Origin: Verrucomicrobiia bacterium
GTDB taxonomy: Bacteria; Verrucomicrobiota; Verrucomicrobiia; Palsa-1439
Length of the DNA stretch: 64,000 nucleotides
Assembly (NCBI GenBank): GCA_035501175.1
Contig: DATJWQ010000058.1
Location: forward strand, 213 to 64,212
Direction: 5' to 3'
In this document: positions 1 through 64,000 of the stretch, piece by piece
Layout: each line of letters begins with the position of its first letter
How positions within the stretch are numbered: the first letter of the stretch is position 1
Position numbers and translations under genes: made by a program
Notes under the pieces: model-generated
Told to the model about the DNA's origin: nothing
The model's database searches: none
The model's input: the letters and a program-made list of their open reading frames with translations, nothing else

Positions 1-327
1 CATCTGCGGAATCTGCCGCAGGATGCAGTTGTTGTTCTTGGTGTCGATCTCGAACACGAGCGTCGTGTTCCCGACCTGAATCTTATCGCCCGTCGACAGC
101 GCGCACTCGAACACGCGCGCGCCGTTTCGATACGTGCCGTTGGTCGAGCCGAGGTCTTTCAGCGTAAACTGATTGCTGGCGTACGTGAACCCGCAATGGA
201 CGCGTGAAATGAAGGAATCGCGCACGGATATCTCCGATTCGGGCAACCGCCCCACGATGAGCGGTTTGCTCCCGAACTCGAGCGTCTTTTCCGTGCCATC
301 GGGCCGTTTATGAATGAGCATGGGCAT
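1..327 (-). CDS. FHA domain protein (C-terminus runs off the window edge; not in ORF track)
   Basis: Manual translation from ATG 327: MPMLIHKRPDGTEKTLEFGSKPLIVGRLPESEISVRDSFISRVHCGF...LKDLGSTNGTYRNG; GR, SRxH and DLGSTNGT are FHA signature motifs. Confidence 0.85.
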   Translation of the reverse strand, partial: MPMLIHKRPDGTEKTLEFGSKPLIVGRLPESEISVRDSFISRVHCGFTYASNQFTLKDLGSTNGTYRNGARVFECALSTGDKIQVGNTTLVFEIDTKNNNCILRQIPQM

Positions 328-898
328 GATCAGCTAGCATCTCCACAATTTGATCCCGGCGCGCATTATATTCAACATCTGGCAGCACTGGCGTCAAGCC
401 TTCAGTGGACAACCCGCGTTCCAGCTCCACCCAGCTCTTGCACCCGCCATACGATTCGCGCAACGTGAACCTCTCCGCTGTCGCACGGCGAAACACGCGC
501 GTCACCAGCGCATGCAGGCCTGGCTGGCGCCCAAATTGAAAACGCTCCTGGAGAATCTGCTCGCTCCAAATGTGCAGGCCCTGCAGCCGCGTCAGCGCCC
601 CGGCATCCGCAATCTGGACAACGGAATCGGCGATGGCGTAGTATTGGATATCCACCGCATCCTTCGGCGCCTCCGCGGCGATCTCGCGCAGCCTTGGACG
701 TATCGACGGGATAATCGACCGCTCAGCCTCGTGGAACTGCGTCGGAAACAGCCAGAATTCGCGGTGATCGACGTGAAACTCGCCGCGCTCTTCTCGGATA
801 CCACCCTTGCGGAGAATCAATACCTGTTCTCCGCGGCCCAGCGCGTCGACCACGACCGCCCACTCTTTGAATGCGATTTGATTGATGGCCAGTTGCAT
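308..898 (-). CDS. DUF1802 family protein
   Basis: FKEWAVVVDALGRGEQVLILRKGGIRE and terminal YGGCKSWVEL motifs; start trimmed from the 285-aa ORF to ATG 898. Confidence 0.8.
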   Translation of the reverse strand: MQLAINQIAFKEWAVVVDALGRGEQVLILRKGGIREERGEFHVDHREFWLFPTQFHEAERSIIPSIRPRLREIAAEAPKDAVDIQYYAIADSVVQIADAGALTRLQGLHIWSEQILQERFQFGRQPGLHALVTRVFRRATAERFTLRESYGGCKSWVELERGLSTEGLTPVLPDVEYNARRDQIVEMLADHAHAHS

Positions 899-1021
899 GG
901 CGCGGTACGTACTTAACGTATTCAGTCCAGCCTGTCCATCGGGAAATCCGACCGCCCACGCGGGTTGCGACCCAGAGATCAACCGCCCGGCGGCCAGGTG
1001 GCGGAACATCTCACCACCGGC

Positions 1022-1050
1022 TTGTGCAACGGCTCGTCTTGGGTTATAAA
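1022..1050 (+). promoter_or_regulatory. Putative sigma70 promoter of aldo/keto reductase
   Basis: TTGTGC-17 nt-TATAAA, 26 nt before ATG 1077. Confidence 0.4.
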
Positions 1051-1076
1051 CACGGCACGCAGTCTCGGGAATCGCT

Positions 1077-2090
1077 ATGAAATATCGCATTCTAAAAGGC
1101 ACAAATCTCAAGGTGTCCGAGGTCGGCTTCGGCGTCTGGACCGTCGGCACGAAAATGTGGGGCATCGCCGACGAGGATTACGATACCGGTGTCCGCCTCC
1201 TCCGTCTCGCGCTCGATCTCGGCGTGAATTTCTTCGACACGGCGGACGTCTACGGCGATGGCAAGGGCGAGGTCGTCCTGGCCCAGGCATTCGGGGAACG
1301 CCGTGACGATATCGTCATCGCCACGAAATTCGGTTACGATTTCTACAATCATCCCGGCGTCCAACCCGGCCAGCGCGAGCGCCCGCATAATTGGTCGCCC
1401 GCCTTCATCCGCAAAGCCTGCGAGGAAAGCCTGCGCCGATTGCAGACAGATCGGATTGACTTCTACCAGCTTCACAATCCGCGCATCGACACCATCCGCA
1501 ACGACGAGGTGTTCACCACGCTCGAGACGTTGCGCGATGCGGGCAAGATTCTCTCCTTCGGCGTGGCACTCGGCCCGGCCATTGACCGCCGGCAAATCGC
1601 CGAAGGCATCGCCGCCATGCGGGAACGCGGCGCGCACGTCCAGATCATCTACAATCTGTTCGAGCAAATGATCGGCGAACCGATCTTCCCCGTCGCGCGC
1701 GAATGCGATCGGAGCGTGTTCACTCGCGTGCCGCACTGCTCGGGATTGCTCGAAGGCGTGTATTCCGAATCCACGCAGTTCAGCAAGGACGACCATCGCA
1801 GCTTCCGCGTGGCCGACGACAGCAAACGCAAAGCGTGGCTGGTGGACGGCCTCAAGAAAGTCGAACAGGTTGCGTTCCTCACGAGGGACACCGGACGAAC
1901 GCTCGGCCAGGCGGCGATCAAGTTTATTCTCGCAGAACCGAGCATCTGTTCCGTGCTGCCGAACATCTATAACGAGCGGCAACTCCAGGAATTTGCTGGC
2001 GCTCCGACCACACCGGATCTATCTGAAGCGGAATTGGCGGCCCTGAGCGAATTGCACGCGAACAACTACGGCCTCGTCCCCGCCGCGTAA
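1077..2090 (+). CDS. Aldo/keto reductase
   Basis: [43 protein letters not shown] motifs. Confidence 0.92.
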
Positions 2091-2114
2091 ACGACCGCCA
2101 CGGCCCTTCGCGAA

Positions 2115-2234
2115 TCAATTACTCGCGGCGGCTGGCGCGGGTTTCGGGGCGGATTTCTTCTGGCGCGCCTTGGCGCGTTTGAGGTAGGCGGTACGACGAC
2201 GGCGTTTTTCGACTTTGTTGTATTGTTGGCTCAT
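2115..2234 (-). CDS. Small basic protein, 39 aa (MSQQYNKVEKRRRRTAYLKRAKARQKKSAPKPAPAAASN)
   Basis: Manual translation; ATG overlaps the TGA of the upstream MBL gene (ATGA at 2231-2234); fills the gap before the convergent AKR stop; below the ORF-track length cutoff. Confidence 0.65.
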   Translation of the reverse strand: MSQQYNKVEKRRRRTAYLKRAKARQKKSAPKPAPAAASN

Positions 2235-2866
2235 GAGGCGTTCTTTTTTGGTTTCTTCACGAAGCGGGCAATTTCCTTCTTCGCGTCCTGTGTGATCGGA
2301 TCGCCGTGCGCGAACGTGGCGATCTTGAAATCGAGCTCGAGGAGTTTCTGCAGCGACTTCAGCATTTGCTTCTTGTCCTCGATGTACGTATCCGGCAACA
2401 GCGACAATCCCTTGCCATTATCGTTCACCAACGTGTCTCCCAGCAGAACGATGCCACCGCCGGTTTTGGCGTAGTAGGCAGTCTCGCCTTCCGAGCTGCC
2501 GGGAAGATGCACGGCCTTGACTCCGCCCGGCAGGCGCTCGCCATCCATCAACAGGATATCAATCGAGGTTTCGCAATCGGGCTTCGCCTTTTCGTGGGCG
2601 TACACCTGAATCTGGTAGTGTTTGCGGAACCAGTCGGCATCCCGGTTGTGGTGGGCATTGGTCAGCAGAATCCCGATGGGCTCACCGAGGGCTTCCAGTT
2701 TCGCAATCACGTCCAGGTCCGGCTTCAGCGGGTCGATGAACACGATGCCCTCGGATGTTTTCAGGGCATAACTGTTGAAATCGGTCTTCCATTGCGGATG
2801 AAAGCTGGCCCAGCCATAAAGATTTCTGGTGACCGTGCGCAGTTCCGTCGCTGGTTTCAAATCCAT
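2231..2866 (-). CDS. MBL-fold metallo-hydrolase
   Basis: LLTNAHHNRD (HxHxD-like), HLPGS, LLGD, TFAHG motifs; start set at ATG 2866. Confidence 0.85.
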   Translation of the reverse strand: MDLKPATELRTVTRNLYGWASFHPQWKTDFNSYALKTSEGIVFIDPLKPDLDVIAKLEALGEPIGILLTNAHHNRDADWFRKHYQIQVYAHEKAKPDCETSIDILLMDGERLPGGVKAVHLPGSSEGETAYYAKTGGGIVLLGDTLVNDNGKGLSLLPDTYIEDKKQMLKSLQKLLELDFKIATFAHGDPITQDAKKEIARFVKKPKKNAS

Positions 2867-2980
2867 AAACGACCCCTCAATCAAGCTCCCGTTTCAGCGC
2901 CGCTTCTCCCATCGGTGTTGCGACCCAATATCCCGGCAGTATATCGAATCGGCTGAAGGGTGGCAAGTCATGTTTCGGGA

Positions 2981-3286
2981 TCAATCGAGGGCGGGTGAGG
3001 TAATGCAGGTCACGTCGCCCATGACCTGGCACTGGCAGCTCAGGCGCCGATTCGCCGCCTTCCCCTTCAGCCGCAGCTTTTCGCGCCGCGTTCTCGGCGA
3101 GAGATTATCAGCTCCTTCCACAATCTCCATGACGCACGTGCCGCACAAGCCGTTCCCCTGGCAATTGATCTTCTCGTCGATCCCCTTGTAAACGGGAATG
3201 TTGTGCAGCAGCGCGACCTTGCGGAGGTTCGCATACTGTCCGCAATCCACCTTCTTGCCCTCATTCAAGAATTCAACCGTCGGCAT
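2981..3286 (-). CDS. 2Fe-2S ferredoxin
   Basis: CQGNGLCGTC...RLSCQC cluster motif; ATG 3286 (MPTVEF). Confidence 0.9.
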   Translation of the reverse strand: MPTVEFLNEGKKVDCGQYANLRKVALLHNIPVYKGIDEKINCQGNGLCGTCVMEIVEGADNLSPRTRREKLRLKGKAANRRLSCQCQVMGDVTCITSPALD

Positions 3287-3371
3287 AAATCTCCTGTGCT
3301 CGTCCTGCGTGTGCGCGAAACTGCTCCAGCCCCTCTTGTATAGCGCAAAGCACTCCCACTTTGCAACGCTT

Positions 3372-3917
3372 TCAACCTGGAGCCGGCGGACGTTGAACCC
3401 GGCCGGGCCAGAGACCACCTCGATCAAATTCACGAAACACCATCGGGAAGCTCCGCGCAAACTGCTCCGGATGCTCGTCCAGCAGCCGCCGGATATCGTC
3501 GCGCGTCCAAAACTCGCCCGATTCCAGCTCCACCAGGTTGATCCGGGGTGGCTCGTCCGATATCACGCTGTACGCCCAAACAAATTCCCAGCCCGTGTCC
3601 TCGCAGGCCTCGATCTTGAAATGTTTCCGAAACTGGCTCGCCGGCAGAACGACGCCGAGCTCTTCTTCGAGTTCACGCACGGCGCAGGCATCGTATTCTT
3701 CCCCGCTGTTGACGTGCCCCGAAGCGCTCGAATCGTAGCATCTCGGAAACGAATCCTTCGTCGCGGCGCGCTTTTGGACGAAGAGATCATGCCGGAGATT
3801 GAACAGAAAGACGTGGACCGCCCGATGTCGCAGCTTCTGCGCATGAGCGACGGAGCGCGGCGCTACGCCGACAACCCGGTCATGCTCGTCAACCACATCA
3901 AACATTTCCTCGGCCAT
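3372..3917 (-). CDS. NUDIX hydrolase (IPP isomerase type-1-like, YfcD-like)
   Basis: FDVVDEHD, LRHRAVHVFLFN, SASGHVNSGEEYDACAVRELEEELG Nudix box. Confidence 0.85.
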   Translation of the reverse strand: MAEEMFDVVDEHDRVVGVAPRSVAHAQKLRHRAVHVFLFNLRHDLFVQKRAATKDSFPRCYDSSASGHVNSGEEYDACAVRELEEELGVVLPASQFRKHFKIEACEDTGWEFVWAYSVISDEPPRINLVELESGEFWTRDDIRRLLDEHPEQFARSFPMVFREFDRGGLWPGRVQRPPAPG

Positions 3918-3957
3918 TCTCTCGATGAAAGCATACCCGAGGTGACGCGGCCCAGAC

Positions 3958-3992
3958 AAAAAGAAGGCCCCCCGCGCTTGCGAGGGGCCTTC
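3958..3992 (-). terminator. Rho-independent terminator downstream of the porin gene
   Basis: GAAGGCCCC/GGGGCCTTC stem (3963-3971/3984-3992) with an A5 tract at 3958-3962, which is a U-tract on the minus strand. Confidence 0.8.
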
Positions 3993-4016
3993 GGTAGTTG
4001 CTTACTTGTGGTAAGA

Positions 4017-5474
4017 CTAGAACTTGACGTTCAGTTCCGCTCGGACTTCTTCCGCCGTGCGGCTTACGCCGGCGTTCTCATACGCGGTTCCGGGCAGGAA
4101 CGCCGCGTACACGAGCTGGGCGCGAACGTCCTTGCTGTAGTCGTAGCCAAGGATGCCGTCGATTTCCCAGCCGAGATAGGCGTCGTCCGCCGTGTTGCCA
4201 GCCGCGAGCTCGGCCCAGCGGGGGCCACCCCAGTCGACGTTGCCGTTGCTGCCGGCAAGGCCCATCTTGTCCGCCTTCATGTAGTAATAGCCCTCAACTG
4301 AGAGTGTCGTATTCTCGTACGGCTTCACCGACGCGCCCAGGTTGAAGATCGCAATGTCCGTCAGGGCGGGCATGAACAGATAGCCGTTGTACCCGTCAGC
4401 GTAATCGAACCACGGACGGAACTGGCCATTGCCAATTCCCTGATCGTCGGTTCCCTTGCCGCCGCCGGAGGCGTAGATGAAGTTTCCGTTGATAACCGGT
4501 ACCCATTGCACATCCTTGAACGTGAACTTGCCGCCCCCGTTCAACAGGAAGGCTCCGATCGTGCCGGAAGAATCTCCGCCGTTCGGTCCGCCATTGGCGC
4601 CAAACTCATACGCCGCTTCCCACCAGGTCTGCAGCGCATCCAAGGGATTGATATCGGCACGTAAACCGACAATCATCGGAGAGCTGGCTCCGTAGCTCGG
4701 AGGCACGCGGCTCGTGGTAAACGGACCCGTCCCAGGACCACCAAGGCCGCTGGAACTCTGTGAGAGATAACCAAAATACGCTTCAATATCCTTGAGCGCT
4801 GAATCGCTCAGCTCATACCGGGCATTGACGAACAGCAGATCGTTCCCGCCCAGATGGCTCGGCTCTCCGCCAAACGCCTGGTTGTTCACCACTTCGGCGC
4901 CGACGAGATCGATCGTCAATGGGTAGTAGTCGAGGACGAGACGAGCGGCATCATAATTGTATTCCTGCTCGACGCTGCTGAGAATCAGCCCGCGGCCGTA
5001 TTGCAGAAATTGCCGACCGAGCTTGAGCGTGGCCGGTGTGTAGAAGACTTCATTGAATTGAACATAGGCTTCCGCAATGCCCACGCCCCACATCCGGCTG
5101 ACCTTGCCGATATCGCTGGGACTGCTGGACGATTGTCCTGCTCCTGTTCCCGCGCCTACGGAGTCGGAAACGTCCGTGCTGCCCTGTCCCCATTCGCCTT
5201 CCGCCTGCAGGGTGACCACTACGAGCACATGGTCTTCGAGGTCCGCTTCACAGGAGACCCGGGTCCGCTGGGCAATGAACGACTCGTTGCCCTTGTACTG
5301 ACCCTCTGTTCCCTGCACGTTTCCCTCGTCGACGCTCTGCACCCCCGTGCTATCGAGAAAATACCCGCGGATTCGGATGTCCCCGCTAAGGCGGATATTC
5401 TGGACATCGGCGAAAGTCTTGCTGGCCAATCCCCCCAGGGTTGCCAGTGCGACTACTAGCCATAGTTTCTTCAC
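4017..5474 (-). CDS. Outer-membrane beta-barrel, alginate export (AlgE-like) family
   Basis: Signal peptide, SGDIRIRG, EAYVQF, LKLGRQFLQYGRGLIL, YLGWEID, C-terminal Phe; GTG 5474 with AAGGAGG RBS. Confidence 0.75.
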   Translation of the reverse strand: MKKLWLVVALATLGGLASKTFADVQNIRLSGDIRIRGYFLDSTGVQSVDEGNVQGTEGQYKGNESFIAQRTRVSCEADLEDHVLVVVTLQAEGEWGQGSTDVSDSVGAGTGAGQSSSSPSDIGKVSRMWGVGIAEAYVQFNEVFYTPATLKLGRQFLQYGRGLILSSVEQEYNYDAARLVLDYYPLTIDLVGAEVVNNQAFGGEPSHLGGNDLLFVNARYELSDSALKDIEAYFGYLSQSSSGLGGPGTGPFTTSRVPPSYGASSPMIVGLRADINPLDALQTWWEAAYEFGANGGPNGGDSSGTIGAFLLNGGGKFTFKDVQWVPVINGNFIYASGGGKGTDDQGIGNGQFRPWFDYADGYNGYLFMPALTDIAIFNLGASVKPYENTTLSVEGYYYMKADKMGLAGSNGNVDWGGPRWAELAAGNTADDAYLGWEIDGILGYDYSKDVRAQLVYAAFLPGTAYENAGVSRTAEEVRAELNVKF

Positions 5475-5785
5475 TGTGTCCTCCTTATGTTTGTTTACGT
5501 TCGTTGTGCTACACGCCACAAGTCTTTGATTTTCGTTCGTTTAGAGGGCCCGCGCCAACGACAATCCTCCATTGCCGTGGTACTACAAGAACGCCATCCC
5601 GAAGCGGAACTGAACCTCCCTCTCCTAACTGTTGTCGAGTATAGACCCGACCCAAATCGTGTCAAGCCCGTTTTCCGAGCGCTCCAGACCTGCCATGCGC
5701 ACTCGGGTCCAAACCGCTTCTGCCCAGGTCCTCTAACCGTCACGAGTATAAAAACGCGCCTGCGGAAGTCAAGCGGCCGAAATCA

Positions 5786-6499
5786 CTATTTCGGCGTGCT
5801 TGCGGTCGGCAACTGTAAGACACCGGAAGTGCCTGTGGACAAAGGTGTTGCGGATTGATCCGTCGCCTTTTCAGGCTGTATGTCGCGGTTAAGAACCATC
5901 ATGCGCAGGTACGCCTTCTCGAACCACGGTGTTCCCTGCCCTCCAGCCAGAATCTCCTCGTACAACTGTCGCGCTTCCTTCTTCTGCCCCTGCAATTCCA
6001 TGCACCGCGCCAGCCCCATCCGCGCCGCCTTCCCAATATAGCTGCCCGGATCCCCACTAATGATCTGCATGTACTCGGCTTTGGCCCCTTCAATGTTCCC
6101 TTGCGCCTCTAGCGCCTGCGCCAAACCGATCTTGCTCGATACCCCCAACGGATGACCGGGATAATCACGAATAATGGATTGGTAAGTGCTTGCCGCATCG
6201 CTATATCGGCCGTTGCGATAATACACCTCCGCCAGCCGCGCCAGAGCCTCGGGCGCAACCGGCGACTTCGGGAAATCACGAGCCACAGCCTGTAATGACG
6301 CTGCGTCAGTCGCCATCGCGAACCTCTCCACCGCTTGCTCGGCCTGATACGCTGCCTGATGCTGCCAATACATCACCAACAGCCCCAGCGCCACAATGCC
6401 AATCACCACTCCCGTGACCTGCTTTCCGTGCTTCTCCCAGAAAACCTCAAAGTCGAACTCGTCCGTTATCCGTAAATCGTCTTGCGCTTGTGATGCCAT
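5786..6499 (-). CDS. Single-pass membrane TPR protein (YfgM-like)
   Basis: FWEKHGKQV followed by an N-terminal TM helix and TPR helices (ALARLAEVYYRNG, IGLAQALEAQG, ARMGLARC). Confidence 0.7.
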   Translation of the reverse strand: MASQAQDDLRITDEFDFEVFWEKHGKQVTGVVIGIVALGLLVMYWQHQAAYQAEQAVERFAMATDAASLQAVARDFPKSPVAPEALARLAEVYYRNGRYSDAASTYQSIIRDYPGHPLGVSSKIGLAQALEAQGNIEGAKAEYMQIISGDPGSYIGKAARMGLARCMELQGQKKEARQLYEEILAGGQGTPWFEKAYLRMMVLNRDIQPEKATDQSATPLSTGTSGVLQLPTASTPK

Positions 6500-6740
6500 G
6501 AGTCTCCGTCAGTAATCAATTGTACCCGCTATTCTTCCCAATCCCACCCAAAAGGCAAGCGGGAAACTGCGCCAACCAAAAAGGCCACGTCCGTTCGCCC
6601 AGGCACCCTCGCCTCCTTCCCGCAAGCAATCCCCCAGGAACCTATCCTCGACGCCGATTGCGGCTCGCCTCTCAGTCCCCGTTGGTACCACACGACAGCT
6701 CGGGAAGGCAATTCCGCCGCGAAAACCTCGCCGACTTGCG

Positions 6741-6885
6741 CTCAAAAACCCAGAACGAAGCCAAACGAAGCCAATCACTTTTTCGACGGACCGATCTGCA
6801 CAACCCACTGCTGCTCAGCTACATCAAAGGATCCAAACCAGACAAAACCATTGGCTTCGTTTCGTAGTATATACCCCCCCAGCCA
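6741..6885. repeat. Intergenic AAACGAAGCCAA-motif element, copy A
   Basis: AACGAAGCCA at 6754-6763 and 6764-6773, inverted copy ATTGGCTTCGTTTCG at 6850-6864 next to TATA-C7; similar to 35128-35285. Confidence 0.65.
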
Positions 6886-6930
6886 CGGGACCCGTGGTAA
6901 CCACCCTGCAGCGCTGAGCCCACCAAAGGA

Positions 6931-6954
6931 GCTTGCCCTGAGCCCGTCGAAGGG
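6931..6954. repeat. REP-like motif GCTTGCCCTGAGCCCGTCGAAGGG
   Basis: Resembles the CCCTTCGACnnGCTCAGGGC intergenic repeat class from my recollection; single copy in the window. Confidence 0.4.
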
Positions 6955-7280
6955 TCTCCCCCCCAAACCCAGACCGCCGGGGTCGGCACGACGCAAGACC
7001 TTGTCAAAGAACCGCGCCCATCCAACCACACTTCCGATATGAAATCAAGAAGAAAATATCGTGCAAGGATAACCCCACACGCCCCCCCTTCACCTTTGCT
7101 TACCCTGACTCCAGAAGGCCATCCCCCCTACGCTCGCCATCGATGCCGTCCCGGAAACCAACGCGATCACCCGTTTGGCAGTGTTATTGACCCCAATCGG
7201 CGACAAATGGCCGCGACTTGCGCCGCCCTCGCTCGCTCCCCTGGCCGATTGGCGATCAGCGGAATGGCCAGAGGTGCGCG

Positions 7281-8048
7281 TCAGGATACTCCTGTCGATC
7301 GTCTCCGCCGCCACTCCCGCCAGACCAATCGGAAAAATCCCATGTCGTCCCGCAGATACCGACGCCAGAGCCGACGCGGTTCCTGCGCCAAACGATACAG
7401 CCATTCCATGCCCACGCGCTGGACCCATTTCGGGGCGCGCTTGAGCACTCCCGCAGTCACATCGAAACTCCCACCCACGCCCATCACAAACGGCACGGCC
7501 ATTTCCTTCTTCCACTTACCCAAAAACAGTTCCTGCTTGGGCGAACCGACCGCCATGCACAGCACATCCGGCTTCACCCGCTTGATCTCGTCCACCACGC
7601 CCGCTTCTTCCTCGGGCTTCCAATAACCGTTCCGCCAGCCCGCAAATTCCAGCCTCGGATACCGGGCTTTCAGCACATCGACCGCCTTCGACACAATCTC
7701 CTGCCGCGCGCCCAACAGATACGGATGTAGCCCCCGTTCCGCGCACCGACCCATCAGCGCATCGAACAAATCCACGCCCGTCACCCGCTCCTTGATCGGG
7801 CAACCGAATAATCTCGACGCCCAGATCACCGGCTGGCCGTCCACCGTGATCAGATCGCAATCGAGCACCGTCTGACGCAAGCTCGGGTTGGTGTCCATCT
7901 TGACGAGCTTGTCGACGTTGACGACCACGTGCTGGTGAATCCCGCCGTCCTTGACCATCGCCTCGATCCGATCGAGGACCTCGGTCATGTTCAGGTTGTC
8001 GATGGGAATGCCAAACAGCGTGACCTTGTCTGAGGCAGGAGCATTCAC
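7281..8048 (-). CDS. WecB/TagA/CpsF (GT26) glycosyltransferase, copy 1
   Basis: VVNVDKL, DGQPV, RVTGVDL, NGY, GSPKQE, GVGGSFD, RAPKWVQRVGMEWLYRLAQEPRRLWRRY; GTG 8048 overlaps the wecB stop (GTGA). Confidence 0.92.
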   Translation of the reverse strand: MNAPASDKVTLFGIPIDNLNMTEVLDRIEAMVKDGGIHQHVVVNVDKLVKMDTNPSLRQTVLDCDLITVDGQPVIWASRLFGCPIKERVTGVDLFDALMGRCAERGLHPYLLGARQEIVSKAVDVLKARYPRLEFAGWRNGYWKPEEEAGVVDEIKRVKPDVLCMAVGSPKQELFLGKWKKEMAVPFVMGVGGSFDVTAGVLKRAPKWVQRVGMEWLYRLAQEPRRLWRRYLRDDMGFFRLVWREWRRRRSTGVS

Positions 8049-9151
8049 TTCCGAATCGGCAGCTCCAGTAAGCACTGTATGATCCGTGACGCCGCCTTCC
8101 CGTCCCAATACTTCGGCACACGCCCCTTCTTGCCCTTCCCGTCCAGAACTTTCGTGGCCTCGGCCACGATCTTGTCCCGATCCATCCCCACCAATGTGCT
8201 CGTCCCCTCCGTCACGGTCACGGGCCGGTCGGTGTTCTCGCGCAGCGTCAGGCACGGCACGCCCAACACGGTCGTTTCCTCCTGGATTCCGCCCGAATCG
8301 CTCAGCACCAGCTTCGCGCCAGTCATCAGACAGAGCGAATCGAGATAACCCAATGGCTCGACAAGCCGCAGGTTCGGCCATTCGCTGACCCGCTTCCAAA
8401 ACCCGAATTCGTTCAGCCGTGCCCGCGTCCGCGGATGGACCGGGAAGGCCAGCGGCAGCCGCTTCTGGATCGCTTCCAACGCCGACAAGATCCCCGCCAG
8501 CGTGTCTTTCGAATCGACGTTCCCCGGCCGATGCAACGTGACGTACCCGTATTCGGAATTCAGCCCGAGCTTTTGCCGAATGTCCGATTTCAAGCTTTCA
8601 TCGCGCAGCTTCAACAGCGTGTCGATCATCACGTTGCCGACGAAGAAAATCTTCTCCCTCGGCACCCCTTCCCGCAACAAATTCGCGTCCGCATCCGCGC
8701 ACGTCGTAAAGCAATAGTCGCTCAGCGCATCGGTCACGAGGCGGTTGATCTCCTCCGGCATCGTGCGGTCGAAACTCCGCAGACCCGCTTCCACGTGCGC
8801 CAGTGGGATGCACAATTTCGCCGCCACCAACGCCGCCGCCAGCGTGGAATTCACGTCGCCCACCACCATCACCAAATCCGGCCGCTGCGCCACGAGCAAC
8901 TTCTCCAGCTCGACCATCACCCGCGCAGTCTGCTCGGCGTGGGTGCCCGAGCCGACTCCCAGGTACACATCCGGTTTTGGCAGCCGCAACTGCTCGAAGA
9001 ACAGGTTCGACATGTTGTCGTCGTAATGCTGCCCCGTGTGCACCAGCACCGGCGCAAAATCGTCCGGATGACGCGCGTACTCCGCCATCAGCGGCGCCAT
9101 TTTCATGAAATTCGGCCGCGCGCCCACCACGTTGACGATCCGCATCTTCAT
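8045..9151 (-). CDS. wecB: UDP-N-acetylglucosamine 2-epimerase (non-hydrolyzing)
   Basis: VVGARPNFMK, HTGQHYD, GDVNS, HVEAGLRS, PEEINR, DSGGIQEE; ATGA overlap with the upstream gene. Confidence 0.95.
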   Translation of the reverse strand: MKMRIVNVVGARPNFMKMAPLMAEYARHPDDFAPVLVHTGQHYDDNMSNLFFEQLRLPKPDVYLGVGSGTHAEQTARVMVELEKLLVAQRPDLVMVVGDVNSTLAAALVAAKLCIPLAHVEAGLRSFDRTMPEEINRLVTDALSDYCFTTCADADANLLREGVPREKIFFVGNVMIDTLLKLRDESLKSDIRQKLGLNSEYGYVTLHRPGNVDSKDTLAGILSALEAIQKRLPLAFPVHPRTRARLNEFGFWKRVSEWPNLRLVEPLGYLDSLCLMTGAKLVLSDSGGIQEETTVLGVPCLTLRENTDRPVTVTEGTSTLVGMDRDKIVAEATKVLDGKGKKGRVPKYWDGKAASRIIQCLLELPIRK

Positions 9152-10176
9152 TTGTCTCGCTCGATTACCGCCAACAGTTCCGCCAGCGCGTAATACATCC
9201 ACGCTTGCGTCCACCGCATGTAACTCAATCGATTGATTCCACGGCGCCCGCGTTGATACCAGAAGAATCCCCGATTGTCCCACATGTTTTCCACCGCCCA
9301 GTTGGCGACGCGCACGGCGTCGTCCACCCGTCCGAATGCCAGGAACGTCACAATCCCTTGCGCGCTGCAATGGGTATCGAACGGATACTCCTCATTGTGA
9401 TAGTAGCGCGGCGCGCCATCCGTCCGCCAGAACGTCTTCTCCCAAAACGCAAACCCGCGCTCGGCGCTCCCGGCAAAATCAGGGTCGCCCGTCTTCGCTT
9501 CGTATTCCTTCAGCGCCACGAGGCTGTAGCCGGTGTGAAAATTGTCGATCCAATGCTGGTTCTCTGACTCGCCGTACCACCACGAACCATCCGCCCGCTG
9601 ACGCTTCACCGAAAATTCCATGCAATCCTTCCGACCCAGCAGCGCCGCCCCCACCATGTTCACGTTGTGCACCTGCGTGTCGGAATGCGCGATGTACTTC
9701 AGCCACCGTTCACCGTTCCGTTCGCACAACAAATCTCGTTCGAGAAAACTCACGTCGCAGGGCCGATTTATCCGCTCGTACGCCCGCGCCGCAAACGCCG
9801 TGCAAATCAGATTCGGCGTGCCGCGCGGCGCATAAAACGCGCGCGATTGCCACGCAAATGGATACGCCCATCCGCCTTCCGGCCCGCGCAACGATTCGAG
9901 TTGATCCAGGAGCCGTTCGTCGCGGCTTCCGAGCGCCGCGAGCGCCAGCGCTTTGGGATTCAGGCTCGGACGAATTCCGCACAGTGCCCGCAGATTGACC
10001 GGGCTGCGTCGATGCAATTGGGTCCAGGCCTGCCGCGCCAGTTTTCCCGGCAACAGCCCCGCCAGCGGCGAACTCAATCCGTCGTACGGGTCGTATCCCC
10101 GCCACCCGCGCATCGTCCCGTACTCGTGCAACTTCTGCCAAATCTCACGGAGCCGTTCGCGTTCAGCCGGTTTCAT
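9148..10176 (-). CDS. Conserved hypothetical protein of polysaccharide loci, probable (alpha/alpha) toroid fold
   Basis: GYDPYDG, WAYPFAWQSR, PNLICT, VHNVN, WIDNFHTGY, DTHCSAQGI, YMRWTQAWM; coupled into the operon; start uncertain (10176, 10200 or 10227). Confidence 0.65.
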   Translation of the reverse strand: MKPAERERLREIWQKLHEYGTMRGWRGYDPYDGLSSPLAGLLPGKLARQAWTQLHRRSPVNLRALCGIRPSLNPKALALAALGSRDERLLDQLESLRGPEGGWAYPFAWQSRAFYAPRGTPNLICTAFAARAYERINRPCDVSFLERDLLCERNGERWLKYIAHSDTQVHNVNMVGAALLGRKDCMEFSVKRQRADGSWWYGESENQHWIDNFHTGYSLVALKEYEAKTGDPDFAGSAERGFAFWEKTFWRTDGAPRYYHNEEYPFDTHCSAQGIVTFLAFGRVDDAVRVANWAVENMWDNRGFFWYQRGRRGINRLSYMRWTQAWMYYALAELLAVIERDK

Positions 10177-10257
10177 CAGCAGCGGTAGTGTATCATTCAC
10201 CTCGGAGCCGGCCAATCGCCTCCGCACACGGCGTCCCGCCCAACGGGTCCGCCGTAC

Positions 10258-11049
10258 TTACTTTGCCGCTCCCACAAATTTGTCCTGCTTCCACAGTCCG
10301 CTCTCCACCTTGTCGTTGGGATATGTCATCTTGCCCGCGCCGTCCATCTTCCCGTCGCGGAATTGCCCGACGTATTTGCGGCCATCGGGCCACGTCATCG
10401 TCCCGGTGCCGTCCGGCAAATCGGTCATCCCGTTGGTCACCTTCCAGTCTCCAACGTACCGCCGCCCGTCCTTCCAGCGTATGCTCCCGCTGTTGTGGGA
10501 GCCGTCGGTGTTCCACGTGCCGTCTTCTCGGGTGCCATCCAAACCGATCAAGGTTCCGCTGACCTTGTATTCATTGCCCGCGCGCCACTCGCCTTGCTGG
10601 ATCGTTCCATTGGGCGCTGTCACCTCTCCCATCCCATCGGGTCGACCGTTCTTGAATTCCCCGCTGTACTGCCGGCCGTCCGGCGCGGTGCTGGTTCCCT
10701 GACCATTGGGCTGCCCGTCGCGAAGCTCACCGACATACTTCCTGCCGTCCGGTGACGTAATCGTGCCTTTCCCATTCGGTTGGCCATCCTTAAACTCGCT
10801 CACATACTTCGTACCATTTGGCATCGTGCTCACACCCTGGCCATTCGGCCTGCCATTCTTGAATTCACCCACGTACTCCGCGCCGCTCGGCAGGATCTCC
10901 GTCCCATGGCCCTCGGGCTTGCCGTTCTTCATTTCGCCAATGTATTTCGCCCCGTTCGGCAACGTGTTCGTGACCTGCCCGAGGCACGTGCCAACAAGCA
11001 CGGACGCCGCAGAAATTGTCGAAAGCAACCACGCGAATCTGTTTATCAT
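10258..11049 (-). CDS. Exported MORN-repeat protein
   Basis: Signal peptide, then repeated (K/E)Y(V/I/S)GE(F/M/L)(K/R)(N/D)GxPxGxG units; AGGAG RBS before ATG 11049. Confidence 0.88.
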   Translation of the reverse strand: MINRFAWLLSTISAASVLVGTCLGQVTNTLPNGAKYIGEMKNGKPEGHGTEILPSGAEYVGEFKNGRPNGQGVSTMPNGTKYVSEFKDGQPNGKGTITSPDGRKYVGELRDGQPNGQGTSTAPDGRQYSGEFKNGRPDGMGEVTAPNGTIQQGEWRAGNEYKVSGTLIGLDGTREDGTWNTDGSHNSGSIRWKDGRRYVGDWKVTNGMTDLPDGTGTMTWPDGRKYVGQFRDGKMDGAGKMTYPNDKVESGLWKQDKFVGAAK

Positions 11050-11067
11050 GTTGTCTCCTGACACCCG

Positions 11068-13143
11068 TTACAATTCAATCGCCCGTCCTGTCCGAATCGA
11101 TTCCACCACTGCCAGCGTCGCCCGCGTGCTGTCCACGATTTCCTCCAGCGGAATCGGCATCGGCCCGCCAGTTTTGACCGCGTGCACAAACTGCCTCACT
11201 TCTTCCGCCTGGCCCTTGTCGCGAAAATCGTCCACCACCACATGCCGGCCGCCACCAAACGCTTCGAAGTGTTCCTTGCCCAGCGACGCATCCGCGACGT
11301 CAAAGTAATCGATCGATCCCACCGATCCGTCGGCGAACCGAATCGCCACCTGGACGTTCTCGCCGCCGAATCCCTGCGCGAAGACCGACACGATTCGGGA
11401 CCGGGCGGCGAACCGCAGGAAATCGATAAAATGGCACGCTTCCGCAAGAATGCGCCCGCCGCCCGCCTCGGGGTCGTTGATCCAATGATCCGCCGGCAGC
11501 GGCTGCACGCTGACGCGATATCGCATCACCAGGGGCCCGGCCAATTCCCGCGCCTTCGCCGCAAACGGAGCAAAGCGTCGATTGAACCCCACCATCAACC
11601 GCCAATTCCCGCTCTTCTGGATTGCCTCGGCAATTCCATCAAGCTCTTCCCGGCGCAGACACAGCGGCTTTTCGCAGAATACCGCCTTCCCGGCCCGCAA
11701 CGCTTCGACAACGATCCTGGCGTGCAAATCGTGCCGCGTCGCAATCACCACGGTGTTGATCGTTTTGTCCGCCAGTACATCCCGCCAATTGGTCGTGCTC
11801 GTTTCAAATCCAAATTTGTCCTTCGCCTTTTCCGCCTTCACCCCGGTCGCCGTGCACACTGTCCGCAACGTCACGTCCCCATTCGTTCTGAACTGGGGCA
11901 ACAATACACCTTGCGCGTAATGCCCCGCCCCGATCACGCCCACGCTTACCGGGGACGACGCCCGGCCTACCGACGATCGCTGCAGGGTCGCCACTGATTG
12001 CGTCGCGCCGCCCTTGCTCTCGGGATACTGCAGCAATACACCGACAAATCGTTGCTCGGTCTTCCCCGTAATCAATTCGTATGCCTTGGCCGCGTCCTGA
12101 ATCGGAAACGTGTGCGTCATTAATGGCGCAACGTCCACGCGCCGGCCCGCCAGCAACTGAACGAACGCCTCCATGTTCCGCTGCTCCGTCCAGCGCACGT
12201 ACCCAATCGGATAATCCACACCCTTCTCTTCGTACAGCGGATCGTAGCGGCCCGGGCCGTAACTGCGGGACAACCGGAACTCGAGTTCCTTCTCGTAAAA
12301 CATATCGCGCGGAAGCTCCATCCCTGTCACGCCCACCATCACCACCCGCCCGCGCTCCCGACAAATCTTCGCGGCCAACTCGATGGGGTCATTCGTCGGC
12401 GCCGCGGCGGTGATGATCGCCGCATCCACACCGAACTCATTCGTCAATCGCGCCGCCAACCGCTCAACATCACCGCTCGTCCGCGTCGCCACCGCGTCGC
12501 ACCCGCAGCGCTTCGCCAGTTCGCACGCCTCGGCGCTGACGTCGACCCCCAATACCACGCAACCCGCCGCCTTCGCAATCTGCACGGTCAATTGTCCGAC
12601 CAAACCCAGACCGATCACCGCAACAGATTCACCAAGACGCACGTCCGCCTGCCGCACACCTTGCATCGCAATCGCACCCAGGGTCGTAAATGCCGCGTGT
12701 TCCAACGGCACGCCGTCCGGCACCCTGGCGCAAAGATTCTGCGGAACCACCACCTCCTCGGCATGGCTCGCGTAATCCTGTCCGCCGCAGGCCACGCGGT
12801 CGCCGACGGACAACCCCGTTACGCCTTCGCCAACCTCGACGATCGTCCCCGCGCATGAGTAACCGAGCGCTTTCCATTGATCGAGGCGCGACTGGACCTT
12901 CCGCACCGCGGCGGAAATCCCTTCGCGTTTCACCGTGTCGAGAACGCGCCTGACCAGATCGGGTCGCGACCGCGCCTTGCCGACGAGCGATTGCTGCGCG
13001 AGACTGACCGTGGCGCGCTCCGTCCCCGCGCTGACCAGGGAGAACGCGTTGCGCACACGCACACTGCCCGGCGCCAGCGCCGGTGACGGCACATCCACCA
13101 GCTTGATGTCACCGGTCTTGAAGTCCTGGACGAGTTGTTTCAC
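11068..13143 (-). CDS. Bi-domain oxidoreductase (Zn-ADH/MDR fused to Gfo/Idh/MocA)
   Basis: SAGTE, GYSCAG, IGLGLVG, SRSYGPGRYD in the N-domain; IGAGHYA, ATRHDLH, CEKPL, VGFNRRF in the C-domain. Confidence 0.9.
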   Translation of the reverse strand: MKQLVQDFKTGDIKLVDVPSPALAPGSVRVRNAFSLVSAGTERATVSLAQQSLVGKARSRPDLVRRVLDTVKREGISAAVRKVQSRLDQWKALGYSCAGTIVEVGEGVTGLSVGDRVACGGQDYASHAEEVVVPQNLCARVPDGVPLEHAAFTTLGAIAMQGVRQADVRLGESVAVIGLGLVGQLTVQIAKAAGCVVLGVDVSAEACELAKRCGCDAVATRTSGDVERLAARLTNEFGVDAAIITAAAPTNDPIELAAKICRERGRVVMVGVTGMELPRDMFYEKELEFRLSRSYGPGRYDPLYEEKGVDYPIGYVRWTEQRNMEAFVQLLAGRRVDVAPLMTHTFPIQDAAKAYELITGKTEQRFVGVLLQYPESKGGATQSVATLQRSSVGRASSPVSVGVIGAGHYAQGVLLPQFRTNGDVTLRTVCTATGVKAEKAKDKFGFETSTTNWRDVLADKTINTVVIATRHDLHARIVVEALRAGKAVFCEKPLCLRREELDGIAEAIQKSGNWRLMVGFNRRFAPFAAKARELAGPLVMRYRVSVQPLPADHWINDPEAGGGRILAEACHFIDFLRFAARSRIVSVFAQGFGGENVQVAIRFADGSVGSIDYFDVADASLGKEHFEAFGGGRHVVVDDFRDKGQAEEVRQFVHAVKTGGPMPIPLEEIVDSTRATLAVVESIRTGRAIEL

Positions 13144-14237
13144 GGTTCCAACAGTCCTTTGGCGCGAAGTTCCTGCACGATCCCCAGAAAACGCCTGGCT
13201 TGCTCGGTATTGCCAACGGTCACGCGCAGCAAGCCTTTCATCTGCGGCACCGCATCCTTGTTGCTCACGTACACCCGGCGCGCGGCCAGCACTTTCACAG
13301 CCTGCGCCGGATCATGCACCTGCCAGAGAATGAAATTGGTCGAGGTGTTGTAAACGCCAAATCCAAGCTCCTTCAACCCTTCCACGATTTCACCTCGCGC
13401 GTTGGCGCATTCCGCCACGGTCCGTCGCATGTAATCAAGGTCGCTCAGCGCCGCATGCGCGGCAATTTGCGTCAAACCGCTGACCGCCCACGGCGCCAGC
13501 ACGCGCTGGAGAATCTCTCGCACCGCCGGCTGGGCCACGACGTAGCCGCATCGCATCCCGGCCAGCGAGAACGCCTTGGAAAACGAGCGCAGCACCATCA
13601 GGGTCGGGTGTTCTACAATCAATCCCACGCTGCTGTGGCCATAGTATTCGACGTACGCTTCGTCCAACACGATGAGGGAATCCCGCCTCTCCTTCAACAG
13701 GGAGACAATTCGCTCCTGCGGATAACCAACGCCCGTCGGGTTGTTGGGGTTGGTCAGATAGGTCAGCTTGCGCGTTCCGTCCTTGGCGAGCAGCTCCGTG
13801 AAATCGGGCTCGAACGGTTTGCTGAATAGGAACGGCTCGATCCGCGCCTGCTGTAGTTTGCATTGCACCGCGAACACCGCGTACGCCGGCGACACAATCT
13901 GCACCGGGTCGTCCTTCGCCAGGAACGCGCGCGCAATCAGCTCCATGACCATGTTGGAGCCGTTGGCGACGAGCACGAATTCCGCCGGCACGTTCAGATA
14001 CTGCCCGATGGCTTTCCGCAATGCCGTGCACTCACTGTCGGGATACCAGTTCAGCGATACGTCGCCATCGACCGCCGCGCGCAGGGCCGCCATCACTCGC
14101 GGCGACGGGGGCGTCTGGCATTCGTTCAGGTCCATCTTCAGCACGTCCGGACCACCGGCCACCGGCTCGACCGCATGATAACCGTCCATGGCCGCCACGT
14201 GCGGTGGCACCCACTGATTGATCGGAAAATCGCTCAT
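13140..14237 (-). CDS. Histidinol-phosphate aminotransferase-like PLP enzyme (HisC/CobD family)
   Basis: DLNE, WYPD, NGS, NPNNPTG, DEAYVEY, RSFSKAFSLAGMRCGY; ATG 14237 overlaps the PHP stop (ATGA). Confidence 0.85.
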   Translation of the reverse strand: MSDFPINQWVPPHVAAMDGYHAVEPVAGGPDVLKMDLNECQTPPSPRVMAALRAAVDGDVSLNWYPDSECTALRKAIGQYLNVPAEFVLVANGSNMVMELIARAFLAKDDPVQIVSPAYAVFAVQCKLQQARIEPFLFSKPFEPDFTELLAKDGTRKLTYLTNPNNPTGVGYPQERIVSLLKERRDSLIVLDEAYVEYYGHSSVGLIVEHPTLMVLRSFSKAFSLAGMRCGYVVAQPAVREILQRVLAPWAVSGLTQIAAHAALSDLDYMRRTVAECANARGEIVEGLKELGFGVYNTSTNFILWQVHDPAQAVKVLAARRVYVSNKDAVPQMKGLLRVTVGNTEQARRFLGIVQELRAKGLLEP

Positions 14238-15001
14238 CCCGGGAATTCTTTCCGTACCGGCTCGTGCGACTGGCGTTCGATTTGACGCTGCACGCGCAGC
14301 CAGTTTACCTTTTTGGCGCAATTGCGCAATGTTTTCGGGAGCAGTTTGCGCACCCGCGGAGCCGTGTTGGCGCGAAAGGCCGAATCGGCGGCATGCAGCG
14401 CCGTCAGGTCCTGCGCCGGCCCGAACAACTTCCGCGCCGCCCGACGCAGCACCTCCGTCGTCAGCTCGCCGGAAACCTCCGGGAATTCCACACATGCCCG
14501 CCCCACATCCACCGCATAATGCGCATCGCTGCCTGCCAGCGCCGCCAGGCCACACTCGCGCGCCAGTCGTGCTGCCGACTCGTTGCGCTCCGTCGGCTCG
14601 TACCCGTTGCAAACTTCAACGGCATCCACCTTCCGCAGCAGTTCCTCATCGATACCTTCCCGTAATAATCCCGATATCGGATTGAATGGATGCGGCAACA
14701 CCACGAAACCCTGTTGCGCGCGAATCTCATCGATTGCTTCCGGCAAAGTGCGCGACGCAATCTTCCGCTCCAAAAACAAGCCGATCAAGTGAGCCCCACC
14801 TCTCAGTGAAATCTCCGTGCCGACAATGACTGCCATGCCGAGGCTCTTCTCTCGCGCGCGCAACGCACCCTCGATCTCGTCGTGGTCCGTGATCGCCATG
14901 TGGGTCAAGCCGCGTCGGGAGGCCTGTTCGAGCACCGCGTCCACCGCTGCAAAACTGTCGTGTGAGTGACACGTATGGCAATGGAGGTCGGCGCGGATCA
15001 T
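14234..15001 (-). CDS. PHP-domain phosphoesterase
   Basis: DLHCHTCHSHDS, ITDHD, GTEIS, HLIG, PHPF, EVCNG, GSDAH. Confidence 0.88.
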   Translation of the reverse strand: MIRADLHCHTCHSHDSFAAVDAVLEQASRRGLTHMAITDHDEIEGALRAREKSLGMAVIVGTEISLRGGAHLIGLFLERKIASRTLPEAIDEIRAQQGFVVLPHPFNPISGLLREGIDEELLRKVDAVEVCNGYEPTERNESAARLARECGLAALAGSDAHYAVDVGRACVEFPEVSGELTTEVLRRAARKLFGPAQDLTALHAADSAFRANTAPRVRKLLPKTLRNCAKKVNWLRVQRQIERQSHEPVRKEFPG

Positions 15002-16320
15002 CGTTTCACCAGCGACACCACGTTGCGAATCTTGCCGCTCGGCTCGGGTTGAATATGGTCGACCAACTCAAAATCAATCTGCACGCCGCTGCCAAGAAAA
15101 CGCGCCAGCTTGCTCCGTAACTCGTCGGTCTCTTCACCGTTGAACGGGCGGGTCGGCACGAGACGCACCACGACGCTGTTCGGCTCGGTTTGCACGACCT
15201 GGAACTGGCGCACTTTTTCATACGTCTCGAACAACGTGTAAAAGCGTACCGAGGGAACGTATTTCTGTTCGCCCGTGACAATCGTGTCGTTGACGCGTCC
15301 GAGGATTCCCGCGATGCAGGGCAGACCCCGCCCACACTCACAGGGCTTTTCGGCCGGCAACGCCAGATCTCCCATGTCATATCGAATGAGGGGCATTGCG
15401 TGATTGATCAATCCCGTGCCGACCATTCGCTGGCCGGCCTCGCGTGCGCCGTCGGCCAATGGGACCAATTCAAGAATCCCGCTTTCCCCATTGATGTGAA
15501 ACTCACCGCGCTGTTCGCACTGGCAGGCAGTGACAACCCGCTCGTTGCCACCCCACCAGTCGTACACGGAGCACTGCAGCACCCGCTCGATGACCGACCG
15601 CATCTCCGGCGAGAGCGTCTCGCTGGAGGTCAGCACGGAGCGCGGCGCGTGCACGCGCAGGCCTTCGCTGGCGGCAAACTGCGCGAAAATATAGATCGAC
15701 GAGGGATAGCCGCGAACGAACTCGGGCCGGTAGCGGTTGAATTGCTCCACGTACGCGCGCAGGTTCGCCGGCTTCATGTCGTACACACTGAAAAACAGCG
15801 TCCGGGTGCGATGATCCAGATGCCACAGCGGATCGGTCTCGCGCTTGGGAATATAATGGCGGAACGCGACGATGCGCGACCCGGTGCGATACCCGGCCCA
15901 TCGCCAGAACCGGATCGAATGCGCCATCTCGCAGGCCTTCTGCTCTGCCGTGAGGTAGAATCGCAACGGCTCGCCTGTCGATCCGCTCGTGTGGTCCTCA
16001 ATCAGGCGGCTCTGATCGGCATAGCGATGGAGGAACTGTTCGGGATTCTCCCGCAATTGTTGCTTTTCCAATATGGGCAGTCGGGCGAGATCGGACAAAT
16101 CCTGGAAATCGTCCGGCGTCGCGCCGAGCTTCTGGAATAACGCCCGGTAATATGGGACGTGCTCGTAAACGTCGCGCAACAGCCAGCGCATCTGAGCCAC
16201 TTGCCGCGCGCGGAATTCACTCGCGGAGAGCCACTGGGTCCGGCGCATCTCGCGGTAGTAGCGCCAACAGCCATGCAAATAGCGCCGGACCACTCCGGGT
16301 TGTGCGCGAGAGGCCATCAT
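14998..16320 (-). CDS. Phenylacetate-CoA ligase-family (CapK-like) adenylating enzyme
   Basis: VPYYRALF, LPILEKQQLR, TSGSTGEP, GYPSS, MPLIRYDMGD, ILGRVND; start set at ATG 16320. Confidence 0.85.
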   Translation of the reverse strand: MMASRAQPGVVRRYLHGCWRYYREMRRTQWLSASEFRARQVAQMRWLLRDVYEHVPYYRALFQKLGATPDDFQDLSDLARLPILEKQQLRENPEQFLHRYADQSRLIEDHTSGSTGEPLRFYLTAEQKACEMAHSIRFWRWAGYRTGSRIVAFRHYIPKRETDPLWHLDHRTRTLFFSVYDMKPANLRAYVEQFNRYRPEFVRGYPSSIYIFAQFAASEGLRVHAPRSVLTSSETLSPEMRSVIERVLQCSVYDWWGGNERVVTACQCEQRGEFHINGESGILELVPLADGAREAGQRMVGTGLINHAMPLIRYDMGDLALPAEKPCECGRGLPCIAGILGRVNDTIVTGEQKYVPSVRFYTLFETYEKVRQFQVVQTEPNSVVVRLVPTRPFNGEETDELRSKLARFLGSGVQIDFELVDHIQPEPSGKIRNVVSLVKR

Positions 16321-16346
16321 GATTGTAATCTTGCCGGCGTCTCCGT

Positions 16347-17876
16347 TTAATAGGCCCCGCGACCGCGTGCCACCACCGAGATCGTCCGGGCAATCAGATA
16401 CAAATCCAGCCATACCGACCAATTACGAATGTAGTAGGTATCCAACCGCTGCTGGACTTCGATGTCACCCTCGCTCCGGGCACTGACCTGCCAGAGCCCT
16501 GTGACTCCCGGCAGCACCCGGTGCCGGAGTTCCCGGAATTTTGCGTCAAACGCCTGCAAATGATAATCCGGGAACGGACGCGGCCCCACCAGGCTCATCT
16601 GACCCCGGATCACATTCCATAATTGGGGAAGTTCATCGAGACTGAACTTGCGGAAGAACTTCCCTACAAACGGCAGAATCCGCGGGTCGTTCTTCAATTT
16701 GAAATAGCGCTGCCATTCGTTGCGCGCTTCGGGGTCGCGCTCCAGGAGCTCGGCCAGCCGCCGGTCGGCATCCAGGTACATCGTGCGCAACTTCCAAATA
16801 CGGATGCGACGGCCACCAAGCCCTTCTCGTTCCTGGCCATAGAACGGATTTCCGGGACTAACCAGCTGAATCCAGGCCATCAGCAGCAGCAGCAGGGGTG
16901 CAAGCAAGATGATCAGCGGGATCGCCACAACAAGATCGAGAGTCCGTTTGGTCCATCGGTTCGTGGCAATCAGCAGGTTGTGTCGAATCTCCAACCCAAG
17001 AATCCCCCCCACGTCCCGCGCCACAATCCATAGGCTTGCCAGACCCGCCAGGTCCGGAATGACCATCATGTGCGGGAAACAATCGCCATACTCCTGATGA
17101 ACATCGAACATCCGTTTATTGGAACCCTCATCAAGCGCAACGATGCAATAGGGGATCTTCCGCGTCCGTCCCAACTGTTTGGCTCGATTCAATCCTCCCA
17201 GGATCGGCACGCCGTCGATCTCCGGCTCGGCCCCGGGTGTGTCAGTCAGGATCGCCACCGGTTTCAAGCCGAGTTCGGGCTGGTTTAGCAGAATATCGAT
17301 CACCCGACGGGCTGTCCTCCCTGAACCGAAAATCACCACCGACGACCCCCACCAACTTCGCCGTGAGCAGATGTTCCGCACCAGTGCGCGGCCGCAAGGC
17401 ACGAGCACCAACGCGAGGAGCCAGGCAACCCCCACAATCAAACGTGAGACGAATAGAAAACCCAGCACACTGTAGATGCCCACCACCGCGGTCAGGCACG
17501 CCCACGTTGTCCCCACCGTGATTCGCCGCAATTCCTCCACCGGTGTGAGGAAGATCCTCGCGGTGACACCCGCCCCGCGGTACAGACCCTGAATGGCGAA
17601 CGCCATGATCCAAATGAAGAGCCCGGGCCACAACCGCAGATAGCGGGGATAATCGAAGTGACCAAGGACCATAAATCTCACGAGCATGCCGGTTCCCCAG
17701 GCAACAGCCAAACTGATGAGATCGGTCATCACCAACAGGAACATCATGGCCCAGGGTCGAGTGGACCGCACCACTCGGGAAAGCACCGGAACTCGTTCCC
17801 CACTCACGGCAAGCGCCTCCGGCACACCCGCACGCTCCTCGTTTGAATTCTCCTGCACGGAAGGTGTCGCTCCCAT
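16347..17876 (-). CDS. wbaP: Undecaprenyl-phosphate hexose-1-phosphate transferase (WbaP family, priming transferase)
   Basis: N-terminal TM helices, KRTLD, KLRTM, KLKNDPRI, SLDELPQLWNV, SLVGPRP, PGVTGLWQVSAR, YIRNWSVWLD. Confidence 0.9.
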   Translation of the reverse strand: MGATPSVQENSNEERAGVPEALAVSGERVPVLSRVVRSTRPWAMMFLLVMTDLISLAVAWGTGMLVRFMVLGHFDYPRYLRLWPGLFIWIMAFAIQGLYRGAGVTARIFLTPVEELRRITVGTTWACLTAVVGIYSVLGFLFVSRLIVGVAWLLALVLVPCGRALVRNICSRRSWWGSSVVIFGSGRTARRVIDILLNQPELGLKPVAILTDTPGAEPEIDGVPILGGLNRAKQLGRTRKIPYCIVALDEGSNKRMFDVHQEYGDCFPHMMVIPDLAGLASLWIVARDVGGILGLEIRHNLLIATNRWTKRTLDLVVAIPLIILLAPLLLLLMAWIQLVSPGNPFYGQEREGLGGRRIRIWKLRTMYLDADRRLAELLERDPEARNEWQRYFKLKNDPRILPFVGKFFRKFSLDELPQLWNVIRGQMSLVGPRPFPDYHLQAFDAKFRELRHRVLPGVTGLWQVSARSEGDIEVQQRLDTYYIRNWSVWLDLYLIARTISVVARGRGAY

Positions 17877-17881
17877 AATCG

Positions 17882-18658
17882 TCAGTTCCCCACCGCCTCG
17901 CGGCGGTCAGTTCCCGAGAACAATTGCCACGCGACCAGCCACATGAACCGCGGATTGTTCTTGAAATAGCGCCGCCACAGTCGGCGCGGGTCCATGAGGA
18001 GCCGAAACAGCCATTCCAAGCCGGACCGCTGCATCCAGCGAGGCGCCTGGCGAACCCGGCCGGCGTGAAAATCAAACGCGGCACCGACCGCCACCATCAC
18101 GGCCTTCACGCGGTCCCGATGCGCCGCGACCCAATACTCCTGCTTCGGACAACCCAGCCCAACCAAAAGAATGCGTGCCCCCGACGCGTTGATGGCCTTC
18201 ACAACCGCCTCATCTTCCTCATGTGTCAGCGGCCGAAACGGCGGTGAGTAGGAGTACGCAATCTGAAGCTTGGGAAACCGCTCCTGGTAGGTCTTCCGCA
18301 ACGCATCGAGAACTTCTGCTGTCCCTCCGTACAACCCAACCGAGATGCCCGCATCTTCTGCGGCTCGCAATACGTTCAGCGTCAGGTCTGGCCCGTACAC
18401 GCGATTCTGGTCCTTGATTCCCAGTCGCCGCAGCGCCCATACCAGCGGCATGCCGTCCGGCGTCACCAGGTCCGCGCCGTTGGAGACCTTTTGAAATTCC
18501 GCTGCATCATGGCCTTCCATAACCCCGTGTACTCCGCAAACGCACACATACCGGGAATCACCCGCTTGCGCCCAGCTCACAATGCGCGCCGTCGCGTCGG
18601 CATAGCTCGTCGCGTCCACCCGCGTGCCTAAAATGAAGCGATGTTGGAGATCGGTCAT
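17882..18658 (-). CDS. WecB/TagA/CpsF (GT26) glycosyltransferase, copy 2
   Basis: TPDGMPL, RVYGPDL, YSPPFRP, GLGCPKQE, AVGAAFDF, QAPRWMQRSGLEWLFRL. Confidence 0.92.
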   Translation of the reverse strand: MTDLQHRFILGTRVDATSYADATARIVSWAQAGDSRYVCVCGVHGVMEGHDAAEFQKVSNGADLVTPDGMPLVWALRRLGIKDQNRVYGPDLTLNVLRAAEDAGISVGLYGGTAEVLDALRKTYQERFPKLQIAYSYSPPFRPLTHEEDEAVVKAINASGARILLVGLGCPKQEYWVAAHRDRVKAVMVAVGAAFDFHAGRVRQAPRWMQRSGLEWLFRLLMDPRRLWRRYFKNNPRFMWLVAWQLFSGTDRREAVGN

Positions 18659-18707
18659 CACAGCGTGTGGTACTCCGCTGTCACTCGTACCATAGGGCCT
18701 CTGGAAT

Positions 18708-18723
18708 AGCAATTGGCCTACCA
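18708..18723 (-). promoter_or_regulatory. Possible sigma54 (-24/-12) promoter for the GT26-wbaP-capK operon
   Basis: Minus strand TGGTAGGCCAATTGCT has exact GG-N10-GC spacing and TTGC, but 2 mismatches to TGGCAC. Confidence 0.3.
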
Positions 18724-18851
18724 AAGCGGAATGAAACGAGTAAACCGCAACCGGCTCTGCACGAATACGTTCCATTAATGAGACGGCCCAAATGCGGCGC
18801 CGCCAACACGATGCAGCGCAATCTACAGTCTGCTGTTCGCCAAATGCCCGC

Positions 18852-19841
18852 TCAGGCCACTTTGGCGCTCTTCATCGACGACTTGACCTGCGTCTCGATC
18901 CAGGCGTACGTGCGAGCCATGCCGTCTTCGAGGGAAATCTCGGGCTCCCATTTGAGGACCTCACGAAGCTTCGTGTTGTCCGAGTTGCGACCCCGCACGC
19001 CCTGGGGACCATCAATGTGCTTCTTGTTGACCGTGATGCCGGCAATCTTGGCCGCCATGTCGGCAAGCTGATTGATTGTCACCATCCGGTCCTGGCCCAG
19101 ATTCAACGGATCGCGGTGGTCGGAACGCATCAGCTTGTAGATGCCGTTGACGCAATCATCGATGTAACAGAACGACCGGGTTTGTTCGCCGTCGCCCCAG
19201 ATTTCAATTTCGTGTTTGCCGGTAAGCTTGGCGATCGCCACCTTGCGGCACATCGCCGCCGGCGCTTTCTCGCGTCCGCCATCCCACGTTCCCAGCGGAC
19301 CGAAAATATTATGGAACCGCACGATGCGCGTCTCCAGTCCATAGTCCTGCCGATAATGCATGCAAGCGCGCTCGGTGATGAGTTTTTCCCAGCCGTATGC
19401 ATCCTGCGGATACGCGGGATAGGCGTCGTCCTCCTTCAACGGGACCACGTTGGCATCCATCTGTTTGAACTCAGGGTAGATACAGGCCGACGATGTGTAG
19501 AAGTAGCGTTTGACGCTGTTCACGTGCGCGGCGTCCAGCGTGTGAATGTTGATCAGCAAATTGTTGTGCAGAATCAGCGCATGATGGTGCGAGATGAATC
19601 CCATCCCGCCCATGTCGGCCGCCAACGCGTACACTTCGTCCACGCCACGCGTCGCCTGCAAGCAGTTGTCCCACCGCCGCAGATCCAAAACCTCAAACTC
19701 GTCGGCATCCGTCGGGGAGTATTCCGGGTACTTGAGGTCAACGCCCCGTACCCAATAGCCCTTGCCCTTGAGAAACGTCACCAGATGATGGCCGATAAAC
19801 CCACCGGCGCCGGTCACGAGTACCTTGGTCTGCTCTTTCAC
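18852..19841 (-). CDS. GDP-mannose 3,5-epimerase-like NAD-dependent epimerase
   Basis: GAGGFIG, LAADMGGMGFI, TSSACIYP, PQDAYGWEK, RFHNIFGP, GGREKAPAAMCRK, IWGDGEQTRSF; GTG 19841 with AAGGGAG RBS. Confidence 0.85.
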   Translation of the reverse strand: MKEQTKVLVTGAGGFIGHHLVTFLKGKGYWVRGVDLKYPEYSPTDADEFEVLDLRRWDNCLQATRGVDEVYALAADMGGMGFISHHHALILHNNLLINIHTLDAAHVNSVKRYFYTSSACIYPEFKQMDANVVPLKEDDAYPAYPQDAYGWEKLITERACMHYRQDYGLETRIVRFHNIFGPLGTWDGGREKAPAAMCRKVAIAKLTGKHEIEIWGDGEQTRSFCYIDDCVNGIYKLMRSDHRDPLNLGQDRMVTINQLADMAAKIAGITVNKKHIDGPQGVRGRNSDNTKLREVLKWEPEISLEDGMARTYAWIETQVKSSMKSAKVA

Positions 19842-20079
19842 AATATCTCCCTTGTTCGTCGGTTCGGCCACGGCGATTCTTGACCCGGATGGGGCATCTG
19901 CGGAGGAAATTCTGCCTCACGATCCGCTGGCATTCTGACGGTCCGCTGTCGCGGTACCCGCCCTCACCGACGATTTTGTTTCCTGGCTTGCTTTCCCTGT
20001 CGTTCGCCGCGACGAAACACCGTCGCGAGCGAATCAGTTGATTGGACAATATATCAGCGAGAACTGCTCAAGACAAGGC

Positions 20080-21240
20080 TCATTTGCCGCTTTTGAGCGT
20101 TGTCCCACCTGCAACGCAACGCTTTCCATCGGCCAGCGCAAGCGTCTCAAATACGCGAATGATCCGTTCACCGTATCGGTCCTGGGTGAAGAACTCGTCG
20201 AACCGTCGTCGATTGGCCTGCCTCATCCCCTCGCGCAACGACGAGTCACGGATGATCCTCAGAATCTTCTCCGCGAGATCGCCAGCGTCACGCGGTGTTG
20301 CCAACAGCCCATTCACCCCATCCTTCACCATCTCGGGAATGGCCGCCCATTTCGTCGAGATCACCGGCAGCCCGGCCCACATCGCCTCGACGACCACCAG
20401 CGGATGCACCTCCATGTAGTAATACGATGGGAACACCAGCGCATCAGCGTCCACGAGCAACTGCCATTTGCGCTCGCCCCAAACCACACCCGCAAACGAT
20501 ACATTCTTGTCGATCCCCCACTCCCGAATCTTCTGCTCGGCCTCGATCCGATCGCTCGGCAACGGCCAATCACCCGCGAAAATGAACCGCGCATCGGGAT
20601 ACGCTTTCACGACCCTGGCTGCCGCTTCCAGGAGAACAAACACACCCTTCTCCCGAATCAGGTTGCCGAGAAATAGCCCCGTGAACGGTCCGCCCGCCGG
20701 GGCAGACCGCTGGGGAAGCGGCGGGGCCTCGATGCCGCTGGCCACGACAAAAATCCGATCCGCCGGCAGCCATTGGTCGAAATTGAACCGTTGTCCCTCG
20801 CCCATCACGATGGCGCCTGCGGAATTTCTGACCGTCTTCTCGATTCGCCGCTGCATTCCCGGTGAGGATTTTTTGTAGAAATCCAGAAAGCCGTTGGCGT
20901 GCGCGTACAACACCGCTGGCACGCCGAACAGACCGGCGACGCGAATGAGAAGCCATTCTTTGAGAAACGCATTCCGGTTGCAGGAGACAGACAGAAACAA
21001 ATAGTCGTACCTGCGGCGAATCAGGCGGCCAAACATCTGACATACCATCCTCGCCAGCAACAGCAGCTTGCGCGGGTGAAGACGTTCGAGTTCGCCAACC
21101 TTCTTGATAACGGTCTGATCGATGAACGCGACCTCGAATCGCTCGGGGAACGCCGAGTGCATCAGCGCCGAATACGTCACGCTCGGTCCGAAATAAGGAG
21201 GCGGCAAATGCCCCACCACCAGAAGCCGTAATTTCCGCAT
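20080..21240 (-). CDS. GT4 (GT-B) glycosyltransferase
   Basis: LGNLIREKG, FPSYYYMEVHPLVVVEAM, GLPVIST, GVNGLL. Confidence 0.88.
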   Translation of the reverse strand: MRKLRLLVVGHLPPPYFGPSVTYSALMHSAFPERFEVAFIDQTVIKKVGELERLHPRKLLLLARMVCQMFGRLIRRRYDYLFLSVSCNRNAFLKEWLLIRVAGLFGVPAVLYAHANGFLDFYKKSSPGMQRRIEKTVRNSAGAIVMGEGQRFNFDQWLPADRIFVVASGIEAPPLPQRSAPAGGPFTGLFLGNLIREKGVFVLLEAAARVVKAYPDARFIFAGDWPLPSDRIEAEQKIREWGIDKNVSFAGVVWGERKWQLLVDADALVFPSYYYMEVHPLVVVEAMWAGLPVISTKWAAIPEMVKDGVNGLLATPRDAGDLAEKILRIIRDSSLREGMRQANRRRFDEFFTQDRYGERIIRVFETLALADGKRCVAGGTTLKSGK

Positions 21241-21293
21241 TTCCACCGCGGAATGCTACACACAACCCCCGGGAATGTCTAGATGCCGGCGGA

Positions 21294-21331
21294 AACACGA
21301 ATTACACGCAAGAGACACGAAGTACACGAAT
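21294..21331. repeat. Short ACACG(A/C)A tandem-like repeat, 4 units
   Basis: AACACGAATTACACGCAAGAGACACGAAGTACACGAAT. Confidence 0.5.
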
Positions 21332-21414
21332 GCGGACATCTGCGTCTTGAGTTTATGGATGGTTTGCGGTATCCAACGATTATCGAGCTTGCGGAGCCGC
21401 TCGCCCGTCGGGGT

Positions 21415-21437
21415 GACTCAGCTTTGGATTGTTAGAC
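21415..21437 (+). mobile_element. 3' half of an attC site (L' box GACTCAGC, R' core GTTAGAC)
   Basis: GTTRRRY at 21431-21437, 5 nt before the cassette ATG; L' complementary to the L'' of the downstream half-site. Confidence 0.65.
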
Positions 21438-21442
21438 GTCAT

Positions 21443-22246
21443 ATGCTCACATCTCTTCGACATCAGGCCACAGCCCGCTCAAAACCAGTTGCCGACGAAT
21501 TGGCAAACCTCGGTTGGGTAGTGCTTAGAGAGATACCGGCACGCTTGGGAGATGACGGACCTCGCGGTTACGTGCTTGAGTGGATTGGAGCCGGTGAGCC
21601 ACCAGGCCTTGATCTCATACGGAAGGGCGCGCCGGTTGCCGATCTACTCTCCGCAAATCAACGTAACACGATTATTGCGGAGCACCTTCGGGAGCACCTT
21701 CCGCCTACAGGTCTCACGGAGATCTCGTCTCGACGCTGGATCGACGGTTCCAAGCCGCCAGTCAGACGCTTGTTCGAAATTGCACTTCTTAAGGGTGCGA
21801 GCCTGCGGGCGGAGTGGGGATTCTCATTGGATTTTGTTCCGCACATTTCAGCCGGGAGGGTTAAGTGGCATCGCTCCGATAAGTCTGCCAGGTTCGATAT
21901 CATAGTCAGCGGATGCGAATTTAATCTGGTGGAACCATGCTTTCTTTTCGGACCGGCCCATCTCGCAGAGGACTTGCGGAAGCTCCTGCGTCATGCTGTT
22001 GCTCTGGCTGAAGAGACTTGGAAGAAGGGCGCGACCATCGACGGTATGTATGAGATCATTCGCGAGAAGCGCGCGCGGTATGGAGGGCTTTGTGATATTT
22101 CACCCGTTTTTGCATTTCTCGCAGCAAAGACTGGCGATATTGAGGCAAGCAGAAAAGAACTGGCTCGCTACATCAAGTTTCATAACTTGGATGAGAAAGA
22201 GGCAGCCAAGCTTCAAAAGGCCTTGACTGCGTCCACTGGTGCCTAA
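21443..22246 (+). CDS. Hypothetical cassette-encoded protein (267 aa)
   Basis: Open frame; ATG just after the attC core; no recognisable catalytic motif; ORF-track extension to 21275 rejected. Confidence 0.6.
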   Translation: MLTSLRHQATARSKPVADELANLGWVVLREIPARLGDDGPRGYVLEWIGAGEPPGLDLIRKGAPVADLLSANQRNTIIAEHLREHLPPTGLTEISSRRWIDGSKPPVRRLFEIALLKGASLRAEWGFSLDFVPHISAGRVKWHRSDKSARFDIIVSGCEFNLVEPCFLFGPAHLAEDLRKLLRHAVALAEETWKKGATIDGMYEIIREKRARYGGLCDISPVFAFLAAKTGDIEASRKELARYIKFHNLDEKEAAKLQKALTASTGA

Positions 22247-22295
22247 CAGATCGCTGTAGCCAACACGGGATGGCGCGATCAGTTCCACCGTCGCA
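22241..22295 (+). mobile_element. 5' half of an attC site (R'' GCCTAAC, L'' GCTG[T]AGCC), apparently truncated
   Basis: RYYYAAC, 5-nt spacer, then an L box with an extra base; no matching GTTAGGC downstream before galE. Confidence 0.65.
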
Positions 22296-22373
22296 GGCGT
22301 AGCGTAAGGCCGAGAAAACCGCTTCGCGACAAAGTTCTTGCCGCCAACCGGATCGCCCGCTACAAGACTGCAC

Positions 22374-23342
22374 ATGAAAGTCTTTGTCACCGGCGGGGCC
22401 GGCTACGTGGGAAGCGTGTGCGTTGAGGAATTGCTCAACGCGGGATATCAGGTCGTGGTGTTCGACAACCTGAGCGAGGGACATCGTGCCGCAGTCGATC
22501 AACGGGCAGAGTTTCTCGAGGGCGACCTGAAGAACCGGCCCTTCGTGCTGGAGAGTTTCCAGCGGTTGCGCCCCGATGCCGTGATGCATTTCGCCTCGAA
22601 CACGCTCGTCGGCGCCAGCATGACGAACCCGGGCATTTACCTCGGTGACAATATTTCCAATGCCATCAACCTGCTCGACGCGTGCGTCGCGGCGGGCACG
22701 AAACATTTTGTGTTCTCGTCCAGTTGCGCCATTTTTGGCGTTCCCAAGACCGAGTTCATCACCGAGGACCTCCCGAAGAACCCGATCAACCCCTACGGCG
22801 AGTCCAAGCTGATGGTGGAGAGAATCCTGGCATGGTACGAAAAGCTCTTCGGGATCCGCTACGTGTGTTTGCGTTACTTCAACGCCGCCGGCGCGTCGGA
22901 GAAGTTTGGCGAACATCACCGCGAAGAGACGCACCTGATCCCCAACGTCCTGAAAGTCGCACTCGGGCAGAAGCCGGCGGTCGATATTTATGGCACGCAC
23001 TACCCCACACCCGACGGCACCTGCATCCGCGATTACGTCCACATCATCGACCTGGCGCAGGCCCACCGGCTCGCGGTCAGCGCGACGCACTCGGATGTAT
23101 TCAACCTGGGCAGCGGCGATGGGTATTCGGTGAAACAGATCGTCGAGATGGCCCGCAACGTCTCCGGGCGCACGATCAACGCCGTGGAAAAACCGAACCG
23201 CCCCGGCGACCCGCCACGGCTCGTGGCCGATTCGACCAAGGTCCGCAAGGTGCTCGGTTGGAAACCGCGATTTGATTCCGTCGAGTCGATCCTCGAAAGC
23301 GCGTGGCGCTGGCACCTCGCCCACCCCAACGGCTACGAGTAG
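22374..23342 (+). CDS. galE: UDP-glucose 4-epimerase
   Basis: GGAGYVGS, FSSSCA, PINPYGESK, LRYFNAAGA, GEHH, HLIP, DGTCIRDYVH, RPGDP. Confidence 0.92.
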   Translation: MKVFVTGGAGYVGSVCVEELLNAGYQVVVFDNLSEGHRAAVDQRAEFLEGDLKNRPFVLESFQRLRPDAVMHFASNTLVGASMTNPGIYLGDNISNAINLLDACVAAGTKHFVFSSSCAIFGVPKTEFITEDLPKNPINPYGESKLMVERILAWYEKLFGIRYVCLRYFNAAGASEKFGEHHREETHLIPNVLKVALGQKPAVDIYGTHYPTPDGTCIRDYVHIIDLAQAHRLAVSATHSDVFNLGSGDGYSVKQIVEMARNVSGRTINAVEKPNRPGDPPRLVADSTKVRKVLGWKPRFDSVESILESAWRWHLAHPNGYE

Positions 23343-23392
23343 AATCGCACCGCCGTTGGTTGGTGCGCGCGTGACTTCCCGCCAACACAGGT

Positions 23393-24325
23393 CTACTCGT
23401 GAATTGCGCGGACCAAATACTTCGGATGGCGACCGATCTCGTAGTTCATGCCGACGAGGTACTCACCGATCATGCCAACGACGACGGTGAGGAAACCCCA
23501 CAGGCTTAGGGCGATGGCGCCCACGCCCAGCATGAGCGAACGGCTGCCCCCACCGGCCGCTGCCCACGCAAGTGCGGCCACCACGCCAAACCCGCCCAAC
23601 CCCAAGCCAGCCGCGCCGACGACCTGAACGAATTGAAACGGCTTGGCGCGCGCACCAAGGAACACCGACATGAACTGGTCCATGCGGCGGAAGAAACCGT
23701 GTTTCGATTGCTCGCCTCCGGGGCGTTCATGGTGGGAGACGGCAACCTCGCCGACCCGAAAGCCAAGCTTGGCGAACAGCACCGGGAACCAGCCGCGAGA
23801 AGTTGAGTACTTCGACAGTTCCTTCGCCGCTTCGTTCGTATAGGCCCTCAGGAAACATCCGTAATCGTGAATGGGGGTCGGCGCGTCGCTGCGGATCAGG
23901 CGGTTGACGATCAACGACGGCAGTTTGCGCGAGAAGAATGGGTCCTTCCGGTCGCTGCGCCAGCCGCAGACAATCTCATAGCCTTCCTTCATTTTCTCCA
24001 GCAGCTTGGCGATATCGGCAGGGTCATTCTGCAAATCCCCATCCAGCGTCACGACAACGGCGCCCTTGGCAAGATCGAAGCCGGCGTAAGTGGCGGCGTG
24101 CTGGCCAAAATTGCGCCGCAATTCGACAATCTTCAGCCACGGATAATTCTTCTTTGCCGCCCGGAGTCTGGCGACCGTCGCGTCCCGGCTGCCGTCGTCG
24201 ACGATAATCACCTCGTTCGGCGCGGGCAGCCCCGGCAGCACGGCGGCAATCCGCGCCAGCAACGGGTCTACGTTAACTTCCTCGTTGTAAACGGGGATGA
24301 TAATCGAAAGGGCGACGTCCATCAT
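23393..24325 (-). CDS. GT2 polyprenyl-phosphate glycosyltransferase (ArnC/GtrB-like)
   Basis: IPVYNEE, VDDGSRD, RNFGQHAA, LDGDLQNDP, HDYGCFLRAY, two C-terminal TM helices. Confidence 0.88.
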   Translation of the reverse strand: MMDVALSIIIPVYNEEVNVDPLLARIAAVLPGLPAPNEVIIVDDGSRDATVARLRAAKKNYPWLKIVELRRNFGQHAATYAGFDLAKGAVVVTLDGDLQNDPADIAKLLEKMKEGYEIVCGWRSDRKDPFFSRKLPSLIVNRLIRSDAPTPIHDYGCFLRAYTNEAAKELSKYSTSRGWFPVLFAKLGFRVGEVAVSHHERPGGEQSKHGFFRRMDQFMSVFLGARAKPFQFVQVVGAAGLGLGGFGVVAALAWAAAGGGSRSLMLGVGAIALSLWGFLTVVVGMIGEYLVGMNYEIGRHPKYLVRAIHE

Positions 24326-24426
24326 GCGAGCTTTCGGGCAAATTTATACTGTGTTGCCCGGAGCGGCACAATAGCAATCTATCCCGGCTTCCGCCGGCAC
24401 ATGGTTTGTGCCAGTATGCTCGGCAA

Positions 24427-25773
24427 GTGAATTCGTCTTCGGCACTCTCTGATACGTTGATCGAAGCTGCACGCCGCTACCGCATTGCGCTCGCGGCAAT
24501 TGTTTTGGCAACCTGGTTTTTCTATCTCGCGATCGGCCTGTATTACGCAACGCGGCTGATCCCGTCGAACAAGGCATCGTTGCATCTGACCGGCGAGGCA
24601 TACCTGAGCTCATTCCCCACCTGGGGCACGGTTCGCGAAACCGACTCGGCCATCGCCAACCGCACCGCCATCGAAATACTGAAAACCGGCGTGCCGCGCA
24701 CCATATCGGGCAGACTCTTCTTGCACTCTCCGGTGTATTCTTATTTTGTGGCTGCCTGTTACGTCGTGGGCGGGCTCCGGCTCTTATCGATCGCCGTGCC
24801 GCAAGCGGCTTTGGGTGGGTTGATTTGCCTTGTTCTTGCGGTGACCGCGTACAAGATCGCTCCCGCGCACCGCCGACTGGCGGCGTTCTCCGCGGCGATT
24901 CTGGTTCTCACCAATGTGCGGCTGGCGATGTATGTCGCCTATATCATCCCCACAATTCCGCTCATGTTCTTCCTGGCGCTGGCTCTTTTCTACGCCACGC
25001 GTCTGGATACGGTGCGAGGTTCCACAGGCTTTACGCTCACAATGATCTTGGGAACCTACACACAGGCTGTGTTCTTTGTGGCTGCCCTATCCGCTGCCCT
25101 GTGGCTTCTCGTCTCCTCATGGAAACACAAGCGTCGCGCCCCGTTGATTGGCGCGCTGTGCATCGTTGTGTTTGCAATTCTCAAGGTGGCATCCGGTCTG
25201 ATCGATTCCCCAACTGCCAGTTACGATTTTCAACATGTCGGAGATCGCAGCATGGCGTGGAACGCAAACAACCCGGAATACGAGAGCTTCACGTGGCGGA
25301 GTTGGTGGGAGTGGCAGCACAAACAACCCCCTACGGAAGAGCAAACGTCCCGCTACAATGATTACCTTGCACGCTCGCACAATCAACCGATGCGGGCCGT
25401 CTTGCTTTGGATTTCGGAAAATCCCGCCACCTATGTGACACTTTGTTTCGTGCGGCTGAAATCCGAGCTCGGCCCATTCACAGGCCAGATGTCGCCACGC
25501 AACCAACTGATTTCGTCGGCGGTCTGGCTCCTCATTTTTCCTGCGGGGTTTTGGGGATTATGGAAGCACCGTGGCCATGCGCTGGCGCAGTTGGCTGTGG
25601 CAATCATCCTGGCCGTCGTCGCCTTTGGAATCCTCGTGACGGAAGAACCGTATCTCCGCTACCGCATGCCCGTCGATCTGGTACTGACCCTTTTTGCCGG
25701 TCTCGCCTACGCCGAGTGGCTGACACACTTACGTGGCCCAATCCAATCAGCATCAGCGAGCAGCTCACAATAA
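24427..25773 (+). CDS. Polytopic membrane protein, probable GT-C (ArnT/PMT-like) glycosyltransferase
   Basis: Many TM helices, HSPVYSYF loop motif, terminal RYRMPVD; divergent from GT2; start GTG 24427 or ATG 24406. Confidence 0.55.
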   Translation: MNSSSALSDTLIEAARRYRIALAAIVLATWFFYLAIGLYYATRLIPSNKASLHLTGEAYLSSFPTWGTVRETDSAIANRTAIEILKTGVPRTISGRLFLHSPVYSYFVAACYVVGGLRLLSIAVPQAALGGLICLVLAVTAYKIAPAHRRLAAFSAAILVLTNVRLAMYVAYIIPTIPLMFFLALALFYATRLDTVRGSTGFTLTMILGTYTQAVFFVAALSAALWLLVSSWKHKRRAPLIGALCIVVFAILKVASGLIDSPTASYDFQHVGDRSMAWNANNPEYESFTWRSWWEWQHKQPPTEEQTSRYNDYLARSHNQPMRAVLLWISENPATYVTLCFVRLKSELGPFTGQMSPRNQLISSAVWLLIFPAGFWGLWKHRGHALAQLAVAIILAVVAFGILVTEEPYLRYRMPVDLVLTLFAGLAYAEWLTHLRGPIQSASASSSQ

Positions 25774-25872
25774 TGATTTCAGGAATTCATGGAACGACCG
25801 TCCGTTCGCCATGAGGTTGTGTTGCAGGGTGGTTTTGGATATCAATTTCACGGCTGACCGGGGATCGCGCTT

Positions 25873-26271
25873 ATGAAACAGTTCACCGTTCGCACAGGCA
25901 AACATACGGAGTTTGTCGAGATCACCGACAAGTTGCAGGAGGCAGTCGACGAAAGCGGGATCAAAGACGGCGTCTGCGTGGCGGTCGTGCCCCACACGAC
26001 GGCGGGGATTACGATCAACGAAAACGCGGACCCGGATGTCGTGTCCGACATGATCTACGCGCTCGACAAAGCCGTCCCGTGGAAGGACGCCCACTATCGC
26101 CACGACGAAGGCAACACCGCCGCGCACGTCAAGTCGAGTATGATGGGGCACAGCACGCAGGTGCTTGTGCGGGGAGGCAAACTACAGTTCGGCACGTGGC
26201 AGGGCGTGTACCTGTGCGAATTCGACGGCCCGCGCAGCCGCAGCCTGTGGGTGACGGTACTGCGTCAGTGA
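25873..26271 (+). CDS. yjbQ: YjbQ (UPF0047) family protein
   Basis: PHTTAGITINENADPDV, HDEGNTAAHVK, GTWQGVYLCEFDGPRSR. Confidence 0.92.
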   Translation: MKQFTVRTGKHTEFVEITDKLQEAVDESGIKDGVCVAVVPHTTAGITINENADPDVVSDMIYALDKAVPWKDAHYRHDEGNTAAHVKSSMMGHSTQVLVRGGKLQFGTWQGVYLCEFDGPRSRSLWVTVLRQ

Positions 26272-26969
26272 TCCCTGGAAGTCTGGCCGTAGTAGGCGGT
26301 GCGGCCGTGTTTGCGGAGGAAATGCTTGTCGACCAGCGGGCGTTGCATGGAACCGGCGGAAGGCTTGATCCGCAGCGTTTCGCTCGCCAGACGCGCCAGG
26401 TGTTCGAGGACGACCGCGTTTTCGACGGCTTTCTCGACCGTCTCACCCCAGGCAAACGGCGCGTGGCTGGCCACAAGCACGCCGGGAAAGTGAAGCGGAT
26501 CGATCTTTTTGAATCTCTCCACAATCACGCGGCCCGTGTTGGCTTCATAATCACCCTTGATTTCCCGGGCGGTGAGAAGGCGCGTGCACGGCACCGGCCC
26601 GTGAAAGTAATCCGCGTGGGTTGTGCCGAGCGCGGGCAGATCGCGGCGCGCCTGCGCCCACGCCGTTGCGTACAGGCTGTGGGTGTGAACGATGCCGCCG
26701 ATCTCCCGAAAGGCGCGATACAGGACCCGATGCGTCGGCGTGTCCGAACTCGGGCGAAGATCGCCTTCAACGACCCGGCCGGTTTCCAGCGAGACAACCA
26801 CCATGTGTTCGGGAGCCATCGTCTCGTACGACACGCCGGACGGCTTGATCACGAGATAACCGCTCGCACGATCGACGCCGCTGACGTTGCCCCAGGTTTG
26901 CACGACGAGGCCTTCACGAACCAGTTGCCGGTTCGCATCGCAGACGGTCTGTTTCAGTTGTTCGAGCAT
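26265..26969 (-). CDS. araD: L-ribulose-5-phosphate 4-epimerase
   Basis: WGNVSG, IKPSGVSY, PSSDTPTH, GIVHTHS, GTTHADYF, SHAPFAWG, KHFLRKHG. Confidence 0.95.
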   Translation of the reverse strand: MLEQLKQTVCDANRQLVREGLVVQTWGNVSGVDRASGYLVIKPSGVSYETMAPEHMVVVSLETGRVVEGDLRPSSDTPTHRVLYRAFREIGGIVHTHSLYATAWAQARRDLPALGTTHADYFHGPVPCTRLLTAREIKGDYEANTGRVIVERFKKIDPLHFPGVLVASHAPFAWGETVEKAVENAVVLEHLARLASETLRIKPSAGSMQRPLVDKHFLRKHGRTAYYGQTSRDH

Positions 26970-26985
26970 GGTCCGGGTCCAATGT

Positions 26986-28662
26986 CTATTGCCGGGCGCG
27001 GGCGCGAATCTCCAGCAGTTTTTTCATCACGTCGTGCAGGTTTCCGTTCCATTCGCGCGTGCCGAACGCGTCGTGAAGCGTGCGATACAGCGGATACAGT
27101 TCGCGGTAAACGGCATGCGCCTGCGGGTTTGGGGTGAACGCGCGTTTTTTCACGCCGGTCATGGCCTGTTGGGCGGCGGCGTAATTCGGATGCGCCCCGG
27201 CCACGACGGCGCCCGCGATGGCCGCGCCCAGTGCGCACGTCTGGGCCGAGCGCGACACTTTCATCGGCCGCCCCGTCACATCGGCATACATCTGCATGAC
27301 CACCGGATTCTTCTCGGCAATGCCGCCGCAGTTGATGATCTGCTCGACCTTGACGCCGTATTCTTCGAATCGGTTGATGATGGTGAGCGCGCCAAAGGCG
27401 GTGGCTTCGATCAACGCGCGGTAAATCTCGGCGGGCGTCGTATACAGCGTTTGGCCGAGCAGCAATCCCGTGAGACGCTGGTCGACGAGAATGGTGCGGT
27501 TGCCGTTGTTCCAGTCGAGGGCGAGCAGGCCGCTTTCGCCGGGCTTGAGTTTCGCGGCGGCGGCGGTCAACGCTTCGTGCGAACCACCCTTTTTGCCGCC
27601 GGGCTGGATGTAATTCACAAACCAGTTGAAAATGTCGCCGACCGCGGACTGACCGGCCTCCAGCCCGTAATAACCGGGCAGGATGCTGCCGATAACGATG
27701 CCGCAGAGACCGGGGATGTCCGCCAGCGGCTGGCCGACCGGCGCAATCATCATGTCGCAGGTGCTGGTGCCGATGATTTTCACCAGCGTGCCCGGCGCGA
27801 TGCCCGCACCGATCGCGCCCAGATGCGCATCGAACGCGCCGACGGCCACGGGGATGCCGGCCATCAAACCCGTACGTTTTGCCCATTCGGGAGTCAAACC
27901 TCCGACCGCGCGATCGACGGCGTACACTTTGGGGCGGAGCCGGTCGCGCAACTCGCCGAGCCCCGGGTCAAGCTCCGAGAGGAATTCGGCATCGGGATAG
28001 CCGCCCCATTCATCGTTGTACATTGCCTTGTGGCCGGCGGCGCAAACGCCGACCGTAAGTTTGTCGGGGGCCTCGGTGCCGCTGAGCACGGCGGGAATCC
28101 AGTCGGCAATCTCGACCCAGGTGCCGGCGGCGTCGAACACTTCCGGCGACTCGTGAAGGCAGCGGAGGAGTTTGCTGAAGAACCATTCGCTGGAATACGT
28201 CCCGCCGCACTTGGCGAGGTACTGCGGACGAATCTCCAGCGCGGCCTCGGTAATCTCGGCGGCTTCGAGGACGCCGGTATGGTCCTTCCACAGCCAGGCC
28301 ATCGCCGCCGGGTTCCTGGCAAATCGTTTGTCGAATGCGAGGGCCCGGCCGTTGGCATCGACGGGCATGGGCGTGCTGCCGGTGGTATCGACGCCAAGAC
28401 CGATGACCTGATCGGGTTTGAAGCTGCGGACCGTTTGCTTTGCTTGCGCGAGGGCTTTCTGGAGCGTGTTTTCAGCGCCGGTGAGGTAATCGGCCGGATG
28501 CTGGCGGGCGAGGTTCGGGTCGCGCGAGAGAATCACGCCATGCGTGCCGTGGGCATATTCCCAAACCGCCGTGCCCACCTCGTGTCCGCTGGTCACATCG
28601 ACGATCAACGCGCGGACGGAATTCGTTCCGTAGTCGAGGCCGATGCTGTAGCGCGCGCCCAC
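26986..28662 (-). CDS. araB: Ribulokinase
   Basis: IGLDYGTNS, GVDTTGST, WLWKDHT, YSSEWFFSK, CAAGHKAM, GLEAGQSAVGD, LDWNNGNRT; GTG 28662 with GAGAGG RBS. Confidence 0.95.
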   Translation of the reverse strand: MGARYSIGLDYGTNSVRALIVDVTSGHEVGTAVWEYAHGTHGVILSRDPNLARQHPADYLTGAENTLQKALAQAKQTVRSFKPDQVIGLGVDTTGSTPMPVDANGRALAFDKRFARNPAAMAWLWKDHTGVLEAAEITEAALEIRPQYLAKCGGTYSSEWFFSKLLRCLHESPEVFDAAGTWVEIADWIPAVLSGTEAPDKLTVGVCAAGHKAMYNDEWGGYPDAEFLSELDPGLGELRDRLRPKVYAVDRAVGGLTPEWAKRTGLMAGIPVAVGAFDAHLGAIGAGIAPGTLVKIIGTSTCDMMIAPVGQPLADIPGLCGIVIGSILPGYYGLEAGQSAVGDIFNWFVNYIQPGGKKGGSHEALTAAAAKLKPGESGLLALDWNNGNRTILVDQRLTGLLLGQTLYTTPAEIYRALIEATAFGALTIINRFEEYGVKVEQIINCGGIAEKNPVVMQMYADVTGRPMKVSRSAQTCALGAAIAGAVVAGAHPNYAAAQQAMTGVKKRAFTPNPQAHAVYRELYPLYRTLHDAFGTREWNGNLHDVMKKLLEIRARARQ

Positions 28663-28673
28663 GGTTGCTCCTC

Positions 28674-29813
28674 TCACGGCGTGATGATCACTTTGACGAC
28701 CTTGTCCTTGTAGCCGGCATTCAACGCGAACGCTTCGGCTGTTTGGCGCAGCGTGAAGCGATGCGTCACCAGCGAGCGCACGTCCACCCTGCCGGAGGCG
28801 ACCAACTGAATTGCGCGCGGATAGGTGTGCTTCATGCGCCGGCTGAACACGACCGTCAGCCCTTTGCGCCGGGCCGTGGAATGCTGGAACGAGCAACGGT
28901 CTTCCGAAGGAATCCCGACGATCAAGACGCGGCCACCGGGACGCGCGAGATCGATGGTTTGCTCGATGGCGTTGCCGCCCCAAGCCGCTTCGATGGCAAT
29001 GTCGACTTCCGCGCGAACCGGCAGGGGCTTCGCGCCGAACCTCATGGCCAACGCGAGACGCCAGGGGAGCGGATCGCGGACGAAGATTTCGGCGGCGCCG
29101 GCGAGTTTCGCGGTTTGAATGAGCAACAGGCCGATCGGACCCGCGCCGAGAATGGCCACGCGGTCGCCCACCCGGATCTTCGCAAGATCGGTGGCGTGGA
29201 GCGCGACGCCGAGAGGCTCCAGCAGGGCGGCGGATTCGTCGTCCAGCGAATCGGGCACGGGGAAACAAGTCCGGGCGGGCACGATCATAAATTCGCGCAG
29301 GCTGCCATCGTCGGGATACAGGCCGCAGAAGTGGAGGCGCCGACAGAGATTCGGATGGCCCTCTTCGCAAAGGTCGCAGTGATGGCACGGATGAGCGGGG
29401 TCGACCGCCACGCGCGCGCCGACGCGGAGATTTTCCACGCCACTGCCGAACGCTTCGATGACGCCCGAGAATTCGTGCCCGAGAACGATCGGGGATTTGG
29501 GAACGGTATCACCGATGCGGCCATCGGCGAACGTATGAAGATCGCTTCCACAGATGCCGGTGGCGCTCACGCGCAGGAGCACGTCGCCGGGACCGGGCCG
29601 GCCGGGTTGCGGAACGGGTTCCACCCGCACGTCGCGCGCACCGTAGAGGCGCGCGGCCAACATGCCGCGGGGTGTGGAAATCGACTTTGACAACGGCGCC
29701 GCGGGCATGGCCTGAACGACGGAAGAAAGCGATCGGGGAGAGGGCGTGGTTTTCGCGGGCGGTTTGGCGCGACGCGCGGCCGGTTTCGGCTCTGTCTTGG
29801 ATGATTTGATCAT
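28674..29813 (-). CDS. Zn-dependent polyol dehydrogenase (sorbitol/xylitol/arabitol DH-like)
   Basis: [43 protein letters not shown]; ATGA overlap with the araA stop. Confidence 0.88.
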
Positions 29814-31324
29814 ACTCGTCCCAGTCCCGGCGCGAGGTGAAAATAGACCTCGTCGTTGCGGAGTTGTTGTTGGAATGCGCGGAGTTGCGTCGAGGCATCG
29901 ATCACGGCCAGTTCGATGCCGGCCATGTTGGCGAAGTCTTCCATGTGCTCGGCGGTCACGGCGTAACTGAAGCCAGTGTGATGCGCGCCGCCGGCATGGA
30001 TCCACGCGGCACAGGCGGTTTTGAAATCGGGCCGGCAACTCCACACGGCACGGGCGACGGGAAGATTGGGCAGTGGTTGGGGAGGTTCGACCACATCGAC
30101 CTCATTGACGAGGAGGCGGAAACGGTTGCCGAGGTCGATGATCGACGCGTTGATCGCGGGGCCGGGCGGCGCGGTGAACACGAGGCGAACGGGATCTTCC
30201 CTGCCGCCGATGCCGAGCGGATGAATTTCGAGGGACGGTTTGTCGGCGGCGATGGATTCGCAAATCTCGAGCATGTGCGCGCCGAGAACGAGATGGCCGT
30301 CGGGATCCAAATGGTAGGTGTAATCCTCCATGAATGACGTGCCGCCGGGGAGGCCGGCGGCCATGACTTTCATGGCGCGGAGCAGCGCACAGGTCTTCCA
30401 GTCGCCTTCCGCGCCGAACCCATAGCCATCGGCCATCAGACGCTGGACGGCGAGGCCCGGCAGTTGTTTCAGGCCGTGGAGATCCTCGAACGTGGTGGTG
30501 AACCCTTTGAAGTCACCCGATTTCAGGAACGCGCGAAGACCGAGTTCGATGCGCGCGCCGTCGCGGAGCGATTCGTGGCGGGCGCCGCCCTTGCGAAGTT
30601 CGCTGGCGACATCGTAACGGTGCTCGTATTCGTCGCACAGGCGATTGATCGCCGCGTTGCCGACGGCGTTGACGGTTTTCACGAGGTCGCCGACTCCGTA
30701 GCCGTTGACGGCATAACCAAATCTCGTTTCGGCGGCGACCTTGTCGCCTTCGGTAACGGCGACCTGGCGCATGTTATCGCCGAATCGGCAGAACTTCGCG
30801 CCCTGCCAGTCATGCCATGCGCGGGCAGCGCCCATCCAGACGGCGATGCTGTCCTGGACCTCGGTGTCCGACCAATGGCCGACGACCACCTTGCGATTCA
30901 GACGCAGGCGGGTGTGAATGAATCCCGCTTCGCGGTCGCCATGGGCGGACTGGTTGAGGTTCATGAAATCCATGTCGATCCCGGTCCACGGCAGGTCGCG
31001 ATTGAACTGCGTGTGCAGGTGGAGGAAGGGTTTCTTGAGGCTCGTGAGGCCGCCGATCCACATTTTGGACGGCGAGAACGTATGCATCCAGAGGATCAAC
31101 CCGGCGCATTTCGGGGCATGATTGGCGTCGAGGCAAAGTTGGCGGATCGCGTCGGGCGTGATGAGCACGGGCTTGAACACGATCGTTAACGGCAGCCGCT
31201 TCGCGCCGTTCAACTCCGCGACGATCCTGCGCGAATTCGCCGCGACTTTCTTCAGCGTCGCTTCGCCGTACAGATGCTGACTGCCTGTCGCGAACCAGAT
31301 TTCAACGGAATCGAGATTCTTCAT
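29810..31324 (-). CDS. araA: L-arabinose isomerase
   Basis: [59 protein letters not shown]. Confidence 0.97.
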
Positions 31325-31347
31325 GCGAGATACCGCCGCGAGTTGCT

Positions 31348-32664
31348 TCAAATGAATTCGTTCAGAATATTCTCCAGCATTTCCTGCCGGCCGCTCGCGT
31401 TCGGAGCGGCCTCGCCGTTCTTGAGAGTGTACGCTTCGAGGTCCTTCAAACCAACCCTGCCCGTTTCGATCTCGCGTCCGATGCCCTTGTCCCACGAAGC
31501 GTACCGCTCTTTCACGAACTCCGCGAGCCGGCCGTCCTTGCGGATCGACGTGGCAATCTTCAGCCCGCGCGCGAACGCGTCCATGCCGCCGATATGCGCA
31601 TGGAAGAGGTCGACGGGTTCGAAGCTGTCACGGCGCACCTTGGCGTCGAAGTTGAGCCCGCCGGTTTTGAACCCGCCCATGGCGAGCACGACAAGCATGA
31701 TCTGCGTGGTTAGATAGATGTCCGTTGGGAACTGGTCGGTGTCCCAGCCGAGGAGTTCATCGCCACGATTGGCATCGATGGAGCCGAGATGGCCCGCGGC
31801 GGCGGCCACGGTGAGCTCGTGGAGCATCGTATGGCCCGCGAGCGTAGCGTGGTTGGTTTCAAGGTTGAGCTGAAAGTCGTTGAGCAGATCAAACTCGCGC
31901 AGGAAATTCAGACAGGCTGCGGCATCCGAATCGTACTGGTGTTTGGTCGGTTCCTTGGGTTTCGGTTCGATGTAGAACTGGCCTTTGAAACCGATCGCCT
32001 TCTTGTAATCCACCGCCAGGTGCAGGAATTTCGCCAAATGCTCCTGTTCGCGCTTCAGGTCCGTGTTGAGCAGCGTCGAATAGCCCTCGCGTCCGCCCCA
32101 AAACACGTAGCCCGCGCCGTCGAGCTCGTGCGTGACCTCAAGCGCCTTCTTCACCTGCGCGCCCGCGAAGGCAAATACGTCGGCATTGCAGCTCGTCGCC
32201 GCGCCGTGCATGTAGCGCGGATTCGAAAACAGATTCGCCGTGCCCCACAACAAGCGGATTCCTGTCCGCTGCTGTTCCTCCTTCAACACCTTGACCACCG
32301 CATCGAGGTTTTTGTTCGTCTCGCGCAGGTCATTGCCCTCGGGCGCCACGTCGCGGTCGTGAAAACAGTAAAACGGCGCCCCGAGCTTCTCGATGAACTC
32401 GAACGCCACGCGCGCACGCTTCTGCGCGTTGGCGATGGAGTTGGAGCCGTCGTCCCACGGGCGCACCGCGGTGCCGACGCCGAACGGATCGCTCAGCGCG
32501 TTGCGGAACGTGTGCCAGTAGCAGACTGCGAAGCGCAAGTGATCGCGCAACGATTTGCCGTCCACCTTCCCGGCGGCATCGTAGTGTTTGAACGCGAGGG
32601 GATTCTTCGACTTCGGGCCTTCATACTTGATCTTCGAAATCTCGGGAAATGCCTGTGTAGCCAT
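31348..32664 (-). CDS. xylA: Xylose isomerase (class II)
   Basis: [61 protein letters not shown]. Confidence 0.97.
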
Positions 32665-33174
32665 GTTGACCTTTATTCCGCCGCGGGGCGGACTTAATGA
32701 AGCGGTTCGGGCCTGTTTGTGCCACAGCCACGCCTCGCACCGCAATAGGTTTTTTGAATCGCGAGACACCGTGGAGACGCCGTTATCGGGTTTGGAGAAG
32801 AAACGAGCGGGGAAGAACTGTGCGAGAGCGATGTGGATTTGAATGGCAGGAGACAGCCGATGAGATGTCGGTCATCGAGCCGTGATCTCCCCCAGCGGCA
32901 CCGGGACGGACGTGAAGATCGCCTGACAAACCCCTGGGATGAGCAACACCCCTGTGTCCCCTGAGATCAAAACCCGCATCCCACCCAGCTCATCCGTCAA
33001 CCCATTCCCTCTACAGCTTCACGTCACGGCCCCGGTACCGGCCGGTCGAGCCCTTTAACCTGTCATCACTGTCGCGAACGACCGTGACATCACCGGGGCG
33101 GAGATATGACATTCCTGCGACAACGACATGGCGGTTGGGTGACAATCGTGTGACGGAGGCGCGTGAAAAAACGG

Positions 33175-33253
33175 GAGCGCAACAACGGGTCAATTCACCG
33201 AGTCGTGAACAAGGCAGTCGTTGGTTGAGTTGCCTTTTGCCGTCGTTGCGCTC
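33175..33253 (-). ncRNA. Candidate structured RNA/DNA element 1 (three-way junction followed by a U-tract)
   Basis: 14-bp closing stem GAGCGCAACGACGG/CCGTTGTTGCGCTC with G-U wobble on the minus strand, two internal hairpins (AAGGCA/TGCCTT, GTTCAC/GTGAAT), then CCG-T6; homologous to 38790-38875. Confidence 0.45.
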
Positions 33254-33297
33254 GCCGAAATCGCACTCGGCTGTGCCCAAAGCAAGCCGAGGATTAT

Positions 33298-33309
33298 GCA
33301 AACGTTTGC
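33298..33309. promoter_or_regulatory. LacI/GalR-type operator palindrome GCAAACGTTTGC
   Basis: Perfect 12-bp palindrome fitting the TGnAAnCGnTTnC LacI-family pattern; TTGACT on the minus strand at 33350-33345 just upstream. Confidence 0.55.
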
Positions 33310-33735
33310 TCAGTTTAATGTACTACCTTTCACTGAGTTTGTCCAGTCAATATTTTTCTGTTTTCCGGCCTGATTGTGCTCCAACATGTTGCGGAAGGAC
33401 GGTCCTACCTCCCGATGGGGCTTTGGCCACGAATCTCGGCTATTGCGCGCCAACCAACAGGCCTTCTTTCCGCCTTGTGTTTGTCCTATAATTCTGGTCT
33501 GCTTAGGGCGTAGGCGGGAGCCGCGGCGTTCGCGCAGAGCAATCTGATGGTTCCCGTCTCGTGTAGCGCAGGGCACCGGTGCGTATTCGCGACCTTCAAC
33601 TGCCCGGCCGTCCCCGGCGGCGGCCGACAGCCTCGGGTCATGCGCGCCCGCGCGTGATCGACGCAAACGGGTCAAGCCGATTATCATCATACCGATATTC
33701 TTGCGGCACAACAATCCCAACAGAGATATTCCCTC

Positions 33736-34134
33736 ATGGATGCATTCCCCAGTCAATTGCGTAAGTTTTTAACTGCCCGACAATGGAACCAGGTCCGCGC
33801 GGCGACGGAGATCGGGATAACCCAATCACAGATCAGCGATTACCTCAACGGCGTGAGCGAGCCGTGTCTGAGCACGGCGGTCGCCATTGCGAAACGGCTC
33901 GGCGTCTCGCTCGATGAACTCGCCGGGGTCAACGTGTCCAAGTCCGTCCTCCGGGAAGAGAGCGCGTTGTACGCGGCCAGCGAATCGTTTGTCCAGTGGG
34001 GCGAACGTCTCAAGCGCCGGTGGAAAAAGAAGGACCCATCGCACGACGAGATGGAACTGGCCATCCGCATCCTGTTTCCCGACGAGGCGGATAAAGTCGT
34101 CCGCTGGCTGAACGGACTCCCGCCAAAGGTGTAA
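33736..34134 (+). CDS. XRE-family HTH transcriptional regulator
   Basis: NQVRAATEIGITQSQISDYLNGVSEPCLSTAVAIAKRLGVSLDEL is a cI/Cro-type HTH. Confidence 0.88.
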   Translation: MDAFPSQLRKFLTARQWNQVRAATEIGITQSQISDYLNGVSEPCLSTAVAIAKRLGVSLDELAGVNVSKSVLREESALYAASESFVQWGERLKRRWKKKDPSHDEMELAIRILFPDEADKVVRWLNGLPPKV

Positions 34135-34223
34135 CCGCTGGCGCAGGATGGACCGGCTGCTGCGGGCCGCGGGATGGTCGAGGCAGAACGTGACGGGTCT
34201 CCCCTGGCCGCGGATGCGACCGG

Positions 34224-34862
34224 TCAGGTGCGCCGGTGTTTGAGGGCTACCCAAAGCATCGCCGCGCCGAGGATGGTCAGCAGCAGGGACGATGGCTCGG
34301 GGACGAAGTCGAAGGCGAAGTTGTCCATGACGAACCAAGGGCTCCCCTCGCCATGGTCTACCGGAAATCCGGCGTCCTGGCCACCGTAAGCATCAAAATA
34401 GAGCCGGTCGATGTCCAGGTAATTGAACGTGAACAGGGTTGGATTCGTGGCGCTGGCAACGACGATTCGATCGTAGATCTCTTGCGCGCCGTTGAATCCT
34501 TCGACTTCGATATTCAAATTGCTACTCCAAGCTCCGGTCAGATAGACGCTCAGAAAATTAAAATTGGTGACCGAATCGATCTCAGCGGGAATCCCAAATG
34601 CGTTGTTAACGTCGTTGGACTGGGAAACCATCCCGAAGTAGTAGCCGCTTACGCCCGTGTCGGGACGGTTTGTGGCAAGGATTGCGTTGAAGCACCAAAA
34701 GTTGCTCCACACGAGTCCTTGGTAGCCGTTCGGCAGGAACGCACCTGTGCCAGTCTCGCGCAGATTGTCGAACGTGACGACGGTTTGCGAGTAGGCGGAA
34801 ACGGCTGGCAAGATAAGCAGACTGAGACAGACGGCGGGTAGAAGCAATGGCCGCAGTTTCAT
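34224..34862 (-). CDS. PEP-CTERM sorting-domain protein
   Basis: Signal peptide; C-terminal VPEPSS + TM helix + KHRR. Confidence 0.9.
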   Translation of the reverse strand: MKLRPLLLPAVCLSLLILPAVSAYSQTVVTFDNLRETGTGAFLPNGYQGLVWSNFWCFNAILATNRPDTGVSGYYFGMVSQSNDVNNAFGIPAEIDSVTNFNFLSVYLTGAWSSNLNIEVEGFNGAQEIYDRIVVASATNPTLFTFNYLDIDRLYFDAYGGQDAGFPVDHGEGSPWFVMDNFAFDFVPEPSSLLLTILGAAMLWVALKHRRT

Positions 34863-35127
34863 AGCAGCCTCCCGGGAAGCGCTCGTGCTCACGGGGCGAG
34901 TGTAGGGCGATTGGGCGGAATGTTAAGTAAAAGGTGTGCAAAAATCGGTGGCGGCGGCGTGGCACAACGCGGGGGTGTGCCGGCGAGGCGCTATATCAAT
35001 TGTAGGTTGACATGGTTATCCTTACATGATATCATGCTGGCTTGGATAGGCAGTTTGTTCTTTGAAATAGGGGTGTTGGTTTGTCGGGGCAGTGTCCCGT
35101 CGTGAGGATGTTGGGAGGGGGTAGGTA

Positions 35128-35285
35128 GAGGGGGGGGTATAGATCTGCGAAACGAAGCCAGATTACCTTGACTACAATTACCCTATAGGATCGTTGAACA
35201 GCAAGGAGTTGCGGAGCTGGGAGGCGATTTTAATGCGGGTTCAAAACGAAGCCAATTTTGGCCAAAACGAAGCCAATTTTGGGGG
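35128..35285. repeat. Intergenic AAACGAAGCCAA-motif element, copy B
   Basis: G-run + TATA...GAAACGAAGCCA (35130-35160) and exact 18-bp direct repeat CAAAACGAAGCCAATTTT at 35242-35259 and 35263-35280. Confidence 0.7.
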
Positions 35286-35333
35286 TCCGGACGGGTGGTT
35301 TTCGAGGCCGGAAACACCTGATTCTGGCGCGGG

Positions 35334-35948
35334 TTACTCGTACTGGATGTCGTCGAGGTAGAACGTGACGGGATGGCCCTGGCCGGCGATGCTCCAGCCG
35401 AAGCCGGTTTTGATGCGGCTGAGGTCTTTGCCCGACAAATCGATTGTGTACTGCTTCCAGTCGGTGGTCAGCGTGACGCTGACTTTGCCGGTCGCGGTGT
35501 CGAAGAACGTTTTGGGCGGTTTGATTGCGCCGAAATAGAAATCGACCTTCTCGCCGCCGGTGGCGCCGCGGGCCCATAACGTGAGTTTGGTCGCGCCGGT
35601 CAAATTGTGGCCGCCATCCTTGTCGCCCCAGTCGTCGGGCGGATCCTGCCAGGCGATGCCGGCCCAGTCGGCTGGAGCCTTGTAGGTCACCTTGATGCAG
35701 GCGGAGCCGGAGTGGGGCGATTCGGTGCAGTGATCGTTGAAGGCGATGGCGCTGGTGTTGCCCATCCAGCCCGAGGGCGTGTAGGGCGTGCTGAACGAGT
35801 CGGCGCTGAATACCACGAGCATCGGAGCCGAGTTGGTTGCGGGTGGAGTCGCGGAAGGCTCCGCCGAGATGGTCACCCTGGCGACCGCGGCCGCGCTGGC
35901 CAACAGGAGACCGGACACAAACATCGAAATTGACGTTTTCACCTTCAT
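35334..35948 (-). CDS. Exported stand-alone carbohydrate-binding-like (galactose-binding fold) protein
   Basis: Signal peptide, P/T-rich linker, PSGWMG, PHSG..CIK, WAGIAWQ, DWG, LTLWARG..GGE, YLDDIQYE. Confidence 0.65.
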   Translation of the reverse strand: MKVKTSISMFVSGLLLASAAAVARVTISAEPSATPPATNSAPMLVVFSADSFSTPYTPSGWMGNTSAIAFNDHCTESPHSGSACIKVTYKAPADWAGIAWQDPPDDWGDKDGGHNLTGATKLTLWARGATGGEKVDFYFGAIKPPKTFFDTATGKVSVTLTTDWKQYTIDLSGKDLSRIKTGFGWSIAGQGHPVTFYLDDIQYE

Positions 35949-35955
35949 GAAACAC

Positions 35956-37323
35956 CTACTGGAGTTTTGTGGGCGCTGGACGAGGCGCCGGAGCATCGAC
36001 ATAAAGCGACAAGTTCGCCGTCGCGCTACCGTTATGCGGCGTGCGGACGTAGGCGTAGAGACGATAGCCGCCGCCGGCGTTGGGCATCTTCAACACGACT
36101 TCGTTGTCGCGGGAACGGGTAATCGCCTCGGGAAACCCCGACGCTCCGCTGGCGCCTTCGGCGTCCGCCTGATATTGGAACGCGTCGCGCCGCAGTTCCC
36201 ACGTCACGGTGACGGGTTCACCGCTCGCGCTGCTGGTGTCCAACACGGCGCGGACCACCGCACCCGTCGGGTACTCGCCGCTGCCCTGGGCGAGTTTCAA
36301 GCTGTTGATCTTCGGGCAGGGATTCGTGACGGGCTTGCCCGTCCACAATTCACTGATTGTATCCACGGCGGCGACCTTCGAGCCATCGGGGAGAAACATG
36401 CCATACCAGGTAGCGGTGGCTTCGCGCTTGAATCCCCAGTTGAACGCGTAGGAGCCGAGGCAGAGGCCGGGCTGACCGGTGACGGAGTGGACGTACGTCC
36501 GTCGATACCAGTCGGCTTTCTCGGTGCTGGTGAGTTCGCGCACACCGCCCCACGGTTTCTTCTCCATCTCCCATTGGCCGGGCGGGCCGAACTCGGTGAT
36601 GATGTACGGTTTTATGCCGCCGGCGTTGCGGTAGCGATCGCCCACGGACTCGCCGCCCGCGTAGCTGTTGATGCCGACGATGTCGATGTGCGGGCAGTAC
36701 CTGTGGAGGTTCGGGATCTTGTCATTGCCGACCTCGGCAATGACGGTCATGGTTGGATGATTCGGATCCTCCTGCTTGATCATGGCGGCGATGTCTTCGA
36801 TGGCGTGCCAGACGGCGGGATCGTCGGCAGGCTCGTCATTTTCCATTTCGTTGCCGATGGCCCAGATCAACAGTGCGGGCGAATTCCGAAAGTGGCGGAC
36901 GATGGCGCGTGTTTTGTCCAGTTGCGCCGCCACCTGATCGGCGTTGTGGTAATCAAATCCCTGACGCCGGTGACCGAGCCAGATGCCCGCGGTGACGGTG
37001 AGGCCGAGATTCTGCGCATCGGCCAGATCATCGGTGAGACGATCGGCGCCCCAGGTGCGAAACGAGTTCCCGCCCAGCTGCACCAGCAGCGCCTTCGAAC
37101 CGGTGCCGCCCACGCCCTTGATAAAATACGGTTTGCCGTCGCGCGCGAGATGCCAGCCGCTGCCGGTCTTGACGACTTCAACGCGGACGGGCTCGTCAGC
37201 GAGAGCCCGGAGGGGCAGAAGGGTGGTCGATGCAACCGCGAGCGAGACGAGCAGCGCTGTCGTCGCAAGCACGGCGCGCGCGCACACCCGGTCCTTCGAC
37301 TGAGTCTCGATGGCGCGCGGCAT
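35956..37323 (-). CDS. Exported clan GH-A glycoside hydrolase (GH2-TIM-barrel-like) with C-terminal Ig-like domain
   Basis: GGNSFRTWG, WAIGNEME (acid/base), GINSY, YIITEFG (nucleophile). Confidence 0.8.
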   Translation of the reverse strand: MPRAIETQSKDRVCARAVLATTALLVSLAVASTTLLPLRALADEPVRVEVVKTGSGWHLARDGKPYFIKGVGGTGSKALLVQLGGNSFRTWGADRLTDDLADAQNLGLTVTAGIWLGHRRQGFDYHNADQVAAQLDKTRAIVRHFRNSPALLIWAIGNEMENDEPADDPAVWHAIEDIAAMIKQEDPNHPTMTVIAEVGNDKIPNLHRYCPHIDIVGINSYAGGESVGDRYRNAGGIKPYIITEFGPPGQWEMEKKPWGGVRELTSTEKADWYRRTYVHSVTGQPGLCLGSYAFNWGFKREATATWYGMFLPDGSKVAAVDTISELWTGKPVTNPCPKINSLKLAQGSGEYPTGAVVRAVLDTSSASGEPVTVTWELRRDAFQYQADAEGASGASGFPEAITRSRDNEVVLKMPNAGGGYRLYAYVRTPHNGSATANLSLYVDAPAPRPAPTKLQ

Positions 37324-37347
37324 CAGCGATCTCCATTGATTGTCACG

Positions 37348-38487
37348 TCAGCGACGCGCCGGCGGAGCAGTCGATTCGCGCTGGAGCAATTCGGCATCAA
37401 GAAGGGTCGAGGTCACGGTGTGGGTATGATTCTCCAAGGCCGAGAGGACGCGCTCGATGGTCAATCGGCCGATCAGGCTCTTGTCCACGCGAACCGTGGT
37501 CAGCCGCGGATGCGTCGTCGTGCCCCAGATGATATCGTCGAACCCAATGATGGAAATGTCGCGCGGTACTTCGAGGGGAGACAGTCGATGAACCGCTTGG
37601 ATCGCGCCGACCGCCATTTCGTCATTCATGCAAAACACCGCCGTGGGCGGAGCCTTGGACTTGAGCAGCGATGCCATCGCTTGATAGCCGCTGTCCAGAC
37701 GGAAATCGCCCTGAAAGTGTCGAACGGATTCGCCGGGGATGCCCGCCTGCTTCAGCGCGTTGTGGGCGCCTTCGAGACGCTCGCGGGTTGCGGCAGCGTC
37801 ATCCTCGCCGAGGAAGACCGCGATGTCCTTGTGCCCCAATGCGAGCAAATGATTGACGGCTGTTTCGGCGCCGCCGATGTTGTCGACAGCGATCGTATCG
37901 ACGCGCAGGCCGCGAAGCTGAAAATCAACCAGGACCGACGGCGGCCCGTTACGAACGATCCGCCGGAGGCCGTCGGAATCGAACGGCCCGAGGAAGATCA
38001 CGGCATCGAGGTTGGCGTGGCCCATTTGCTCGGAGATGTCCGCGGTGTCGGACTGGGGCATGGGCAGCACGACGAGGTTGCCCTTGCGTTTGCTGATCTC
38101 GGTGCGCAGGCTGGCGAGGATTTCGGCGTGATAAGGACCGGGCTCGCCGGTCAGTACGCGGGAAATCAGACCGACCGTGAGCACTTTGTTTCGGACGCGC
38201 TCCCTGCGGACGGGGAGCGTCTCGGAAACGTAGGTGCCCTGGGCGGGCTTCGTGTAAATCAACCCTTCGGACTTAAGTTCAAGCAGGGCGCGTCGAACGG
38301 TGATTTTGGTGACGCCGCAGGTCGTCGCCAAATCGTCCATCGACGGCAATCGCTGGCCGGGCTTCAACTTGCCGTCACGGATATTTCGTCCAAGGCGGAG
38401 GGCCAATTGTCGATACAGGTGTTCGCCCGATTCGCGATGATCGCGGGCGAAGGTTTGAATCGCAGAAATTGGCGACTTGTTTTTCAT
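37348..38487 (-). CDS. GntR-wHTH / LacI-type effector-domain hybrid regulator (AraR-like architecture)
   Basis: LKPGQRLPS..LA...GVTKITVRRALLEL..EGLI...GTYV, then a periplasmic-binding fold (DNIGG, PTAVFCMND..A.G, DISIIGFDD, LTTV). Confidence 0.88.
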   Translation of the reverse strand: MKNKSPISAIQTFARDHRESGEHLYRQLALRLGRNIRDGKLKPGQRLPSMDDLATTCGVTKITVRRALLELKSEGLIYTKPAQGTYVSETLPVRRERVRNKVLTVGLISRVLTGEPGPYHAEILASLRTEISKRKGNLVVLPMPQSDTADISEQMGHANLDAVIFLGPFDSDGLRRIVRNGPPSVLVDFQLRGLRVDTIAVDNIGGAETAVNHLLALGHKDIAVFLGEDDAAATRERLEGAHNALKQAGIPGESVRHFQGDFRLDSGYQAMASLLKSKAPPTAVFCMNDEMAVGAIQAVHRLSPLEVPRDISIIGFDDIIWGTTTHPRLTTVRVDKSLIGRLTIERVLSALENHTHTVTSTLLDAELLQRESTAPPARR

Positions 38488-38527
38488 AAAATCAGGCTCC
38501 AAAAGCGGCCATACAGCGCATGGATAC

Positions 38528-38545
38528 TAGATGTACACTATTATA
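38528..38545 (-). promoter_or_regulatory. -10 box TATAAT with adjacent TGTACA palindrome upstream of the hybrid regulator
   Basis: ATTATA at 38540-38545 (TATAAT on minus), TGTACA at 38532-38537; no clear -35. Confidence 0.35.
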
Positions 38546-38621
38546 TAGACACCTTATCCCGCAGTTCTTGTATCAGTCTTTTCCGTGGAACGCAAGAATG
38601 TTCTGGACAGAATATGACTAG

Positions 38622-38644
38622 TATGCTACTAGAATCGTAGCATA
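38622..38644. promoter_or_regulatory. Perfect inverted repeat TATGCTAC-N7-GTAGCATA (candidate operator)
   Basis: 8-bp arms in an AT-rich intergenic region. Confidence 0.45.
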
Positions 38645-38789
38645 ACATTTGACGGGATTTGTTGCTAGCAGCCGAATTCATCGTGCATTTGTCTCGCCGG
38701 TCATCATGGGACAGCGGGGTGCCGAGGATACGGAACGCGCAAAGACGCCGAAGCGCGGAGAGAGAGCTGCACAAACCTGTAGAAGTTGA

Positions 38790-38875
38790 GAGCGCAGCTG
38801 CAGGAACCTTGGTCGGTTAACACGAACAAAGCCTCGTTCACGACCGGGCGAACAACCACGCGGCTGCGCTCTTTT
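38790..38875 (+). ncRNA. Candidate structured element 2, homologous to 33175-33253
   Basis: Stem GAGCGCAGCTGC/GCGGCTGCGCTC with T4 tail; shares GCCT(C/T)GTTCACGAC and GG..GAA hairpin with element 1. Confidence 0.45.
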
Positions 38876-38908
38876 CGTTGATTCTCCGCCCCTGCCCCCC
38901 CGTGCGCA

Positions 38909-41182
38909 CTATGGCTGGCGTGTGACTTTCAGGTGCAGGAATCTGGCGCTGGTTGCCGACAGCGGATTGCCGGCGTCAGAGGCTTGAATCGTTTCCGTTA
39001 CACTGTTGCTCTGAATGATGGTCGAGGTGATCCCGTTCGCGCTCCATGGGCCGCCCGGATTGTTGGCCCCTTCGGCGGCGTAAGTGAGGTCGATTGCGGA
39101 TAGTACCTTCGTGTAGGTCAGACTCAGGCAATCACAATTCGTACTGACTTGCAGGACGGGCAATCCCTGCGCGCTGGTGACGTTCGGATTCAGACTCAAG
39201 GCGTATTCCAACAAATTCGCGACACCGTCACCGTCCGGATCCGCCAGATCGCCACTGATCGCGGCGTTGTTGGCGTTCGTACCAAACTCCGTCCATCGCC
39301 AATCGTTGAACGGTGTGTCGTGCAAAACCATCGTCGCGCTTGCGGGCGATCCAACGCTGTAGGTGGCGGAATTCGCCAAAGTCAACGTCACCGTCACGTC
39401 GCCATCGACGGTGCCATTGTCAATGGGCGCAATTGTAATCGTCGACGAAGCTGAGCCTGCTGCAATTGTCGCGGTATCGGAAATGAAGCTGTAATCAACA
39501 CCATTGCTGGCAGTGCCAGCGATCATGTAATTCACCGTCAGATCCGTATTCGTCGAGCCAAGGCGGGAAACAGTGAATACGCCCGGTATCGCGCCAAACT
39601 TGTAGGCGTTCGATGTTGTCGCGGAGATGCTGACGACGGACGGGCCGACGGCATAGAGGGTCGCATTGTTGATCGCATAGACCGTTCCATCGACGCCGAC
39701 GAGCGTGGGGGTGTAGGCTTCGCCGATGCCGGACGTCAATGTGACCGCCTGCGTCAGCGTGTTCGACGTCAAATCCCAGCGGTACAGATTTCCATCCTCG
39801 TTATTGGCAAGGACCGATTTCGTAAACGGATCAACCGCCGCCGAATTGATGCACCACTCGCGGACCCCCGCCAGTGGTGGATTCGGCGTCGGACCGAGGA
39901 CGGTCAGCACCTCATTCATCACGGTAGCGCCGCTGACCGGATCGGTCTCGGTGGCTTCGGGGTCGAGAATGGCAATCTTGTTGGAACCGTTTCCACCCGC
40001 GTCGGCGTAGTTGTTGTACTTGGTCATCAACAAATAGGCCGAGCTGCCGTGGTACGAAGCCACGAGAGACGTGGACACAATGGAGGCCGTGTCGTCCCAG
40101 CCAAACGCACCCGGCGTCTTGCTGTGGGCAAGCGAGCTGTCGAAGTGGAGCAACCAGCCGCGGTAATGGTTCTCACCCGCCGGGGTCTCCAGAACACCAT
40201 AATACACATCGCCGTCGGTCCCAATCGTGGGCGAGGCCGTGCCATCATCAGGCACGCTGGCATCGCTCGACGGAGTGAGCACGTCTTTCAGCCGCACCTT
40301 GGCCACCGTTGAGAGCGTCGAGCTGTTCAACGCGATCAGGTAGCCGTAGTTTCCGAAATCGCCGCTGGAACTGTTAACAGCGATATACAACGTGTTGCCG
40401 TCGATACTCAGGGCGGGTGCGCAATTCTGCGCCACTTTGATAATCCCTGAGTCACTGGCCGCCGCTGTGGCGGAAATCCACGTGCCCGTCCCACTCGCGT
40501 CAATCCGCGCAACACCGCTGGTCAGGCTCAACGGCGTAGACCCGGTAACCTGAAAGCCGAAAAAAATGTCTCCCTTCGTGTCCGAAGTAATCGGTGTATC
40601 AATAAACACATTCCCCAGATATGCGTTCGTATTGGCCAGGTAATTCGTCAATCCATAGAAAACGACTTGTCCGATGACCGGCGCATTGGTTGAGTCGGGG
40701 GCATCGCAGTAGTAGACGGTGCCGCCGCCTCCGGGAAAGTACAGCCGGTTCTTCGGCGTAAGCGTCCCGGAAAAACTCGGCGTCCAGTTGTGCGGAGGGA
40801 GAACGTAATCCGTGGACTGCATCCACTGCAACGCGCCATTCGTGCCGGCATGCGCTTCGATGCGGAAGCCGCCCGACGCCCCCGTTTTCACCGGCACGAG
40901 GACCGTGTTGGAAGACGTAATCAGCGGTGAGCCGTAGTGGATGAGCAACTCATCGCCACTATACTGCGGATCGAGGTCGACCGGTGTCTGCCAACGGATG
41001 AGACCGAGCGGATACGAGACAACAGCCGACACGGCACCATGCTGCGCGTCGTGTGCGTAATCGCACCAGGCCGCGTTAGTCTGGGCGAAGCTGTACGATG
41101 GGAACGACAAACCGCCAACGGCGCCTGCCGCAAAGGTGACCCACAATTTGTGCACAATACGACCGAGTGAAGCCCTTTTCAT
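38909..41182 (-). CDS. Large secreted protein: putative beta-propeller + Calx-beta domain + acidic C-terminal domain
   Basis: Signal peptide; WQTPVDL..LLIHYGSP N-domain; FTVSRLGSTNTDLTVNY.IAGTA.NGVDY (Calx-beta); DPDGDGVANLLEYALSLNP...RFLHLKV tail. Confidence 0.7.
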   Translation of the reverse strand: MKRASLGRIVHKLWVTFAAGAVGGLSFPSYSFAQTNAAWCDYAHDAQHGAVSAVVSYPLGLIRWQTPVDLDPQYSGDELLIHYGSPLITSSNTVLVPVKTGASGGFRIEAHAGTNGALQWMQSTDYVLPPHNWTPSFSGTLTPKNRLYFPGGGGTVYYCDAPDSTNAPVIGQVVFYGLTNYLANTNAYLGNVFIDTPITSDTKGDIFFGFQVTGSTPLSLTSGVARIDASGTGTWISATAAASDSGIIKVAQNCAPALSIDGNTLYIAVNSSSGDFGNYGYLIALNSSTLSTVAKVRLKDVLTPSSDASVPDDGTASPTIGTDGDVYYGVLETPAGENHYRGWLLHFDSSLAHSKTPGAFGWDDTASIVSTSLVASYHGSSAYLLMTKYNNYADAGGNGSNKIAILDPEATETDPVSGATVMNEVLTVLGPTPNPPLAGVREWCINSAAVDPFTKSVLANNEDGNLYRWDLTSNTLTQAVTLTSGIGEAYTPTLVGVDGTVYAINNATLYAVGPSVVSISATTSNAYKFGAIPGVFTVSRLGSTNTDLTVNYMIAGTASNGVDYSFISDTATIAAGSASSTITIAPIDNGTVDGDVTVTLTLANSATYSVGSPASATMVLHDTPFNDWRWTEFGTNANNAAISGDLADPDGDGVANLLEYALSLNPNVTSAQGLPVLQVSTNCDCLSLTYTKVLSAIDLTYAAEGANNPGGPWSANGITSTIIQSNSVTETIQASDAGNPLSATSARFLHLKVTRQP

Positions 41183-41292
41183 CTCACACCCTCACGCCAA
41201 TGATTTTGTGTGACTACGACCGCGACCCACCGACCGCAGGACAGCCTAGCACCACACATTTGCAGGGCAAGGGAATTCTTTACGTCCGGCAC

Positions 41293-41320
41293 TTGCGAAC
41301 GGGTGCATTAGGCGTAAGAT
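41293..41320 (+). promoter_or_regulatory. Putative promoter of the DUF1326/molybdoenzyme operon
   Basis: TTGCGA-16 nt-TAAGAT. Confidence 0.35.
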
Positions 41321-41342
41321 ACGGGCAATAAGGTGCGATGGC

Positions 41343-42068
41343 GTGATGAGAATTCGGGTCATGGTGTTCGCCTGTTTGTTTTGCGCGGCCGGCGTGTGCC
41401 TGCGTGCCGCTGATGCACCTCGAGGTGAGCTGCTGGAGTTGCACTCGTGTCAGCTCTACATCGGCGGGTGTATCGCCTCTTCCGAATCCACTCAGGAGGG
41501 GCAATACCTGTTGCGCGTCTGGCATTTTGCCGACGGTTCACATGACGACACTCTCCTCCACGGCCTGACGGTCGCCCTGTTGGAAGTTTCCGACCAGAAT
41601 CTCGCGACCAAAGCCGCGCGACCCGCCGATTCGATCATCTATCTCCCGCAATCGGCCACGGTCTCCCAATGCGCTGCGCTGGTCGATTGGCTCAAGGCGG
41701 CCAATCCAGAGGTTGTCCACACAAGGGTGCGCACGCGGATTCTGCCCATCGAATTCTCTCACCACGGCAGCATCGTCTCCTTTTCCGCAGGCGATACGCT
41801 GCAAATTGAAACCACGCCATTCCCACCCTGCGGCCTCGTTAGTTGTGGTGAGGCCCTCTGGTATACGCCCCGCTCGACCGTGTCATCATATACGGTTGGC
41901 GTCACGAGCAAGGCGGTTGTCTGCGAGCCGATGCTGGCGCTGAAATGGATCGATCACGGCAAGAATAATATCTTTGAAGGCCGCTTCGGCGATGATGTCC
42001 CAACGCGCGCGGCTTTCGTTCCTCCCGCGTTCGCTTGTGTTGCGGCGAATCACGCATCGCATGAGTGA
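41343..42068 (+). CDS. Exported DUF1326-like protein
   Basis: Signal peptide, GELLELHSCQLYIGGCIASSE; overlaps the next start by 8 bp. Confidence 0.55.
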   Translation: MMRIRVMVFACLFCAAGVCLRAADAPRGELLELHSCQLYIGGCIASSESTQEGQYLLRVWHFADGSHDDTLLHGLTVALLEVSDQNLATKAARPADSIIYLPQSATVSQCAALVDWLKAANPEVVHTRVRTRILPIEFSHHGSIVSFSAGDTLQIETTPFPPCGLVSCGEALWYTPRSTVSSYTVGVTSKAVVCEPMLALKWIDHGKNNIFEGRFGDDVPTRAAFVPPAFACVAANHASHE

Positions 42069-42726
42069 TCGCCCGCACAACGAGCCCTTCGGCAAAGACA
42101 TCAGCCGCCGCTCATTCCTGAAAGGTCTGGGGACCGTTGTCGTCGCGACAGCGGCCGTGCCAGCGGGTGCCGTCGCCGCCGGGACGGAAGAACTTGCGAA
42201 ACTCGGGGGCGATCGAACTCTTGGCCCGGGCCAGGTTCCCGTCACTCTCCAGGTCAACGGCAAGCCGCTCAAATTGAATCTCGAACCGCGGGTGACCCTG
42301 CTTGACGCGCTGCGGAATTACTCCGGCCTGACGGGGACAAAAGAGGTTTGCGACCGGGCCACCTGCGGGGCGTGCACGGTCCTCGTTGACGGCAGGCCGG
42401 TGTACTCCTGCATGAAGCTGGCGATCGAAGCGCAAGGCCATGAGATCACAACCGTCGAGGGAGTGTCGCCTGCCAGCAAGCTCTCAGCCGTGCAGCAAGC
42501 CGTGGTCAACGGCGATGCCTCCATGTGCGGATACTGCACGCCGGGTTTTGTGATGACCGCGACCGCGCTTTTCAGGGAGAATCCGCATCCGACGGCCGAT
42601 GAATTGCGCGTCGCGTGCTCCGGCAACCTCTGCCGGTGCGGAACGCAACATCGCATGCTCAACGCGCTGCTCAACCTGGCCGGAACACCGGTGGCGAAAA
42701 CAAGCGAGGTTATCCGCGATGCGTAG
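42061..42726 (+). CDS. Molybdoenzyme 2x[2Fe-2S] subunit with Tat signal (PaoA/YagT-like)
   Basis: SRRSFLKG Tat motif; CDRATCGAC...SC and CGYCTPG...CRC. Confidence 0.92.
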   Translation: MSDRPHNEPFGKDISRRSFLKGLGTVVVATAAVPAGAVAAGTEELAKLGGDRTLGPGQVPVTLQVNGKPLKLNLEPRVTLLDALRNYSGLTGTKEVCDRATCGACTVLVDGRPVYSCMKLAIEAQGHEITTVEGVSPASKLSAVQQAVVNGDASMCGYCTPGFVMTATALFRENPHPTADELRVACSGNLCRCGTQHRMLNALLNLAGTPVAKTSEVIRDA

Positions 42727-44806
42727 TTGGCCGGAGAAGATGGCCGTTGTCGGCGAGAGCACGAAGCGCGTCGATACGCCCGCGAAAGTCACCGGCGAGG
42801 CCAGATACGCCTCCGATGTTCAGCCCAACGGATGGCTCTACGGAATGATCTTTCGTTCCCGGTGGCCGGCGGCGCGCGTCACCCGCGTGAATGTGGAAAA
42901 GGCGCGGAAAATGCCCGGCATCAAGGCCGCCATCGTCGAACGCGAGGGCGAGCGGACCGTTCGGTTCTACGGCGAGGAACTCGCGGCGGTCGCGGGCGTC
43001 TCCAAACAGGCATGCCTCGACGCACTGCGGGCGATCGAAATCGACGCCACGCCGTTGCCATTTGTCGTTAAGGAGGAAACTGCGAAAAGCCCTGACTCGC
43101 CGCGGGTCTGGCCCGATACGCCGAATCTCGCCGACCCCAACATTCGCGAGAAGGGTGATGTCGACAAGGCGTTTGCGAGTGCGGCCGCGGTGGTGGAAGG
43201 GTTCTTCACCACACCCGTCCAGCTCCATCATCCTCTCGAAACTCACGGCAACACGATTTCGGTGACGAATGACGGCGTCACGTGCTGGGCATCGACCCAG
43301 GGTATTTTCAGCGTGCGCGAGGGGCTTGCCTCGTACCTCGACATGTCCCAGGAAAAAGTGCGCGTGATCACGGACTACATGGGCGGCGGGTTCGGATCGA
43401 AGTTCGGCCCCGGCCCGCACGGTGGGCTGGCGGCGCGCCTTTCGCAAGCCGCGGGCGCCCCGGTGAAATTGATGCTCACACGGTTCGATCAAGCGCTGGC
43501 CGTTGGCAATCGTCCATCGTCCTTTCAGAAGATTCGTCTCGGAGCTGATGCGGAAGGCAAACTGGTCGCGTTCGACATGGATTCGTTCGGCACCGCCGGC
43601 ATCGGTGCGGGTGCTGCCTCCGCCGGGGGTGGCGGCGGCGCCGGTTTTCCTGCGCCGTACATCTATACGGTTCCCAACATCCGCGTGAAGCAGGCGGTCG
43701 TCGCGATCAACGCCGGCCAGAGCTGCGCGTTCCGGGCGCCGGGCCATCCGATTGCCTCGTTCGGCATGGAATCGATCATGGACGAGCTGGCCGTGAAACT
43801 GAAGATGGATCCGGTCGACCTCCGGGTAAAGAATGACCCCGGCAAGATTCGGCAACGCGAATACGCCCTTGGCGCGGAACGGTTCGGTTGGAAACAGAAA
43901 TACAAACCGCCGGGCTCGTCCCCCGGCCCGGTCAAGGTTGGCGTCGGTTGCGCGGGGGCAACATGGGGCGGCGGCGGGCGCGGCTCCCATGCCGAGGCGC
44001 AGATCAATCCCGATGGCAGCGTGGAAGTTCGCTGCGGCACGCAGGATCTCGGCACGGGTTCGCGGACGATGGTCGGAGTTGTCGCCGCGGAAGTTTTCGG
44101 ACTCAAGCCCGAGCAGATCACCATCAGGATTGGCGACACGCTGTACCCGCCCTCGGGCGCCAGCGGCGGCAGCACGACGGCGGCCTCGGTTTGTCCGGCG
44201 ATTTTCGACACATGCACAAACGCCCTCCAGAAATTACAGCAGACCACCGGCGTGGCCGATGCGCGGGGCGCGAACTGGGTGGCCGCCTGCAAGAAGCTCG
44301 GCGTCAATCCGCTCACGGCCCACGGGGAATGGCAGGAAGGATTGTCATCCAGCGGCGTTGGTGGGGTTCAATTCGCCGAGGTCGAGGTGGACACGGAGAC
44401 GGGGTTCGTAAAGGTGCGCAAGGTGCTCTGCGTGCAGGACTGCGGGCTCGTCGTCAACAAACTCACGACCGAGACGCTGATCAACGGTGGCGTTATCATG
44501 GGCCTGGGCTATGCCCTCTATGAAGAACGTGTGATGGACCCGACAACGGGCCTTGTGTTGAACCCGAATTTCGAAACGTACAAGTTGCCCAATTTCGCGG
44601 ACGTGCCCGATATCGAGGTCGTCTTGATGGAAATGCCCGAGCGCGGAGTCATTGGCGTGGGCGAGCCCTGCACGATCCCGACCGCCTCAGCCATCGCCAA
44701 TGCGGTTGCCAACGCGCTTGGCGTACGCGTCCCCAGCCTGCCGATCACGCCGGCGCGCGTCCTCGCGGCGCTTGGCAAAGCCGTCAAACCGGGAGGTTCA
44801 GTTTGA
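42719..44806 (+). CDS. Xanthine dehydrogenase-family molybdopterin-binding subunit (PaoC/YagR-like)
   Basis: KVTGEARY, MGGGFGSK, FRAPG, GTQDLGTG, GGSTT, GGVIMG, GVGE (catalytic Glu). Confidence 0.92.
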   Translation: MRSWPEKMAVVGESTKRVDTPAKVTGEARYASDVQPNGWLYGMIFRSRWPAARVTRVNVEKARKMPGIKAAIVEREGERTVRFYGEELAAVAGVSKQACLDALRAIEIDATPLPFVVKEETAKSPDSPRVWPDTPNLADPNIREKGDVDKAFASAAAVVEGFFTTPVQLHHPLETHGNTISVTNDGVTCWASTQGIFSVREGLASYLDMSQEKVRVITDYMGGGFGSKFGPGPHGGLAARLSQAAGAPVKLMLTRFDQALAVGNRPSSFQKIRLGADAEGKLVAFDMDSFGTAGIGAGAASAGGGGGAGFPAPYIYTVPNIRVKQAVVAINAGQSCAFRAPGHPIASFGMESIMDELAVKLKMDPVDLRVKNDPGKIRQREYALGAERFGWKQKYKPPGSSPGPVKVGVGCAGATWGGGGRGSHAEAQINPDGSVEVRCGTQDLGTGSRTMVGVVAAEVFGLKPEQITIRIGDTLYPPSGASGGSTTAASVCPAIFDTCTNALQKLQQTTGVADARGANWVAACKKLGVNPLTAHGEWQEGLSSSGVGGVQFAEVEVDTETGFVKVRKVLCVQDCGLVVNKLTTETLINGGVIMGLGYALYEERVMDPTTGLVLNPNFETYKLPNFADVPDIEVVLMEMPERGVIGVGEPCTIPTASAIANAVANALGVRVPSLPITPARVLAALGKAVKPGGSV

Positions 44807-45762
44807 ACCCGTTCCAATACACCTCCCCGCGCGCGGCGGACAGCGCCGTCTCGCTGGTTGCCGACCACGGACGATTCTTTGCCGGCGGGATCGACGTGCT
44901 TGGCGAGATGAAGGAATACATCGCCAGCCCGCATGTGTTGGTGAATGTGAAGGATCTGGCCGGCACGCGTGACATCACACCGGGGAAACCGTGGACGATT
45001 GGCGCAAATGTGACGATCGCCGAGATCCAGGATCATCCCGAACTGAAGCGCGTCTTTCCCGGTCTTCAGCAGGCGGCGGCGGAGGTCGGGTCTCCCCAGA
45101 TTCGCAACGTTGCCACCGTGGGAGGCAATCTCGCCCAGCATTCGCGCTGCTGGTACTACCGCCATCGCGATATCCAGTGCCTGAAACGTGGTGGCAGCAC
45201 TTGCTACGCGCGGGAAGGCGAGAACAAGTACCACAGTTTATTCACCGGCAACCCCTGTATCAGTCCGGTCGTGTCGAATCTGGCGATTGCGTTGGCGGCT
45301 CTCGACGCGAAGGTCATTGTGCGGCGTGGAAAGGATGAGGTCGCGCTGACAATCCCGGAATTGTACGCGAAAGCCTGGGACAATCCCGAGGCCCACAACT
45401 CATTGGGACCGACTGATCTGATTCTCCGTGTGCAAATCGCGGATGAAGGACGCACGAGCGTGTACAAACAGATCAGCGAGAAGGCGAGTTTCGATTGGGC
45501 GCTCGTCAGTTGTGCCGCGGCCGCGAAAGTCGATGGCCACAAACTGAGCAAGGTCCGCGTGGTGCTGGGTGCGGTTTCACCAGTGCCGTATCAGGTTCAA
45601 GCCGCGCACGAGTTTCTCGAGGGCAAGGAAGTTAACGACGATCTGGCGGCGCATGCTGCGGAAATCGTGCTGAAGGATGCAGTGCCGCTGGATCACAACG
45701 GGTACAAGGTGCCGATTGCCCGGGCACTCATCCGCCGGACGCTCAACCAGCTTGTGGGGTGA
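44803..45762 (+). CDS. FAD-binding subunit with [4Fe-4S] insertion (PaoB/YagS-like)
   Basis: AGGID, QIRNVATVGGN, four-Cys insert RCWYY..C..GGSTC..PC, NGYK; TTG start overlapping the upstream stop. Confidence 0.9.
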   Translation: MNPFQYTSPRAADSAVSLVADHGRFFAGGIDVLGEMKEYIASPHVLVNVKDLAGTRDITPGKPWTIGANVTIAEIQDHPELKRVFPGLQQAAAEVGSPQIRNVATVGGNLAQHSRCWYYRHRDIQCLKRGGSTCYAREGENKYHSLFTGNPCISPVVSNLAIALAALDAKVIVRRGKDEVALTIPELYAKAWDNPEAHNSLGPTDLILRVQIADEGRTSVYKQISEKASFDWALVSCAAAAKVDGHKLSKVRVVLGAVSPVPYQVQAAHEFLEGKEVNDDLAAHAAEIVLKDAVPLDHNGYKVPIARALIRRTLNQLVG

Positions 45763-45765
45763 ACG

Positions 45766-45972
45766 ATGAATACCAATCTGCCCGCCTGCAAATGTCTTCG
45801 CACGAAAAAGATGTTCATCCCCGAACACGAGGCCGAGGCGCTGACCGAGTCCACCGAGCCTGACGCGGGGGCATTCTACTGGTGCAACCGCACGCTGAGC
45901 GAGATCGGTTCCGACGACCAGCCCGCCCACATCCGCACCTGCATCCCCGGCCGCAAGTGCTTTGAACAATAG
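45766..45972 (+). CDS. Small Cys-rich hypothetical protein (68 aa)
   Basis: 3 bp after the FAD-subunit stop; CKCLRTKKMF...WCNRT...H..CIPGRKCF. Confidence 0.7.
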   Translation: MNTNLPACKCLRTKKMFIPEHEAEALTESTEPDAGAFYWCNRTLSEIGSDDQPAHIRTCIPGRKCFEQ

Positions 45973-46039
45973 CCTGCCGCGTCGTAGCGCGCTGGTTGGT
46001 TCCCCCGCGGCGGATTGATGGCGTAGCGTAACCTCTTTC

Positions 46040-46069
46040 TTGTCAGGCACTTGACTCACCTGTTAGAAT
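46040..46069 (+). promoter_or_regulatory. Putative promoter of the moxR-bat operon
   Basis: TTGTCA-18 nt-TAGAAT with an extended TGn motif. Confidence 0.45.
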
Positions 46070-46138
46070 TGAACGTGATCGGCGTAAGCTCTGTCAAAAT
46101 GGGTGCTTCTGGGTTGTGAACCTCAAGAGGATAAAACA

Positions 46139-47128
46139 ATGGATCAAGGCATCGGTGCGATTAACGAACAGGTCAAACGCGAAAGCGAATTCGTGCGAAC
46201 GCTGGTCGGCGAGATCAGCAAGGTCATTGTTGGGCAAAAGTATCTTGTCGAGCGATTGTTGATTGGGCTGCTGGCCGACGGGCATGTGTTGCTGGAGGGC
46301 GTGCCCGGGTTGGCGAAGACATTGTCGGTCAAAACGCTTTCGGCGGCGATCCAGACATCGTTTCAGCGCATTCAGTTCACGCCCGATCTGTTGCCCGCCG
46401 ACGTGGTCGGCACACTGATTTACAATCCCAAGGACGGCGAGTTCCGTATCAAGAAGGGGCCCATCTTCGCCAACCTGATTCTGGCTGACGAAATCAATCG
46501 CGCCCCCGCAAAAGTGCAAAGCGCGCTACTGGAAGCGATGCAGGAACGGCAGGTGACGATTGGCGACCAGACGTTCAAGCTCCCGGACCCGTTCCTCGTG
46601 CTGGCGACGCAGAACCCGATCGAGCAGGAGGGCACGTATCCGTTGCCTGAGGCGCAGGTCGACCGGTTCATGCTCAAGCTTTCGATTCAGTACCCGAGCA
46701 AACAGGAAGAGCGCGAGATCATGGACCGCATGGCGGAGACCGGCAAACAGATCGTCACGCGGCCCGTGGTGACCCCCGAGCAGATTCTCAAGGCGCGGAA
46801 GGTGGTCGATGCCGTGTACATGGACGAGAAGATCAAGAACTACATCGTGGATCTGGTCCATGCGACGCGCGAGCCCGGCGAATACAAAATCGATGTGGCC
46901 CGCCTCATTCAATACGGCGCGTCGCCGCGCGCGACCATTTATCTGACGATCGCCGCCAGAGCCTACGCGTTCCTCCAGGGCCGTGGCTACGTGACACCGC
47001 AGGATGTGAAGACCATCGGCATGGATGTGCTGCGTCACCGCGTGATCGTCAGCTACGAGGCGGAGGCCGAGGAGATGACGAGCGAAGACGTGATCAAGCG
47101 GATCTTTGACGAAGTTCCGGTTCCCTAG
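46139..47128 (+). CDS. moxR: MoxR-family AAA+ ATPase
   Basis: GHVLLEGVPGLAKT, RIQFTPDLLPAD, LADEINRAPAKVQSALLEAMQE, ATQNPIEQEGTYPLPEAQVDRF. Confidence 0.95.
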   Translation: MDQGIGAINEQVKRESEFVRTLVGEISKVIVGQKYLVERLLIGLLADGHVLLEGVPGLAKTLSVKTLSAAIQTSFQRIQFTPDLLPADVVGTLIYNPKDGEFRIKKGPIFANLILADEINRAPAKVQSALLEAMQERQVTIGDQTFKLPDPFLVLATQNPIEQEGTYPLPEAQVDRFMLKLSIQYPSKQEEREIMDRMAETGKQIVTRPVVTPEQILKARKVVDAVYMDEKIKNYIVDLVHATREPGEYKIDVARLIQYGASPRATIYLTIAARAYAFLQGRGYVTPQDVKTIGMDVLRHRVIVSYEAEAEEMTSEDVIKRIFDEVPVP

Positions 47129-47144
47129 ACCAGCCGCCAGAAAA

Positions 47145-48029
47145 ATGATCCCGCGCGAGATATTCAAGAAAGTCCGGCAGATCGAAATCCGCACGAATCG
47201 GGAAGTCACCGACGTGCTGGGCGGTCAGTACCATTCTGTTTTCAAAGGTCGCGGGATGGAATTCGAGGAAGTCCGCGAGTATCTGCCCGGCGACGAGGTG
47301 CGGTCGATCGACTGGAACGTCACGGCGCGGTTCGGGCATCCGTTCATCAAGAAGTTCCGGGAAGAGCGCGAGCTGACGGTAATGCTGGTGGTCGACGTGA
47401 GCGCCTCGGGGCAGTTCGGCAGCGTGCGGCAGACGAAGAACGAACTGGCTGCGGAACTGGCCGCCGTTCTGGCGTTCTCCGCGATCCGCAACAACGACAA
47501 GGTCGGCCTGATCATGTTCACCGACCAGATCGAGAGATTTGTGCCGCCGAAGAAGGGCCGTCGGCACGTCCTCCGCGTTGTGCGCGAAATCCTGGCGTTT
47601 CAGCCGCAGGGCCGTGGCACGAACCTGCCGTTGGCCCTCGATTATCTCAACCGCGTTCAGGCGCGGCGAGCCGTGACATTCGTGGTCTCGGACTTCCAGG
47701 TAAACGACGAAGAGGCGGTCCGACGGAAACTGCGGGTGGCGAGCAAACGCCACGACGTGGTTGCGCTGAGCTTGCGCGATCCGCGTGAAGAGGAATTACC
47801 CTCGGTCGGCCTGGTTGAGTTACGCGATGCCGAGACGGGGGAGCGGGTGTTGGTGGACACATTCAGCCGAGACGTTCGAGAAGAGTTTGCCGCCAAAGCG
47901 CGTACGCGGCTCGAATCGTTGCGGCGGATGTTGCGGTCAGCGAGCGTGGACCAGGTGGAGATTCGATCCGACACGGATTATCTCCTGCCGTTGATCCAGT
48001 TTTTCCGGATGCGCGAGCGACGAATCTGA
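47145..48029 (+). CDS. DUF58 protein (VWA-like)
   Basis: HSVFKGRGMEFEEVREYLPGDEVRSIDWNVTAR, VDVSASG, VSDF. Confidence 0.93.
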   Translation: MIPREIFKKVRQIEIRTNREVTDVLGGQYHSVFKGRGMEFEEVREYLPGDEVRSIDWNVTARFGHPFIKKFREERELTVMLVVDVSASGQFGSVRQTKNELAAELAAVLAFSAIRNNDKVGLIMFTDQIERFVPPKKGRRHVLRVVREILAFQPQGRGTNLPLALDYLNRVQARRAVTFVVSDFQVNDEEAVRRKLRVASKRHDVVALSLRDPREEELPSVGLVELRDAETGERVLVDTFSRDVREEFAAKARTRLESLRRMLRSASVDQVEIRSDTDYLLPLIQFFRMRERRI

Positions 48030-48532
48030 TGCAGGACATTCACGATATCAAAGGATTTGTTCCCCTGCCCTACAGCTGGTGGTGGGTGTGGCTGCTGCTG
48101 GCGGTCGTGGTGGCGGCAGTGGCGTTCTGGCTGTGGAAACGGAAGGGACCGGGCGCACCCGCCCTTGTTGATCCGCCGCCTTCGCCGTACGCGGTGGCGA
48201 TCCGCGAACTTCACCGGCTGCGCGACGAGAATCCGCCGGTGGAAGAGTTTTACACGCGGTTGTCGGACATCGTGCGGAGATATCTCGAAGGCCAGATGGG
48301 ACTGCGGGCGCCGGAACGCACCACGGAAGAGTTCCTCTACGAGGTGTCCCGTGATCACTCGCTTTCCCGCGAGCACCGTGAGCTGCTCGGCGCCTTCTTG
48401 CAGGAAGCCGACCTCGTCAAATTCGCGAGACACCAGCCCGGTGCCGAGGACAGGCAACGCGCCCTGACGGCCGCCGAGAAGTTCGTCGAGGACACCCAGC
48501 CACAGGCCCAGGAGGCGCTCGCCACGGCATGA
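48029..48532 (+). CDS. Single-TM protein typical of bat operons (DUF4381-like)
   Basis: DIHDIKG, TM helix, RRYLE, TTEE, ADLVKFA. Confidence 0.75.
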   Translation: MQDIHDIKGFVPLPYSWWWVWLLLAVVVAAVAFWLWKRKGPGAPALVDPPPSPYAVAIRELHRLRDENPPVEEFYTRLSDIVRRYLEGQMGLRAPERTTEEFLYEVSRDHSLSREHRELLGAFLQEADLVKFARHQPGAEDRQRALTAAEKFVEDTQPQAQEALATA

Positions 48533-49527
48533 AGTTCGCCAGTCCATGGTTGTTGGCCCTGCTGGTCGTGCTGCCACTGTGGTTGTGGTGGGAACGGCGC
48601 TCGGCTCAACGTGGCGGCCTGAAGTTTTCCTCGGTGGCGACGGCCCGTTCGCTGTCGTCATTTTGGGCGGCGGTTGGGCCATCGTTGCTGCTACTGCTGC
48701 GCGGCGCGACGCTGGCGCTTTTCATCGTCGCCCTGGCGCGTCCGCAGTTGGGCCGGGCGGAAAGCAGGGTCAAGACGGAGGGGATCGATATCGTGTTGGT
48801 GATCGATATCTCCGGCAGCATGCAGGCGATGGATTACGAGAAGGGCGGGCAACGCGAGTCGCGGATCGATGCCGTGAAAGATGTGGTGCGCGAGTTCATC
48901 CGCGCCCGGCCCAACGACCGGATCGGCATGGTCGTCTTTGGCACGCATGCGTACGTTGCCAGCCCGCTCACGCTCGATCATGACTGGCTGGAACGGAACC
49001 TCGATCGCATCCGTATCGGTCTGGTCGAGGGGAACACGGCGATTGGCGCGGGGATCGGGACGGGCGTCAATCGCCTGCGCGATACCAAGGCGAAGAGCAA
49101 AGTGATCATCCTGTTGACCGATGGCGGCGAGAACATCAAGAACCCGCCGGCCATGGAAGCCGCAAAGGCGGCCAAAGAGTTCGGCGTCCGCGTCTACACC
49201 ATCGGCGCAGGCTCGCAAGGAGTGGCCCCCATGCCGGTCTACGATAATGCGGGCAATTTGCTCGGGTACCAGCAGATTCAGGCCGACCTCGATGAGGACC
49301 TGTTGAAGCAAATCGCGAGCGTGACCGGCGGCCAGTATTTCCGCGCGGCGGACACGGCGTCGTTGAAGAAAACGTATGCGCAAATCGACTCGATGGAAAA
49401 GCAGAAGATCGAAACGGTCGCGTACGAGGAGTGGCAGGAGTTGTTCCCGTGGTTCCTCGCGCCAGGCCTGGGATGCCTGGTCCTGGCCGTCACGCTGGAA
49501 CACACGCGGCTGCGGAGGTTGCCATAA
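48529..49527 (+). CDS. batA: BatA VWA-domain protein
   Basis: ALARPQ, GIDIVLVIDISGSM (MIDAS), DRIGMVVF, GNTAIG, ILLTDG, VYTIG, TGGQYFRA. Confidence 0.9.
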   Translation: MKFASPWLLALLVVLPLWLWWERRSAQRGGLKFSSVATARSLSSFWAAVGPSLLLLLRGATLALFIVALARPQLGRAESRVKTEGIDIVLVIDISGSMQAMDYEKGGQRESRIDAVKDVVREFIRARPNDRIGMVVFGTHAYVASPLTLDHDWLERNLDRIRIGLVEGNTAIGAGIGTGVNRLRDTKAKSKVIILLTDGGENIKNPPAMEAAKAAKEFGVRVYTIGAGSQGVAPMPVYDNAGNLLGYQQIQADLDEDLLKQIASVTGGQYFRAADTASLKKTYAQIDSMEKQKIETVAYEEWQELFPWFLAPGLGCLVLAVTLEHTRLRRLP

Positions 49528-50528
49528 TGCATTTCGGCAATCCGGAATTGTTCTGGCTGTTGACGCTGGCGCCAGCCCTGACGGTGTTTCTGATCTGGTC
49601 TTTCCGCGCCCGGCGACGGGCGTTGGAACGATTCGCCGCCCAACCTCTGGCGCAACGGTTGGCCGATTCGGTCCGCCCCATCGCGCGGCGATGGAAGGCA
49701 GTGTTGATCGTCGCCGCCATCACGCTGGCCTCACTGGCATTGACGCAGCCACGGTGGGGATTCGAGTGGCGCGAGGTAAAACACAAAGGTGTGGATGTCT
49801 TTGTCCTGCTCGATGTTTCGAAGAGCATGCTGACCGAAGACGTGAGGCCGAATCGATTGGGCCAGGCGAAATACGCCGTCCAGGATCTGCTGGCGAAGCT
49901 GCGTGGCGACCGGATCGGGCTGATCGCCTTTGCCGGGACCGCGTTCGTGCAATGCCCGTTGACAGTGGACTACGAAGCGTTTCGTCTGACCTTGAAGGAT
50001 GCCGATCCGCACATCATTCCGCGCGGCGGAACGGCGATCGGTCCGGCAATTCGCACGGCACTACAAGCATTCGACGCTGGCGAGGGGCGGGACCATGCGA
50101 TTGTGCTGATTACGGATGGTGAACAGACCGAGGGTGACGCGGTGGCCGCAGCGGAGGAGGCGGCAAAAGAAGGCGTGAAGATTTTTGCCATTGGTGTCGG
50201 CACGTCGGAGGGAGAATTGATTCCCGTTCAGGAAGATGGCAAGCCGATGGAGTTTCTGAAGAACCGCGACGGCGAGGTGGTCAAGTCGCGCCTCGACGAG
50301 GACACGTTGAAGCAGATCGCATTGAAGACGGGCGGGATTTACGTGCACAGCGCGGCGGGCGACTTCGGAATGGATGCAATCTACGACAAGGGCATCGCCC
50401 AGATGCAACGCAAGGAATACGAATCGCGGTTGCAGAAGCAGTACTTCGAGAGATTCCAGTGGCCGCTGGGACTGGCGTTTGTGGTCGTGGTCGTCGAGTC
50501 GTTTGTGAGTGATCGGAGGGCGGCATGA
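49527..50528 (+). CDS. batB: BatB VWA-domain protein
   Basis: PRWG, LDVSKSM..D..PNRL..AK, GDRIGLIAFAG, GGTAIG, ITDGE, SRLDE..L. Confidence 0.9.
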   Translation: MHFGNPELFWLLTLAPALTVFLIWSFRARRRALERFAAQPLAQRLADSVRPIARRWKAVLIVAAITLASLALTQPRWGFEWREVKHKGVDVFVLLDVSKSMLTEDVRPNRLGQAKYAVQDLLAKLRGDRIGLIAFAGTAFVQCPLTVDYEAFRLTLKDADPHIIPRGGTAIGPAIRTALQAFDAGEGRDHAIVLITDGEQTEGDAVAAAEEAAKEGVKIFAIGVGTSEGELIPVQEDGKPMEFLKNRDGEVVKSRLDEDTLKQIALKTGGIYVHSAAGDFGMDAIYDKGIAQMQRKEYESRLQKQYFERFQWPLGLAFVVVVVESFVSDRRAA

Positions 50529-51352
50529 GATTCTGGTGGTGCTTGCTCTTGTTGCCGGGCGTGGCCTTCGCGAGAAGCGAGAACTGGCCGGAACGCTACA
50601 ACACCGGCGTGACGGCTTATCGGAGCAATGATTTCGCCCAGGCATCCCAGTTGTTCGAAAATGCGACTTCGTCGAAGGACAAGTCGTTACAGCAGCGCGC
50701 CCTGTACAACCTCGGGAATGCCAATTTCCGGCTCGGCCAATCGCAGTCCAAACAGGCCCAGCAACTGTGGGAGCGCGCCATCAAGAGTTACGAGAGCGCG
50801 CTGGCCATTAATCCGAACGATGCCGATGCGAAGTTCAACCGCGACTTCGTCAAAAAGCAGCTGGAAGAACTGAAGAAGCAACAGCAACAACAGAAGCAAA
50901 ACCAACAGAATCAACAGGAGCAGCAACAGAAGCAAAACCAGCAACAACAAAACCAGCAGCAGAATCAGAAGAATCAACAACAGCAAGGCAAGGATCAGAG
51001 CCAGAAACAGGAGCAGCAGCAAGCGCAGCAGGGGCAACAACAGCAGAAACAAGAAGACAAACAATCCAAGCAAGATCAGCAACAACAGCAGCAGTCGCAG
51101 CAGCCACCGGGACAACAGAAAAAGCAAGAGGATCAAAGGAAGCAGACGGAGAAGGCGGGTGGCCAGCAAGACAAGCCACGGCAGGCTGAGCAACCGCCAC
51201 AAGAAGCCAGCGGCCAACCTCAGGACATGGACAAGATGCAGGCGACGGAGTTGCTCGATAATCTGCGCGAGGACGAGCGGAACTGGAATTATTTCCCCGA
51301 AGTGCAAATGAAGGACTTGAAAGATTCGGGAGAGCCGGCCAAGGATTGGTGA
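50525..51352 (+). CDS. batC: BatC-like TPR protein with Gln-rich linker
   Basis: YNLGNANF, DAKFN, long Q/N/K linker, C-terminal KDW. Confidence 0.85.
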   Translation: MRFWWCLLLLPGVAFARSENWPERYNTGVTAYRSNDFAQASQLFENATSSKDKSLQQRALYNLGNANFRLGQSQSKQAQQLWERAIKSYESALAINPNDADAKFNRDFVKKQLEELKKQQQQQKQNQQNQQEQQQKQNQQQQNQQQNQKNQQQQGKDQSQKQEQQQAQQGQQQQKQEDKQSKQDQQQQQQSQQPPGQQKKQEDQRKQTEKAGGQQDKPRQAEQPPQEASGQPQDMDKMQATELLDNLREDERNWNYFPEVQMKDLKDSGEPAKDW

Positions 51353-53073
51353 TGATGAGGATTTGGCTGGTCATCGCAACAACTTGGTGGATGGCAGCGA
51401 GCGCGCATGCCGATGTCTCGGTTGTCGCCGCGGTGGACCGGAACCAGGTTGCGTTTGGCGAAACGGTTACGCTGACGATCTCGGTGCAGGGCACACAGAA
51501 TGGCGCCCAGCCATCGATTCCGAGAGTGGACGGCTTGAGCTTTCAGGGTCCATCGACCCAGAGCAGTTTCTCCCTGGACAACGGCCACATGAGCCAGTCG
51601 ATCAGCTTTGTGTATCAGGTGACCCCGGCCCGCCCGGGCCAGTTTACAATTCCCGCGATACAAGTGAACGTTGGCGGCACCGCTTATTCCACCGAACCGA
51701 TCCAGTTGACCGTGGGGAAAGGAATGACGCAGGCTGATTCGAGCCAGCAGTTGTTTGCCCAAATCCGTGTTCCATCGAGGCAGGTATACCTAGGCCAGAC
51801 GGAGCCCGTGCAAGTAGTCTTGTTTGCGCGGGCGGACGTACCGCTCCGCGGGGTGAGCGGATTCAATTACGACGCCGACGGATTGGAATTCAAGTTTCTC
51901 CAGAACCCGAAGACCGGCGCGCAAGTCATTAACGGCCAATCATTCAACATCATTGGCATCGAAGGATCGATTTCGCCGAATCGGACCGGAACGCTGAATT
52001 TTGGCCCGTGCATCCTGAAGGCTCAATTGACGGTTCGAAGACAGGGTGGGAATAGCTGGTTCAGCGACCCGATGTTCGACCAAATGATGGGCCGTGTCGA
52101 GGTGAAGGAAGTGCCCGTGACCGTTGACGCGGTGCCCGTCGAGGTTTTGCCATTGCCCGAGGAAGGCCGGCCGGCGGATTTCAGCGGTGCGGTTGGCCAA
52201 TGGAAGCTCGATGTGACGGCCAAGCCGACGAATATCACGGTCGGCGATCCCATCACGTTGACAATCAAGGTCAGCGGCAATGGCAACATTGACACCGTGC
52301 CAATGCCCAAGCTCGGCTCGCTGGATGGATTCAAGACCTACGATCCGACCACGAAAACGACGAAGGACGATTTGAACACAACGGGCCAGCGCGTGATGCA
52401 ACAGGTGCTCATCGCGAAGAGCACGGATGTGAAGGAGCTTCCCGAGATACGCCTTGTGTATTTCGATCCCGTCGAGCGCGCGTACAAGACGGAGGTGCAA
52501 TCGCCGATCAAACTCGTCGTGAAGGCCGGCGGGGGCGGGCATACGACAATCGTCAGCGGCGGCGGTCCGTTGCATGTAGACGAAAAGCTGGGGCAGGACA
52601 TTGTGTATCTGAAGGGCGACGTCGGCCCGGTGCCGGCAAGCGTTCCGCTTTGTGAAACCACGACATTTTGGGCGCTGAATGCGGCGCCGGTTCTTGCGCT
52701 GTTGGGGACGGCCGGTTGGAAGCGACGCGCGGACAAATTACGTGGAGACGTGGCGTATGCGCGTCGAACCCGCGCAGCGCGAAAGGCCCGCAAGCTCCTG
52801 GTCTCGGCGGGCAGCTACGACGAGATTCAACGCGCTCTGCAGCAGTACCTGGGCGATCGGCTGAATATTCCCGTGGGTGGTATCACGGCATCCATCGTTG
52901 ACGAACAACTGGTGCCACGCGGTGTGAATGGCGAACTGGCCTCGCGAGCGAAATCGTGCTTCGAGGCGTGTGATACGGCACGGTTTGCCGGCGGCGGCGC
53001 GGACATGAGCGTGCAGGCGACACGCGAGAACGTGGAACGATTGATCAATGAGCTTGAAACCAAACCGCTTTAG
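51352..53073 (+). CDS. batD: BatD-like protein
   Basis: Signal peptide, Ig-like repeats, LPLPEEGRPADFSGAVG, G.GN, FDP...Y; late TM helix. Confidence 0.85.
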   Translation: MMRIWLVIATTWWMAASAHADVSVVAAVDRNQVAFGETVTLTISVQGTQNGAQPSIPRVDGLSFQGPSTQSSFSLDNGHMSQSISFVYQVTPARPGQFTIPAIQVNVGGTAYSTEPIQLTVGKGMTQADSSQQLFAQIRVPSRQVYLGQTEPVQVVLFARADVPLRGVSGFNYDADGLEFKFLQNPKTGAQVINGQSFNIIGIEGSISPNRTGTLNFGPCILKAQLTVRRQGGNSWFSDPMFDQMMGRVEVKEVPVTVDAVPVEVLPLPEEGRPADFSGAVGQWKLDVTAKPTNITVGDPITLTIKVSGNGNIDTVPMPKLGSLDGFKTYDPTTKTTKDDLNTTGQRVMQQVLIAKSTDVKELPEIRLVYFDPVERAYKTEVQSPIKLVVKAGGGGHTTIVSGGGPLHVDEKLGQDIVYLKGDVGPVPASVPLCETTTFWALNAAPVLALLGTAGWKRRADKLRGDVAYARRTRAARKARKLLVSAGSYDEIQRALQQYLGDRLNIPVGGITASIVDEQLVPRGVNGELASRAKSCFEACDTARFAGGGADMSVQATRENVERLINELETKPL

Positions 53074-53812
53074 GACGGGTGCCATCATCTGGCTTTTGGC
53101 CGTGGGCGCGGCCTTCGCCGCATCGGACGACGAATTCAAGTCGGCCAATCAGTTGTATGACGCCGGCAAATTCACCGAGGCCGCAGCGGCCTACGCGAGA
53201 ATCGAGCCCAAGACGGCACACGTCTATTACAATCTGGGAAACGCTCATTTCCGCGAGGGAAAACTCGGGTTGGCCATCTTGGACTATGAGCGGGCGCGCC
53301 GTCTGGCTCCGCGTGACCCGGACATTCTGGCGAATCTGAAATTTGCCGAGCAACGGGCGGACGTTGACGACGTGAACGCGCCGCCACGGGCATGGCAAAG
53401 GTATCTTCATTCCATCATCACCAGTCGCACGTCAACGGAGTGGGCCGTGTATGAACTATCAGCGCTGTGGTTGACCATCCTGGCAATGGGAATGTGGCTT
53501 TACATTCCTCGACTGAGAACCGGGCTGCTGGTGATCGTCGTGGTTGGTAGTGTGGGATTCGCGGCATCTGTGTTTGCCCTCGGTCGTGAAGTGATTGCGG
53601 GCGGGTCTGCGCCTTCCGCAGTAATCGTGGCGAAGGAGACGGATGCACGGTTCGCACCGGTGGCCGATGCTACGGTTCATTTCAAGGTTGTCGAAGGAAC
53701 ACGGGTCATCGTCCGAGAGGACCGCGGCCAATGGCTGCTCGTGGAGCGCGCGGACGGTGAGCAGGGATGGGTCCGGTCGGACACCTTGGAACGAGTCGCA
53801 GTCCGCAGCTAA
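53048..53812 (+). CDS. batE: BatE-like TPR/SH3 protein
   Basis: YYNLGNAHF, YERA..L.P.D..I..NL, two TMs, EGT.V....G.W......G..GWV. Confidence 0.85.
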   Translation: MSLKPNRFRTGAIIWLLAVGAAFAASDDEFKSANQLYDAGKFTEAAAAYARIEPKTAHVYYNLGNAHFREGKLGLAILDYERARRLAPRDPDILANLKFAEQRADVDDVNAPPRAWQRYLHSIITSRTSTEWAVYELSALWLTILAMGMWLYIPRLRTGLLVIVVVGSVGFAASVFALGREVIAGGSAPSAVIVAKETDARFAPVADATVHFKVVEGTRVIVREDRGQWLLVERADGEQGWVRSDTLERVAVRS

Positions 53813-53852
53813 TCCATGAATTGCCACAAGTCGGAGGCAGAATCATTCTGAT

Positions 53853-53868
53853 TTGACTGACTGGTCAA
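53853..53868. promoter_or_regulatory. TetR-type operator 1, TTGACTGACTGGTCAA
   Basis: TTGAC-N6-GTCAA palindrome upstream of tetR; near-identical to 54534-54549. Confidence 0.7.
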
Positions 53869-53902
53869 CTTGTGCAAATGTTCTCTCCAAAGTAGTCATG
53901 AG

Positions 53903-54532
53903 ATGAAGACTGAATGTGATACCAAGCAGAGATTACTGGACACGGCCATTGACCTGATTTGGGAGCAGAGCTACGGCGCGGTCAGCGTCGACGTGATTTG
54001 CGAACGAGCAGGCGCGAAGAAGGGGAGCTTCTATCATTTCTTCCAATCCAAGTCGGACCTGACGGTTGCGGCCATTGAGGAACATTGGGAGAAACTGCGG
54101 CCTGATCTGGACCGTATGTTTTCGCCGCAGACCCCGCCACTCGAACGGTTATCGGGCTATTGCGATTTGGTTTATGAACGGCAAAAGCAAAAAAAGGAGA
54201 AATTCGGCAGGGTTTGCGGGTGCGCGTTCACTTCACTGGCCTCCGAACTGAGCACGCAGGACGAGAAAATCCGGCAGAAATCGCAGCAGATCCTGGATCG
54301 TCGCTGCCGGTATTTTGCGGCGGCATTGCGTGATGCTGTTCGGGAAGGGCTGGTTCCCGAGCAGGATTGCGAGAGCAAGGCGCGAGAGCTGTATGGATGT
54401 GTGATGGGCGTGTTGCTGGAAGCCAAGATCGAGAACAATCTCGAGATCATCCAACACCTGAAATCGACCATATTTCGATTGATAGGCGTGGGCGAGAAGC
54501 AGTTTGCCGGTGAAGCCGGTATTCACGCGTAG
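53903..54532 (+). CDS. TetR/AcrR-family regulator (NemR/LmrA-like)
   Basis: LLDTAIDL....YGAVSVD.IC..AG..KGSFYHFF.SK.DL; GC.F..L..E. Confidence 0.92.
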   Translation: MKTECDTKQRLLDTAIDLIWEQSYGAVSVDVICERAGAKKGSFYHFFQSKSDLTVAAIEEHWEKLRPDLDRMFSPQTPPLERLSGYCDLVYERQKQKKEKFGRVCGCAFTSLASELSTQDEKIRQKSQQILDRRCRYFAAALRDAVREGLVPEQDCESKARELYGCVMGVLLEAKIENNLEIIQHLKSTIFRLIGVGEKQFAGEAGIHA

Positions 54533-54533
54533 T

Positions 54534-54549
54534 TTGACTGGTTGGTCAA
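54534..54549. promoter_or_regulatory. TetR-type operator 2, TTGACTGGTTGGTCAA
   Basis: 14/16 identical to operator 1; lies between the tetR stop and the RND start. Confidence 0.7.
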
Positions 54550-54609
54550 GCGTCAGCGATACATGAAAAAGATGGCAAGAACTGTTGTATTGCAGCGGCG
54601 GAGGACACC

Positions 54610-57600
54610 ATGTGGATTGTCCGACTAGCCCTGCGCCGTCCGTACACGTTTGTGGTGGCCTCGCTGCTGTTGATATTGTTGACACCGTTCATTCTGTTGC
54701 GCACGCCAACGGATATCTTCCCGTCCATTAACATTCCTGTCGTCAGCATTCTGTGGAACTACACGGGTCTGAGCGCGGTCGATATGGAGCAGCGGATGGT
54801 GTACAACGAGGAGCGCGCGCTGACCACCACGGTCAACAACATCGAGCACATCGAGTCCAACTCGTATAACGGGATCGGGATTATCAAGGTGTTCTTTCGT
54901 CCCGGGACTTCCGTGGATGCCGGCGTGGCGCAAATCACCGCGGTTTCACAGACCGTCTTGCGAATGATGCCGCCCGGCACGACGCCACCGCTGATCATCC
55001 AATACAACGCTTCCACCGTGCCAATCCTTCAGTATGGGGTTAGTGGCAAGGGGATGTCGGAACAGGAGATTTTTGACACCGCCGTAAACCAGGTTCGCGT
55101 CGGCTTGATTACCGTGCAAGGAGCCGCGATTCCCTGGCCATACGGCGGCAAACAACGCCTCGTGTCAGTCGATCTCGATCTGAAGGCTCTGGAGGCGTAC
55201 AACCTGTCCCCGGAAGATGTCGTGAACGCCGTCAATGCGCAGAACCTAGTTCTGCCGAGCGGCACGGCGAAGATCGGGCCGATGGAATACGACATCGATC
55301 TGAACACGAGTCCCAAGGCGCTGAATCGACTCAACGATCTGCCGATCAAGACGATCAACGGGGCGGTCATCCATATACGCGACGTGGCGCAGGTCCGCGA
55401 CGGTTATGTGCCGCAGCAGAACGTTGTCCGCCAGGACGGTGTGCGCAGCGTCCTGATCAGCATTCTCAAGACCGGGTCCGCCTCGACACTAACCGTTGCC
55501 GCGGGCGTCAAACAGGCCATGACGGCGGTGCTGAAAACGGTGACGGACAAGCTTGTCGTGAAGGAATTTGCCGATCAATCCATCTTTGTTCGCGCCGCCG
55601 TTTCCGGGGTGGTGCGGGAGGGCGTCATTGCCGCCTGCCTAACCGCGATCATGATCCTGCTGTTTCTCGGTTCCTGGCGGGGCACCGTGATAATTGCCCT
55701 GTCCATCCCGCTTTCGATCCTGGTATCGCTGACCTGTCTCAGCGCGCTGGGCGAGACAATCAACCTGATGACCCTGGGCGGATTGGCCCTGGCGGTCGGC
55801 ATACTGGTGGACGACGCGACGGTCGAACTGGAGAACGTCCATCGACAGATGGCGCTGGGCAAGCCCGTTGTCCAGGCGATCCTTGATGGCGCGCAGGAGA
55901 TTGCGCTTCCGGCCTTTGTGTCCACGCTGTGCATTTGCATCGTGTTCGTGCCAATGTTCTTTCTCACGGGCGTGGCGCGGTACCTGTTTGTGCCATTGGC
56001 GGAGGCGGTGGTGTTTGCCATGCTGGCGAGCTACGCGTTGTCGCGGACGCTGGTGCCGACCCTGGTGATGTGGTTCTATCGCCACCACGCGTATCACGGT
56101 CACGCAGCGGATCCGGAGAAAGCCCCGCCACTTGTGCGCCCGTTCGTGAGATTGCAGGACCGGTTTGAGAAAGGATTTGATCGGCTGCGGGAAGGCTACC
56201 GTGGATTGTTGGGCGTCGTCTTCGAGCACCGCGGGATGTTTGCACTCGTATTCCTGGCGTTTTGCCTCGGGTCGTGCCTGATCATCCCTTTGCTGGGACA
56301 GGATTTCTTTCCCTCAGTGGACGCGGGAACGTTTCGGTTGCATGTCCGTGCGCGCAGTGGGACGCGGATTGAGGAGACCGCGAAGTTCATCGATGAGATC
56401 GAGGCTGCCATTCGGCGAGAGATTCCGCCCGAGGACCTGCATGGCATTCTCGACAACATCGGCCTGCCGAATTCCAGCATCAATCTCAGCTACAGCGACA
56501 ACGGGGTGGTCGGTCCGGGGGACGCAGACATCATGGTGTCGTTGAAGGAAGGTCACCAGCCGACTGCACAATATGTTCAGCGATTGCGGCTGCGGCTGAA
56601 CCGGGACTTTCCCGGGGCCATCTTTTACTTTCTGCCGGCCGATATTGTCAGCCAGACGATCAACTTCGGTTTGCCCGCGCCGCTCGACATTCAGGTTGTT
56701 GGCCGGAACCAGGGCCAGAACCGGGAGGTTGCCGAGCGATTGGCGGCGAGAATTCGGCACGTGCCGGGTGCGGTGGACGTGCGCATCCAACAGCCCTCGG
56801 ATCGCCCCAAACTGGAATTCGCGGTCGATCGCGACAAGGCGTCGGAAATCGGGTTGACCGAGAGCGACATTGCGAACTCGGTCCTGCTGAACCTGAGCGG
56901 CAGCAGCCAGGTATCGCCGTCATACTGGGTCAACTTCGGCGTGGGTGTGCAGTATCTGGTGAACATCCGCGCGCCGGAGTATCGGATGGATTCGGTCAAC
57001 GCGCTGAATTCCATGCAGGTTAGCGCGAGCCAGCCTGGTGTGGGGAACGGACAATTGCTCGCCAACGTCGCGTCGTTCGAGCGCACGAACGGACCGCCCG
57101 TGATTTCGCACTACAACGTGATGCCTGTGATCGATGTGTATGCCGGGGTGAGCGGGCGGGACCTGGGGGGCGTGCTGCGAGATGTCGAACCACTGATCAG
57201 GCAGGCGGAAAGCGAGTTGCCTCGCGGCAGTTCGATTCTCGTGCGTGGTCAGGCGGAAACGATGCATTCCAGTTTCATCGGGCTGAGCATTGGTCTGGTG
57301 ATGGCGATTGCGCTGATTTACCTGCTGCTCGTCGTCAATTTCCAGAGCTGGCTCGATCCATTCATCATCATCACGGCGCTTCCGGGCGCGCTCGCGGGCG
57401 TGGTCTGGGCGTTGCATTTGACTGTTACCCCCACCAGCGTTCCGGCGTTGATGGGAGCGATCATGAGCCTTGGTGTGGCCACGGCGAACTCGGTACTGGT
57501 GGTCACATTTGCGCGGAACAATCTCCATCGCGGGCTTGACCCGATTCAGGCGGCTTGGGAGGCCGGTGTCGGCCGATTGCGTCCGGTGCTAATGACGGCG

Positions 57601-57834
57601 CTGGCGATGATCATTGGCATGCTGCCGATGGCACTGGGCCTCGGCGAAGGCGGCGAACAGAATGCGCCGCTGGGGCGGGCCGTCATTGGAGGTCTGGTGA
57701 TCGCAACGGTTGCCACGTTGTTTTTCGTTCCCGTCGTATTCAGCCTGCTGCGAAGACGCGCGGAAGAACCCGATCCGGCAGAGATGGCGCTGTTGCAACC
57801 GCAGGGCGCGGCCGCGACAACAGCCCGCATATGA
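54610..57834 (+). CDS. RND efflux permease (AcrB/AcrD/AcrF family)
   Basis: MWIVRLALRRPYTF, GGLALAVGILVDDATVELEN, RLRPVLMT, PLGRAVIGG; 1074 aa. Confidence 0.95.
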   Translation: MWIVRLALRRPYTFVVASLLLILLTPFILLRTPTDIFPSINIPVVSILWNYTGLSAVDMEQRMVYNEERALTTTVNNIEHIESNSYNGIGIIKVFFRPGTSVDAGVAQITAVSQTVLRMMPPGTTPPLIIQYNASTVPILQYGVSGKGMSEQEIFDTAVNQVRVGLITVQGAAIPWPYGGKQRLVSVDLDLKALEAYNLSPEDVVNAVNAQNLVLPSGTAKIGPMEYDIDLNTSPKALNRLNDLPIKTINGAVIHIRDVAQVRDGYVPQQNVVRQDGVRSVLISILKTGSASTLTVAAGVKQAMTAVLKTVTDKLVVKEFADQSIFVRAAVSGVVREGVIAACLTAIMILLFLGSWRGTVIIALSIPLSILVSLTCLSALGETINLMTLGGLALAVGILVDDATVELENVHRQMALGKPVVQAILDGAQEIALPAFVSTLCICIVFVPMFFLTGVARYLFVPLAEAVVFAMLASYALSRTLVPTLVMWFYRHHAYHGHAADPEKAPPLVRPFVRLQDRFEKGFDRLREGYRGLLGVVFEHRGMFALVFLAFCLGSCLIIPLLGQDFFPSVDAGTFRLHVRARSGTRIEETAKFIDEIEAAIRREIPPEDLHGILDNIGLPNSSINLSYSDNGVVGPGDADIMVSLKEGHQPTAQYVQRLRLRLNRDFPGAIFYFLPADIVSQTINFGLPAPLDIQVVGRNQGQNREVAERLAARIRHVPGAVDVRIQQPSDRPKLEFAVDRDKASEIGLTESDIANSVLLNLSGSSQVSPSYWVNFGVGVQYLVNIRAPEYRMDSVNALNSMQVSASQPGVGNGQLLANVASFERTNGPPVISHYNVMPVIDVYAGVSGRDLGGVLRDVEPLIRQAESELPRGSSILVRGQAETMHSSFIGLSIGLVMAIALIYLLLVVNFQSWLDPFIIITALPGALAGVVWALHLTVTPTSVPALMGAIMSLGVATANSVLVVTFARNNLHRGLDPIQAAWEAGVGRLRPVLMTALAMIIGMLPMALGLGEGGEQNAPLGRAVIGGLVIATVATLFFVPVVFSLLRRRAEEPDPAEMALLQPQGAAATTARI

Positions 57835-59066
57835 GGAATCTTGTTATGAACGCATCCAATACCCTGACACAGTCCACGGAGAAAACCGCCCCTTCCCCGC
57901 CACTGCCGCCGCCTGGGCACCCAACAACTTCGCCTGTGAAACTGTCCCGGGTGGCAACGGTTGTCGGCGTGCTGGTGGTGATCTTATTCTTCGCCGGATT
58001 CATCCCGCGCTGGCACCAACGCAACGTGGTCCGTGCGGAGACGGTGGAACTGGCGACGCCGTCGGTTGCCATCGTGAGACCCAAACCGAGTCAGGCCGCG
58101 GCGGGGCTCCTGTTGCCGGCGGAAGTGCGGCCGTGGCTGGAGGCCCCGATTTATTCCCGCGCCAACGGCTATCTGAAGCGCTGGCTGGTTGACATCGGGG
58201 CGCACGTGGAAGCCGGGCAACTCCTGGCGGAAGTTGACACGCCCGAATTGGACCAGCAACTCGATCAGGCGCGAGCCCAGCTTGCGGAATCCGAGGCAGC
58301 GCTGGCACTGGCCAAGACCACGGCGGAGCGCTGGGCGGATTTGTTGAAGACTGCCAGCGTGAGCGAACAGGAAAACGCGGAGAAGCAGGCCGATTTCAAG
58401 CTGAAATCCGCTACCGTGGAAGCCGATCGGGCCAACGTCCATCGCCTGGAAGAGCTGCAGTCGTTCGAGCGGATCACCGCGCCGTTTGCGGGAACGATCA
58501 CGGCCCGCAACACGGACGTCGGCGACCTGATCACGGCGGGCAGCGGACCAGAACTGTTCCATCTTGCGCAGACGAGGACACTACGCGTGTACGTGCGCGT
58601 TCCGCAAAGCGCATCGCGCGGCATCGTGTCCGGCCAATTGGCGGACCTGATCATCCCTGAAGCGCCGGGCAAGAAGTACACCGCAACCGTGACGAGCACA
58701 TCCGGGGCAATGGCGACGGATTCGCGGACGCTGCTGACGGAATTGCAGGTGGACAACCCGAAGGAGGAGATTCTGCCGGGGAGCTACGGTCAGGTGCGGT
58801 TTCTCGATCCGCAGGTCAGCAATGTTTTGACCCTGCCGTCAAACACGCTGTTGTTCCGCGCGGAGGGGCTGCAGGTCGGCGTCGTTGGCGCGGACGACAA
58901 AGTCGATCTGCGGAAAGTAGAAATCGGCCGGGATTTTGGACAAACGGTCGAGGTGCTCGCTGGTGTCGACGCCTCGGACCGGGTGATCGTCAATCCGTCT
59001 GATTCGCTCGTGAGCGGCACCGCGGTGAGGATCGCCGAGACGCCGCAAGCGCCGAAAGCTCCATGA
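57831..59066 (+). CDS. RND periplasmic adaptor (membrane fusion protein)
   Basis: N-terminal TM, lipoyl-like IYSRANGYLK...VDIG, APFAGTITARN, LPGSY; start 57831 or 57846. Confidence 0.92.
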   Translation: MRNLVMNASNTLTQSTEKTAPSPPLPPPGHPTTSPVKLSRVATVVGVLVVILFFAGFIPRWHQRNVVRAETVELATPSVAIVRPKPSQAAAGLLLPAEVRPWLEAPIYSRANGYLKRWLVDIGAHVEAGQLLAEVDTPELDQQLDQARAQLAESEAALALAKTTAERWADLLKTASVSEQENAEKQADFKLKSATVEADRANVHRLEELQSFERITAPFAGTITARNTDVGDLITAGSGPELFHLAQTRTLRVYVRVPQSASRGIVSGQLADLIIPEAPGKKYTATVTSTSGAMATDSRTLLTELQVDNPKEEILPGSYGQVRFLDPQVSNVLTLPSNTLLFRAEGLQVGVVGADDKVDLRKVEIGRDFGQTVEVLAGVDASDRVIVNPSDSLVSGTAVRIAETPQAPKAP

Positions 59067-60550
59067 AGATGGCATGCCGTCAACCTCGCGCCGTCGCCTC
59101 GCTGGCACGACTTTGCGCGGTCGGGATGATTGCCGGAGCGGCCGGCTGCGCCGTCGGCCCGGATTACAAGCGTCCGGACGCGGTGGCCAAGATGCCGCCG
59201 ACTTATGCGTACGCAACGAACGGCTGGAAAGTCGCCGAACCACAGGCGCATGTGCCGAAAGGAAACTGGTGGGAGATATTCCGCGATCCGGAATTGAATG
59301 AGCTCGAAGCGCAGGCCTCGGCAGCCAACCAGCAACTGAGGGCCGCGGTGGCCAGCTTCGATCAGGCGCGGGCGGCGGCGGATTTCACGCGGTCGCAACT
59401 CTTCCCGCAGATCGGCATTTCGCCGTCCGTTGTCGCCCATCGCAATTCGGCGAACCAACCATTTGAAGCGCAGCCGGCGGGCGTGACCAACACGTTTCCC
59501 TACGGGGACATCATCGCGCCGCTTAACATGAGCTGGGAGTTGGATTTGTGGGGACGCGTACGGCGCAGCCTCGAATCCGCGAGGGCCCAGCAGCAGGCGA
59601 CTGCTGACGATCTCGAAGCGGTCAAGCTGTCGATTCAGGCTGAAGTGGCGACGGACTATTTTACCCTGCGGGCGCTCGATGCCGACGCCGACCTGCTGAA
59701 GTCGAACATCGACGTGTTCGGCAAATCTTTTGAACTGACCCAGAACCGGCGCACCGGCGGCGTGGCGTCCGACCTCGACGTGGCGCAGGCGGAAACGGTG
59801 TTGCGAACCACCGAGGCCGAGCTGCCGGCCACATTACTTCAGCGCGCGCAATTCGAGCACGCGCTCGCCGTGCTGGCGGGTCAGCCCGCCTCAACATTCG
59901 CGATTGCGCGACGACCGCTCGGCATTCTGCCGCCGGCGATTCCATCAGGGGTGCCGTCGGAATTGCTGGAGCGACGGCCGGACATCGCTGCAGCGGAACG
60001 ACGCATAGCCGCGGCCAACGCGAGCGTCGGCGTGGCGAAGGGCGCATTCTTCCCTGCGATCCAGTTGAACGGCCTGGCGGGGTTTGAAAGCCTGCATCTT
60101 GGTTCGTTGTTCGACTGGCAAAGTCGTTTTTGGTCGCTCGGGCCGTCGTTAACCATGCCGTTGTTCGATGCGGGACAAAACAGCGCCAGCCTCCGCGCGG
60201 CGCGTGCGGGCTACCAACAAGCCGTCGCCAATTATCGTGAGACCGTGCTCGCGGCGTTTCAGGATGTGGAGGACAATCTCGCGGCGCAACTGCTGTTGAC
60301 GAGCCAGAGCGAGGCGGAAGCCGCCGCAGTCGAGGCGGCGCTGAAACAATTCAAGATCGCTGACAACCGGTATCGCGCCGGCTTGGTGACGTTTCTCGAC
60401 GTCGCCACCGCCGAAAACACGGCGCTGGATATCGAGCGCACTGCCGTCCAATTGCGCGGCCAACAGCTTGTCGCCGCCGTGTCGCTCATCCGCTCCCTCG
60501 GTGGCGGCTGGCAGGCTCCCACCTCCCCGTCTTCGGCTGCGAGTCGCTGA
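59063..60550 (+). CDS. Outer-membrane efflux lipoprotein (NodT/OprM family)
   Basis: Lipobox AAGC-AVGPDY, WWEIFRDPEL, SWELDLWGRVR, PSELLERRPDI, LIRSLGGGW. Confidence 0.93.
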   Translation: MKMACRQPRAVASLARLCAVGMIAGAAGCAVGPDYKRPDAVAKMPPTYAYATNGWKVAEPQAHVPKGNWWEIFRDPELNELEAQASAANQQLRAAVASFDQARAAADFTRSQLFPQIGISPSVVAHRNSANQPFEAQPAGVTNTFPYGDIIAPLNMSWELDLWGRVRRSLESARAQQQATADDLEAVKLSIQAEVATDYFTLRALDADADLLKSNIDVFGKSFELTQNRRTGGVASDLDVAQAETVLRTTEAELPATLLQRAQFEHALAVLAGQPASTFAIARRPLGILPPAIPSGVPSELLERRPDIAAAERRIAAANASVGVAKGAFFPAIQLNGLAGFESLHLGSLFDWQSRFWSLGPSLTMPLFDAGQNSASLRAARAGYQQAVANYRETVLAAFQDVEDNLAAQLLLTSQSEAEAAAVEAALKQFKIADNRYRAGLVTFLDVATAENTALDIERTAVQLRGQQLVAAVSLIRSLGGGWQAPTSPSSAASR

Positions 60551-60564
60551 GCGTTTCTGGCGGC

Positions 60565-61434
60565 TCACCACTTGAAATGGTCGAGGCCGTAGATCAACGA
60601 AGCCCCGAGGTAGCCAGCGACGGAAACGAGGATGATCCCGAGCCCCAGGGAGATCCGAAACAGGCGACGGGATTCATCGTTGCGTTGTCGGCGGTGCGCG
60701 GCTTCCAATAACACGACAACCACCAGGGCCCAGAGGGCAGTGGTCGTGCCGAGCCAGCGATGCCATATGAGCACGGAGGCGGAAGTTCCGCGGTAGCTCG
60801 AGAACGCCGCGTCGCACCAGCCAAGCGTCGCGGTCAGCAGGGCGCTGAGCATTCCGAGCCAGATACAGAATCGAACGACGGTCCTCCATGAATCCTTTCC
60901 CGTGAGCAGGAGCAGGAGTTCCGCGGGCATCGCAACGATGAGCAGGGCGATCGGGAAATGCGTCAGGGGCGGATGAAATTGTCCGACGTCACGGATGATT
61001 CGCTGGACGAGGGACAATCGGCGAACCGCGCCGGGGTCAGGAGTCAGTGCGGCGCCTGTATCCGTCCCGGTCAGCGGCAACGCCCCGGTTTCAATCCACG
61101 CCTTGACGATGGCTTTTTCCTCGGCGGTCAATGGCAGCGAATCGCCTTTGGGATCGGGCATTTCGTTGTGCCAGACCATCTGGTACAGCTCGGACTTCTG
61201 CGGGTTGCCCGGCACGATCATTTTGGGATTGGCGGCGACGCGGGCGAGGTCGAGAACGTAGCCGAATTTGCCCTTGGGCCGGGCGATATCGGGGCCGTGG
61301 CATTCCACGCATTTGGCCTGGAAAATGGCGTGGACCTGTACGGCCAGCGAGGGCAACTGGATTTCCGCAGCCGACGCGACTGCGGGCATCGCAAGTAGCG
61401 CCAAAGCCAGAGCCCCGGCGGCGAACAGCTTCAC
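60565..61434 (-). CDS. Planctomycete-type cytochrome c domain fused to a DUF2231-like membrane domain
   Basis: Signal peptide, CVECHG (CxxCH), MP motif, WI..GA; then HPPLTHFP ... WHRW.G TM helices; GTG 61434. Confidence 0.75.
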   Translation of the reverse strand: MKLFAAGALALALLAMPAVASAAEIQLPSLAVQVHAIFQAKCVECHGPDIARPKGKFGYVLDLARVAANPKMIVPGNPQKSELYQMVWHNEMPDPKGDSLPLTAEEKAIVKAWIETGALPLTGTDTGAALTPDPGAVRRLSLVQRIIRDVGQFHPPLTHFPIALLIVAMPAELLLLLTGKDSWRTVVRFCIWLGMLSALLTATLGWCDAAFSSYRGTSASVLIWHRWLGTTTALWALVVVVLLEAAHRRQRNDESRRLFRISLGLGIILVSVAGYLGASLIYGLDHFKW

Positions 61435-61435
61435 G

Positions 61436-61939
61436 TTACTGCCCCGGCGGCGGTGCTGGTGGCGGCGTCGCGGGAGCTCCCGGTGGCGGGCCATGATGTC
61501 TGCCGCTTTCGACGCCCATTTCCTTGTGGCTGGATTCCTTCAACTGCCCGATCTTCTGGATTTCGGCCTTGGCGAGGTCGACCTGGTCGGCGGTGATGGC
61601 CTGGTTCAACGCCTTGATCTCCACGATCAACTTGTTGAGGTCGTTGCGGAACGCGTCCAGATACTTGGTCTGCGGATCACCGGCCAGCTTGGCGGCCTTC
61701 GGCGGAGTGAGCGTCTTCGCGGTCTCGGCGTGCTTCTGCATCTCGGCGACGAGCGCGAGCGTGGAAGTTTTCTGGGACACGTCAGTGTATTGGCGATTCA
61801 CGAGACGGAAGGCATGGTTCATCGCCTCCATCTCGGCGTGAAGCGGTGAATCCTTCTCGCTTTCGGCGAATCCGTTGAGCGGCACGAGCAAAGCGGCCAA
61901 TAATGCAAACAATCCAACACGGTCCATGATGGTTTTCAT
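61436..61939 (-). CDS. Exported cytochrome b562-like four-helix protein with Pro-rich tail
   Basis: Signal peptide, N-terminal LHAEMEAMN (Met ligand candidate), C-terminal KESSHKE (His ligand candidate), no CxxCH. Confidence 0.65.
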   Translation of the reverse strand: MKTIMDRVGLFALLAALLVPLNGFAESEKDSPLHAEMEAMNHAFRLVNRQYTDVSQKTSTLALVAEMQKHAETAKTLTPPKAAKLAGDPQTKYLDAFRNDLNKLIVEIKALNQAITADQVDLAKAEIQKIGQLKESSHKEMGVESGRHHGPPPGAPATPPPAPPPGQ

Positions 61940-62037
61940 AATGTAGTTCCCGATGACGGGCCAATTAATGACTGAATCTTCGCGCCGGCGCAAGCACAAG
62001 TGCAGCAGGCGGAGCACTTGACGACCGAAGAGACTGG

Positions 62038-62330
62038 TTACGGCTGCCACGAGATGAGAAAGCTCCCGTGGCAGCGAGCCTGTTGCGCGGACGCCGTGCT
62101 CGCCGGTTGGTTCGTGGCTGTGGCCGCGGTCCGGTTTGTGGTCGCAACCGGCGGCGCGTCGTGCACCACGATCTGCGTGGGGTCACTCACCGGAATCTGC
62201 GGGCTGCTCCGATAATCTGTCGTGATCAAGCCGGTCACGCATACCCATTTGCCCGTGAATGGCACCTCCGGAGCGGTTGGTCTCGTCAATCCCAACCGAC
62301 AATGACCCTTGTGCCGAGATTCCTCCATTG
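62038..62330 (-). pseudogene. Possible degraded OB-fold protein gene fragment
   Basis: FTGKWVCVTGLITTDYRSSPQIPVSDPTQIVV resembles GKxVxVxGxIxxYxGxPQIxVxxPxQI OB-fold proteins; no convincing N-terminus in frame. Confidence 0.3.
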
Positions 62331-62366
62331 AGGGTCAGGCTACTAAACAGCCACGGGAATGGAAAT

Positions 62367-64000
62367 CTATTGCGCAGTAGCAAGCTCGGAGGCGGTATGG
62401 CGATGGCGCGCCTTGAACCGCTGTCGCATGTGTTCGAAGGCGAGGTAGATCACCGGGGTGGTGTAGAGCGTCAGGACCTGCGAGAAGATCAATCCGCCGA
62501 CAACGGAGATGCCCAGGGGTTGACGCAGTTCCGATCCGGTCCCCAGTCCGATGGCCAGCGGAACGGCGCCAAGCATCGCCGCCAAGGTGGTCATCATGAT
62601 CGGACGAAAACGAATGATGCAGGCCTTGTAGATCGACTCCTCCGGATTCAATCCTTCCGTACGTTCCGCATCCAGCGCGAAGTCGATCATCAGAATGGCG
62701 TTCTTCTTGACAATGCCCATGAGCAGGATGATTCCGATAAAGGACACGAGAGACAGGTCAATGCCGCAGAGCATCAACGCCACCAGCGCGCCGACCCCCG
62801 CCGATGGCAGGGTGGACAGGATCGTGATCGGATGAACCAGGCTCTCGTACAGCATGCCCAACACAATGTACACGGCGATGAGGGCGGCGACGAGCAACAA
62901 GGGCAAGGTGGCCAGCGAGGATTGAAAGACCTGGGCGGTGCCCTGAAAGCTGCCCATGACGCTTTCCGGCATGCGCATCTCTCGCGCCACGTTTTGGATG
63001 ACCTCGGTTGCCTCGCCCAACGAGACGCCCGGGGCGAGATTGAACGACAACGTAACGGCAGGGAACTGGCCCTGGTGATTGACGGACAGGCTCGTGTTGC
63101 TGCTCGTAAACCTGGCGACGCTGCCCAGCGGTACCATTTTGCCCGTATTGGATTTGACGTAAATCTTGTTGAGCGAGGATGGTTCCAGTTGGTCCTTCGG
63201 GTCCACCTCCAGCACAACGTAATGCTCATTGTACTGTTCGTAAATCGTGGCGACCTGACGCTGGCCGAAGGCGTCGTACAGGGTATCGTCGATGCTCTGG
63301 GGAGAGACACCGAGTTGGGAGGCGGCATCGCGGTCGATCACGACATTGGCTTGCAGTCCGTGCGTCTGCTGATCGGTATTAACGTCGCGCAACTGCCGGA
63401 TCTTGCGAAGCCGGTTGAGCAGTTGATTGGACCAGTAATTCAGCGCGCCCAGGTCGGTGGATGTCAGCGAATACTGGTAGAGCGCGGCGGTGAGACGGCC
63501 ACCGGTCCGGAGATCCTGAATGGGCTGCAGCCGCAAGGTAATACCGGGTACGACCGCCGTTTTGCGGCGAAGACGGTCGATAACCTCCCCGACGGATACC
63601 TTTCGTTGCGAGAGCGGCTTGAGGGCGATAAACATGCGACCGTTGTTGAGGGTCGAGCTGCCGGACGCGGCGCCGATAAACGACCCCAGCGTGGCCACTG
63701 CCGGGTCCGCGAGAACAACCTGGGCTGCTTGCGCTTGAAGACGGGCCATGGTGGCGAAGGAAACGTCCTGGGCGGCCTCGGTGGACCCGAACATCATCCC
63801 CGTGTCCTGCTGCGGAAACAGGCCCTTGGGAACGGCGACGTAGAGCCCGACCGTGGTGATGACGGTGAGCCCCCACACCGCGAGGACGAACTTCTGATGA
63901 CGCAGCACCCATTTGAGCCCGGTCTCATAATGCGTGAGCAGCCAGTTGAAAGCGCGTTCACAGACCCGATAAACAGGGCCCGGCGCTCCATACGCGGTTT
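62367..64000 (-). CDS. RND efflux permease, MdtB/MdtC-like (5' end beyond the window)
   Basis: KGLFPQQDTG, LYESLVHPITILSTLPSAGVGA, GIVKKNAILMIDFAL, RFRPIMMTT; frame stays open to the edge. Confidence 0.93.
   Translation of the reverse strand, partial: TAYGAPGPVYRVCERAFNWLLTHYETGLKWVLRHQKFVLAVWGLTVITTVGLYVAVPKGLFPQQDTGMMFGSTEAAQDVSFATMARLQAQAAQVVLADPAVATLGSFIGAASGSSTLNNGRMFIALKPLSQRKVSVGEVIDRLRRKTAVVPGITLRLQPIQDLRTGGRLTAALYQYSLTSTDLGALNYWSNQLLNRLRKIRQLRDVNTDQQTHGLQANVVIDRDAASQLGVSPQSIDDTLYDAFGQRQVATIYEQYNEHYVVLEVDPKDQLEPSSLNKIYVKSNTGKMVPLGSVARFTSSNTSLSVNHQGQFPAVTLSFNLAPGVSLGEATEVIQNVAREMRMPESVMGSFQGTAQVFQSSLATLPLLLVAALIAVYIVLGMLYESLVHPITILSTLPSAGVGALVALMLCGIDLSLVSFIGIILLMGIVKKNAILMIDFALDAERTEGLNPEESIYKACIIRFRPIMMTTLAAMLGAVPLAIGLGTGSELRQPLGISVVGGLIFSQVLTLYTTPVIYLAFEHMRQRFKARHRHTASELATAQ

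Follow-up and report, generated by a model that had tools for sequence, protein, structure and literature searches.

We found that three adjacent genes, encoding a CapK-like ligase, a PHP phosphoesterase and a HisC-family PLP enzyme, most likely form one tailoring unit within a lipid-linked, WbaP-initiated exopolysaccharide operon of a soil Verrucomicrobium. The genes lie in a 64,000-nucleotide stretch of DNA, analysed as a whole and referred to here as the window. The reading that joins the three proteins, which we put at about an even chance, is that the PLP enzyme would make an amino-alcohol phosphate, the ligase would link it by an amide to a lipid-linked HexNAc-uronic acid, and the PHP enzyme would then dephosphorylate the product. 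The logic of such a pathway is already known, and what is new is this enzyme set.

The whole set is encoded on the minus strand in the order wbaP, CapK-like ligase, PHP, HisC-family PLP gene and bi-domain oxidoreductase. The gene for the WbaP-type initiating polyprenyl-phosphate hexose-1-phosphate transferase (16347-17876; TIGR03022 440.4 bits, cut-off 403; PF02397) stops 26 nt before the start of the ligase gene (14998-16320). Read directly in the sequence, the junction of the ligase gene with the PHP gene (14234-15001) and that of the PHP gene with the aminotransferase gene (13140-14237) are both ATGA overlaps, confirming the sequence-only reading of three genes joined by 4-bp overlaps after wbaP. 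That reading took the trio as the unit; the trio does keep together, but the unit was incomplete in that a fourth gene, for the bi-domain oxidoreductase (11068-13143), is coupled to the aminotransferase gene by a GTGA overlap.

The arrangement exceeds chance: all related loci of sufficient length, from at least three phyla, have the same contiguous genes. The three genes of the trio lie side by side in each verrucomicrobial locus of adequate length as well as in one Acidobacteriota MAG and one Zixibacteria MAG, the conservation that the sequence-only reading called for. In loci of Verrucomicrobiota, Acidobacteriota and Zixibacteria the trio is followed by the oxidoreductase, which is part of the conserved unit. 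The order varies: in L020 an asparagine synthase-type gene lies between the aminotransferase and the oxidoreductase, and in the metagenome locus L067 the genes run PHP-CapK-PLP and the oxidoreductase is not adjacent. A close PHP orthologue was present in 13 of the 18 genomes of the genus and 16 of the 45 of the family, and among 401 genomes sampled across the phylum only in the window's own genome.

The PLP slot is occupied by a CobD-like enzyme in L009, L055, L063 and L067. CobD is the best match of the L009 enzyme (TIGR01140 183.7 bits, below the cut-off of 290.55, versus 150.8 bits for hisC), and the enzymes of the other three loci were called CobD-like by matching to that of L009. The ligase, PHP and PLP genes of L009 have diverged from those of the window to 46, 37 and 21% identity, respectively, and its oxidoreductase, VpsJ-like, GT26 and WecB genes retain 64-70%. 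This co-variation is as would be expected if the trio handled a different amine and the remaining genes handled the same sugar.

The ligase is a protein of 440 residues, and its orthologues are equally long. In a profile search the PaaK, DVU_1553 and F390-synthetase models all matched it far under their cut-offs. Assignment as phenylacetate-CoA ligase PaaK was rejected (TIGR02155 88.2 bits versus a cut-off of 646), and matches to solved PaaK structures reached only about 1e-18. An alignment of 12 homologues showed an invariant core of T111-S-G-x-T-G116, S232-S-E-T235, G317-D318, G341-R342 and G429-K430, and by these signatures (the P-loop T-S-G-x-T-G, S-S-E-T, G-D, G-R and a C-terminal G-K) the protein is predicted to be a PaaK-like, adenylate-forming member of the ANL superfamily. 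It aligns with the VpsH-position protein of a Vibrio vps cluster at 28% identity over 408 residues (E 2e-53), and precomputed domain annotation places PF27533 (CapK_C) on its homologues. On this full-length homology and the domain, the predicted protein belongs with the CapK_C/VpsH-like polysaccharide ligases, and we propose it as the amide ligase. CapK_C is fused to a GT26 or GT2 glycosyltransferase in homologues P0058, P0091, P0092, P0104 and P0113, which parallels the glycosyltransferase-amidoligase fusion Cj1438.

The PLP enzyme is a divergent HisC-family protein, proposed here to make the amine donor. Its match to PF00155 (178.7 bits) and its retained equivalents of K214 and R222 assign it, by sequence, to fold-type I, subfamily I-beta (the HisC/CobD/ArAT group). 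The top NCBIfam match is hisC (TIGR01141), at 267.8 bits versus a cut-off of 276.55, and the two other hisC copies in the genome score 347 and 332 bits; identity as CobD was rejected (TIGR01140 198.4 bits versus a cut-off of 290.55). The housekeeping hisC, for which the sequence-only reading had advised a search, was found between hisD and hisB in an operon on contig C84 (hisD-hisC-hisB), and contig C62 carries one more hisC with a full score. The window gene is therefore the third, non-housekeeping HisC-family copy in the genome, in keeping with its earlier description as a repurposed paralogue. The claim that the window holds no other his genes stands as far as it was tested, with hisD and the IGPD part of hisB found on C84 only.

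In E. coli HisC numbering, the window enzyme retains K214, R222, N157, Y187 and R335, with Y110 changed to F and R322 to S. In HisC the tyrosine (E. coli Y110, Mtb Y127) contacts the imidazole, and R322 and R335 hold the phosphate (PMC4703992). The Y110 to F change is found in all aligned HisC-like enzymes of the trio; R322 is S (G in L020) in the aligned verrucomicrobial HisC-like enzymes; R335, N157, K214 and R222 are retained. The loss, in the verrucomicrobial PLP enzymes, of one of the two arginines with which HisC holds a phosphate or distal carboxylate weakens the case for a phosphorylated substrate. Characterized members of the HisC and CobD families are known to use such substrates (histidinol-P and Thr-P), as do Cj1436 and Cj1437, which we take to belong to the same family.

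The third protein of the trio, proposed as a post-ligation phosphatase, is a PHP-family metal-dependent phosphoesterase with a basic C-terminal tail that matches PF02811 and PF13263 above their cut-offs. Its candidate metal-ligand residues H7, H9, D15, H40, E63, H71, H104, D159 and H161 are invariant in module-linked homologues; by analogy with YcdX, we take them to be the ligands of a trinuclear site. The earlier suggestion of a HisK or histidinol-phosphatase paralogue did not hold up: the HisJ/HisK model TIGR01856 gave 18.5 bits versus a cut-off of 90.2, through the N-terminal HxH motif only, and the CehA/McbA and TrpH-type PHP proteins are nearer, with CehA/McbA metallohydrolase as the top NCBIfam match. 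The putative phosphatase role is drawn at the level of the family, and the CehA/McbA family includes carbamate esterases.

The remaining operon genes are also on the minus strand. Upstream of wbaP lies a GT26 glycosyltransferase of the WecG/TagA/CpsF family (17882-18775; PF03808, 219.7 bits), which is kept 5′ of wbaP or CapK in related loci. Beyond the oxidoreductase, a MORN-repeat protein gene (10258-11064; PF02493, six repeats) occurs in the window and in L012, its nearest relative, but in none of the other related loci; it is probably a lineage-specific insertion outside the module. It is followed by the gene of a VpsJ-family protein (9148-10227), which shows 32% identity (E 2e-61) to a Colwellia protein named VpsJ and 30% identity (E 4e-63) to the VpsJ-position protein of Vibrio alfacsensis, and which had no Pfam or NCBIfam match. 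This gene is joined by an ATGA overlap to a non-hydrolysing UDP-GlcNAc 2-epimerase gene of the WecB/VpsA type (8045-9151; TIGR00236 342.6 bits, cut-off 210; PF02350), whose stop is in turn overlapped by GTGA with a second GT26 gene, of the WecG/VpsK type in the ManNAc(A)-transferase family (7281-8048; PF03808, 213 bits). A terminator-like hairpin follows at 7081-7060. The window has no NDP-sugar 6-dehydrogenase gene, and in its closest relatives none lies within 10 kb of the module; the genome's four such dehydrogenases sit elsewhere, and none of the four reaches the WecC cut-off. Because the locus lacks a dehydrogenase that would form a uronic acid, the carboxylate acceptor is a presumed one.

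The oxidoreductase, of 691 residues, combines an MDR/ADH_zinc-like N-terminal half with a Gfo/Idh/MocA C-terminal half (PF00107, PF08240, PF01408 and PF22725). The matches of its Gfo half are to dehydrogenases of sugars and inositol, UDP-GlcNAc 3-dehydrogenase among them, and no solved structure with both halves was found. Of the two sides of the pathway, the protein more likely serves the sugar than the amine, and since the locus has no WecC it possibly supplies the carboxylate. It has no necessary role in the amide scheme proposed here.

In that scheme, the HisC-family enzyme would first produce a small phosphorylated amine, in the simplest case an amino-alcohol phosphate, for example serinol phosphate made from dihydroxyacetone phosphate. 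The ligase, judging by its homology, would then adenylate, at its C6 carboxylate, a HexNAc-uronic acid residue that is already part of the lipid-linked glycan. This residue would be of the ManNAcA or GulNAcA type, delivered by the WecB, GT26 and VpsJ-like genes of the operon, and attack of the phosphorylated amine on the acyl-adenylate would give the amide. Finally, the PHP enzyme would strip the phosphate to leave a neutral amino-alcohol amide. An amino-alcohol amide on a uronic acid had been suggested from the sequence alone and is still the best-fitting reading, given the CobD-like swap and the VpsH homology, with the uronic acid acceptor as its presumptive part.

We also considered whether the chemistry could run with the opposite polarity, the oxidoreductase, PLP and PHP enzymes building an amino acid that the ligase attaches to the glycan. 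Dehydrogenase, aminotransferase and phosphatase together are the logic of the phosphorylated serine pathway (SerA, SerC and SerB), the locus is without a uronic-acid dehydrogenase, and small carboxylic acids are what PaaK-like enzymes normally activate, the solved relatives PaaK and AjiA1 included. However, the nearest characterized relative of the ligase acts in making an amide in which the sugar C6 is the carbonyl (PMC13463779, PMC3901696), the operon's VpsJ homologue speaks for a uronic acid, provided that VpsJ is a C5 epimerase, and the oxidoreductase neither varies with the trio in L009 nor adjoins it in L067. We consider this reading unlikely; in it, a non-standard amino or hydroxy-amino acid would be made from a phosphorylated hydroxy acid and fixed to a hydroxyl group or an amino group of the glycan through an ester or amide bond.

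An amino-sugar route with WbpB/WbpE logic would instead have the Gfo half oxidize C3 of UDP-HexNAc(A), the HisC-like enzyme transaminate the resulting keto-sugar, the CapK-like enzyme N-acylate its new amino group with an activated carboxylic acid, WecB 2-epimerize the product and GT26 transfer it. Such a dehydrogenase-transaminase pair occurs with a WecB-family epimerase in the P. aeruginosa WbpA/B/E/D/I pathway, and the present operon has the aminotransferase and oxidoreductase overlapping by GTGA and staying together across phyla, a Gfo half whose matches include UDP-GlcNAc 3-dehydrogenase, and a WecB-type epimerase. We judge this route unlikely nonetheless, as the transaminase is replaceable by a CobD-like, decarboxylase-type enzyme, the PHP enzyme is left without a role, the asparagine synthase-type gene of L020 splits the aminotransferase from the oxidoreductase, the L067 trio has no adjacent oxidoreductase, and the homologue VpsH is needed for an amide on a sugar carboxylate. 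Moreover, the characterized NDP-sugar aminotransferases that we know of belong to the DegT/DnrJ/EryC1 family and none to the HisC family.

Housekeeping or back-up histidine biosynthesis, with HisC and PHP genes caught in a polysaccharide operon by chance, has hisC as the top NCBIfam match only 9 bits below cut-off and the existence of PHP-type histidinol phosphatases in its favor, but it is highly improbable in view of the complete hisD-hisC-hisB operon elsewhere, the Y110 to F and R322 to S changes, the 18.5 bits of the PHP protein against 90.2 for HisJ, the tie of the trio to CapK and polysaccharide genes in three phyla and its variable presence within the genus. We conclude from the C84 operon, the sub-cut-off hisC score, the changed residues and the dissimilarity of the PHP protein to HisJ that the trio is not part of histidine metabolism.

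A bolder extension of the amide scheme, which we regard as unlikely, is that the four-gene unit is a self-contained mobile cassette in which the oxidoreductase oxidizes C6 of a lipid-linked HexNAc in place of WecC and the trio installs an unreported amide. The product would be an amino-alcohol or amino-polyol amide on ManNAcA- or GulNAcA-type sugars, its spread would be horizontal, and an exchangeable PLP enzyme could let the decoration vary by lineage.

Amidation of uronic acids takes away negative charge and alters both the antigenic and the mechanical properties of capsules and biofilm matrices, and only two routes to such amides have experimental support so far, the ATP-grasp enzymes of C. 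jejuni and, through genetic evidence, VpsH of V. cholerae. If the amide scheme is correct, CapK/VpsH-type ligases would take dedicated phosphorylated amines besides free amino acids, and there would be an explanation for the many PHP and HisC-like genes annotated in soil-phylum polysaccharide loci, whose misannotation as histidine genes could then be put right. The module would also provide an exchangeable enzyme set for decorating acidic polysaccharides and a tractable biochemical handle on VpsH-type chemistry.

Histidine biosynthesis draws on the same two superfamilies, HisC and PHP (HisJ/HisK), acting consecutively on an amino-alcohol phosphate, but neither window protein passes the equivalog model, the HisC specificity residues are changed and the real his operon lies elsewhere. 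In the CobD/CbiB step of cobalamin synthesis, the amino-alcohol phosphate is (R)-1-amino-2-propanol O-2-phosphate; it comes from a PLP enzyme of the HisC fold and is joined through an amide to a carboxylate of adenosylcobyric acid with the phosphate kept. The ligase of that step, CbiB, however, is unrelated to the window ligase, and the window PLP enzyme scores 198 bits against a CobD cut-off of 290.

The sequence-only reading knew of no described pathway with these components, which must be revised: the same logic is known in C. jejuni (PMC11800397), and CapK-type amidation has genetic support in V. cholerae. For the glucuronamide of the C. jejuni HS:2/HS:19 capsule, the transaminase Cj1437 converts DHAP to (S)-serinol-P, Cj1436 decarboxylates L-Ser-P to ethanolamine-P, the C-terminal domain of Cj1438 is an ATP-dependent amidoligase and Cj1435 is the phosphatase (PMC11800397, PMC13276843). 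The pathway proposed here would share with it the making of an amino-alcohol phosphate by a PLP enzyme, ATP-dependent amide ligation to a uronic acid already in the glycan and a final dephosphorylation, and both systems have transaminase-type and decarboxylase-type PLP alternatives serving one ligase, as well as glycosyltransferase-ligase fusions. They differ in that the ligase is ANL/PaaK-like in our system and ATP-grasp in C. jejuni, the phosphatase is PHP rather than HAD, a bi-domain oxidoreductase is coupled to the window genes, and the window's polymer is assembled on a polyprenol carrier (WbaP type), where that of C. jejuni takes the Kps ABC-transporter route.

In V. cholerae the glycine amide on L-GulNAcA of a lipid-linked disaccharide depends on the CapK/PaaK-like VpsH, a role supported by genetic and LC-MS evidence; VpsJ is the proposed C5 epimerase from ManNAcA to L-GulNAcA, and VpsA, VpsB and VpsK correspond to WecB, WecC and WecG (PMC13463779). 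For the comparison, the V. cholerae cluster was represented by one from Vibrio alfacsensis with identical gene order. VPS uses free glycine without a PLP enzyme or PHP phosphatase and has VpsB (WecC), which the window locus lacks, and the bi-domain oxidoreductase of the window is absent from VPS. What the window shares with VPS are homologues of VpsA, VpsJ, VpsK and the VpsH-position protein, encoded in a single operon together with an initiating phosphoglycosyltransferase.

The module sits within a long minus-strand operon of the polysaccharide locus, the proteins of which have their nearest database relatives in Verrucomicrobiia MAGs. In transcription order, all on the minus strand, a GT26 glycosyltransferase gene (17882-18775) and a WbaP-type initiating transferase gene (16347-17876; TIGR03022, 440 bits against a cut-off of 403) are followed by genes for the CapK/PaaK-like ligase (440 aa; 14998-16320), which starts 26 nt past the wbaP stop, the PHP protein (255 aa; 14234-15001) and a class I/II aminotransferase (AT, 365 aa; 13140-14237). 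Next come a bi-domain oxidoreductase of 691 aa (11068-13143; N-terminal half ADH_zinc-like, C-terminal half Gfo/Idh/MocA), a protein with MORN repeats (10258-11064), a VpsJ-like protein of 359 aa without a family hit (9148-10227), WecB (8045-9151) and a second, last GT26 glycosyltransferase (7281-8048), after which a terminator-like hairpin is found at 7081-7060. Read directly, the CapK/PHP and PHP/AT junctions are ATGA overlaps and the AT/oxidoreductase junction is a GTGA overlap; ATGA joins the VpsJ-like gene to wecB, and GTGA joins wecB to the GT26 gene. The sequence-only reading described three overlap-joined genes after wbaP, and the overlaps are correct, but the coupled block consists of four genes with the oxidoreductase included.

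The MORN-repeat gene occurs only in the window and its nearest relative (L012); since the remaining related loci lack it, it was apparently inserted recently. In one related genome, the oxidoreductase and VpsJ-like genes are separated by a gene for a Type ISP restriction-modification enzyme of 1034 aa (L014:15352-18456). Directly upstream of the operon is an SDR epimerase/dehydratase-family gene (18852-19871, minus strand), with GDP-L-fucose synthase as its top NCBIfam match (130 bits against a cut-off of 500). Downstream, 4017-6499 (minus strand) encodes an alginate-export-type outer-membrane porin and a TPR_21 protein; the pair likewise follows the module in loci L009 and L055, a recurrence that suggests a dedicated export route.

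A housekeeping role in histidine metabolism was rejected on three grounds: the genome has its his operon on another contig, the AT departs from HisC at specificity residues, and the PHP protein fails to match the HisJ model. In the window's genome (96 contigs, 94% complete), two other hisC-type genes pass the TIGR01141 (HisC) cut-off of 276.55 bits, with 347 and 332 bits, and the window AT falls below it at 267.8. One of the full-scoring copies lies on contig C84 between hisD and the IGP-dehydratase gene and is the housekeeping hisC; the proposal of a repurposed hisC paralogue withstood the check for a separate copy. In an alignment with E. coli and Geobacter HisC, with numbering checked at K214, R222, R322 and R335, the window AT and its verrucomicrobial orthologues retain the catalytic Lys, the PLP-phosphate Arg, N157, Y187 and R335. 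The Y110 position is Phe in these proteins, and the R322 position is Ser (Gly in the related locus L020), with a conserved Asn-Lys-Asp after it. The Tyr of M. tuberculosis HspAT that is equivalent to Y110 touches the imidazole and separates HspAT from aromatic aminotransferases, and the phosphate in that enzyme is held by two Arg plus an Asn (PMC4703992). The kinship of the PHP protein with PHP-type histidinol phosphatases, also proposed from sequence, did not hold: it scores 18.5 bits on the HisJ model against 90.2, and its top matches are CehA/McbA and TrpH-type PHP enzymes.

A pattern scan that took one genome from each species returned 39 loci with a ligase relative, onto which the window proteins were mapped by tblastn. 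CapK, PHP and AT are contiguous in every verrucomicrobial locus of sufficient length; genes for the oxidoreductase, 359-aa protein, WecB and GT26 come next in most cases. An Acidobacteriota MAG has the same arrangement at 39, 30, 32 and 49% identity; a search from the PHP protein found the same four genes in a Zixibacteria MAG, adjoining heparinase II/III-like and GT4 genes and a priming transferase, and a metagenome contig (L067) has the order GT4-PHP-CapK-PLP enzyme. The neighbourhood search thus bore out the claim that the trio is a set, conserved in verrucomicrobial, Acidobacteriota and Zixibacteria loci. A search with the PHP protein detected close orthologues (60-85% identity) in 13 of the genus's 18 genomes and in 16 of the family's 45; in an even sample of 401 genomes from the whole phylum, the window's genome was the sole carrier, with weak matches (37-41%) in four others. 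These counts show that the module is an accessory cassette, patchily distributed across phyla. PHP and PLP partners are absent beside distant CapK-like genes (≤37% identity; Planctomycetota, Zoogloea, Massilia, Motilimonas), which makes the trio a subtype rather than a trait of the family at large. Apparent CapK-PLP fusions, from long ORFs in the Zoogloea and Massilia loci, were discarded as artefacts of high G+C frames, the upstream genes being GT4 glycosyltransferases. Shorter PHP relatives (40-50% identity), in which the basic tail at the C terminus is missing, have a different partner: an LPG_synthase_TM membrane protein, the gene of which nearly always comes after theirs (L056, L057, L064 and some 30 more metagenome loci). 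In two loci the pair adjoins mreB and a murA-like gene; it is separate, widespread and apparently unstudied.

The PLP slot of the module is exchangeable. A different enzyme occupies it in L009, L055, L063 and L067; that of L009, the one scored, fits CobD best (183.7 bits; HisC 150.8; neither reaches its cut-off), and the remaining three enzymes were identified by their match to it. In a PLP-enzyme tree whose backbone did not resolve, the three CobD-like proteins included form their own well-supported clade, and the housekeeping hisC groups with Geobacter HisC. The best-known members of both families, HisC and CobD (threonine-phosphate decarboxylase), use phosphorylated substrates. Between L009 and the window, identity is 46% for the ligase, 37% for the PHP protein and 21% for the PLP enzyme, the joint divergence expected if a different small molecule is handled; the oxidoreductase, 359-aa protein, GT26 and WecB remain at 64-70%, as expected if the same sugar is handled. 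The CobD-like swap and this co-variation point to a phosphorylated amine as the probable small molecule, but the loss of R322 makes even the amine's phosphate uncertain.

For the sugar side, a parallel is found in the V. cholerae pathway in which VpsA/B/K (WecB/WecC/WecG) add ManNAcA to lipid-linked glucose, VpsJ, recently proposed as a C5 epimerase of a new class that yields L-GulNAcA, is needed at the following step, and the PaaK/CapK-like VpsH is needed for the glycine amide on the L-GulNAcA residue (PMC13463779). The window 359-aa protein matches a Colwellia protein named VpsJ (32% identity, E 2e-61) and the VpsJ-position protein of a Vibrio alfacsensis cluster (30%, E 4e-63), whose gene order is WecB, WecC, GT4, flippase-like, unknown, CapK_C, GT4, VpsJ, GT26; the ligase matches the CapK_C protein of that cluster (28% over 408 residues, E 2e-53). 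The operon thus holds homologues of VpsH, VpsJ, VpsA and VpsK. Many database homologues of the VpsJ-like protein are misnamed 'aspartate-semialdehyde dehydrogenase', and a PDB sequence search found no solved structure for it.

An alignment of 12 homologues shows no variation in the ANL core motifs of the ligase (T-S-G-x-T-G, S-S-E-T, G-D, G-R and, C-terminally, G-K). Module-linked PHP proteins are likewise invariant at the nine His, Asp or Glu residues that a trinuclear PHP site should have (candidate ligands). The module's CapK-like ligases also share two invariant CxC motifs (TACQCE and PCECGRG; C266, C268, C327, C329), the second retained in Vibrio and Motilimonas homologues; the four cysteines may form a structural metal site. 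A literature search on CapK/phenylacetate-CoA ligase or F390 synthetase with polysaccharide returned nothing relevant. Asparagine synthase-type amidotransferase genes recur beside CapK-like genes (L020, L011, L029, L035), in one case between the aminotransferase and oxidoreductase genes (L020:13136-15049), and may represent a second amidation activity.

Because no NDP-sugar 6-dehydrogenase turned up in the window or, in its closest relatives, up to 10 kb from the module, we infer the acceptor carboxylate only from homology to VpsH and VpsJ. A uronic-acid dehydrogenase near the module is present in L007, L026, L028 and vps-type loci only; four NDP-sugar 6-dehydrogenases lie elsewhere in the genome, one TuaD-like, one TviB-like and none above the WecC cut-off. 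The oxidoreductase may supply the carboxylate, and a sugar-side role is more likely for it since in L009 it keeps pace with the sugar genes and not with those for the amine; strict mutual exclusion of WecC and the oxidoreductase could not be demonstrated among the loci. As read from the sequence, the ADH-like half of the oxidoreductase has GYS in place of the GHE zinc-ligand motif of zinc alcohol dehydrogenases and a ~45-residue insertion, and may be a zinc-free MDR domain. A PDB sequence search found no solved structure for the bi-domain protein as a whole, and a literature search on 'bi-domain-containing oxidoreductase' found nothing relevant.

We give an even chance to a model in which the PLP enzyme makes an amino-alcohol phosphate, the ligase links it as an amide to a HexNAc-uronic acid and the PHP enzyme strips the phosphate. 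This model does not require the oxidoreductase, although the latter is conserved alongside the trio. A SerA/SerC/SerB-like route, ending in an amino acid for the ligase to activate, is unlikely, since it accounts for fewer of the observations: the CobD-like swap, the presence of a PHP enzyme, the VpsH homology and the occurrence of the trio apart from the oxidoreductase are left over. A WbpB/WbpE-like amino-sugar route followed by N-acylation leaves the same four over and is similarly unlikely. We conclude that the module is an uncharacterised variant of a known glycan decoration, uronic-acid amidation; the observation behind the sequence-only reading is confirmed and its interpretation partly supported.

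The interest of the module lies in its enzyme set and exchangeable PLP slot more than in its pathway logic. In C. jejuni, Cj1437 converts DHAP to (S)-serinol phosphate, Cj1436 converts serine phosphate to ethanolamine phosphate, the C-terminal domain of Cj1438 joins either amine to glucuronate already in the chain, and Cj1435 strips the phosphate after ligation (PMC11800397, PMC13276843). The window trio matches the logic of this glucuronamide pathway but would use an ANL-type ligase and a PHP phosphatase. The glycosyltransferase-ligase fusion of Cj1438 is mirrored by natural fusions of CapK_C with a GT26 or GT2 domain (P0058, P0091, P0092, P0104 and P0113; 713-742 aa). With the V. cholerae VPS system, compared through the Vibrio alfacsensis cluster, the operon shares its VpsH, VpsJ, VpsA and VpsK homologues.

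Follow-up and report, generated by a model that had tools for sequence, protein, structure and literature searches.

The gene lying between a glycosyltransferase group 1 (GT4) gene and a galE-like gene in a polysaccharide cluster of a Verrucomicrobiia bacterium is probably the descendant of an integron gene cassette, immobilised without an integrase in the spacer that separates these two genes. The preliminary description of this DNA had proposed that a cassette fragment was captured between the two genes and immobilised, and this proposal is largely borne out by half of an attC site placed on the stop codon of the gene, by attC sites beside its homologues, by an empty site in a close relative and by the GC3 of the gene. 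All the coordinates given here refer to the whole stretch of DNA that was analysed, 64,000 nucleotides long and hereafter called the window. Integrons are documented in both Planctomycetes and Verrucomicrobia (Cury et al., 2016; PMC4889954), and the Planctomycetes have a taxon-specific attC model (Ghaly et al., 2021; PMC8352920). In the Verrucomicrobiota, integron biology has barely been studied.

The features of the locus are collected in Table 1. The product of the GT4 gene, which is conserved in Verrucomicrobial relatives, shares 79-86% amino acid identity with those of L015, L016, L018 and L019, and a promoter-like site for this gene is found on the minus strand at 21281-21253. WecG/TagA, Bac_transf and GT2 proteins are encoded in the same cluster. 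The unique 56 nt with which the extra DNA begins on the left contain the repeat ACACG(A/C)A four times (21295, 21304, 21315 and 21324), as well as a small hairpin (21330-21345). An ORF check and Pfam confirmed the 267-aa ORF and its glycosyltransferase group 1 and GalE-like flanks as first described, and the motifs reported around the ORF were found at the same positions: GACTCAGC (21415-21422), GTTAGAC (21431-21437), gtcat (5 nt) and the ATG at 21443 on the 5' side, and, on the 3' side, the TAA (22244-22246) inside GCCTAAC (22241-22247), followed by AGATC and GCTGTAGCC (22253-22261). A longer reading of the ORF, from 21275, gives 323 aa, and the public gene call starts at the GTG at 21572 to give 224 aa; since the conserved family domain begins at about 21635, near codon 66 of the 267-aa reading and 64 codons past the ATG at 21443, the true start codon is uncertain.

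Table 1. Features of the GT4-galE interval in the window.
Feature	Position	Strand	Basis or remark
GT4 (glycosyltransferase group 1) gene, left flank	20080-21246	-	Pfam Glycos_transf_1, E = 1e-34
GT4-proximal intergenic block, common to all relatives	21247-21289	.	blastn and alignment
Unique 56 nt, left end of extra DNA	21290-21345	+	absent from L015, L016 and L018
Non-coding leader, 81 nt, accompanies the gene	21346-21426	+	blastn, local alignment
GTTAGAC, putative R' core and 5' cassette boundary	21431-21437	+	8.4 bits with the preceding base
Cargo ORF	21443-22246	+	267 aa from ATG 21443 or 224 aa from GTG 21572
attC 5' half: R'' GCCTAAC, spacer AGATC, L'' GCTGTAGC	22241-22260	+	Planctomycetes attC profile, nhmmer
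Local 40-nt hairpin including the L'' box	22245-22284	+	folding
Native galE leader, AAAG(AG/TT)CTTGC..., where homology to relatives resumes	22329-22373	+	alignment to relatives
GalE-like NAD-dependent epimerase gene, right flank	22374-23342	+	Pfam Epimerase, E = 4e-57

Degenerate heptamers of the kind found at attC ends are common on the plus strand of the window (GTTRRRY 0.58/kb, RYYYAAC 0.73/kb) and are uninformative alone; therefore, an objective attC model was sought. The Planctomycetes model (Ghaly et al., 2021; PMC8352920), whose consensus starts GCCUAAC-AAuGC-GUUGCAgC and ends GCUGAaC-UucGuC-GUUAGGC, was taken from Supplementary Data 1 of that work, an Infernal file that includes an HMM part. 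Of that file only the 103-node HMM layer, re-typed from the supplement, was used; it was run with nhmmer, and for the right half-site a log-odds score without gaps was computed over model positions 1-20. In a control, class 1 attCs were recovered with the Planctomycetes profile, the best of them at 27 bits. A second model, the covariance model R1, was built from eight trimmed class 1 attC cores of plasmid integrons and gives held-out class 1 sites scores of 19-49 bits. With filters off, R1 gave nothing above 10 bits in the window and nothing at the candidate sites of the Planctomycete and homologue loci, a negative that carries little weight because this model, limited to class 1, is too narrow. 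A rule-based attC scanner, with a background of about 2 matches per 64 kb, gave one match in the window (19434-19554), which is coding sequence conserved in L016 and was treated as chance. Complete attCs in the window were zero by R1, HMM and rule-based scan, and Rfam gave nothing in the whole window at the gathering threshold. Searching for attC with a model, as had been suggested, gave a half-site that matches the profile and a full attC near a homologue (L001), and no complete attC in the window. No intI was encountered in the 64 kb, as already stated in the preliminary description (the best IntI1 tblastn match in the window has E = 2.2 over 41 aa), and the 64-kb window does not contain the intI with an attI nearby that define a complete integron.

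The strongest signal coincides with the end of the gene. The segment 22241-22260, that is GCCTAAC-AGATC-GCTGTAGC, scores 15.8 bits with profile positions 1-20 and ranks first among the 127,962 positions of the two strands of the window (exact P = 1.1e-6 per position). The R'' box contributes 11.6 bits, the spacer -2.2 and the L'' box 6.4, and the spacer and L'' box together, given R'', have P = 1.5e-3. With nhmmer, model positions 1-37 align to 22241-22276 at a local score of only 1.7 bits (E = 17 in 128 kb), which is low because most of the attC model is missing there. The right half-site is real and far beyond chance, and the claim that the right site retains its 5' half holds: it is the best site in the window and sits on the stop codon.

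An origin by chance, in which short degenerate motifs that recur every 1-2 kb or so happen to flank an accessory gene with no integron history, is very improbable. The abundance of the heptamers speaks for it, with three GTTRRRY motifs within 21431-21860, and so do the failure of every model to find a full attC and the 0.2 bits of the L' box. Against it, the 20-nt 5' half that outscores all the other positions falls precisely on the stop codon, a placement of RYYYAAC seen in 1 of the 45 long ORFs of the window, the cargo ORF itself; the attC-model matches of L001 and L039 begin at the same position relative to their homologues, and R' stands at the same N5-ATG spacing in three homologue loci. 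Chance is already disfavoured on these grounds.

Downstream of the half-site the DNA departs from a canonical attC. The L'' box is part of a 40-nt hairpin (AAC-A-GATCGC-tgta-GCCA-loop-TGGC-GCGATC-A-GTT), which folds at -9.4/-10 kcal/mol with z = -2.2 and is the sole instance within the window. It was first proposed that this L'' box pairs with the L' box upstream of the gene in standard attC geometry; this pairing had to be abandoned, as the downstream L'' pairs locally (22245-22284), and pairing across the ORF is invalid because a single attC has its two boxes together to one side of an ORF. No GTTRRRY occurs within 160 nt downstream of the half-site, and when the downstream flank was read as an attC with a deleted VTS, the search for an L' partner such as GCTAAGC gave nothing convincing. 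Compared with a canonical attC, the hairpin region of the window spans 48 nt at most, has no unpaired spacer and ends in GTTCCAC at the 3' side. These 48 nt (22241-22288, GCCTAAC ... GTTCCAC) might be taken for a complete miniature attC, so that the gene would be a functional single cassette recombinable by an integrase in trans, and the AAC/GTT pairing that closes the 40-nt hairpin fits such a reading. It is nonetheless extremely improbable: the class 1 sites compared are longer (60-114 nt), an unpaired central spacer is lacking, GTTCCAC fails GTTRRRY and pairs with R'' only through AAC/GTT, and neither R1 nor nhmmer matches the segment. A complete attC (R''-L''-variable stem-L'-R') folds into an imperfect hairpin of about 57-140 nt or more, and the segment falls short even of the shortest known attC, of about 57 nt.

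Of the two half-sites, the right alone is statistically solid, and on the left side the evidence is uneven. GTTAGAC with its preceding base scores 8.4 bits with the Planctomycetes attC profile (P = 6.8e-4), and its N5 spacing to the ATG is the same as that of GTTAGGC or GTTAGGA in L001, L036 and L022. The L' box, ACTCAGC in the register of the model, scores 0.2 bits (P = 0.03). The idea that the left site keeps its 3' half therefore has some support for R', from both score and spacing, and none for the L' box. The purine run of GTTAGRC coincides with a Shine-Dalgarno-like (ribosome-binding) position, and part of the similarity may be translational. As for the putative 5' boundary at GTTAGAC, comparison with the empty site places the end of the relatives' homology about 140 nt further left. 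A full 67-nt attC from ATCCAAC (21371) to GTTAGAC (21437) was also considered and rejected, in that it forms no hairpin (z = -0.9 to -1.7) and has homologous counterparts in the L018 spacer and the L013 leader.

The DNA preceding R' is a non-coding leader of 81 nt, which includes the L' box of the preliminary description and ATCCAAC and is 85% identical to the leader of the homologue P0005 in contigs L011-L014 (blastn E = 4e-13 to 2e-20; local alignment score 102, reached by 0 of 300 shuffles). These contigs belong to Verrucomicrobiota, a neighbouring protein being 93-95% identical to proteins of Verrucomicrobiota MAGs. The two proteins behind the shared leader, those of the window and P0005, are only about 52% identical, and the leader is therefore under its own constraint. 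Its portion 21355-21395, part of which reads GGTTTGCGG-N16-GAGCTTGCGG, resembles the empty-site spacer of L018 (2 of 500 shuffles). No copy of the leader was found ahead of the Planctomycete homologues, and Rfam has no match for it (21200-22400, E <= 5). In L013 the leader is followed by TTTGTC-TAGGCC, which resembles an attC spacer and an R' lacking its GT. The same contig has, at 6729-6818, a marked attC-like geometry (z = -5 to -6), with no extrahelical base and no profile match.

The homologues provide the integron context that the window lacks. The cargo protein has 60 close homologues and belongs to a family of at least 705 representatives or clusters at 50% identity (profile search), all unnamed, about 205-225 aa long and carrying the invariant motif WGFSLDFVPH...WHR. 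Eleven distinct contexts of homologues are all unlike that of the window, the sole repeat among them being that of L037 and L040. In L001, a Pirellulales MAG contig, the published model places a full attC at 4800-4892 (E = 6e-7). It also detects another attC start, at 6625-6668 (E = 0.004), with GCCTAAC on the TAA stop of the homologue, the same arrangement as in the window. An attC start in L039 (1527-1580) likewise has GCCTAAC on the stop and continues into an imperfect hairpin of about 100 nt (z = -3.6). The homologues in L022 and L036 are preceded by strong attC 3' halves, of 14.7 and 14.4 bits respectively, that end in GTTAGGA or GTTAGGC-N5-ATG, and GTTAGGC-N5-ATG also precedes the homologue of L001; the mutual sequence similarity of these three loci starts at GTT. 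GTTAGGC and GCCTAAC are exact reverse complements of each other, which is what the opposite ends of a single cassette should show. On the 20-kb contig of P0031 there is a run of small co-oriented ORFs, 79-159 nt apart and including three glyoxalase genes, and judged from this ORF layout it looks like a cassette array. The attC sites at the Pirellulales homologues therefore indicate that the family includes one or more clades carried as integron cargo. No attC half was found at the stop of the closest homologue, P0002 (66% identity), or of the Verrucomicrobial homologue P0005.

The arrival of the gene in its present place can be followed by comparison with relatives, which are Verrucomicrobiia MAGs 76-84% identical to the window at the nucleotide level. 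A check of the empty site in relatives had been suggested, and it was informative: in L018, the closest relative, GT4 and galE are adjacent, only about 105 bp apart. The same slot holds a class I SAM methyltransferase gene in L015 and L019 and, in L016, a 150-aa zinc-ribbon/transmembrane ORF on the opposite strand; these other occupants give no attC signal with the Planctomycetes HMM. The relatives' homology stops at about 21289-21295 and resumes at about 22329, so the extra DNA (about 21290-22328) overshoots the GTT by about 140 nt leftward and the L'' box by about 70 nt rightward. Its ends are off the G/TT crossover points and hence this is not a clean IntI insertion. The comparison of GC with the flanks, also suggested at the outset, gave a GC3 of 0.47-0.57 for the cargo gene versus 0.71 for GT4 and 0.81 for galE; the composition of the gene is foreign. 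Imperfect direct repeats, CTTGCGG (21389-21395) and CTTGCCG (22336-22342), bracket the gene, and together with the likeness between the leader and the L018 spacer they imply that L018 could represent an original empty site or, alternatively, the product of a deletion.

These observations bear on a reading in which the mosaicism of the locus explains the arrival of the gene. Gene and leader would be a Verrucomicrobial accessory module swapped in by homologous recombination through the conserved flanks, as for the methyltransferase of L015, or else they would be ancestral and deleted in L018 between CTTGCGG and CTTGCCG; in either case the attC traces would be very old and irrelevant to the arrival. 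This has a small but appreciable probability. A slot with three different inserts and one empty state is what such a history would leave, the other occupants are without attC signal, the leader is common to another Verrucomicrobiota locus, the gene is flanked by an imperfect direct repeat, and there is a likeness between the L018 spacer and part of the leader, the window agreeing with L018 at 4 of the 4 differences between the window and L013. On the other hand, mosaicism concerns the last step only and is compatible with a cassette origin, and it leaves R''-L'' on the stop codon unexplained unless cassette ancestry is accepted.

The descent from a cassette that we favour would have proceeded as follows. 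The cargo gene would derive from a gene cassette such as those of integrons in bacteria of the PVC group (Planctomycetes-Verrucomicrobia-Chlamydiae). In the Pirellulales homologues the same site on the stop codon opens an imperfect hairpin of roughly 90-100 nt. The cassette would have left its integron, and loss of the distal portion of its attC would have put an end to excision by IntI. Within the Verrucomicrobiota, leader and gene would then have moved together by ordinary illegitimate or homology-assisted recombination, and the last step was probably ordinary recombination of this kind rather than IntI activity. The result would be the extra DNA now seen at about 21290-22328, in the short interval from which GT4 and galE diverge; transcription of the gene probably starts from its own 81-nt leader and runs the same way as that of galE. 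The leader itself might have a more active part, as a component of an undescribed insertion or homing module, or as a regulatory element, that re-mobilises former integron cassettes without an integrase and carries a toxin-like cargo of new fold, paired with Phd/YefM in some lineages. This is suggested by the 85% identity of the leader against about 52% for the proteins, by the echo in the L018 spacer and by the CTTGCGG/CTTGCCG repeats; we regard it as a rather unlikely extension.

It had been suggested that the product of the gene may be of immunity or defence type, a guess that did not find support: PADLOC gives no match at E <= 1, and defence or toxin-antitoxin neighbours are inconsistent among the homologue loci. 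AlphaFold, with an alignment of 58 sequences, predicts the structure confidently (pLDDT 90.4, pTM 0.84), as two domains: an N-terminal alpha/beta part, made of a helix and an antiparallel sheet that bears the invariant motif with conserved His, Asp and Arg, and a C-terminal bundle of five helices. Foldseek finds nothing at E <= 0.001 in PDB and BFVD, and sequence and profile searches of Pfam, NCBIfam, PADLOC and PDB sequences give no informative match, with weak TPR/DUF6415 echoes in the helical part only; a scan of IMG/VR viral contigs found no family members. In L037 and L038, in the interval from acyl-CoA dehydrogenase to gyrB-dnaN-dnaA, the homologue begins 6 nt past a Phd/YefM antitoxin gene, and in L040, which is syntenic with them, both the Phd/YefM gene and the homologue are decayed. 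Other homologues have as neighbours Gabija-like OLD+UvrD (L001), HigB/HTH (HigB in L003), Mrr (L007), Uma2 and IS fragments. The window contains no antitoxin-like ORF. The adjacency to Phd/YefM in one lineage is the sole functional hint, and it leads to a low-confidence guess that the protein is a stress- or conflict-related effector, for example a toxin-like partner; a role in polysaccharide metabolism is unlikely.

If the cassette origin is right, this case shows, by comparison with an empty site, how an integron cassette becomes fixed outside an integron, with half of its attC retained, no integrase, and the gene placed in a variable slot of a polysaccharide locus. Standard tools that need a complete attC would miss relics of this kind, and genes derived from cassettes are therefore probably under-counted. 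The case also draws attention to a sizeable uncharacterised family with a confidently predicted fold and no PDB or viral relative, for which the link to Phd/YefM offers a testable hint of toxin-antitoxin biology.

Among known systems, the Phd/YefM type II toxin-antitoxin modules resemble the family in the arrangement of L037 and L038, and toxin-antitoxin pairs are common integron cargo. They differ in that the copy of the window and most homologues stand alone, with no similarity to known toxins; moreover, with 205-225 aa the family is large compared with the toxins usually paired with Phd/YefM (Doc, YoeB/RelE/ParE). With the variable slots of polysaccharide loci (O-antigen or capsule type) the locus shares conserved flanks, genes that differ among close relatives and inserts of low GC, whereas the occupant of the window carries integron-type end motifs and lacks any domain for glycosyltransferase, modification or transport functions. 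CALINs are defined by at least two complete attCs within 4 kb without an integrase, and isolated attC sites by one complete attC, the degradation of integron cassettes being proposed as one source of the latter (Cury et al., 2016; PMC4889954). The window shares with both the presence of cassette-type DNA away from an integrase; as it holds zero complete attCs, the CALIN/SALIN labels mentioned in the preliminary description do not apply, and IntegronFinder would probably report nothing there. The closest likeness is with the cassettes of sedentary chromosomal integrons in Planctomycetes (PMC8352920). The R'' box GCCTAAC is identical to the model consensus, the 5-nt spacer ends in the conserved C, and the L'' box GCTGTAGC matches G13, U15, the extrahelical G16, A18 and C20; in addition, the stop lies inside R'', GTTAGAC comes just before the start, and homologues are found beside model-positive attCs. 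The differences are that the window keeps only about model positions 1-37, with no 3'-side L'-R', array or integrase, that its host is a Verrucomicrobium, and that the extra DNA exceeds the cassette boundaries on both sides. Set beside these cassettes, the element of the window is a real but fairly ordinary relic, probably a stranded cassette that is no longer mobile.

The slot between the glycosyltransferase gene GT4 and galE is a variable spot whose contents differ among close relatives, as listed in the table below. Two of these Verrucomicrobiia relatives (L015 and L016) hold a gene there, and the closest one (L018) holds none. Because the window gene is bracketed by an imperfect direct repeat, CTTGCGG/CTTGCCG, and because the "empty" spacer of L018 contains GGTTTGCGG-N17-GAGCTTGCGG, which resembles the leader of the window gene, this spacer may be a deletion derivative instead of a pristine empty site.

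Copies of the leader, which is non-coding and 81 nt long, share 85% identity across two Verrucomicrobiota loci, compared with only about 52% for the proteins encoded downstream. The leader matches nothing in Rfam and shows no significant fold; it may contain a promoter (TTGAGT-17-TATCCA), or a recombination or regulatory site. At the left end of the insert, four ACACG(A/C)A repeats are followed by a small hairpin, both confined to the insert of the window, and the repeats could be a regulator-binding array. At the start of the cargo ORF, the 64 codons from the cassette-type ATG to the conserved domain have a counterpart in none of the homologues, and the first 43 of them have a GC3 of 0.47; this stretch may be an N-terminal extension, an insertion or an untranslated leader. 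In the surrounding polysaccharide cluster, neither Pfam nor NCBIfam matches a 363-aa ORF that is kept in L016 and L018; its GC3 of 0.58 is below that of neighbouring genes, and it may encode a polymerase- or ligase-type membrane protein.

Features of the window and of related loci
Feature	Locus	Position	Strand	Remark
363-aa ORF	window	18792-19883	+	within polysaccharide cluster
ACACG(A/C)A repeats (n=4)	window	21295, 21304, 21315, 21324		within 21295-21330; spacing 9-11 nt
Small hairpin	window	21330-21345
Leader, 81 nt	window	21346-21426
Leader	L011-L013	5895-5975
Leader	L014	3750-3830
CTTGCGG / CTTGCCG	window	21389-21395 / 22336-22342		either side of gene
N-terminal stretch	window	21443-21634
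Class I SAM methyltransferase	L015	5076-5900	-	slot occupant
150-aa zinc-ribbon/TM ORF	L016	5238-5690	+	slot occupant
No gene	L018	3931-3957		slot
Phd/YefM antitoxin gene + homologue	L037 (also L038)	4737-5618		homologue 6 nt 3' of antitoxin gene
41-aa ORF + 175-aa homologue	L040	9723-10528		syntenic; homologue truncated N-terminally
OLD-family TOPRIM/AAA ATPase + UvrD-like helicase	L001	7839-11485		Gabija-like pair
Very stable hairpin, 90 nt	L013	6729-6818		z = -5 to -6

Elsewhere, the Phd/YefM-homologue pair is flanked by acyl-CoA dehydrogenase and gyrB-dnaN-dnaA, and its syntenic counterpart in L040 seems to have decayed in both genes. In a Pirellulales MAG (L001), the cassette-borne homologue is followed just downstream by the Gabija-like pair. 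The L013 hairpin, 108 nt beyond the stop codon of the homologue, has a textbook attC layout (GCTCAAC-TGCGC-TTGTCAACGA...TCGTTGACAA-TGCTC-GTTGAGC), lacks the extrahelical base and matched neither of the two attC models tried. Finally, on the 20,395-bp contig of homologue P0031 (JGI 3300047160), this family member lies within a run of eight small ORFs in one orientation (68-281 aa, spacers 79-159 nt), three of them glyoxalase-family, and the layout of the run resembles an integron array.

Follow-up and report, generated by a model that had tools for sequence, protein, structure and literature searches.

The stretch of Verrucomicrobiia DNA analysed here (the window, 64,000 nucleotides) contains two similar branched hairpins of about 80 nt, one of them upstream of xylA, which raised the question of whether they represent a new structured RNA and what such an RNA would do. 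A preliminary description, drawn from the sequence alone, had named an sRNA, an attenuator or riboswitch, and a small mobile palindromic element as candidates. Both sequences read as it had quoted them: element 1 (el1) lies at 33175-33253 on the minus strand, counted from the first to the last base of its closing stem P1, and element 2 (el2) at 38790-38871 on the plus strand. The GAGCGCA/TGCGCTC stem ends that it had listed as shared were specific to the pair, with the pattern GAGCGCANC-N50-80-GNTGCGCTC occurring in the window at el1 and el2 only (0 expected from shuffles), as did a 22-nt core, GCCTYGTTCACGACNNGGNGAA (0.03 expected in the window), and with the same 12-nt spacing between the core and TGCGCTC in each. 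Over 84 aligned columns the elements were 64% identical (z = 5.8 compared to random windows of the same sequence), and their folding energies were -37.4 kcal/mol (el1) and -41.9 kcal/mol (el2), each with z = -4.65 compared to shuffles. A covariance model of the family described below scored el1 at 75 bits on the minus strand and el2 at 70 bits on the plus strand and matched nothing else in the window. The proposed homology of the two copies is supported.

The elements share their anatomy with the rest of the family: a closing stem (P1), a short variable stem with an A/C-rich loop (P2), and a near-invariant hairpin, GUUCAC-GACUCG-GUGAAC (P3). In el1, on the minus strand, P1 is formed by 33253-33240 and 33188-33175, P2 by 33236-33231 and 33216-33211 around an A/C-rich loop at 33230-33217, and P3 by 33210-33205 and 33198-33193 around the loop GACUCG at 33204-33199; the 23-nt conserved core GCCUUGUUCACGACUCGGUGAAU occupies 33193-33215, and a T6 tract (33166-33171) follows 3 nt past P1 as a terminator-type tail. 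In el2, on the plus strand, P1 is formed by 38790-38801 and 38860-38871, the core GCCUCGUUCACGACCGGGCGAAC lies at 38831-38853, and the T-rich tail TTTTCGTT (38872-38879) begins with a TTTT that directly abuts the stem. The interior of el2 is a variant in which, in the minimum-energy fold, UUGGUCGGUU at 38809-38818 pairs with GACCGGGCGAA, leaving no distal P3 hairpin in el2 or in its ortholog; the earlier statement that both elements carry the same distal hairpin needs this correction for el2.

Rfam 15 at the gathering threshold gave 0 matches in the whole window and 0 in 11 related loci, and a permissive search (E up to 10) around el1, el2 and the related locus L066 returned chance matches to eukaryotic or archaeal families only, with E of at least 0.57, in agreement with the earlier view that no family matched. 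Building a covariance model and looking for homologs, as had been recommended, did uncover relatives. The 22-nt core was scanned for in one genome per species using a pattern that fixed 19 of 23 core positions and held one degenerate position (C/T). This gave 71 loci; some 45 belonged to Verrucomicrobiia MAGs of peat, bog, palsa and soil origin, several per genome, and the remainder were scattered chance matches inside genes of other phyla. Within Verrucomicrobiia the core was found in only two contexts, type A (34 loci) and type B (11 loci, once per MAG). Type A copies are built like the window elements, in the order GAGCGCAGCCG..., short stem whose loop is A/C-rich, hairpin GUUCAC-GACUCG-GUGAAC, ...CGGCUGCGCUC, T-rich tail. 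From 31 of them a covariance model was built, and a second, independent sampling of metagenomes with the P1 ends only yielded 34 further type A copies, some with a variant P3; covariance-model matches numbered 68, of which 67 were distinct. The family comprises at least 65 distinct copies from Verrucomicrobiia genomes and from metagenomes, of soil and peat. Thus el1 and el2 are related orphan members of a previously undescribed, approximately 84-nt, three-stem RNA family of Verrucomicrobiia.

Some copies depart from the common form: in one, about 30 nt are inserted between P2 and P3 (L050:5161-5289, minus strand), one is truncated and lacks the 3' strand of P1 (L069:4488-4550, plus strand), and two on one contig have an extra hairpin after P3 (L185:5124-5239 and 7959-8074, plus strand). 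The metagenomes also contain an abundant, long palindromic repeat with AT-rich flanks, (GAAC)GTCATGCY-GAGCGCAGCCGARGCATCTCGC...variable loop...GCGAGATGCYTCGGCTGCGCTC-RGCATGAC(GTTC), which made up at least 56 of the 120 matches to the P1-only pattern (L077-L196; for example L084:735-825 and L088:2270-2360). It was rejected as a family member, having only the 11-nt ends in common and being absent from the Verrucomicrobiia loci.

We next consider the fold and the strand. P1 is 14-20 bp long and GC-rich in all copies, P2 is 3-7 bp and P3 6 bp, and the three-way junction of P1, P2 and P3 formed in 33 of 35 copies folded singly, the exceptions being el2 and its ortholog. In the 68-sequence model alignment 95.9% of cells were paired and 10 of 19 pairs showed double changes, which 0 of 500 shuffles equalled, a statistic that is partly built in because the search pattern fixed the P1 ends in half of the sequences. 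Individual minimum-energy folds contained P2 in 65 of 67 copies; at position -2 its pair was A-U in 27 copies and C-G in 18. P1 and P2 are both supported by covariation, as is the earlier suggestion that compensatory change maintains the stems. The RNA strand is the one bearing the T-rich tail, because of its G-U pairs and the covariance-model scores, which were 24.5 bits or less on the opposite strand (24.5 bits for el2); this agrees with the strand first proposed from G-U pairs and the U-tract. The P2 loop, with a median of 12 nt, consists of 62% A, 27% C, 7% G and 4% U, and an (ARN)x3 run was found in 33 of 65 P2 hairpins compared to 2.4% expected, el1 and el2 themselves having no such run in register.

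Two features that the preliminary description had not seen, the position of the family after secreted-protein genes and an antisense match to the leader of a TIGR02597-family gene, bear on function. Among the 65 distinct copies, 54 start a median of 15.5 nt past the stop codon of a large secreted-protein gene with a C-terminal domain, and all 54 lie on the same strand as that gene. The domain is about 90 aa long, ends in ...GGATNxPSRYYRVRVLLP or a close variant, and is carried by the genes at L014, L020, L022, L029, L043, L060, L063, L066 and others; the host proteins are otherwise unrelated and include an alpha-amylase, GH53, pectinesterase, pectate lyase and PKD/Ig/PATR repeat proteins. Because these 54 copies follow such genes, the family is a 3'-end element of one secreted-protein gene class rather than a leader element. 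By position, these 54 copies sit at the 3' end of transcription units and in the same orientation, as terminators do, el1 and el2 being exceptions. T-richness downstream of the element exceeded A-richness upstream (4.5 vs 3.5 per 10 nt; p = 5e-4), and 32 of 65 copies had at least 5 T in the 10 nt downstream of P1; the P1 stem encloses a three-way junction, which is atypical of an intrinsic terminator. Orphan copies were limited to el1, el2 and a few others (L015/L071, L035, L067, L154).

Conservation was assessed on a contig of the MAG SPRUCE 370 (L056) that is syntenic with the window at 33-42 kb. The el1 ortholog (L056:27-121) is 88% and the el2 ortholog (L056:7133-7228) 87% identical to the window copies, identity in the intervening and flanking genes is 69-81%, and the rest of the intergenic DNA is not alignable; a compensatory change, from A-U to G-C, separates P1 of el1 from that of its ortholog. 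Around el2 the gene content has turned over, SPRUCE 370 having an upstream PEP-CTERM gene (L056:6348-6995) and lacking a 757-aa gene and the window showing the reverse, and el2 is retained in both despite this change. The SPRUCE 370 PEP-CTERM gene separates the AraR-type regulator gene from el2 which, together with the far lower scores of the opposite strand, tells against the suggestion that each copy, read in reverse, precedes a regulator gene. Across paralogs, pairwise identity was 72% within the elements (a figure somewhat inflated by the search patterns), 58% in the last 84 nt of the upstream coding sequence, 53% in the preceding 84 nt and 49%, the random level, downstream. The element is kept by all orthologous genes that have the C-terminal domain.

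Unlike most family copies, el1 and el2 have no upstream gene. El1 lies between an XRE-type regulator gene (33736-34134, plus strand) and xylA (31348-32664, minus strand), which is followed by araA (29810-31495, minus strand), and it shares the xylA strand, 510 nt 5' of the ATG at 32664. A promoter-like site, TGGACA-17-TACATT (33317-33345, minus strand), with a TTGACT also present just upstream at 33350-33345, is directed towards el1 and xylA. As first described, an operator-like sequence stands upstream of el1: the perfect palindrome GCAAACGTTTGC at 33309-33298, located where transcription of the el1 unit is predicted to begin, which by the LacI operator consensus we take to be a LacI-family type operator. 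Folding of 33165-33310 placed a 7-bp hairpin, CUCGGCU...AGCCGAG (33266-33291, minus strand), between operator and el1. Neither the promoter-like site nor the operator is conserved at the corresponding locus of SPRUCE 370. The xylA homologs are 438 aa long, the best relatives (at most 89% identical) being Verrucomicrobiia, and the xylA upstream regions of five relatives with 86-88% protein identity lack the element; el1 is therefore not a conserved xylA leader. Between el1 and xylA we observed a cluster of TGTCA(C/T) repeats with the imperfect palindrome TGTCACGGTCGTTCGCGACA (33055-33155, minus strand), which may be a regulator-binding region for xylA-araA, and the start of this repeat stretch was also found after the el1 ortholog in L056. 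The longest araA reading frame begins with GTG about 150 nt before xylA ends; translation probably starts near 31330, because the 504-aa araA of relatives begins just past xylA.

El2 is placed between the start of a gene for a GntR-HTH/sugar-binding regulator (AraR-type, periplasmic-binding-fold; 37348-38502, minus strand) and the stop codon of a convergent gene for a secreted protein of 757 aa with a Calx-beta match (38909-41182, minus strand), 38 nt from the el2 P1, and there is no downstream gene on its own strand. The C-terminus of the 757-aa protein (38909-39289, minus strand; ...SARFLHLKVTRQP) resembles the family-typical C-terminal domain in a divergent form. The palindrome ATGCTAC-N7-GTAGCAT at 38623-38643, about 120 nt upstream of the AraR-type regulator gene, is likely its auto-operator.

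The only other context of the 22-mer, type B, is informative about a possible target. In 11 MAGs the core occurs in reverse orientation within the leader of a TIGR02597-family gene that has a consensus promoter (TTGACA-17-TAGTCT), a strong Shine-Dalgarno sequence (GGAGGAGAA) and a signal peptide and in every case precedes a PEP-CTERM gene of about 200 aa, the operon being single-copy. The leader contains two hairpins, at sites spaced 40-44 bp apart just downstream of the predicted promoter: site 1, AUUCAC-CGAGUCA-GUGGA, and site 2, GUUCAC-CGAGUC-GUGAAC followed by GAGGC, at positions -48 to -26, with 25 nt between its end and the ATG. The type A core of 23 nt, which consists of the 3' strand of P2 and all of P3, is the exact reverse complement of site 2 and its flank, and its 3' 11 nt also match site 1. 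This includes the non-palindromic loop and flank, which are complementary rather than identical (GACUCG vs CGAGUC, GCCUC vs GAGGC), and since the loops are complementary a kissing-loop contact is possible. As in 3'UTR-derived sRNAs, the conserved seed is complementary to a candidate target mRNA near its ribosome-binding site, and the element lies, by position, at an mRNA 3' end whose terminator it would share.

More distant TIGR02597 loci (L197, L198, L200, L201 and L206/207) have the same leader arrangement, which is missing from the distant homolog L202. A variant site 2, GTTCATCTGGTTGTGAACGCGGG, is found on two independent contigs (L199 and L205), and its reverse complement falls in a class of variant type A cores found in metagenomes, CCCGCGUUCAC(G/A)ACCAGAUG(A/G)AC, exemplified by CCCGCGUUCACGACCAGAUGGAC and CCGCGUUCACGACCAGAUGAAC. 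Loop and flank thus appear to change together at the level of classes, as judged by sequence; among the loci collected, none holds variant core and variant leader on one contig or in one MAG. Perfect complementarity within a genome is partly built in because the search pattern fixed 19 of 23 core bases. At the degenerate position, the sampled element has U in the two MAGs whose leader has A. The 10 core differences within genomes comprised 6 true mismatches and 4 wobbles, and an argument for pairing from wobbles was dropped as not discriminating; RNAduplex energies for full-length RNAs were likewise discarded, as duplexes were over-extended and shuffled backgrounds high. The window elements and their orthologs are the least complementary members of the family. 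The el1 core is complementary to the canonical site 2 with two G-U pairs included and its ortholog has 1 mismatch and 2 wobbles; the el2 core is complementary without interruption only over its first 14 nt, with 3 mismatches in the 3' half, and its ortholog also has 3 mismatches. Beyond the elements themselves, no further antisense sites were found in the window or within each locus. The target in the window's own genome is assumed, because the window contains no TIGR02597 locus.

Taken together, the position and the complementarity lead us to predict, at roughly even confidence, that the elements are terminator-embedded, mostly 3'UTR-borne antisense regulatory RNAs. Of the functions first suggested, an sRNA comes closest. 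P1 and the tail would end transcription, so that the element forms the 3' end of host mRNAs and, at el1, of a stand-alone transcript of about 145 nt whose promoter would be overlapped by the LacI-type operator. The 3' module, released as a processed fragment or still attached as a 3'UTR, would then pair with the TIGR02597 leader, starting from a loop-loop kiss, and the pairing would change translation or stability of that leader, coupling secreted-cargo expression and, via el1, also sugar status to the TIGR02597 operon. The A/C-rich P2 loop might, speculatively, serve as a landing site for an RNA chaperone. A wider, tentative proposal, which goes beyond what we would expect to hold, is a many-to-one circuit in which the 3' modules of dozens of secreted-protein mRNAs all pair with the single TIGR02597/PEP-CTERM leader. 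If so, the cell would meter a surface or sorting component against summed cargo expression, and stand-alone el1, with its LacI-type operator near xylA-araA, and el2 would pass sugar signals on to this node.

Other explanations account for part of these observations. The elements could act in cis only, as lineage-specific branched intrinsic terminators or mRNA-stabilising 3' structures in which P3 binds an RNA-binding protein or nuclease, and the TIGR02597 leader would then have the same palindromic stem through binding the same protein and not through RNA pairing. Sites after stop codons and T-rich tails fit such a role, a stem-reading protein could bind both partners since the P3 stem is identical on both strands, and el1 and el2 have kept the stem but not full complementarity to the leader. 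A cis-only role does not explain why the non-palindromic loop and flank are complementary instead of identical between the two contexts or why they change together in the variant class, and the A/C-rich P2 loop and 23-nt invariant block exceed the needs of a terminator; we regard it as unlikely. The 23 bp might instead be a DNA site (TTCAC-N6-GTGAA) for a palindrome-reading transcription factor or recombinase, present in the promoter-proximal region of TIGR02597 and downstream of many genes. While the repeat is perfectly inverted, orientation is irrelevant for DNA sites, and the two leader sites lie 40-44 bp apart just past the predicted promoter, a DNA site does not explain the RNA-level covariation: the sequence is embedded in a covarying structure with strand-specific G-U pairs, its orientation is fixed relative to P1, P2 and the upstream gene, its asymmetric 6-nt spacer is conserved, and there is no obvious reason for operators 15 nt past stop codons. 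We consider this improbable.

The distribution and flank analyses contradict two further readings, both of which the preliminary description had raised. A small mobile palindromic element of the REP/MITE type, with P1 as terminal inverted repeats, would be multi-copy with palindromic ends, as this family is, might leave degenerate copies such as the insertion-bearing and truncated ones above, and has a possible parallel in the abundant unrelated metagenomic repeat with the same 11-nt ends. Against this, there were no target-site duplications (the longest flanking direct repeat averaged 2.05 nt compared to 1.89 +/- 0.11 for randomly paired flanks), orientation relative to the upstream gene was uniform (54/54), synteny was stable, with elements kept at orthologous sites and el1 and el2 staying in place while neighbouring genes were gained and lost, and copies differ by compensatory changes instead of being near-identical, making mobility very improbable. 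That el1 is a riboswitch or attenuator in the xylA-araA leader, responding to a pentose or related ligand, was suggested by its same-strand location, with a LacI-operator promoter on one side and xylA on the other, and by its terminator-like stem and U6. We find this hardly credible given the 510 nt to the xylA ATG, the location of the family at gene 3' ends, the five relatives whose xylA loci lack the element, the position of el2 with no downstream gene on its own strand, and the lack of a conserved alternative antiterminator fold.

The antisense reading can be placed among known systems by analogy: the nearest known kind is the 3'UTR-derived trans-acting sRNA, kissing-loop antisense RNAs are a mechanistic analogue, and REP elements are a superficial look-alike. 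MicL, CpxQ and DapZ are 3'UTR-derived trans-acting sRNAs, and further enterobacterial examples are NarS (PMC7038943), MalH (PMC8081044) and UhpU (PMC12704781). Like the present family, as judged by position, these regulatory RNAs share the 3' end and terminator of an mRNA, and they recognise the leader of a second mRNA, in many cases encoding an abundant envelope protein, through a short conserved complementary seed, giving mRNA-to-mRNA cross-regulation. Unlike them, the present module recurs in each genome at dozens of different genes, a set defined by their common C-terminal domain, has 23 nt of perfect complementarity where they have a 7-12-nt seed, places the candidate seed inside a hairpin within the terminator-like stem (the three-way junction), and belongs to a different phylum. 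Recognition by a sequence within the terminator structure has been reported for E. coli sRNAs that use the loop of a simple terminator hairpin for target recognition (PMC11979758), whereas here the predicted recognition sequence is a side hairpin enclosed by the terminator stem. With kissing-loop antisense RNAs the candidate pair shares partners that are both hairpins with fully complementary loops, and its long perfect complementarity could extend the kiss. Such RNAs, among them CopA/CopT of plasmid R1 and RNA I/RNA II of ColE1, are cis-encoded on opposite strands of one locus, whereas the partners here lie at unlinked loci with many copies to one target. REP, BIME and Correia repeats are multi-copy palindromes of about 80-150 nt, commonly downstream of genes, that can terminate or stabilise mRNA; the present family is likewise multi-copy, palindromic and situated just past genes but differs in its lack of target-site duplications, fixed orientation, restriction to one gene class, covarying stems and leader-antisense core. 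CrcZ/CrcY-type RNAs carry A-rich 'CA' motifs bound by Hfq/Crc and act as multi-site sponges. They resemble the half of the family that has AAnAAnAA or (ARN)n tracts in the exposed loop; each RNA here holds a single tract, in contrast to those sponges, and in el1 and el2 no (ARN)x3 is in register.

Hardly any regulatory RNAs are known in Verrucomicrobiota, and the literature on Verrucomicrobia sRNAs that we found consisted of passing mentions in reviews. This RNA family is new, supported by covariation, abundant in peat and soil lineages, absent from Rfam, and has a specific candidate partner. If the pairing is real, the family would illustrate with unusual clarity how the 3' ends of many mRNAs can jointly regulate a single target; a many-copies-to-one-target layout tied to a protein sorting-type domain is unusual. 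The work also draws attention to two uncharacterised protein features and suggests a functional link between them. One is the C-terminal domain of secreted glycoside hydrolases and adhesin-like proteins, which no Pfam or NCBIfam model matched. The other is the TIGR02597/PEP-CTERM operon: our literature search on TIGR02597 returned nothing, and a confident AF2 model of the TIGR02597 protein (pLDDT 90.5) is all-beta and internally duplicated, with no neighbour in the PDB at E < 0.001. The operon (L018:5469-6575, minus strand, and L197-L207) often adjoins glycogen genes and many TPR/PMT_2 genes.
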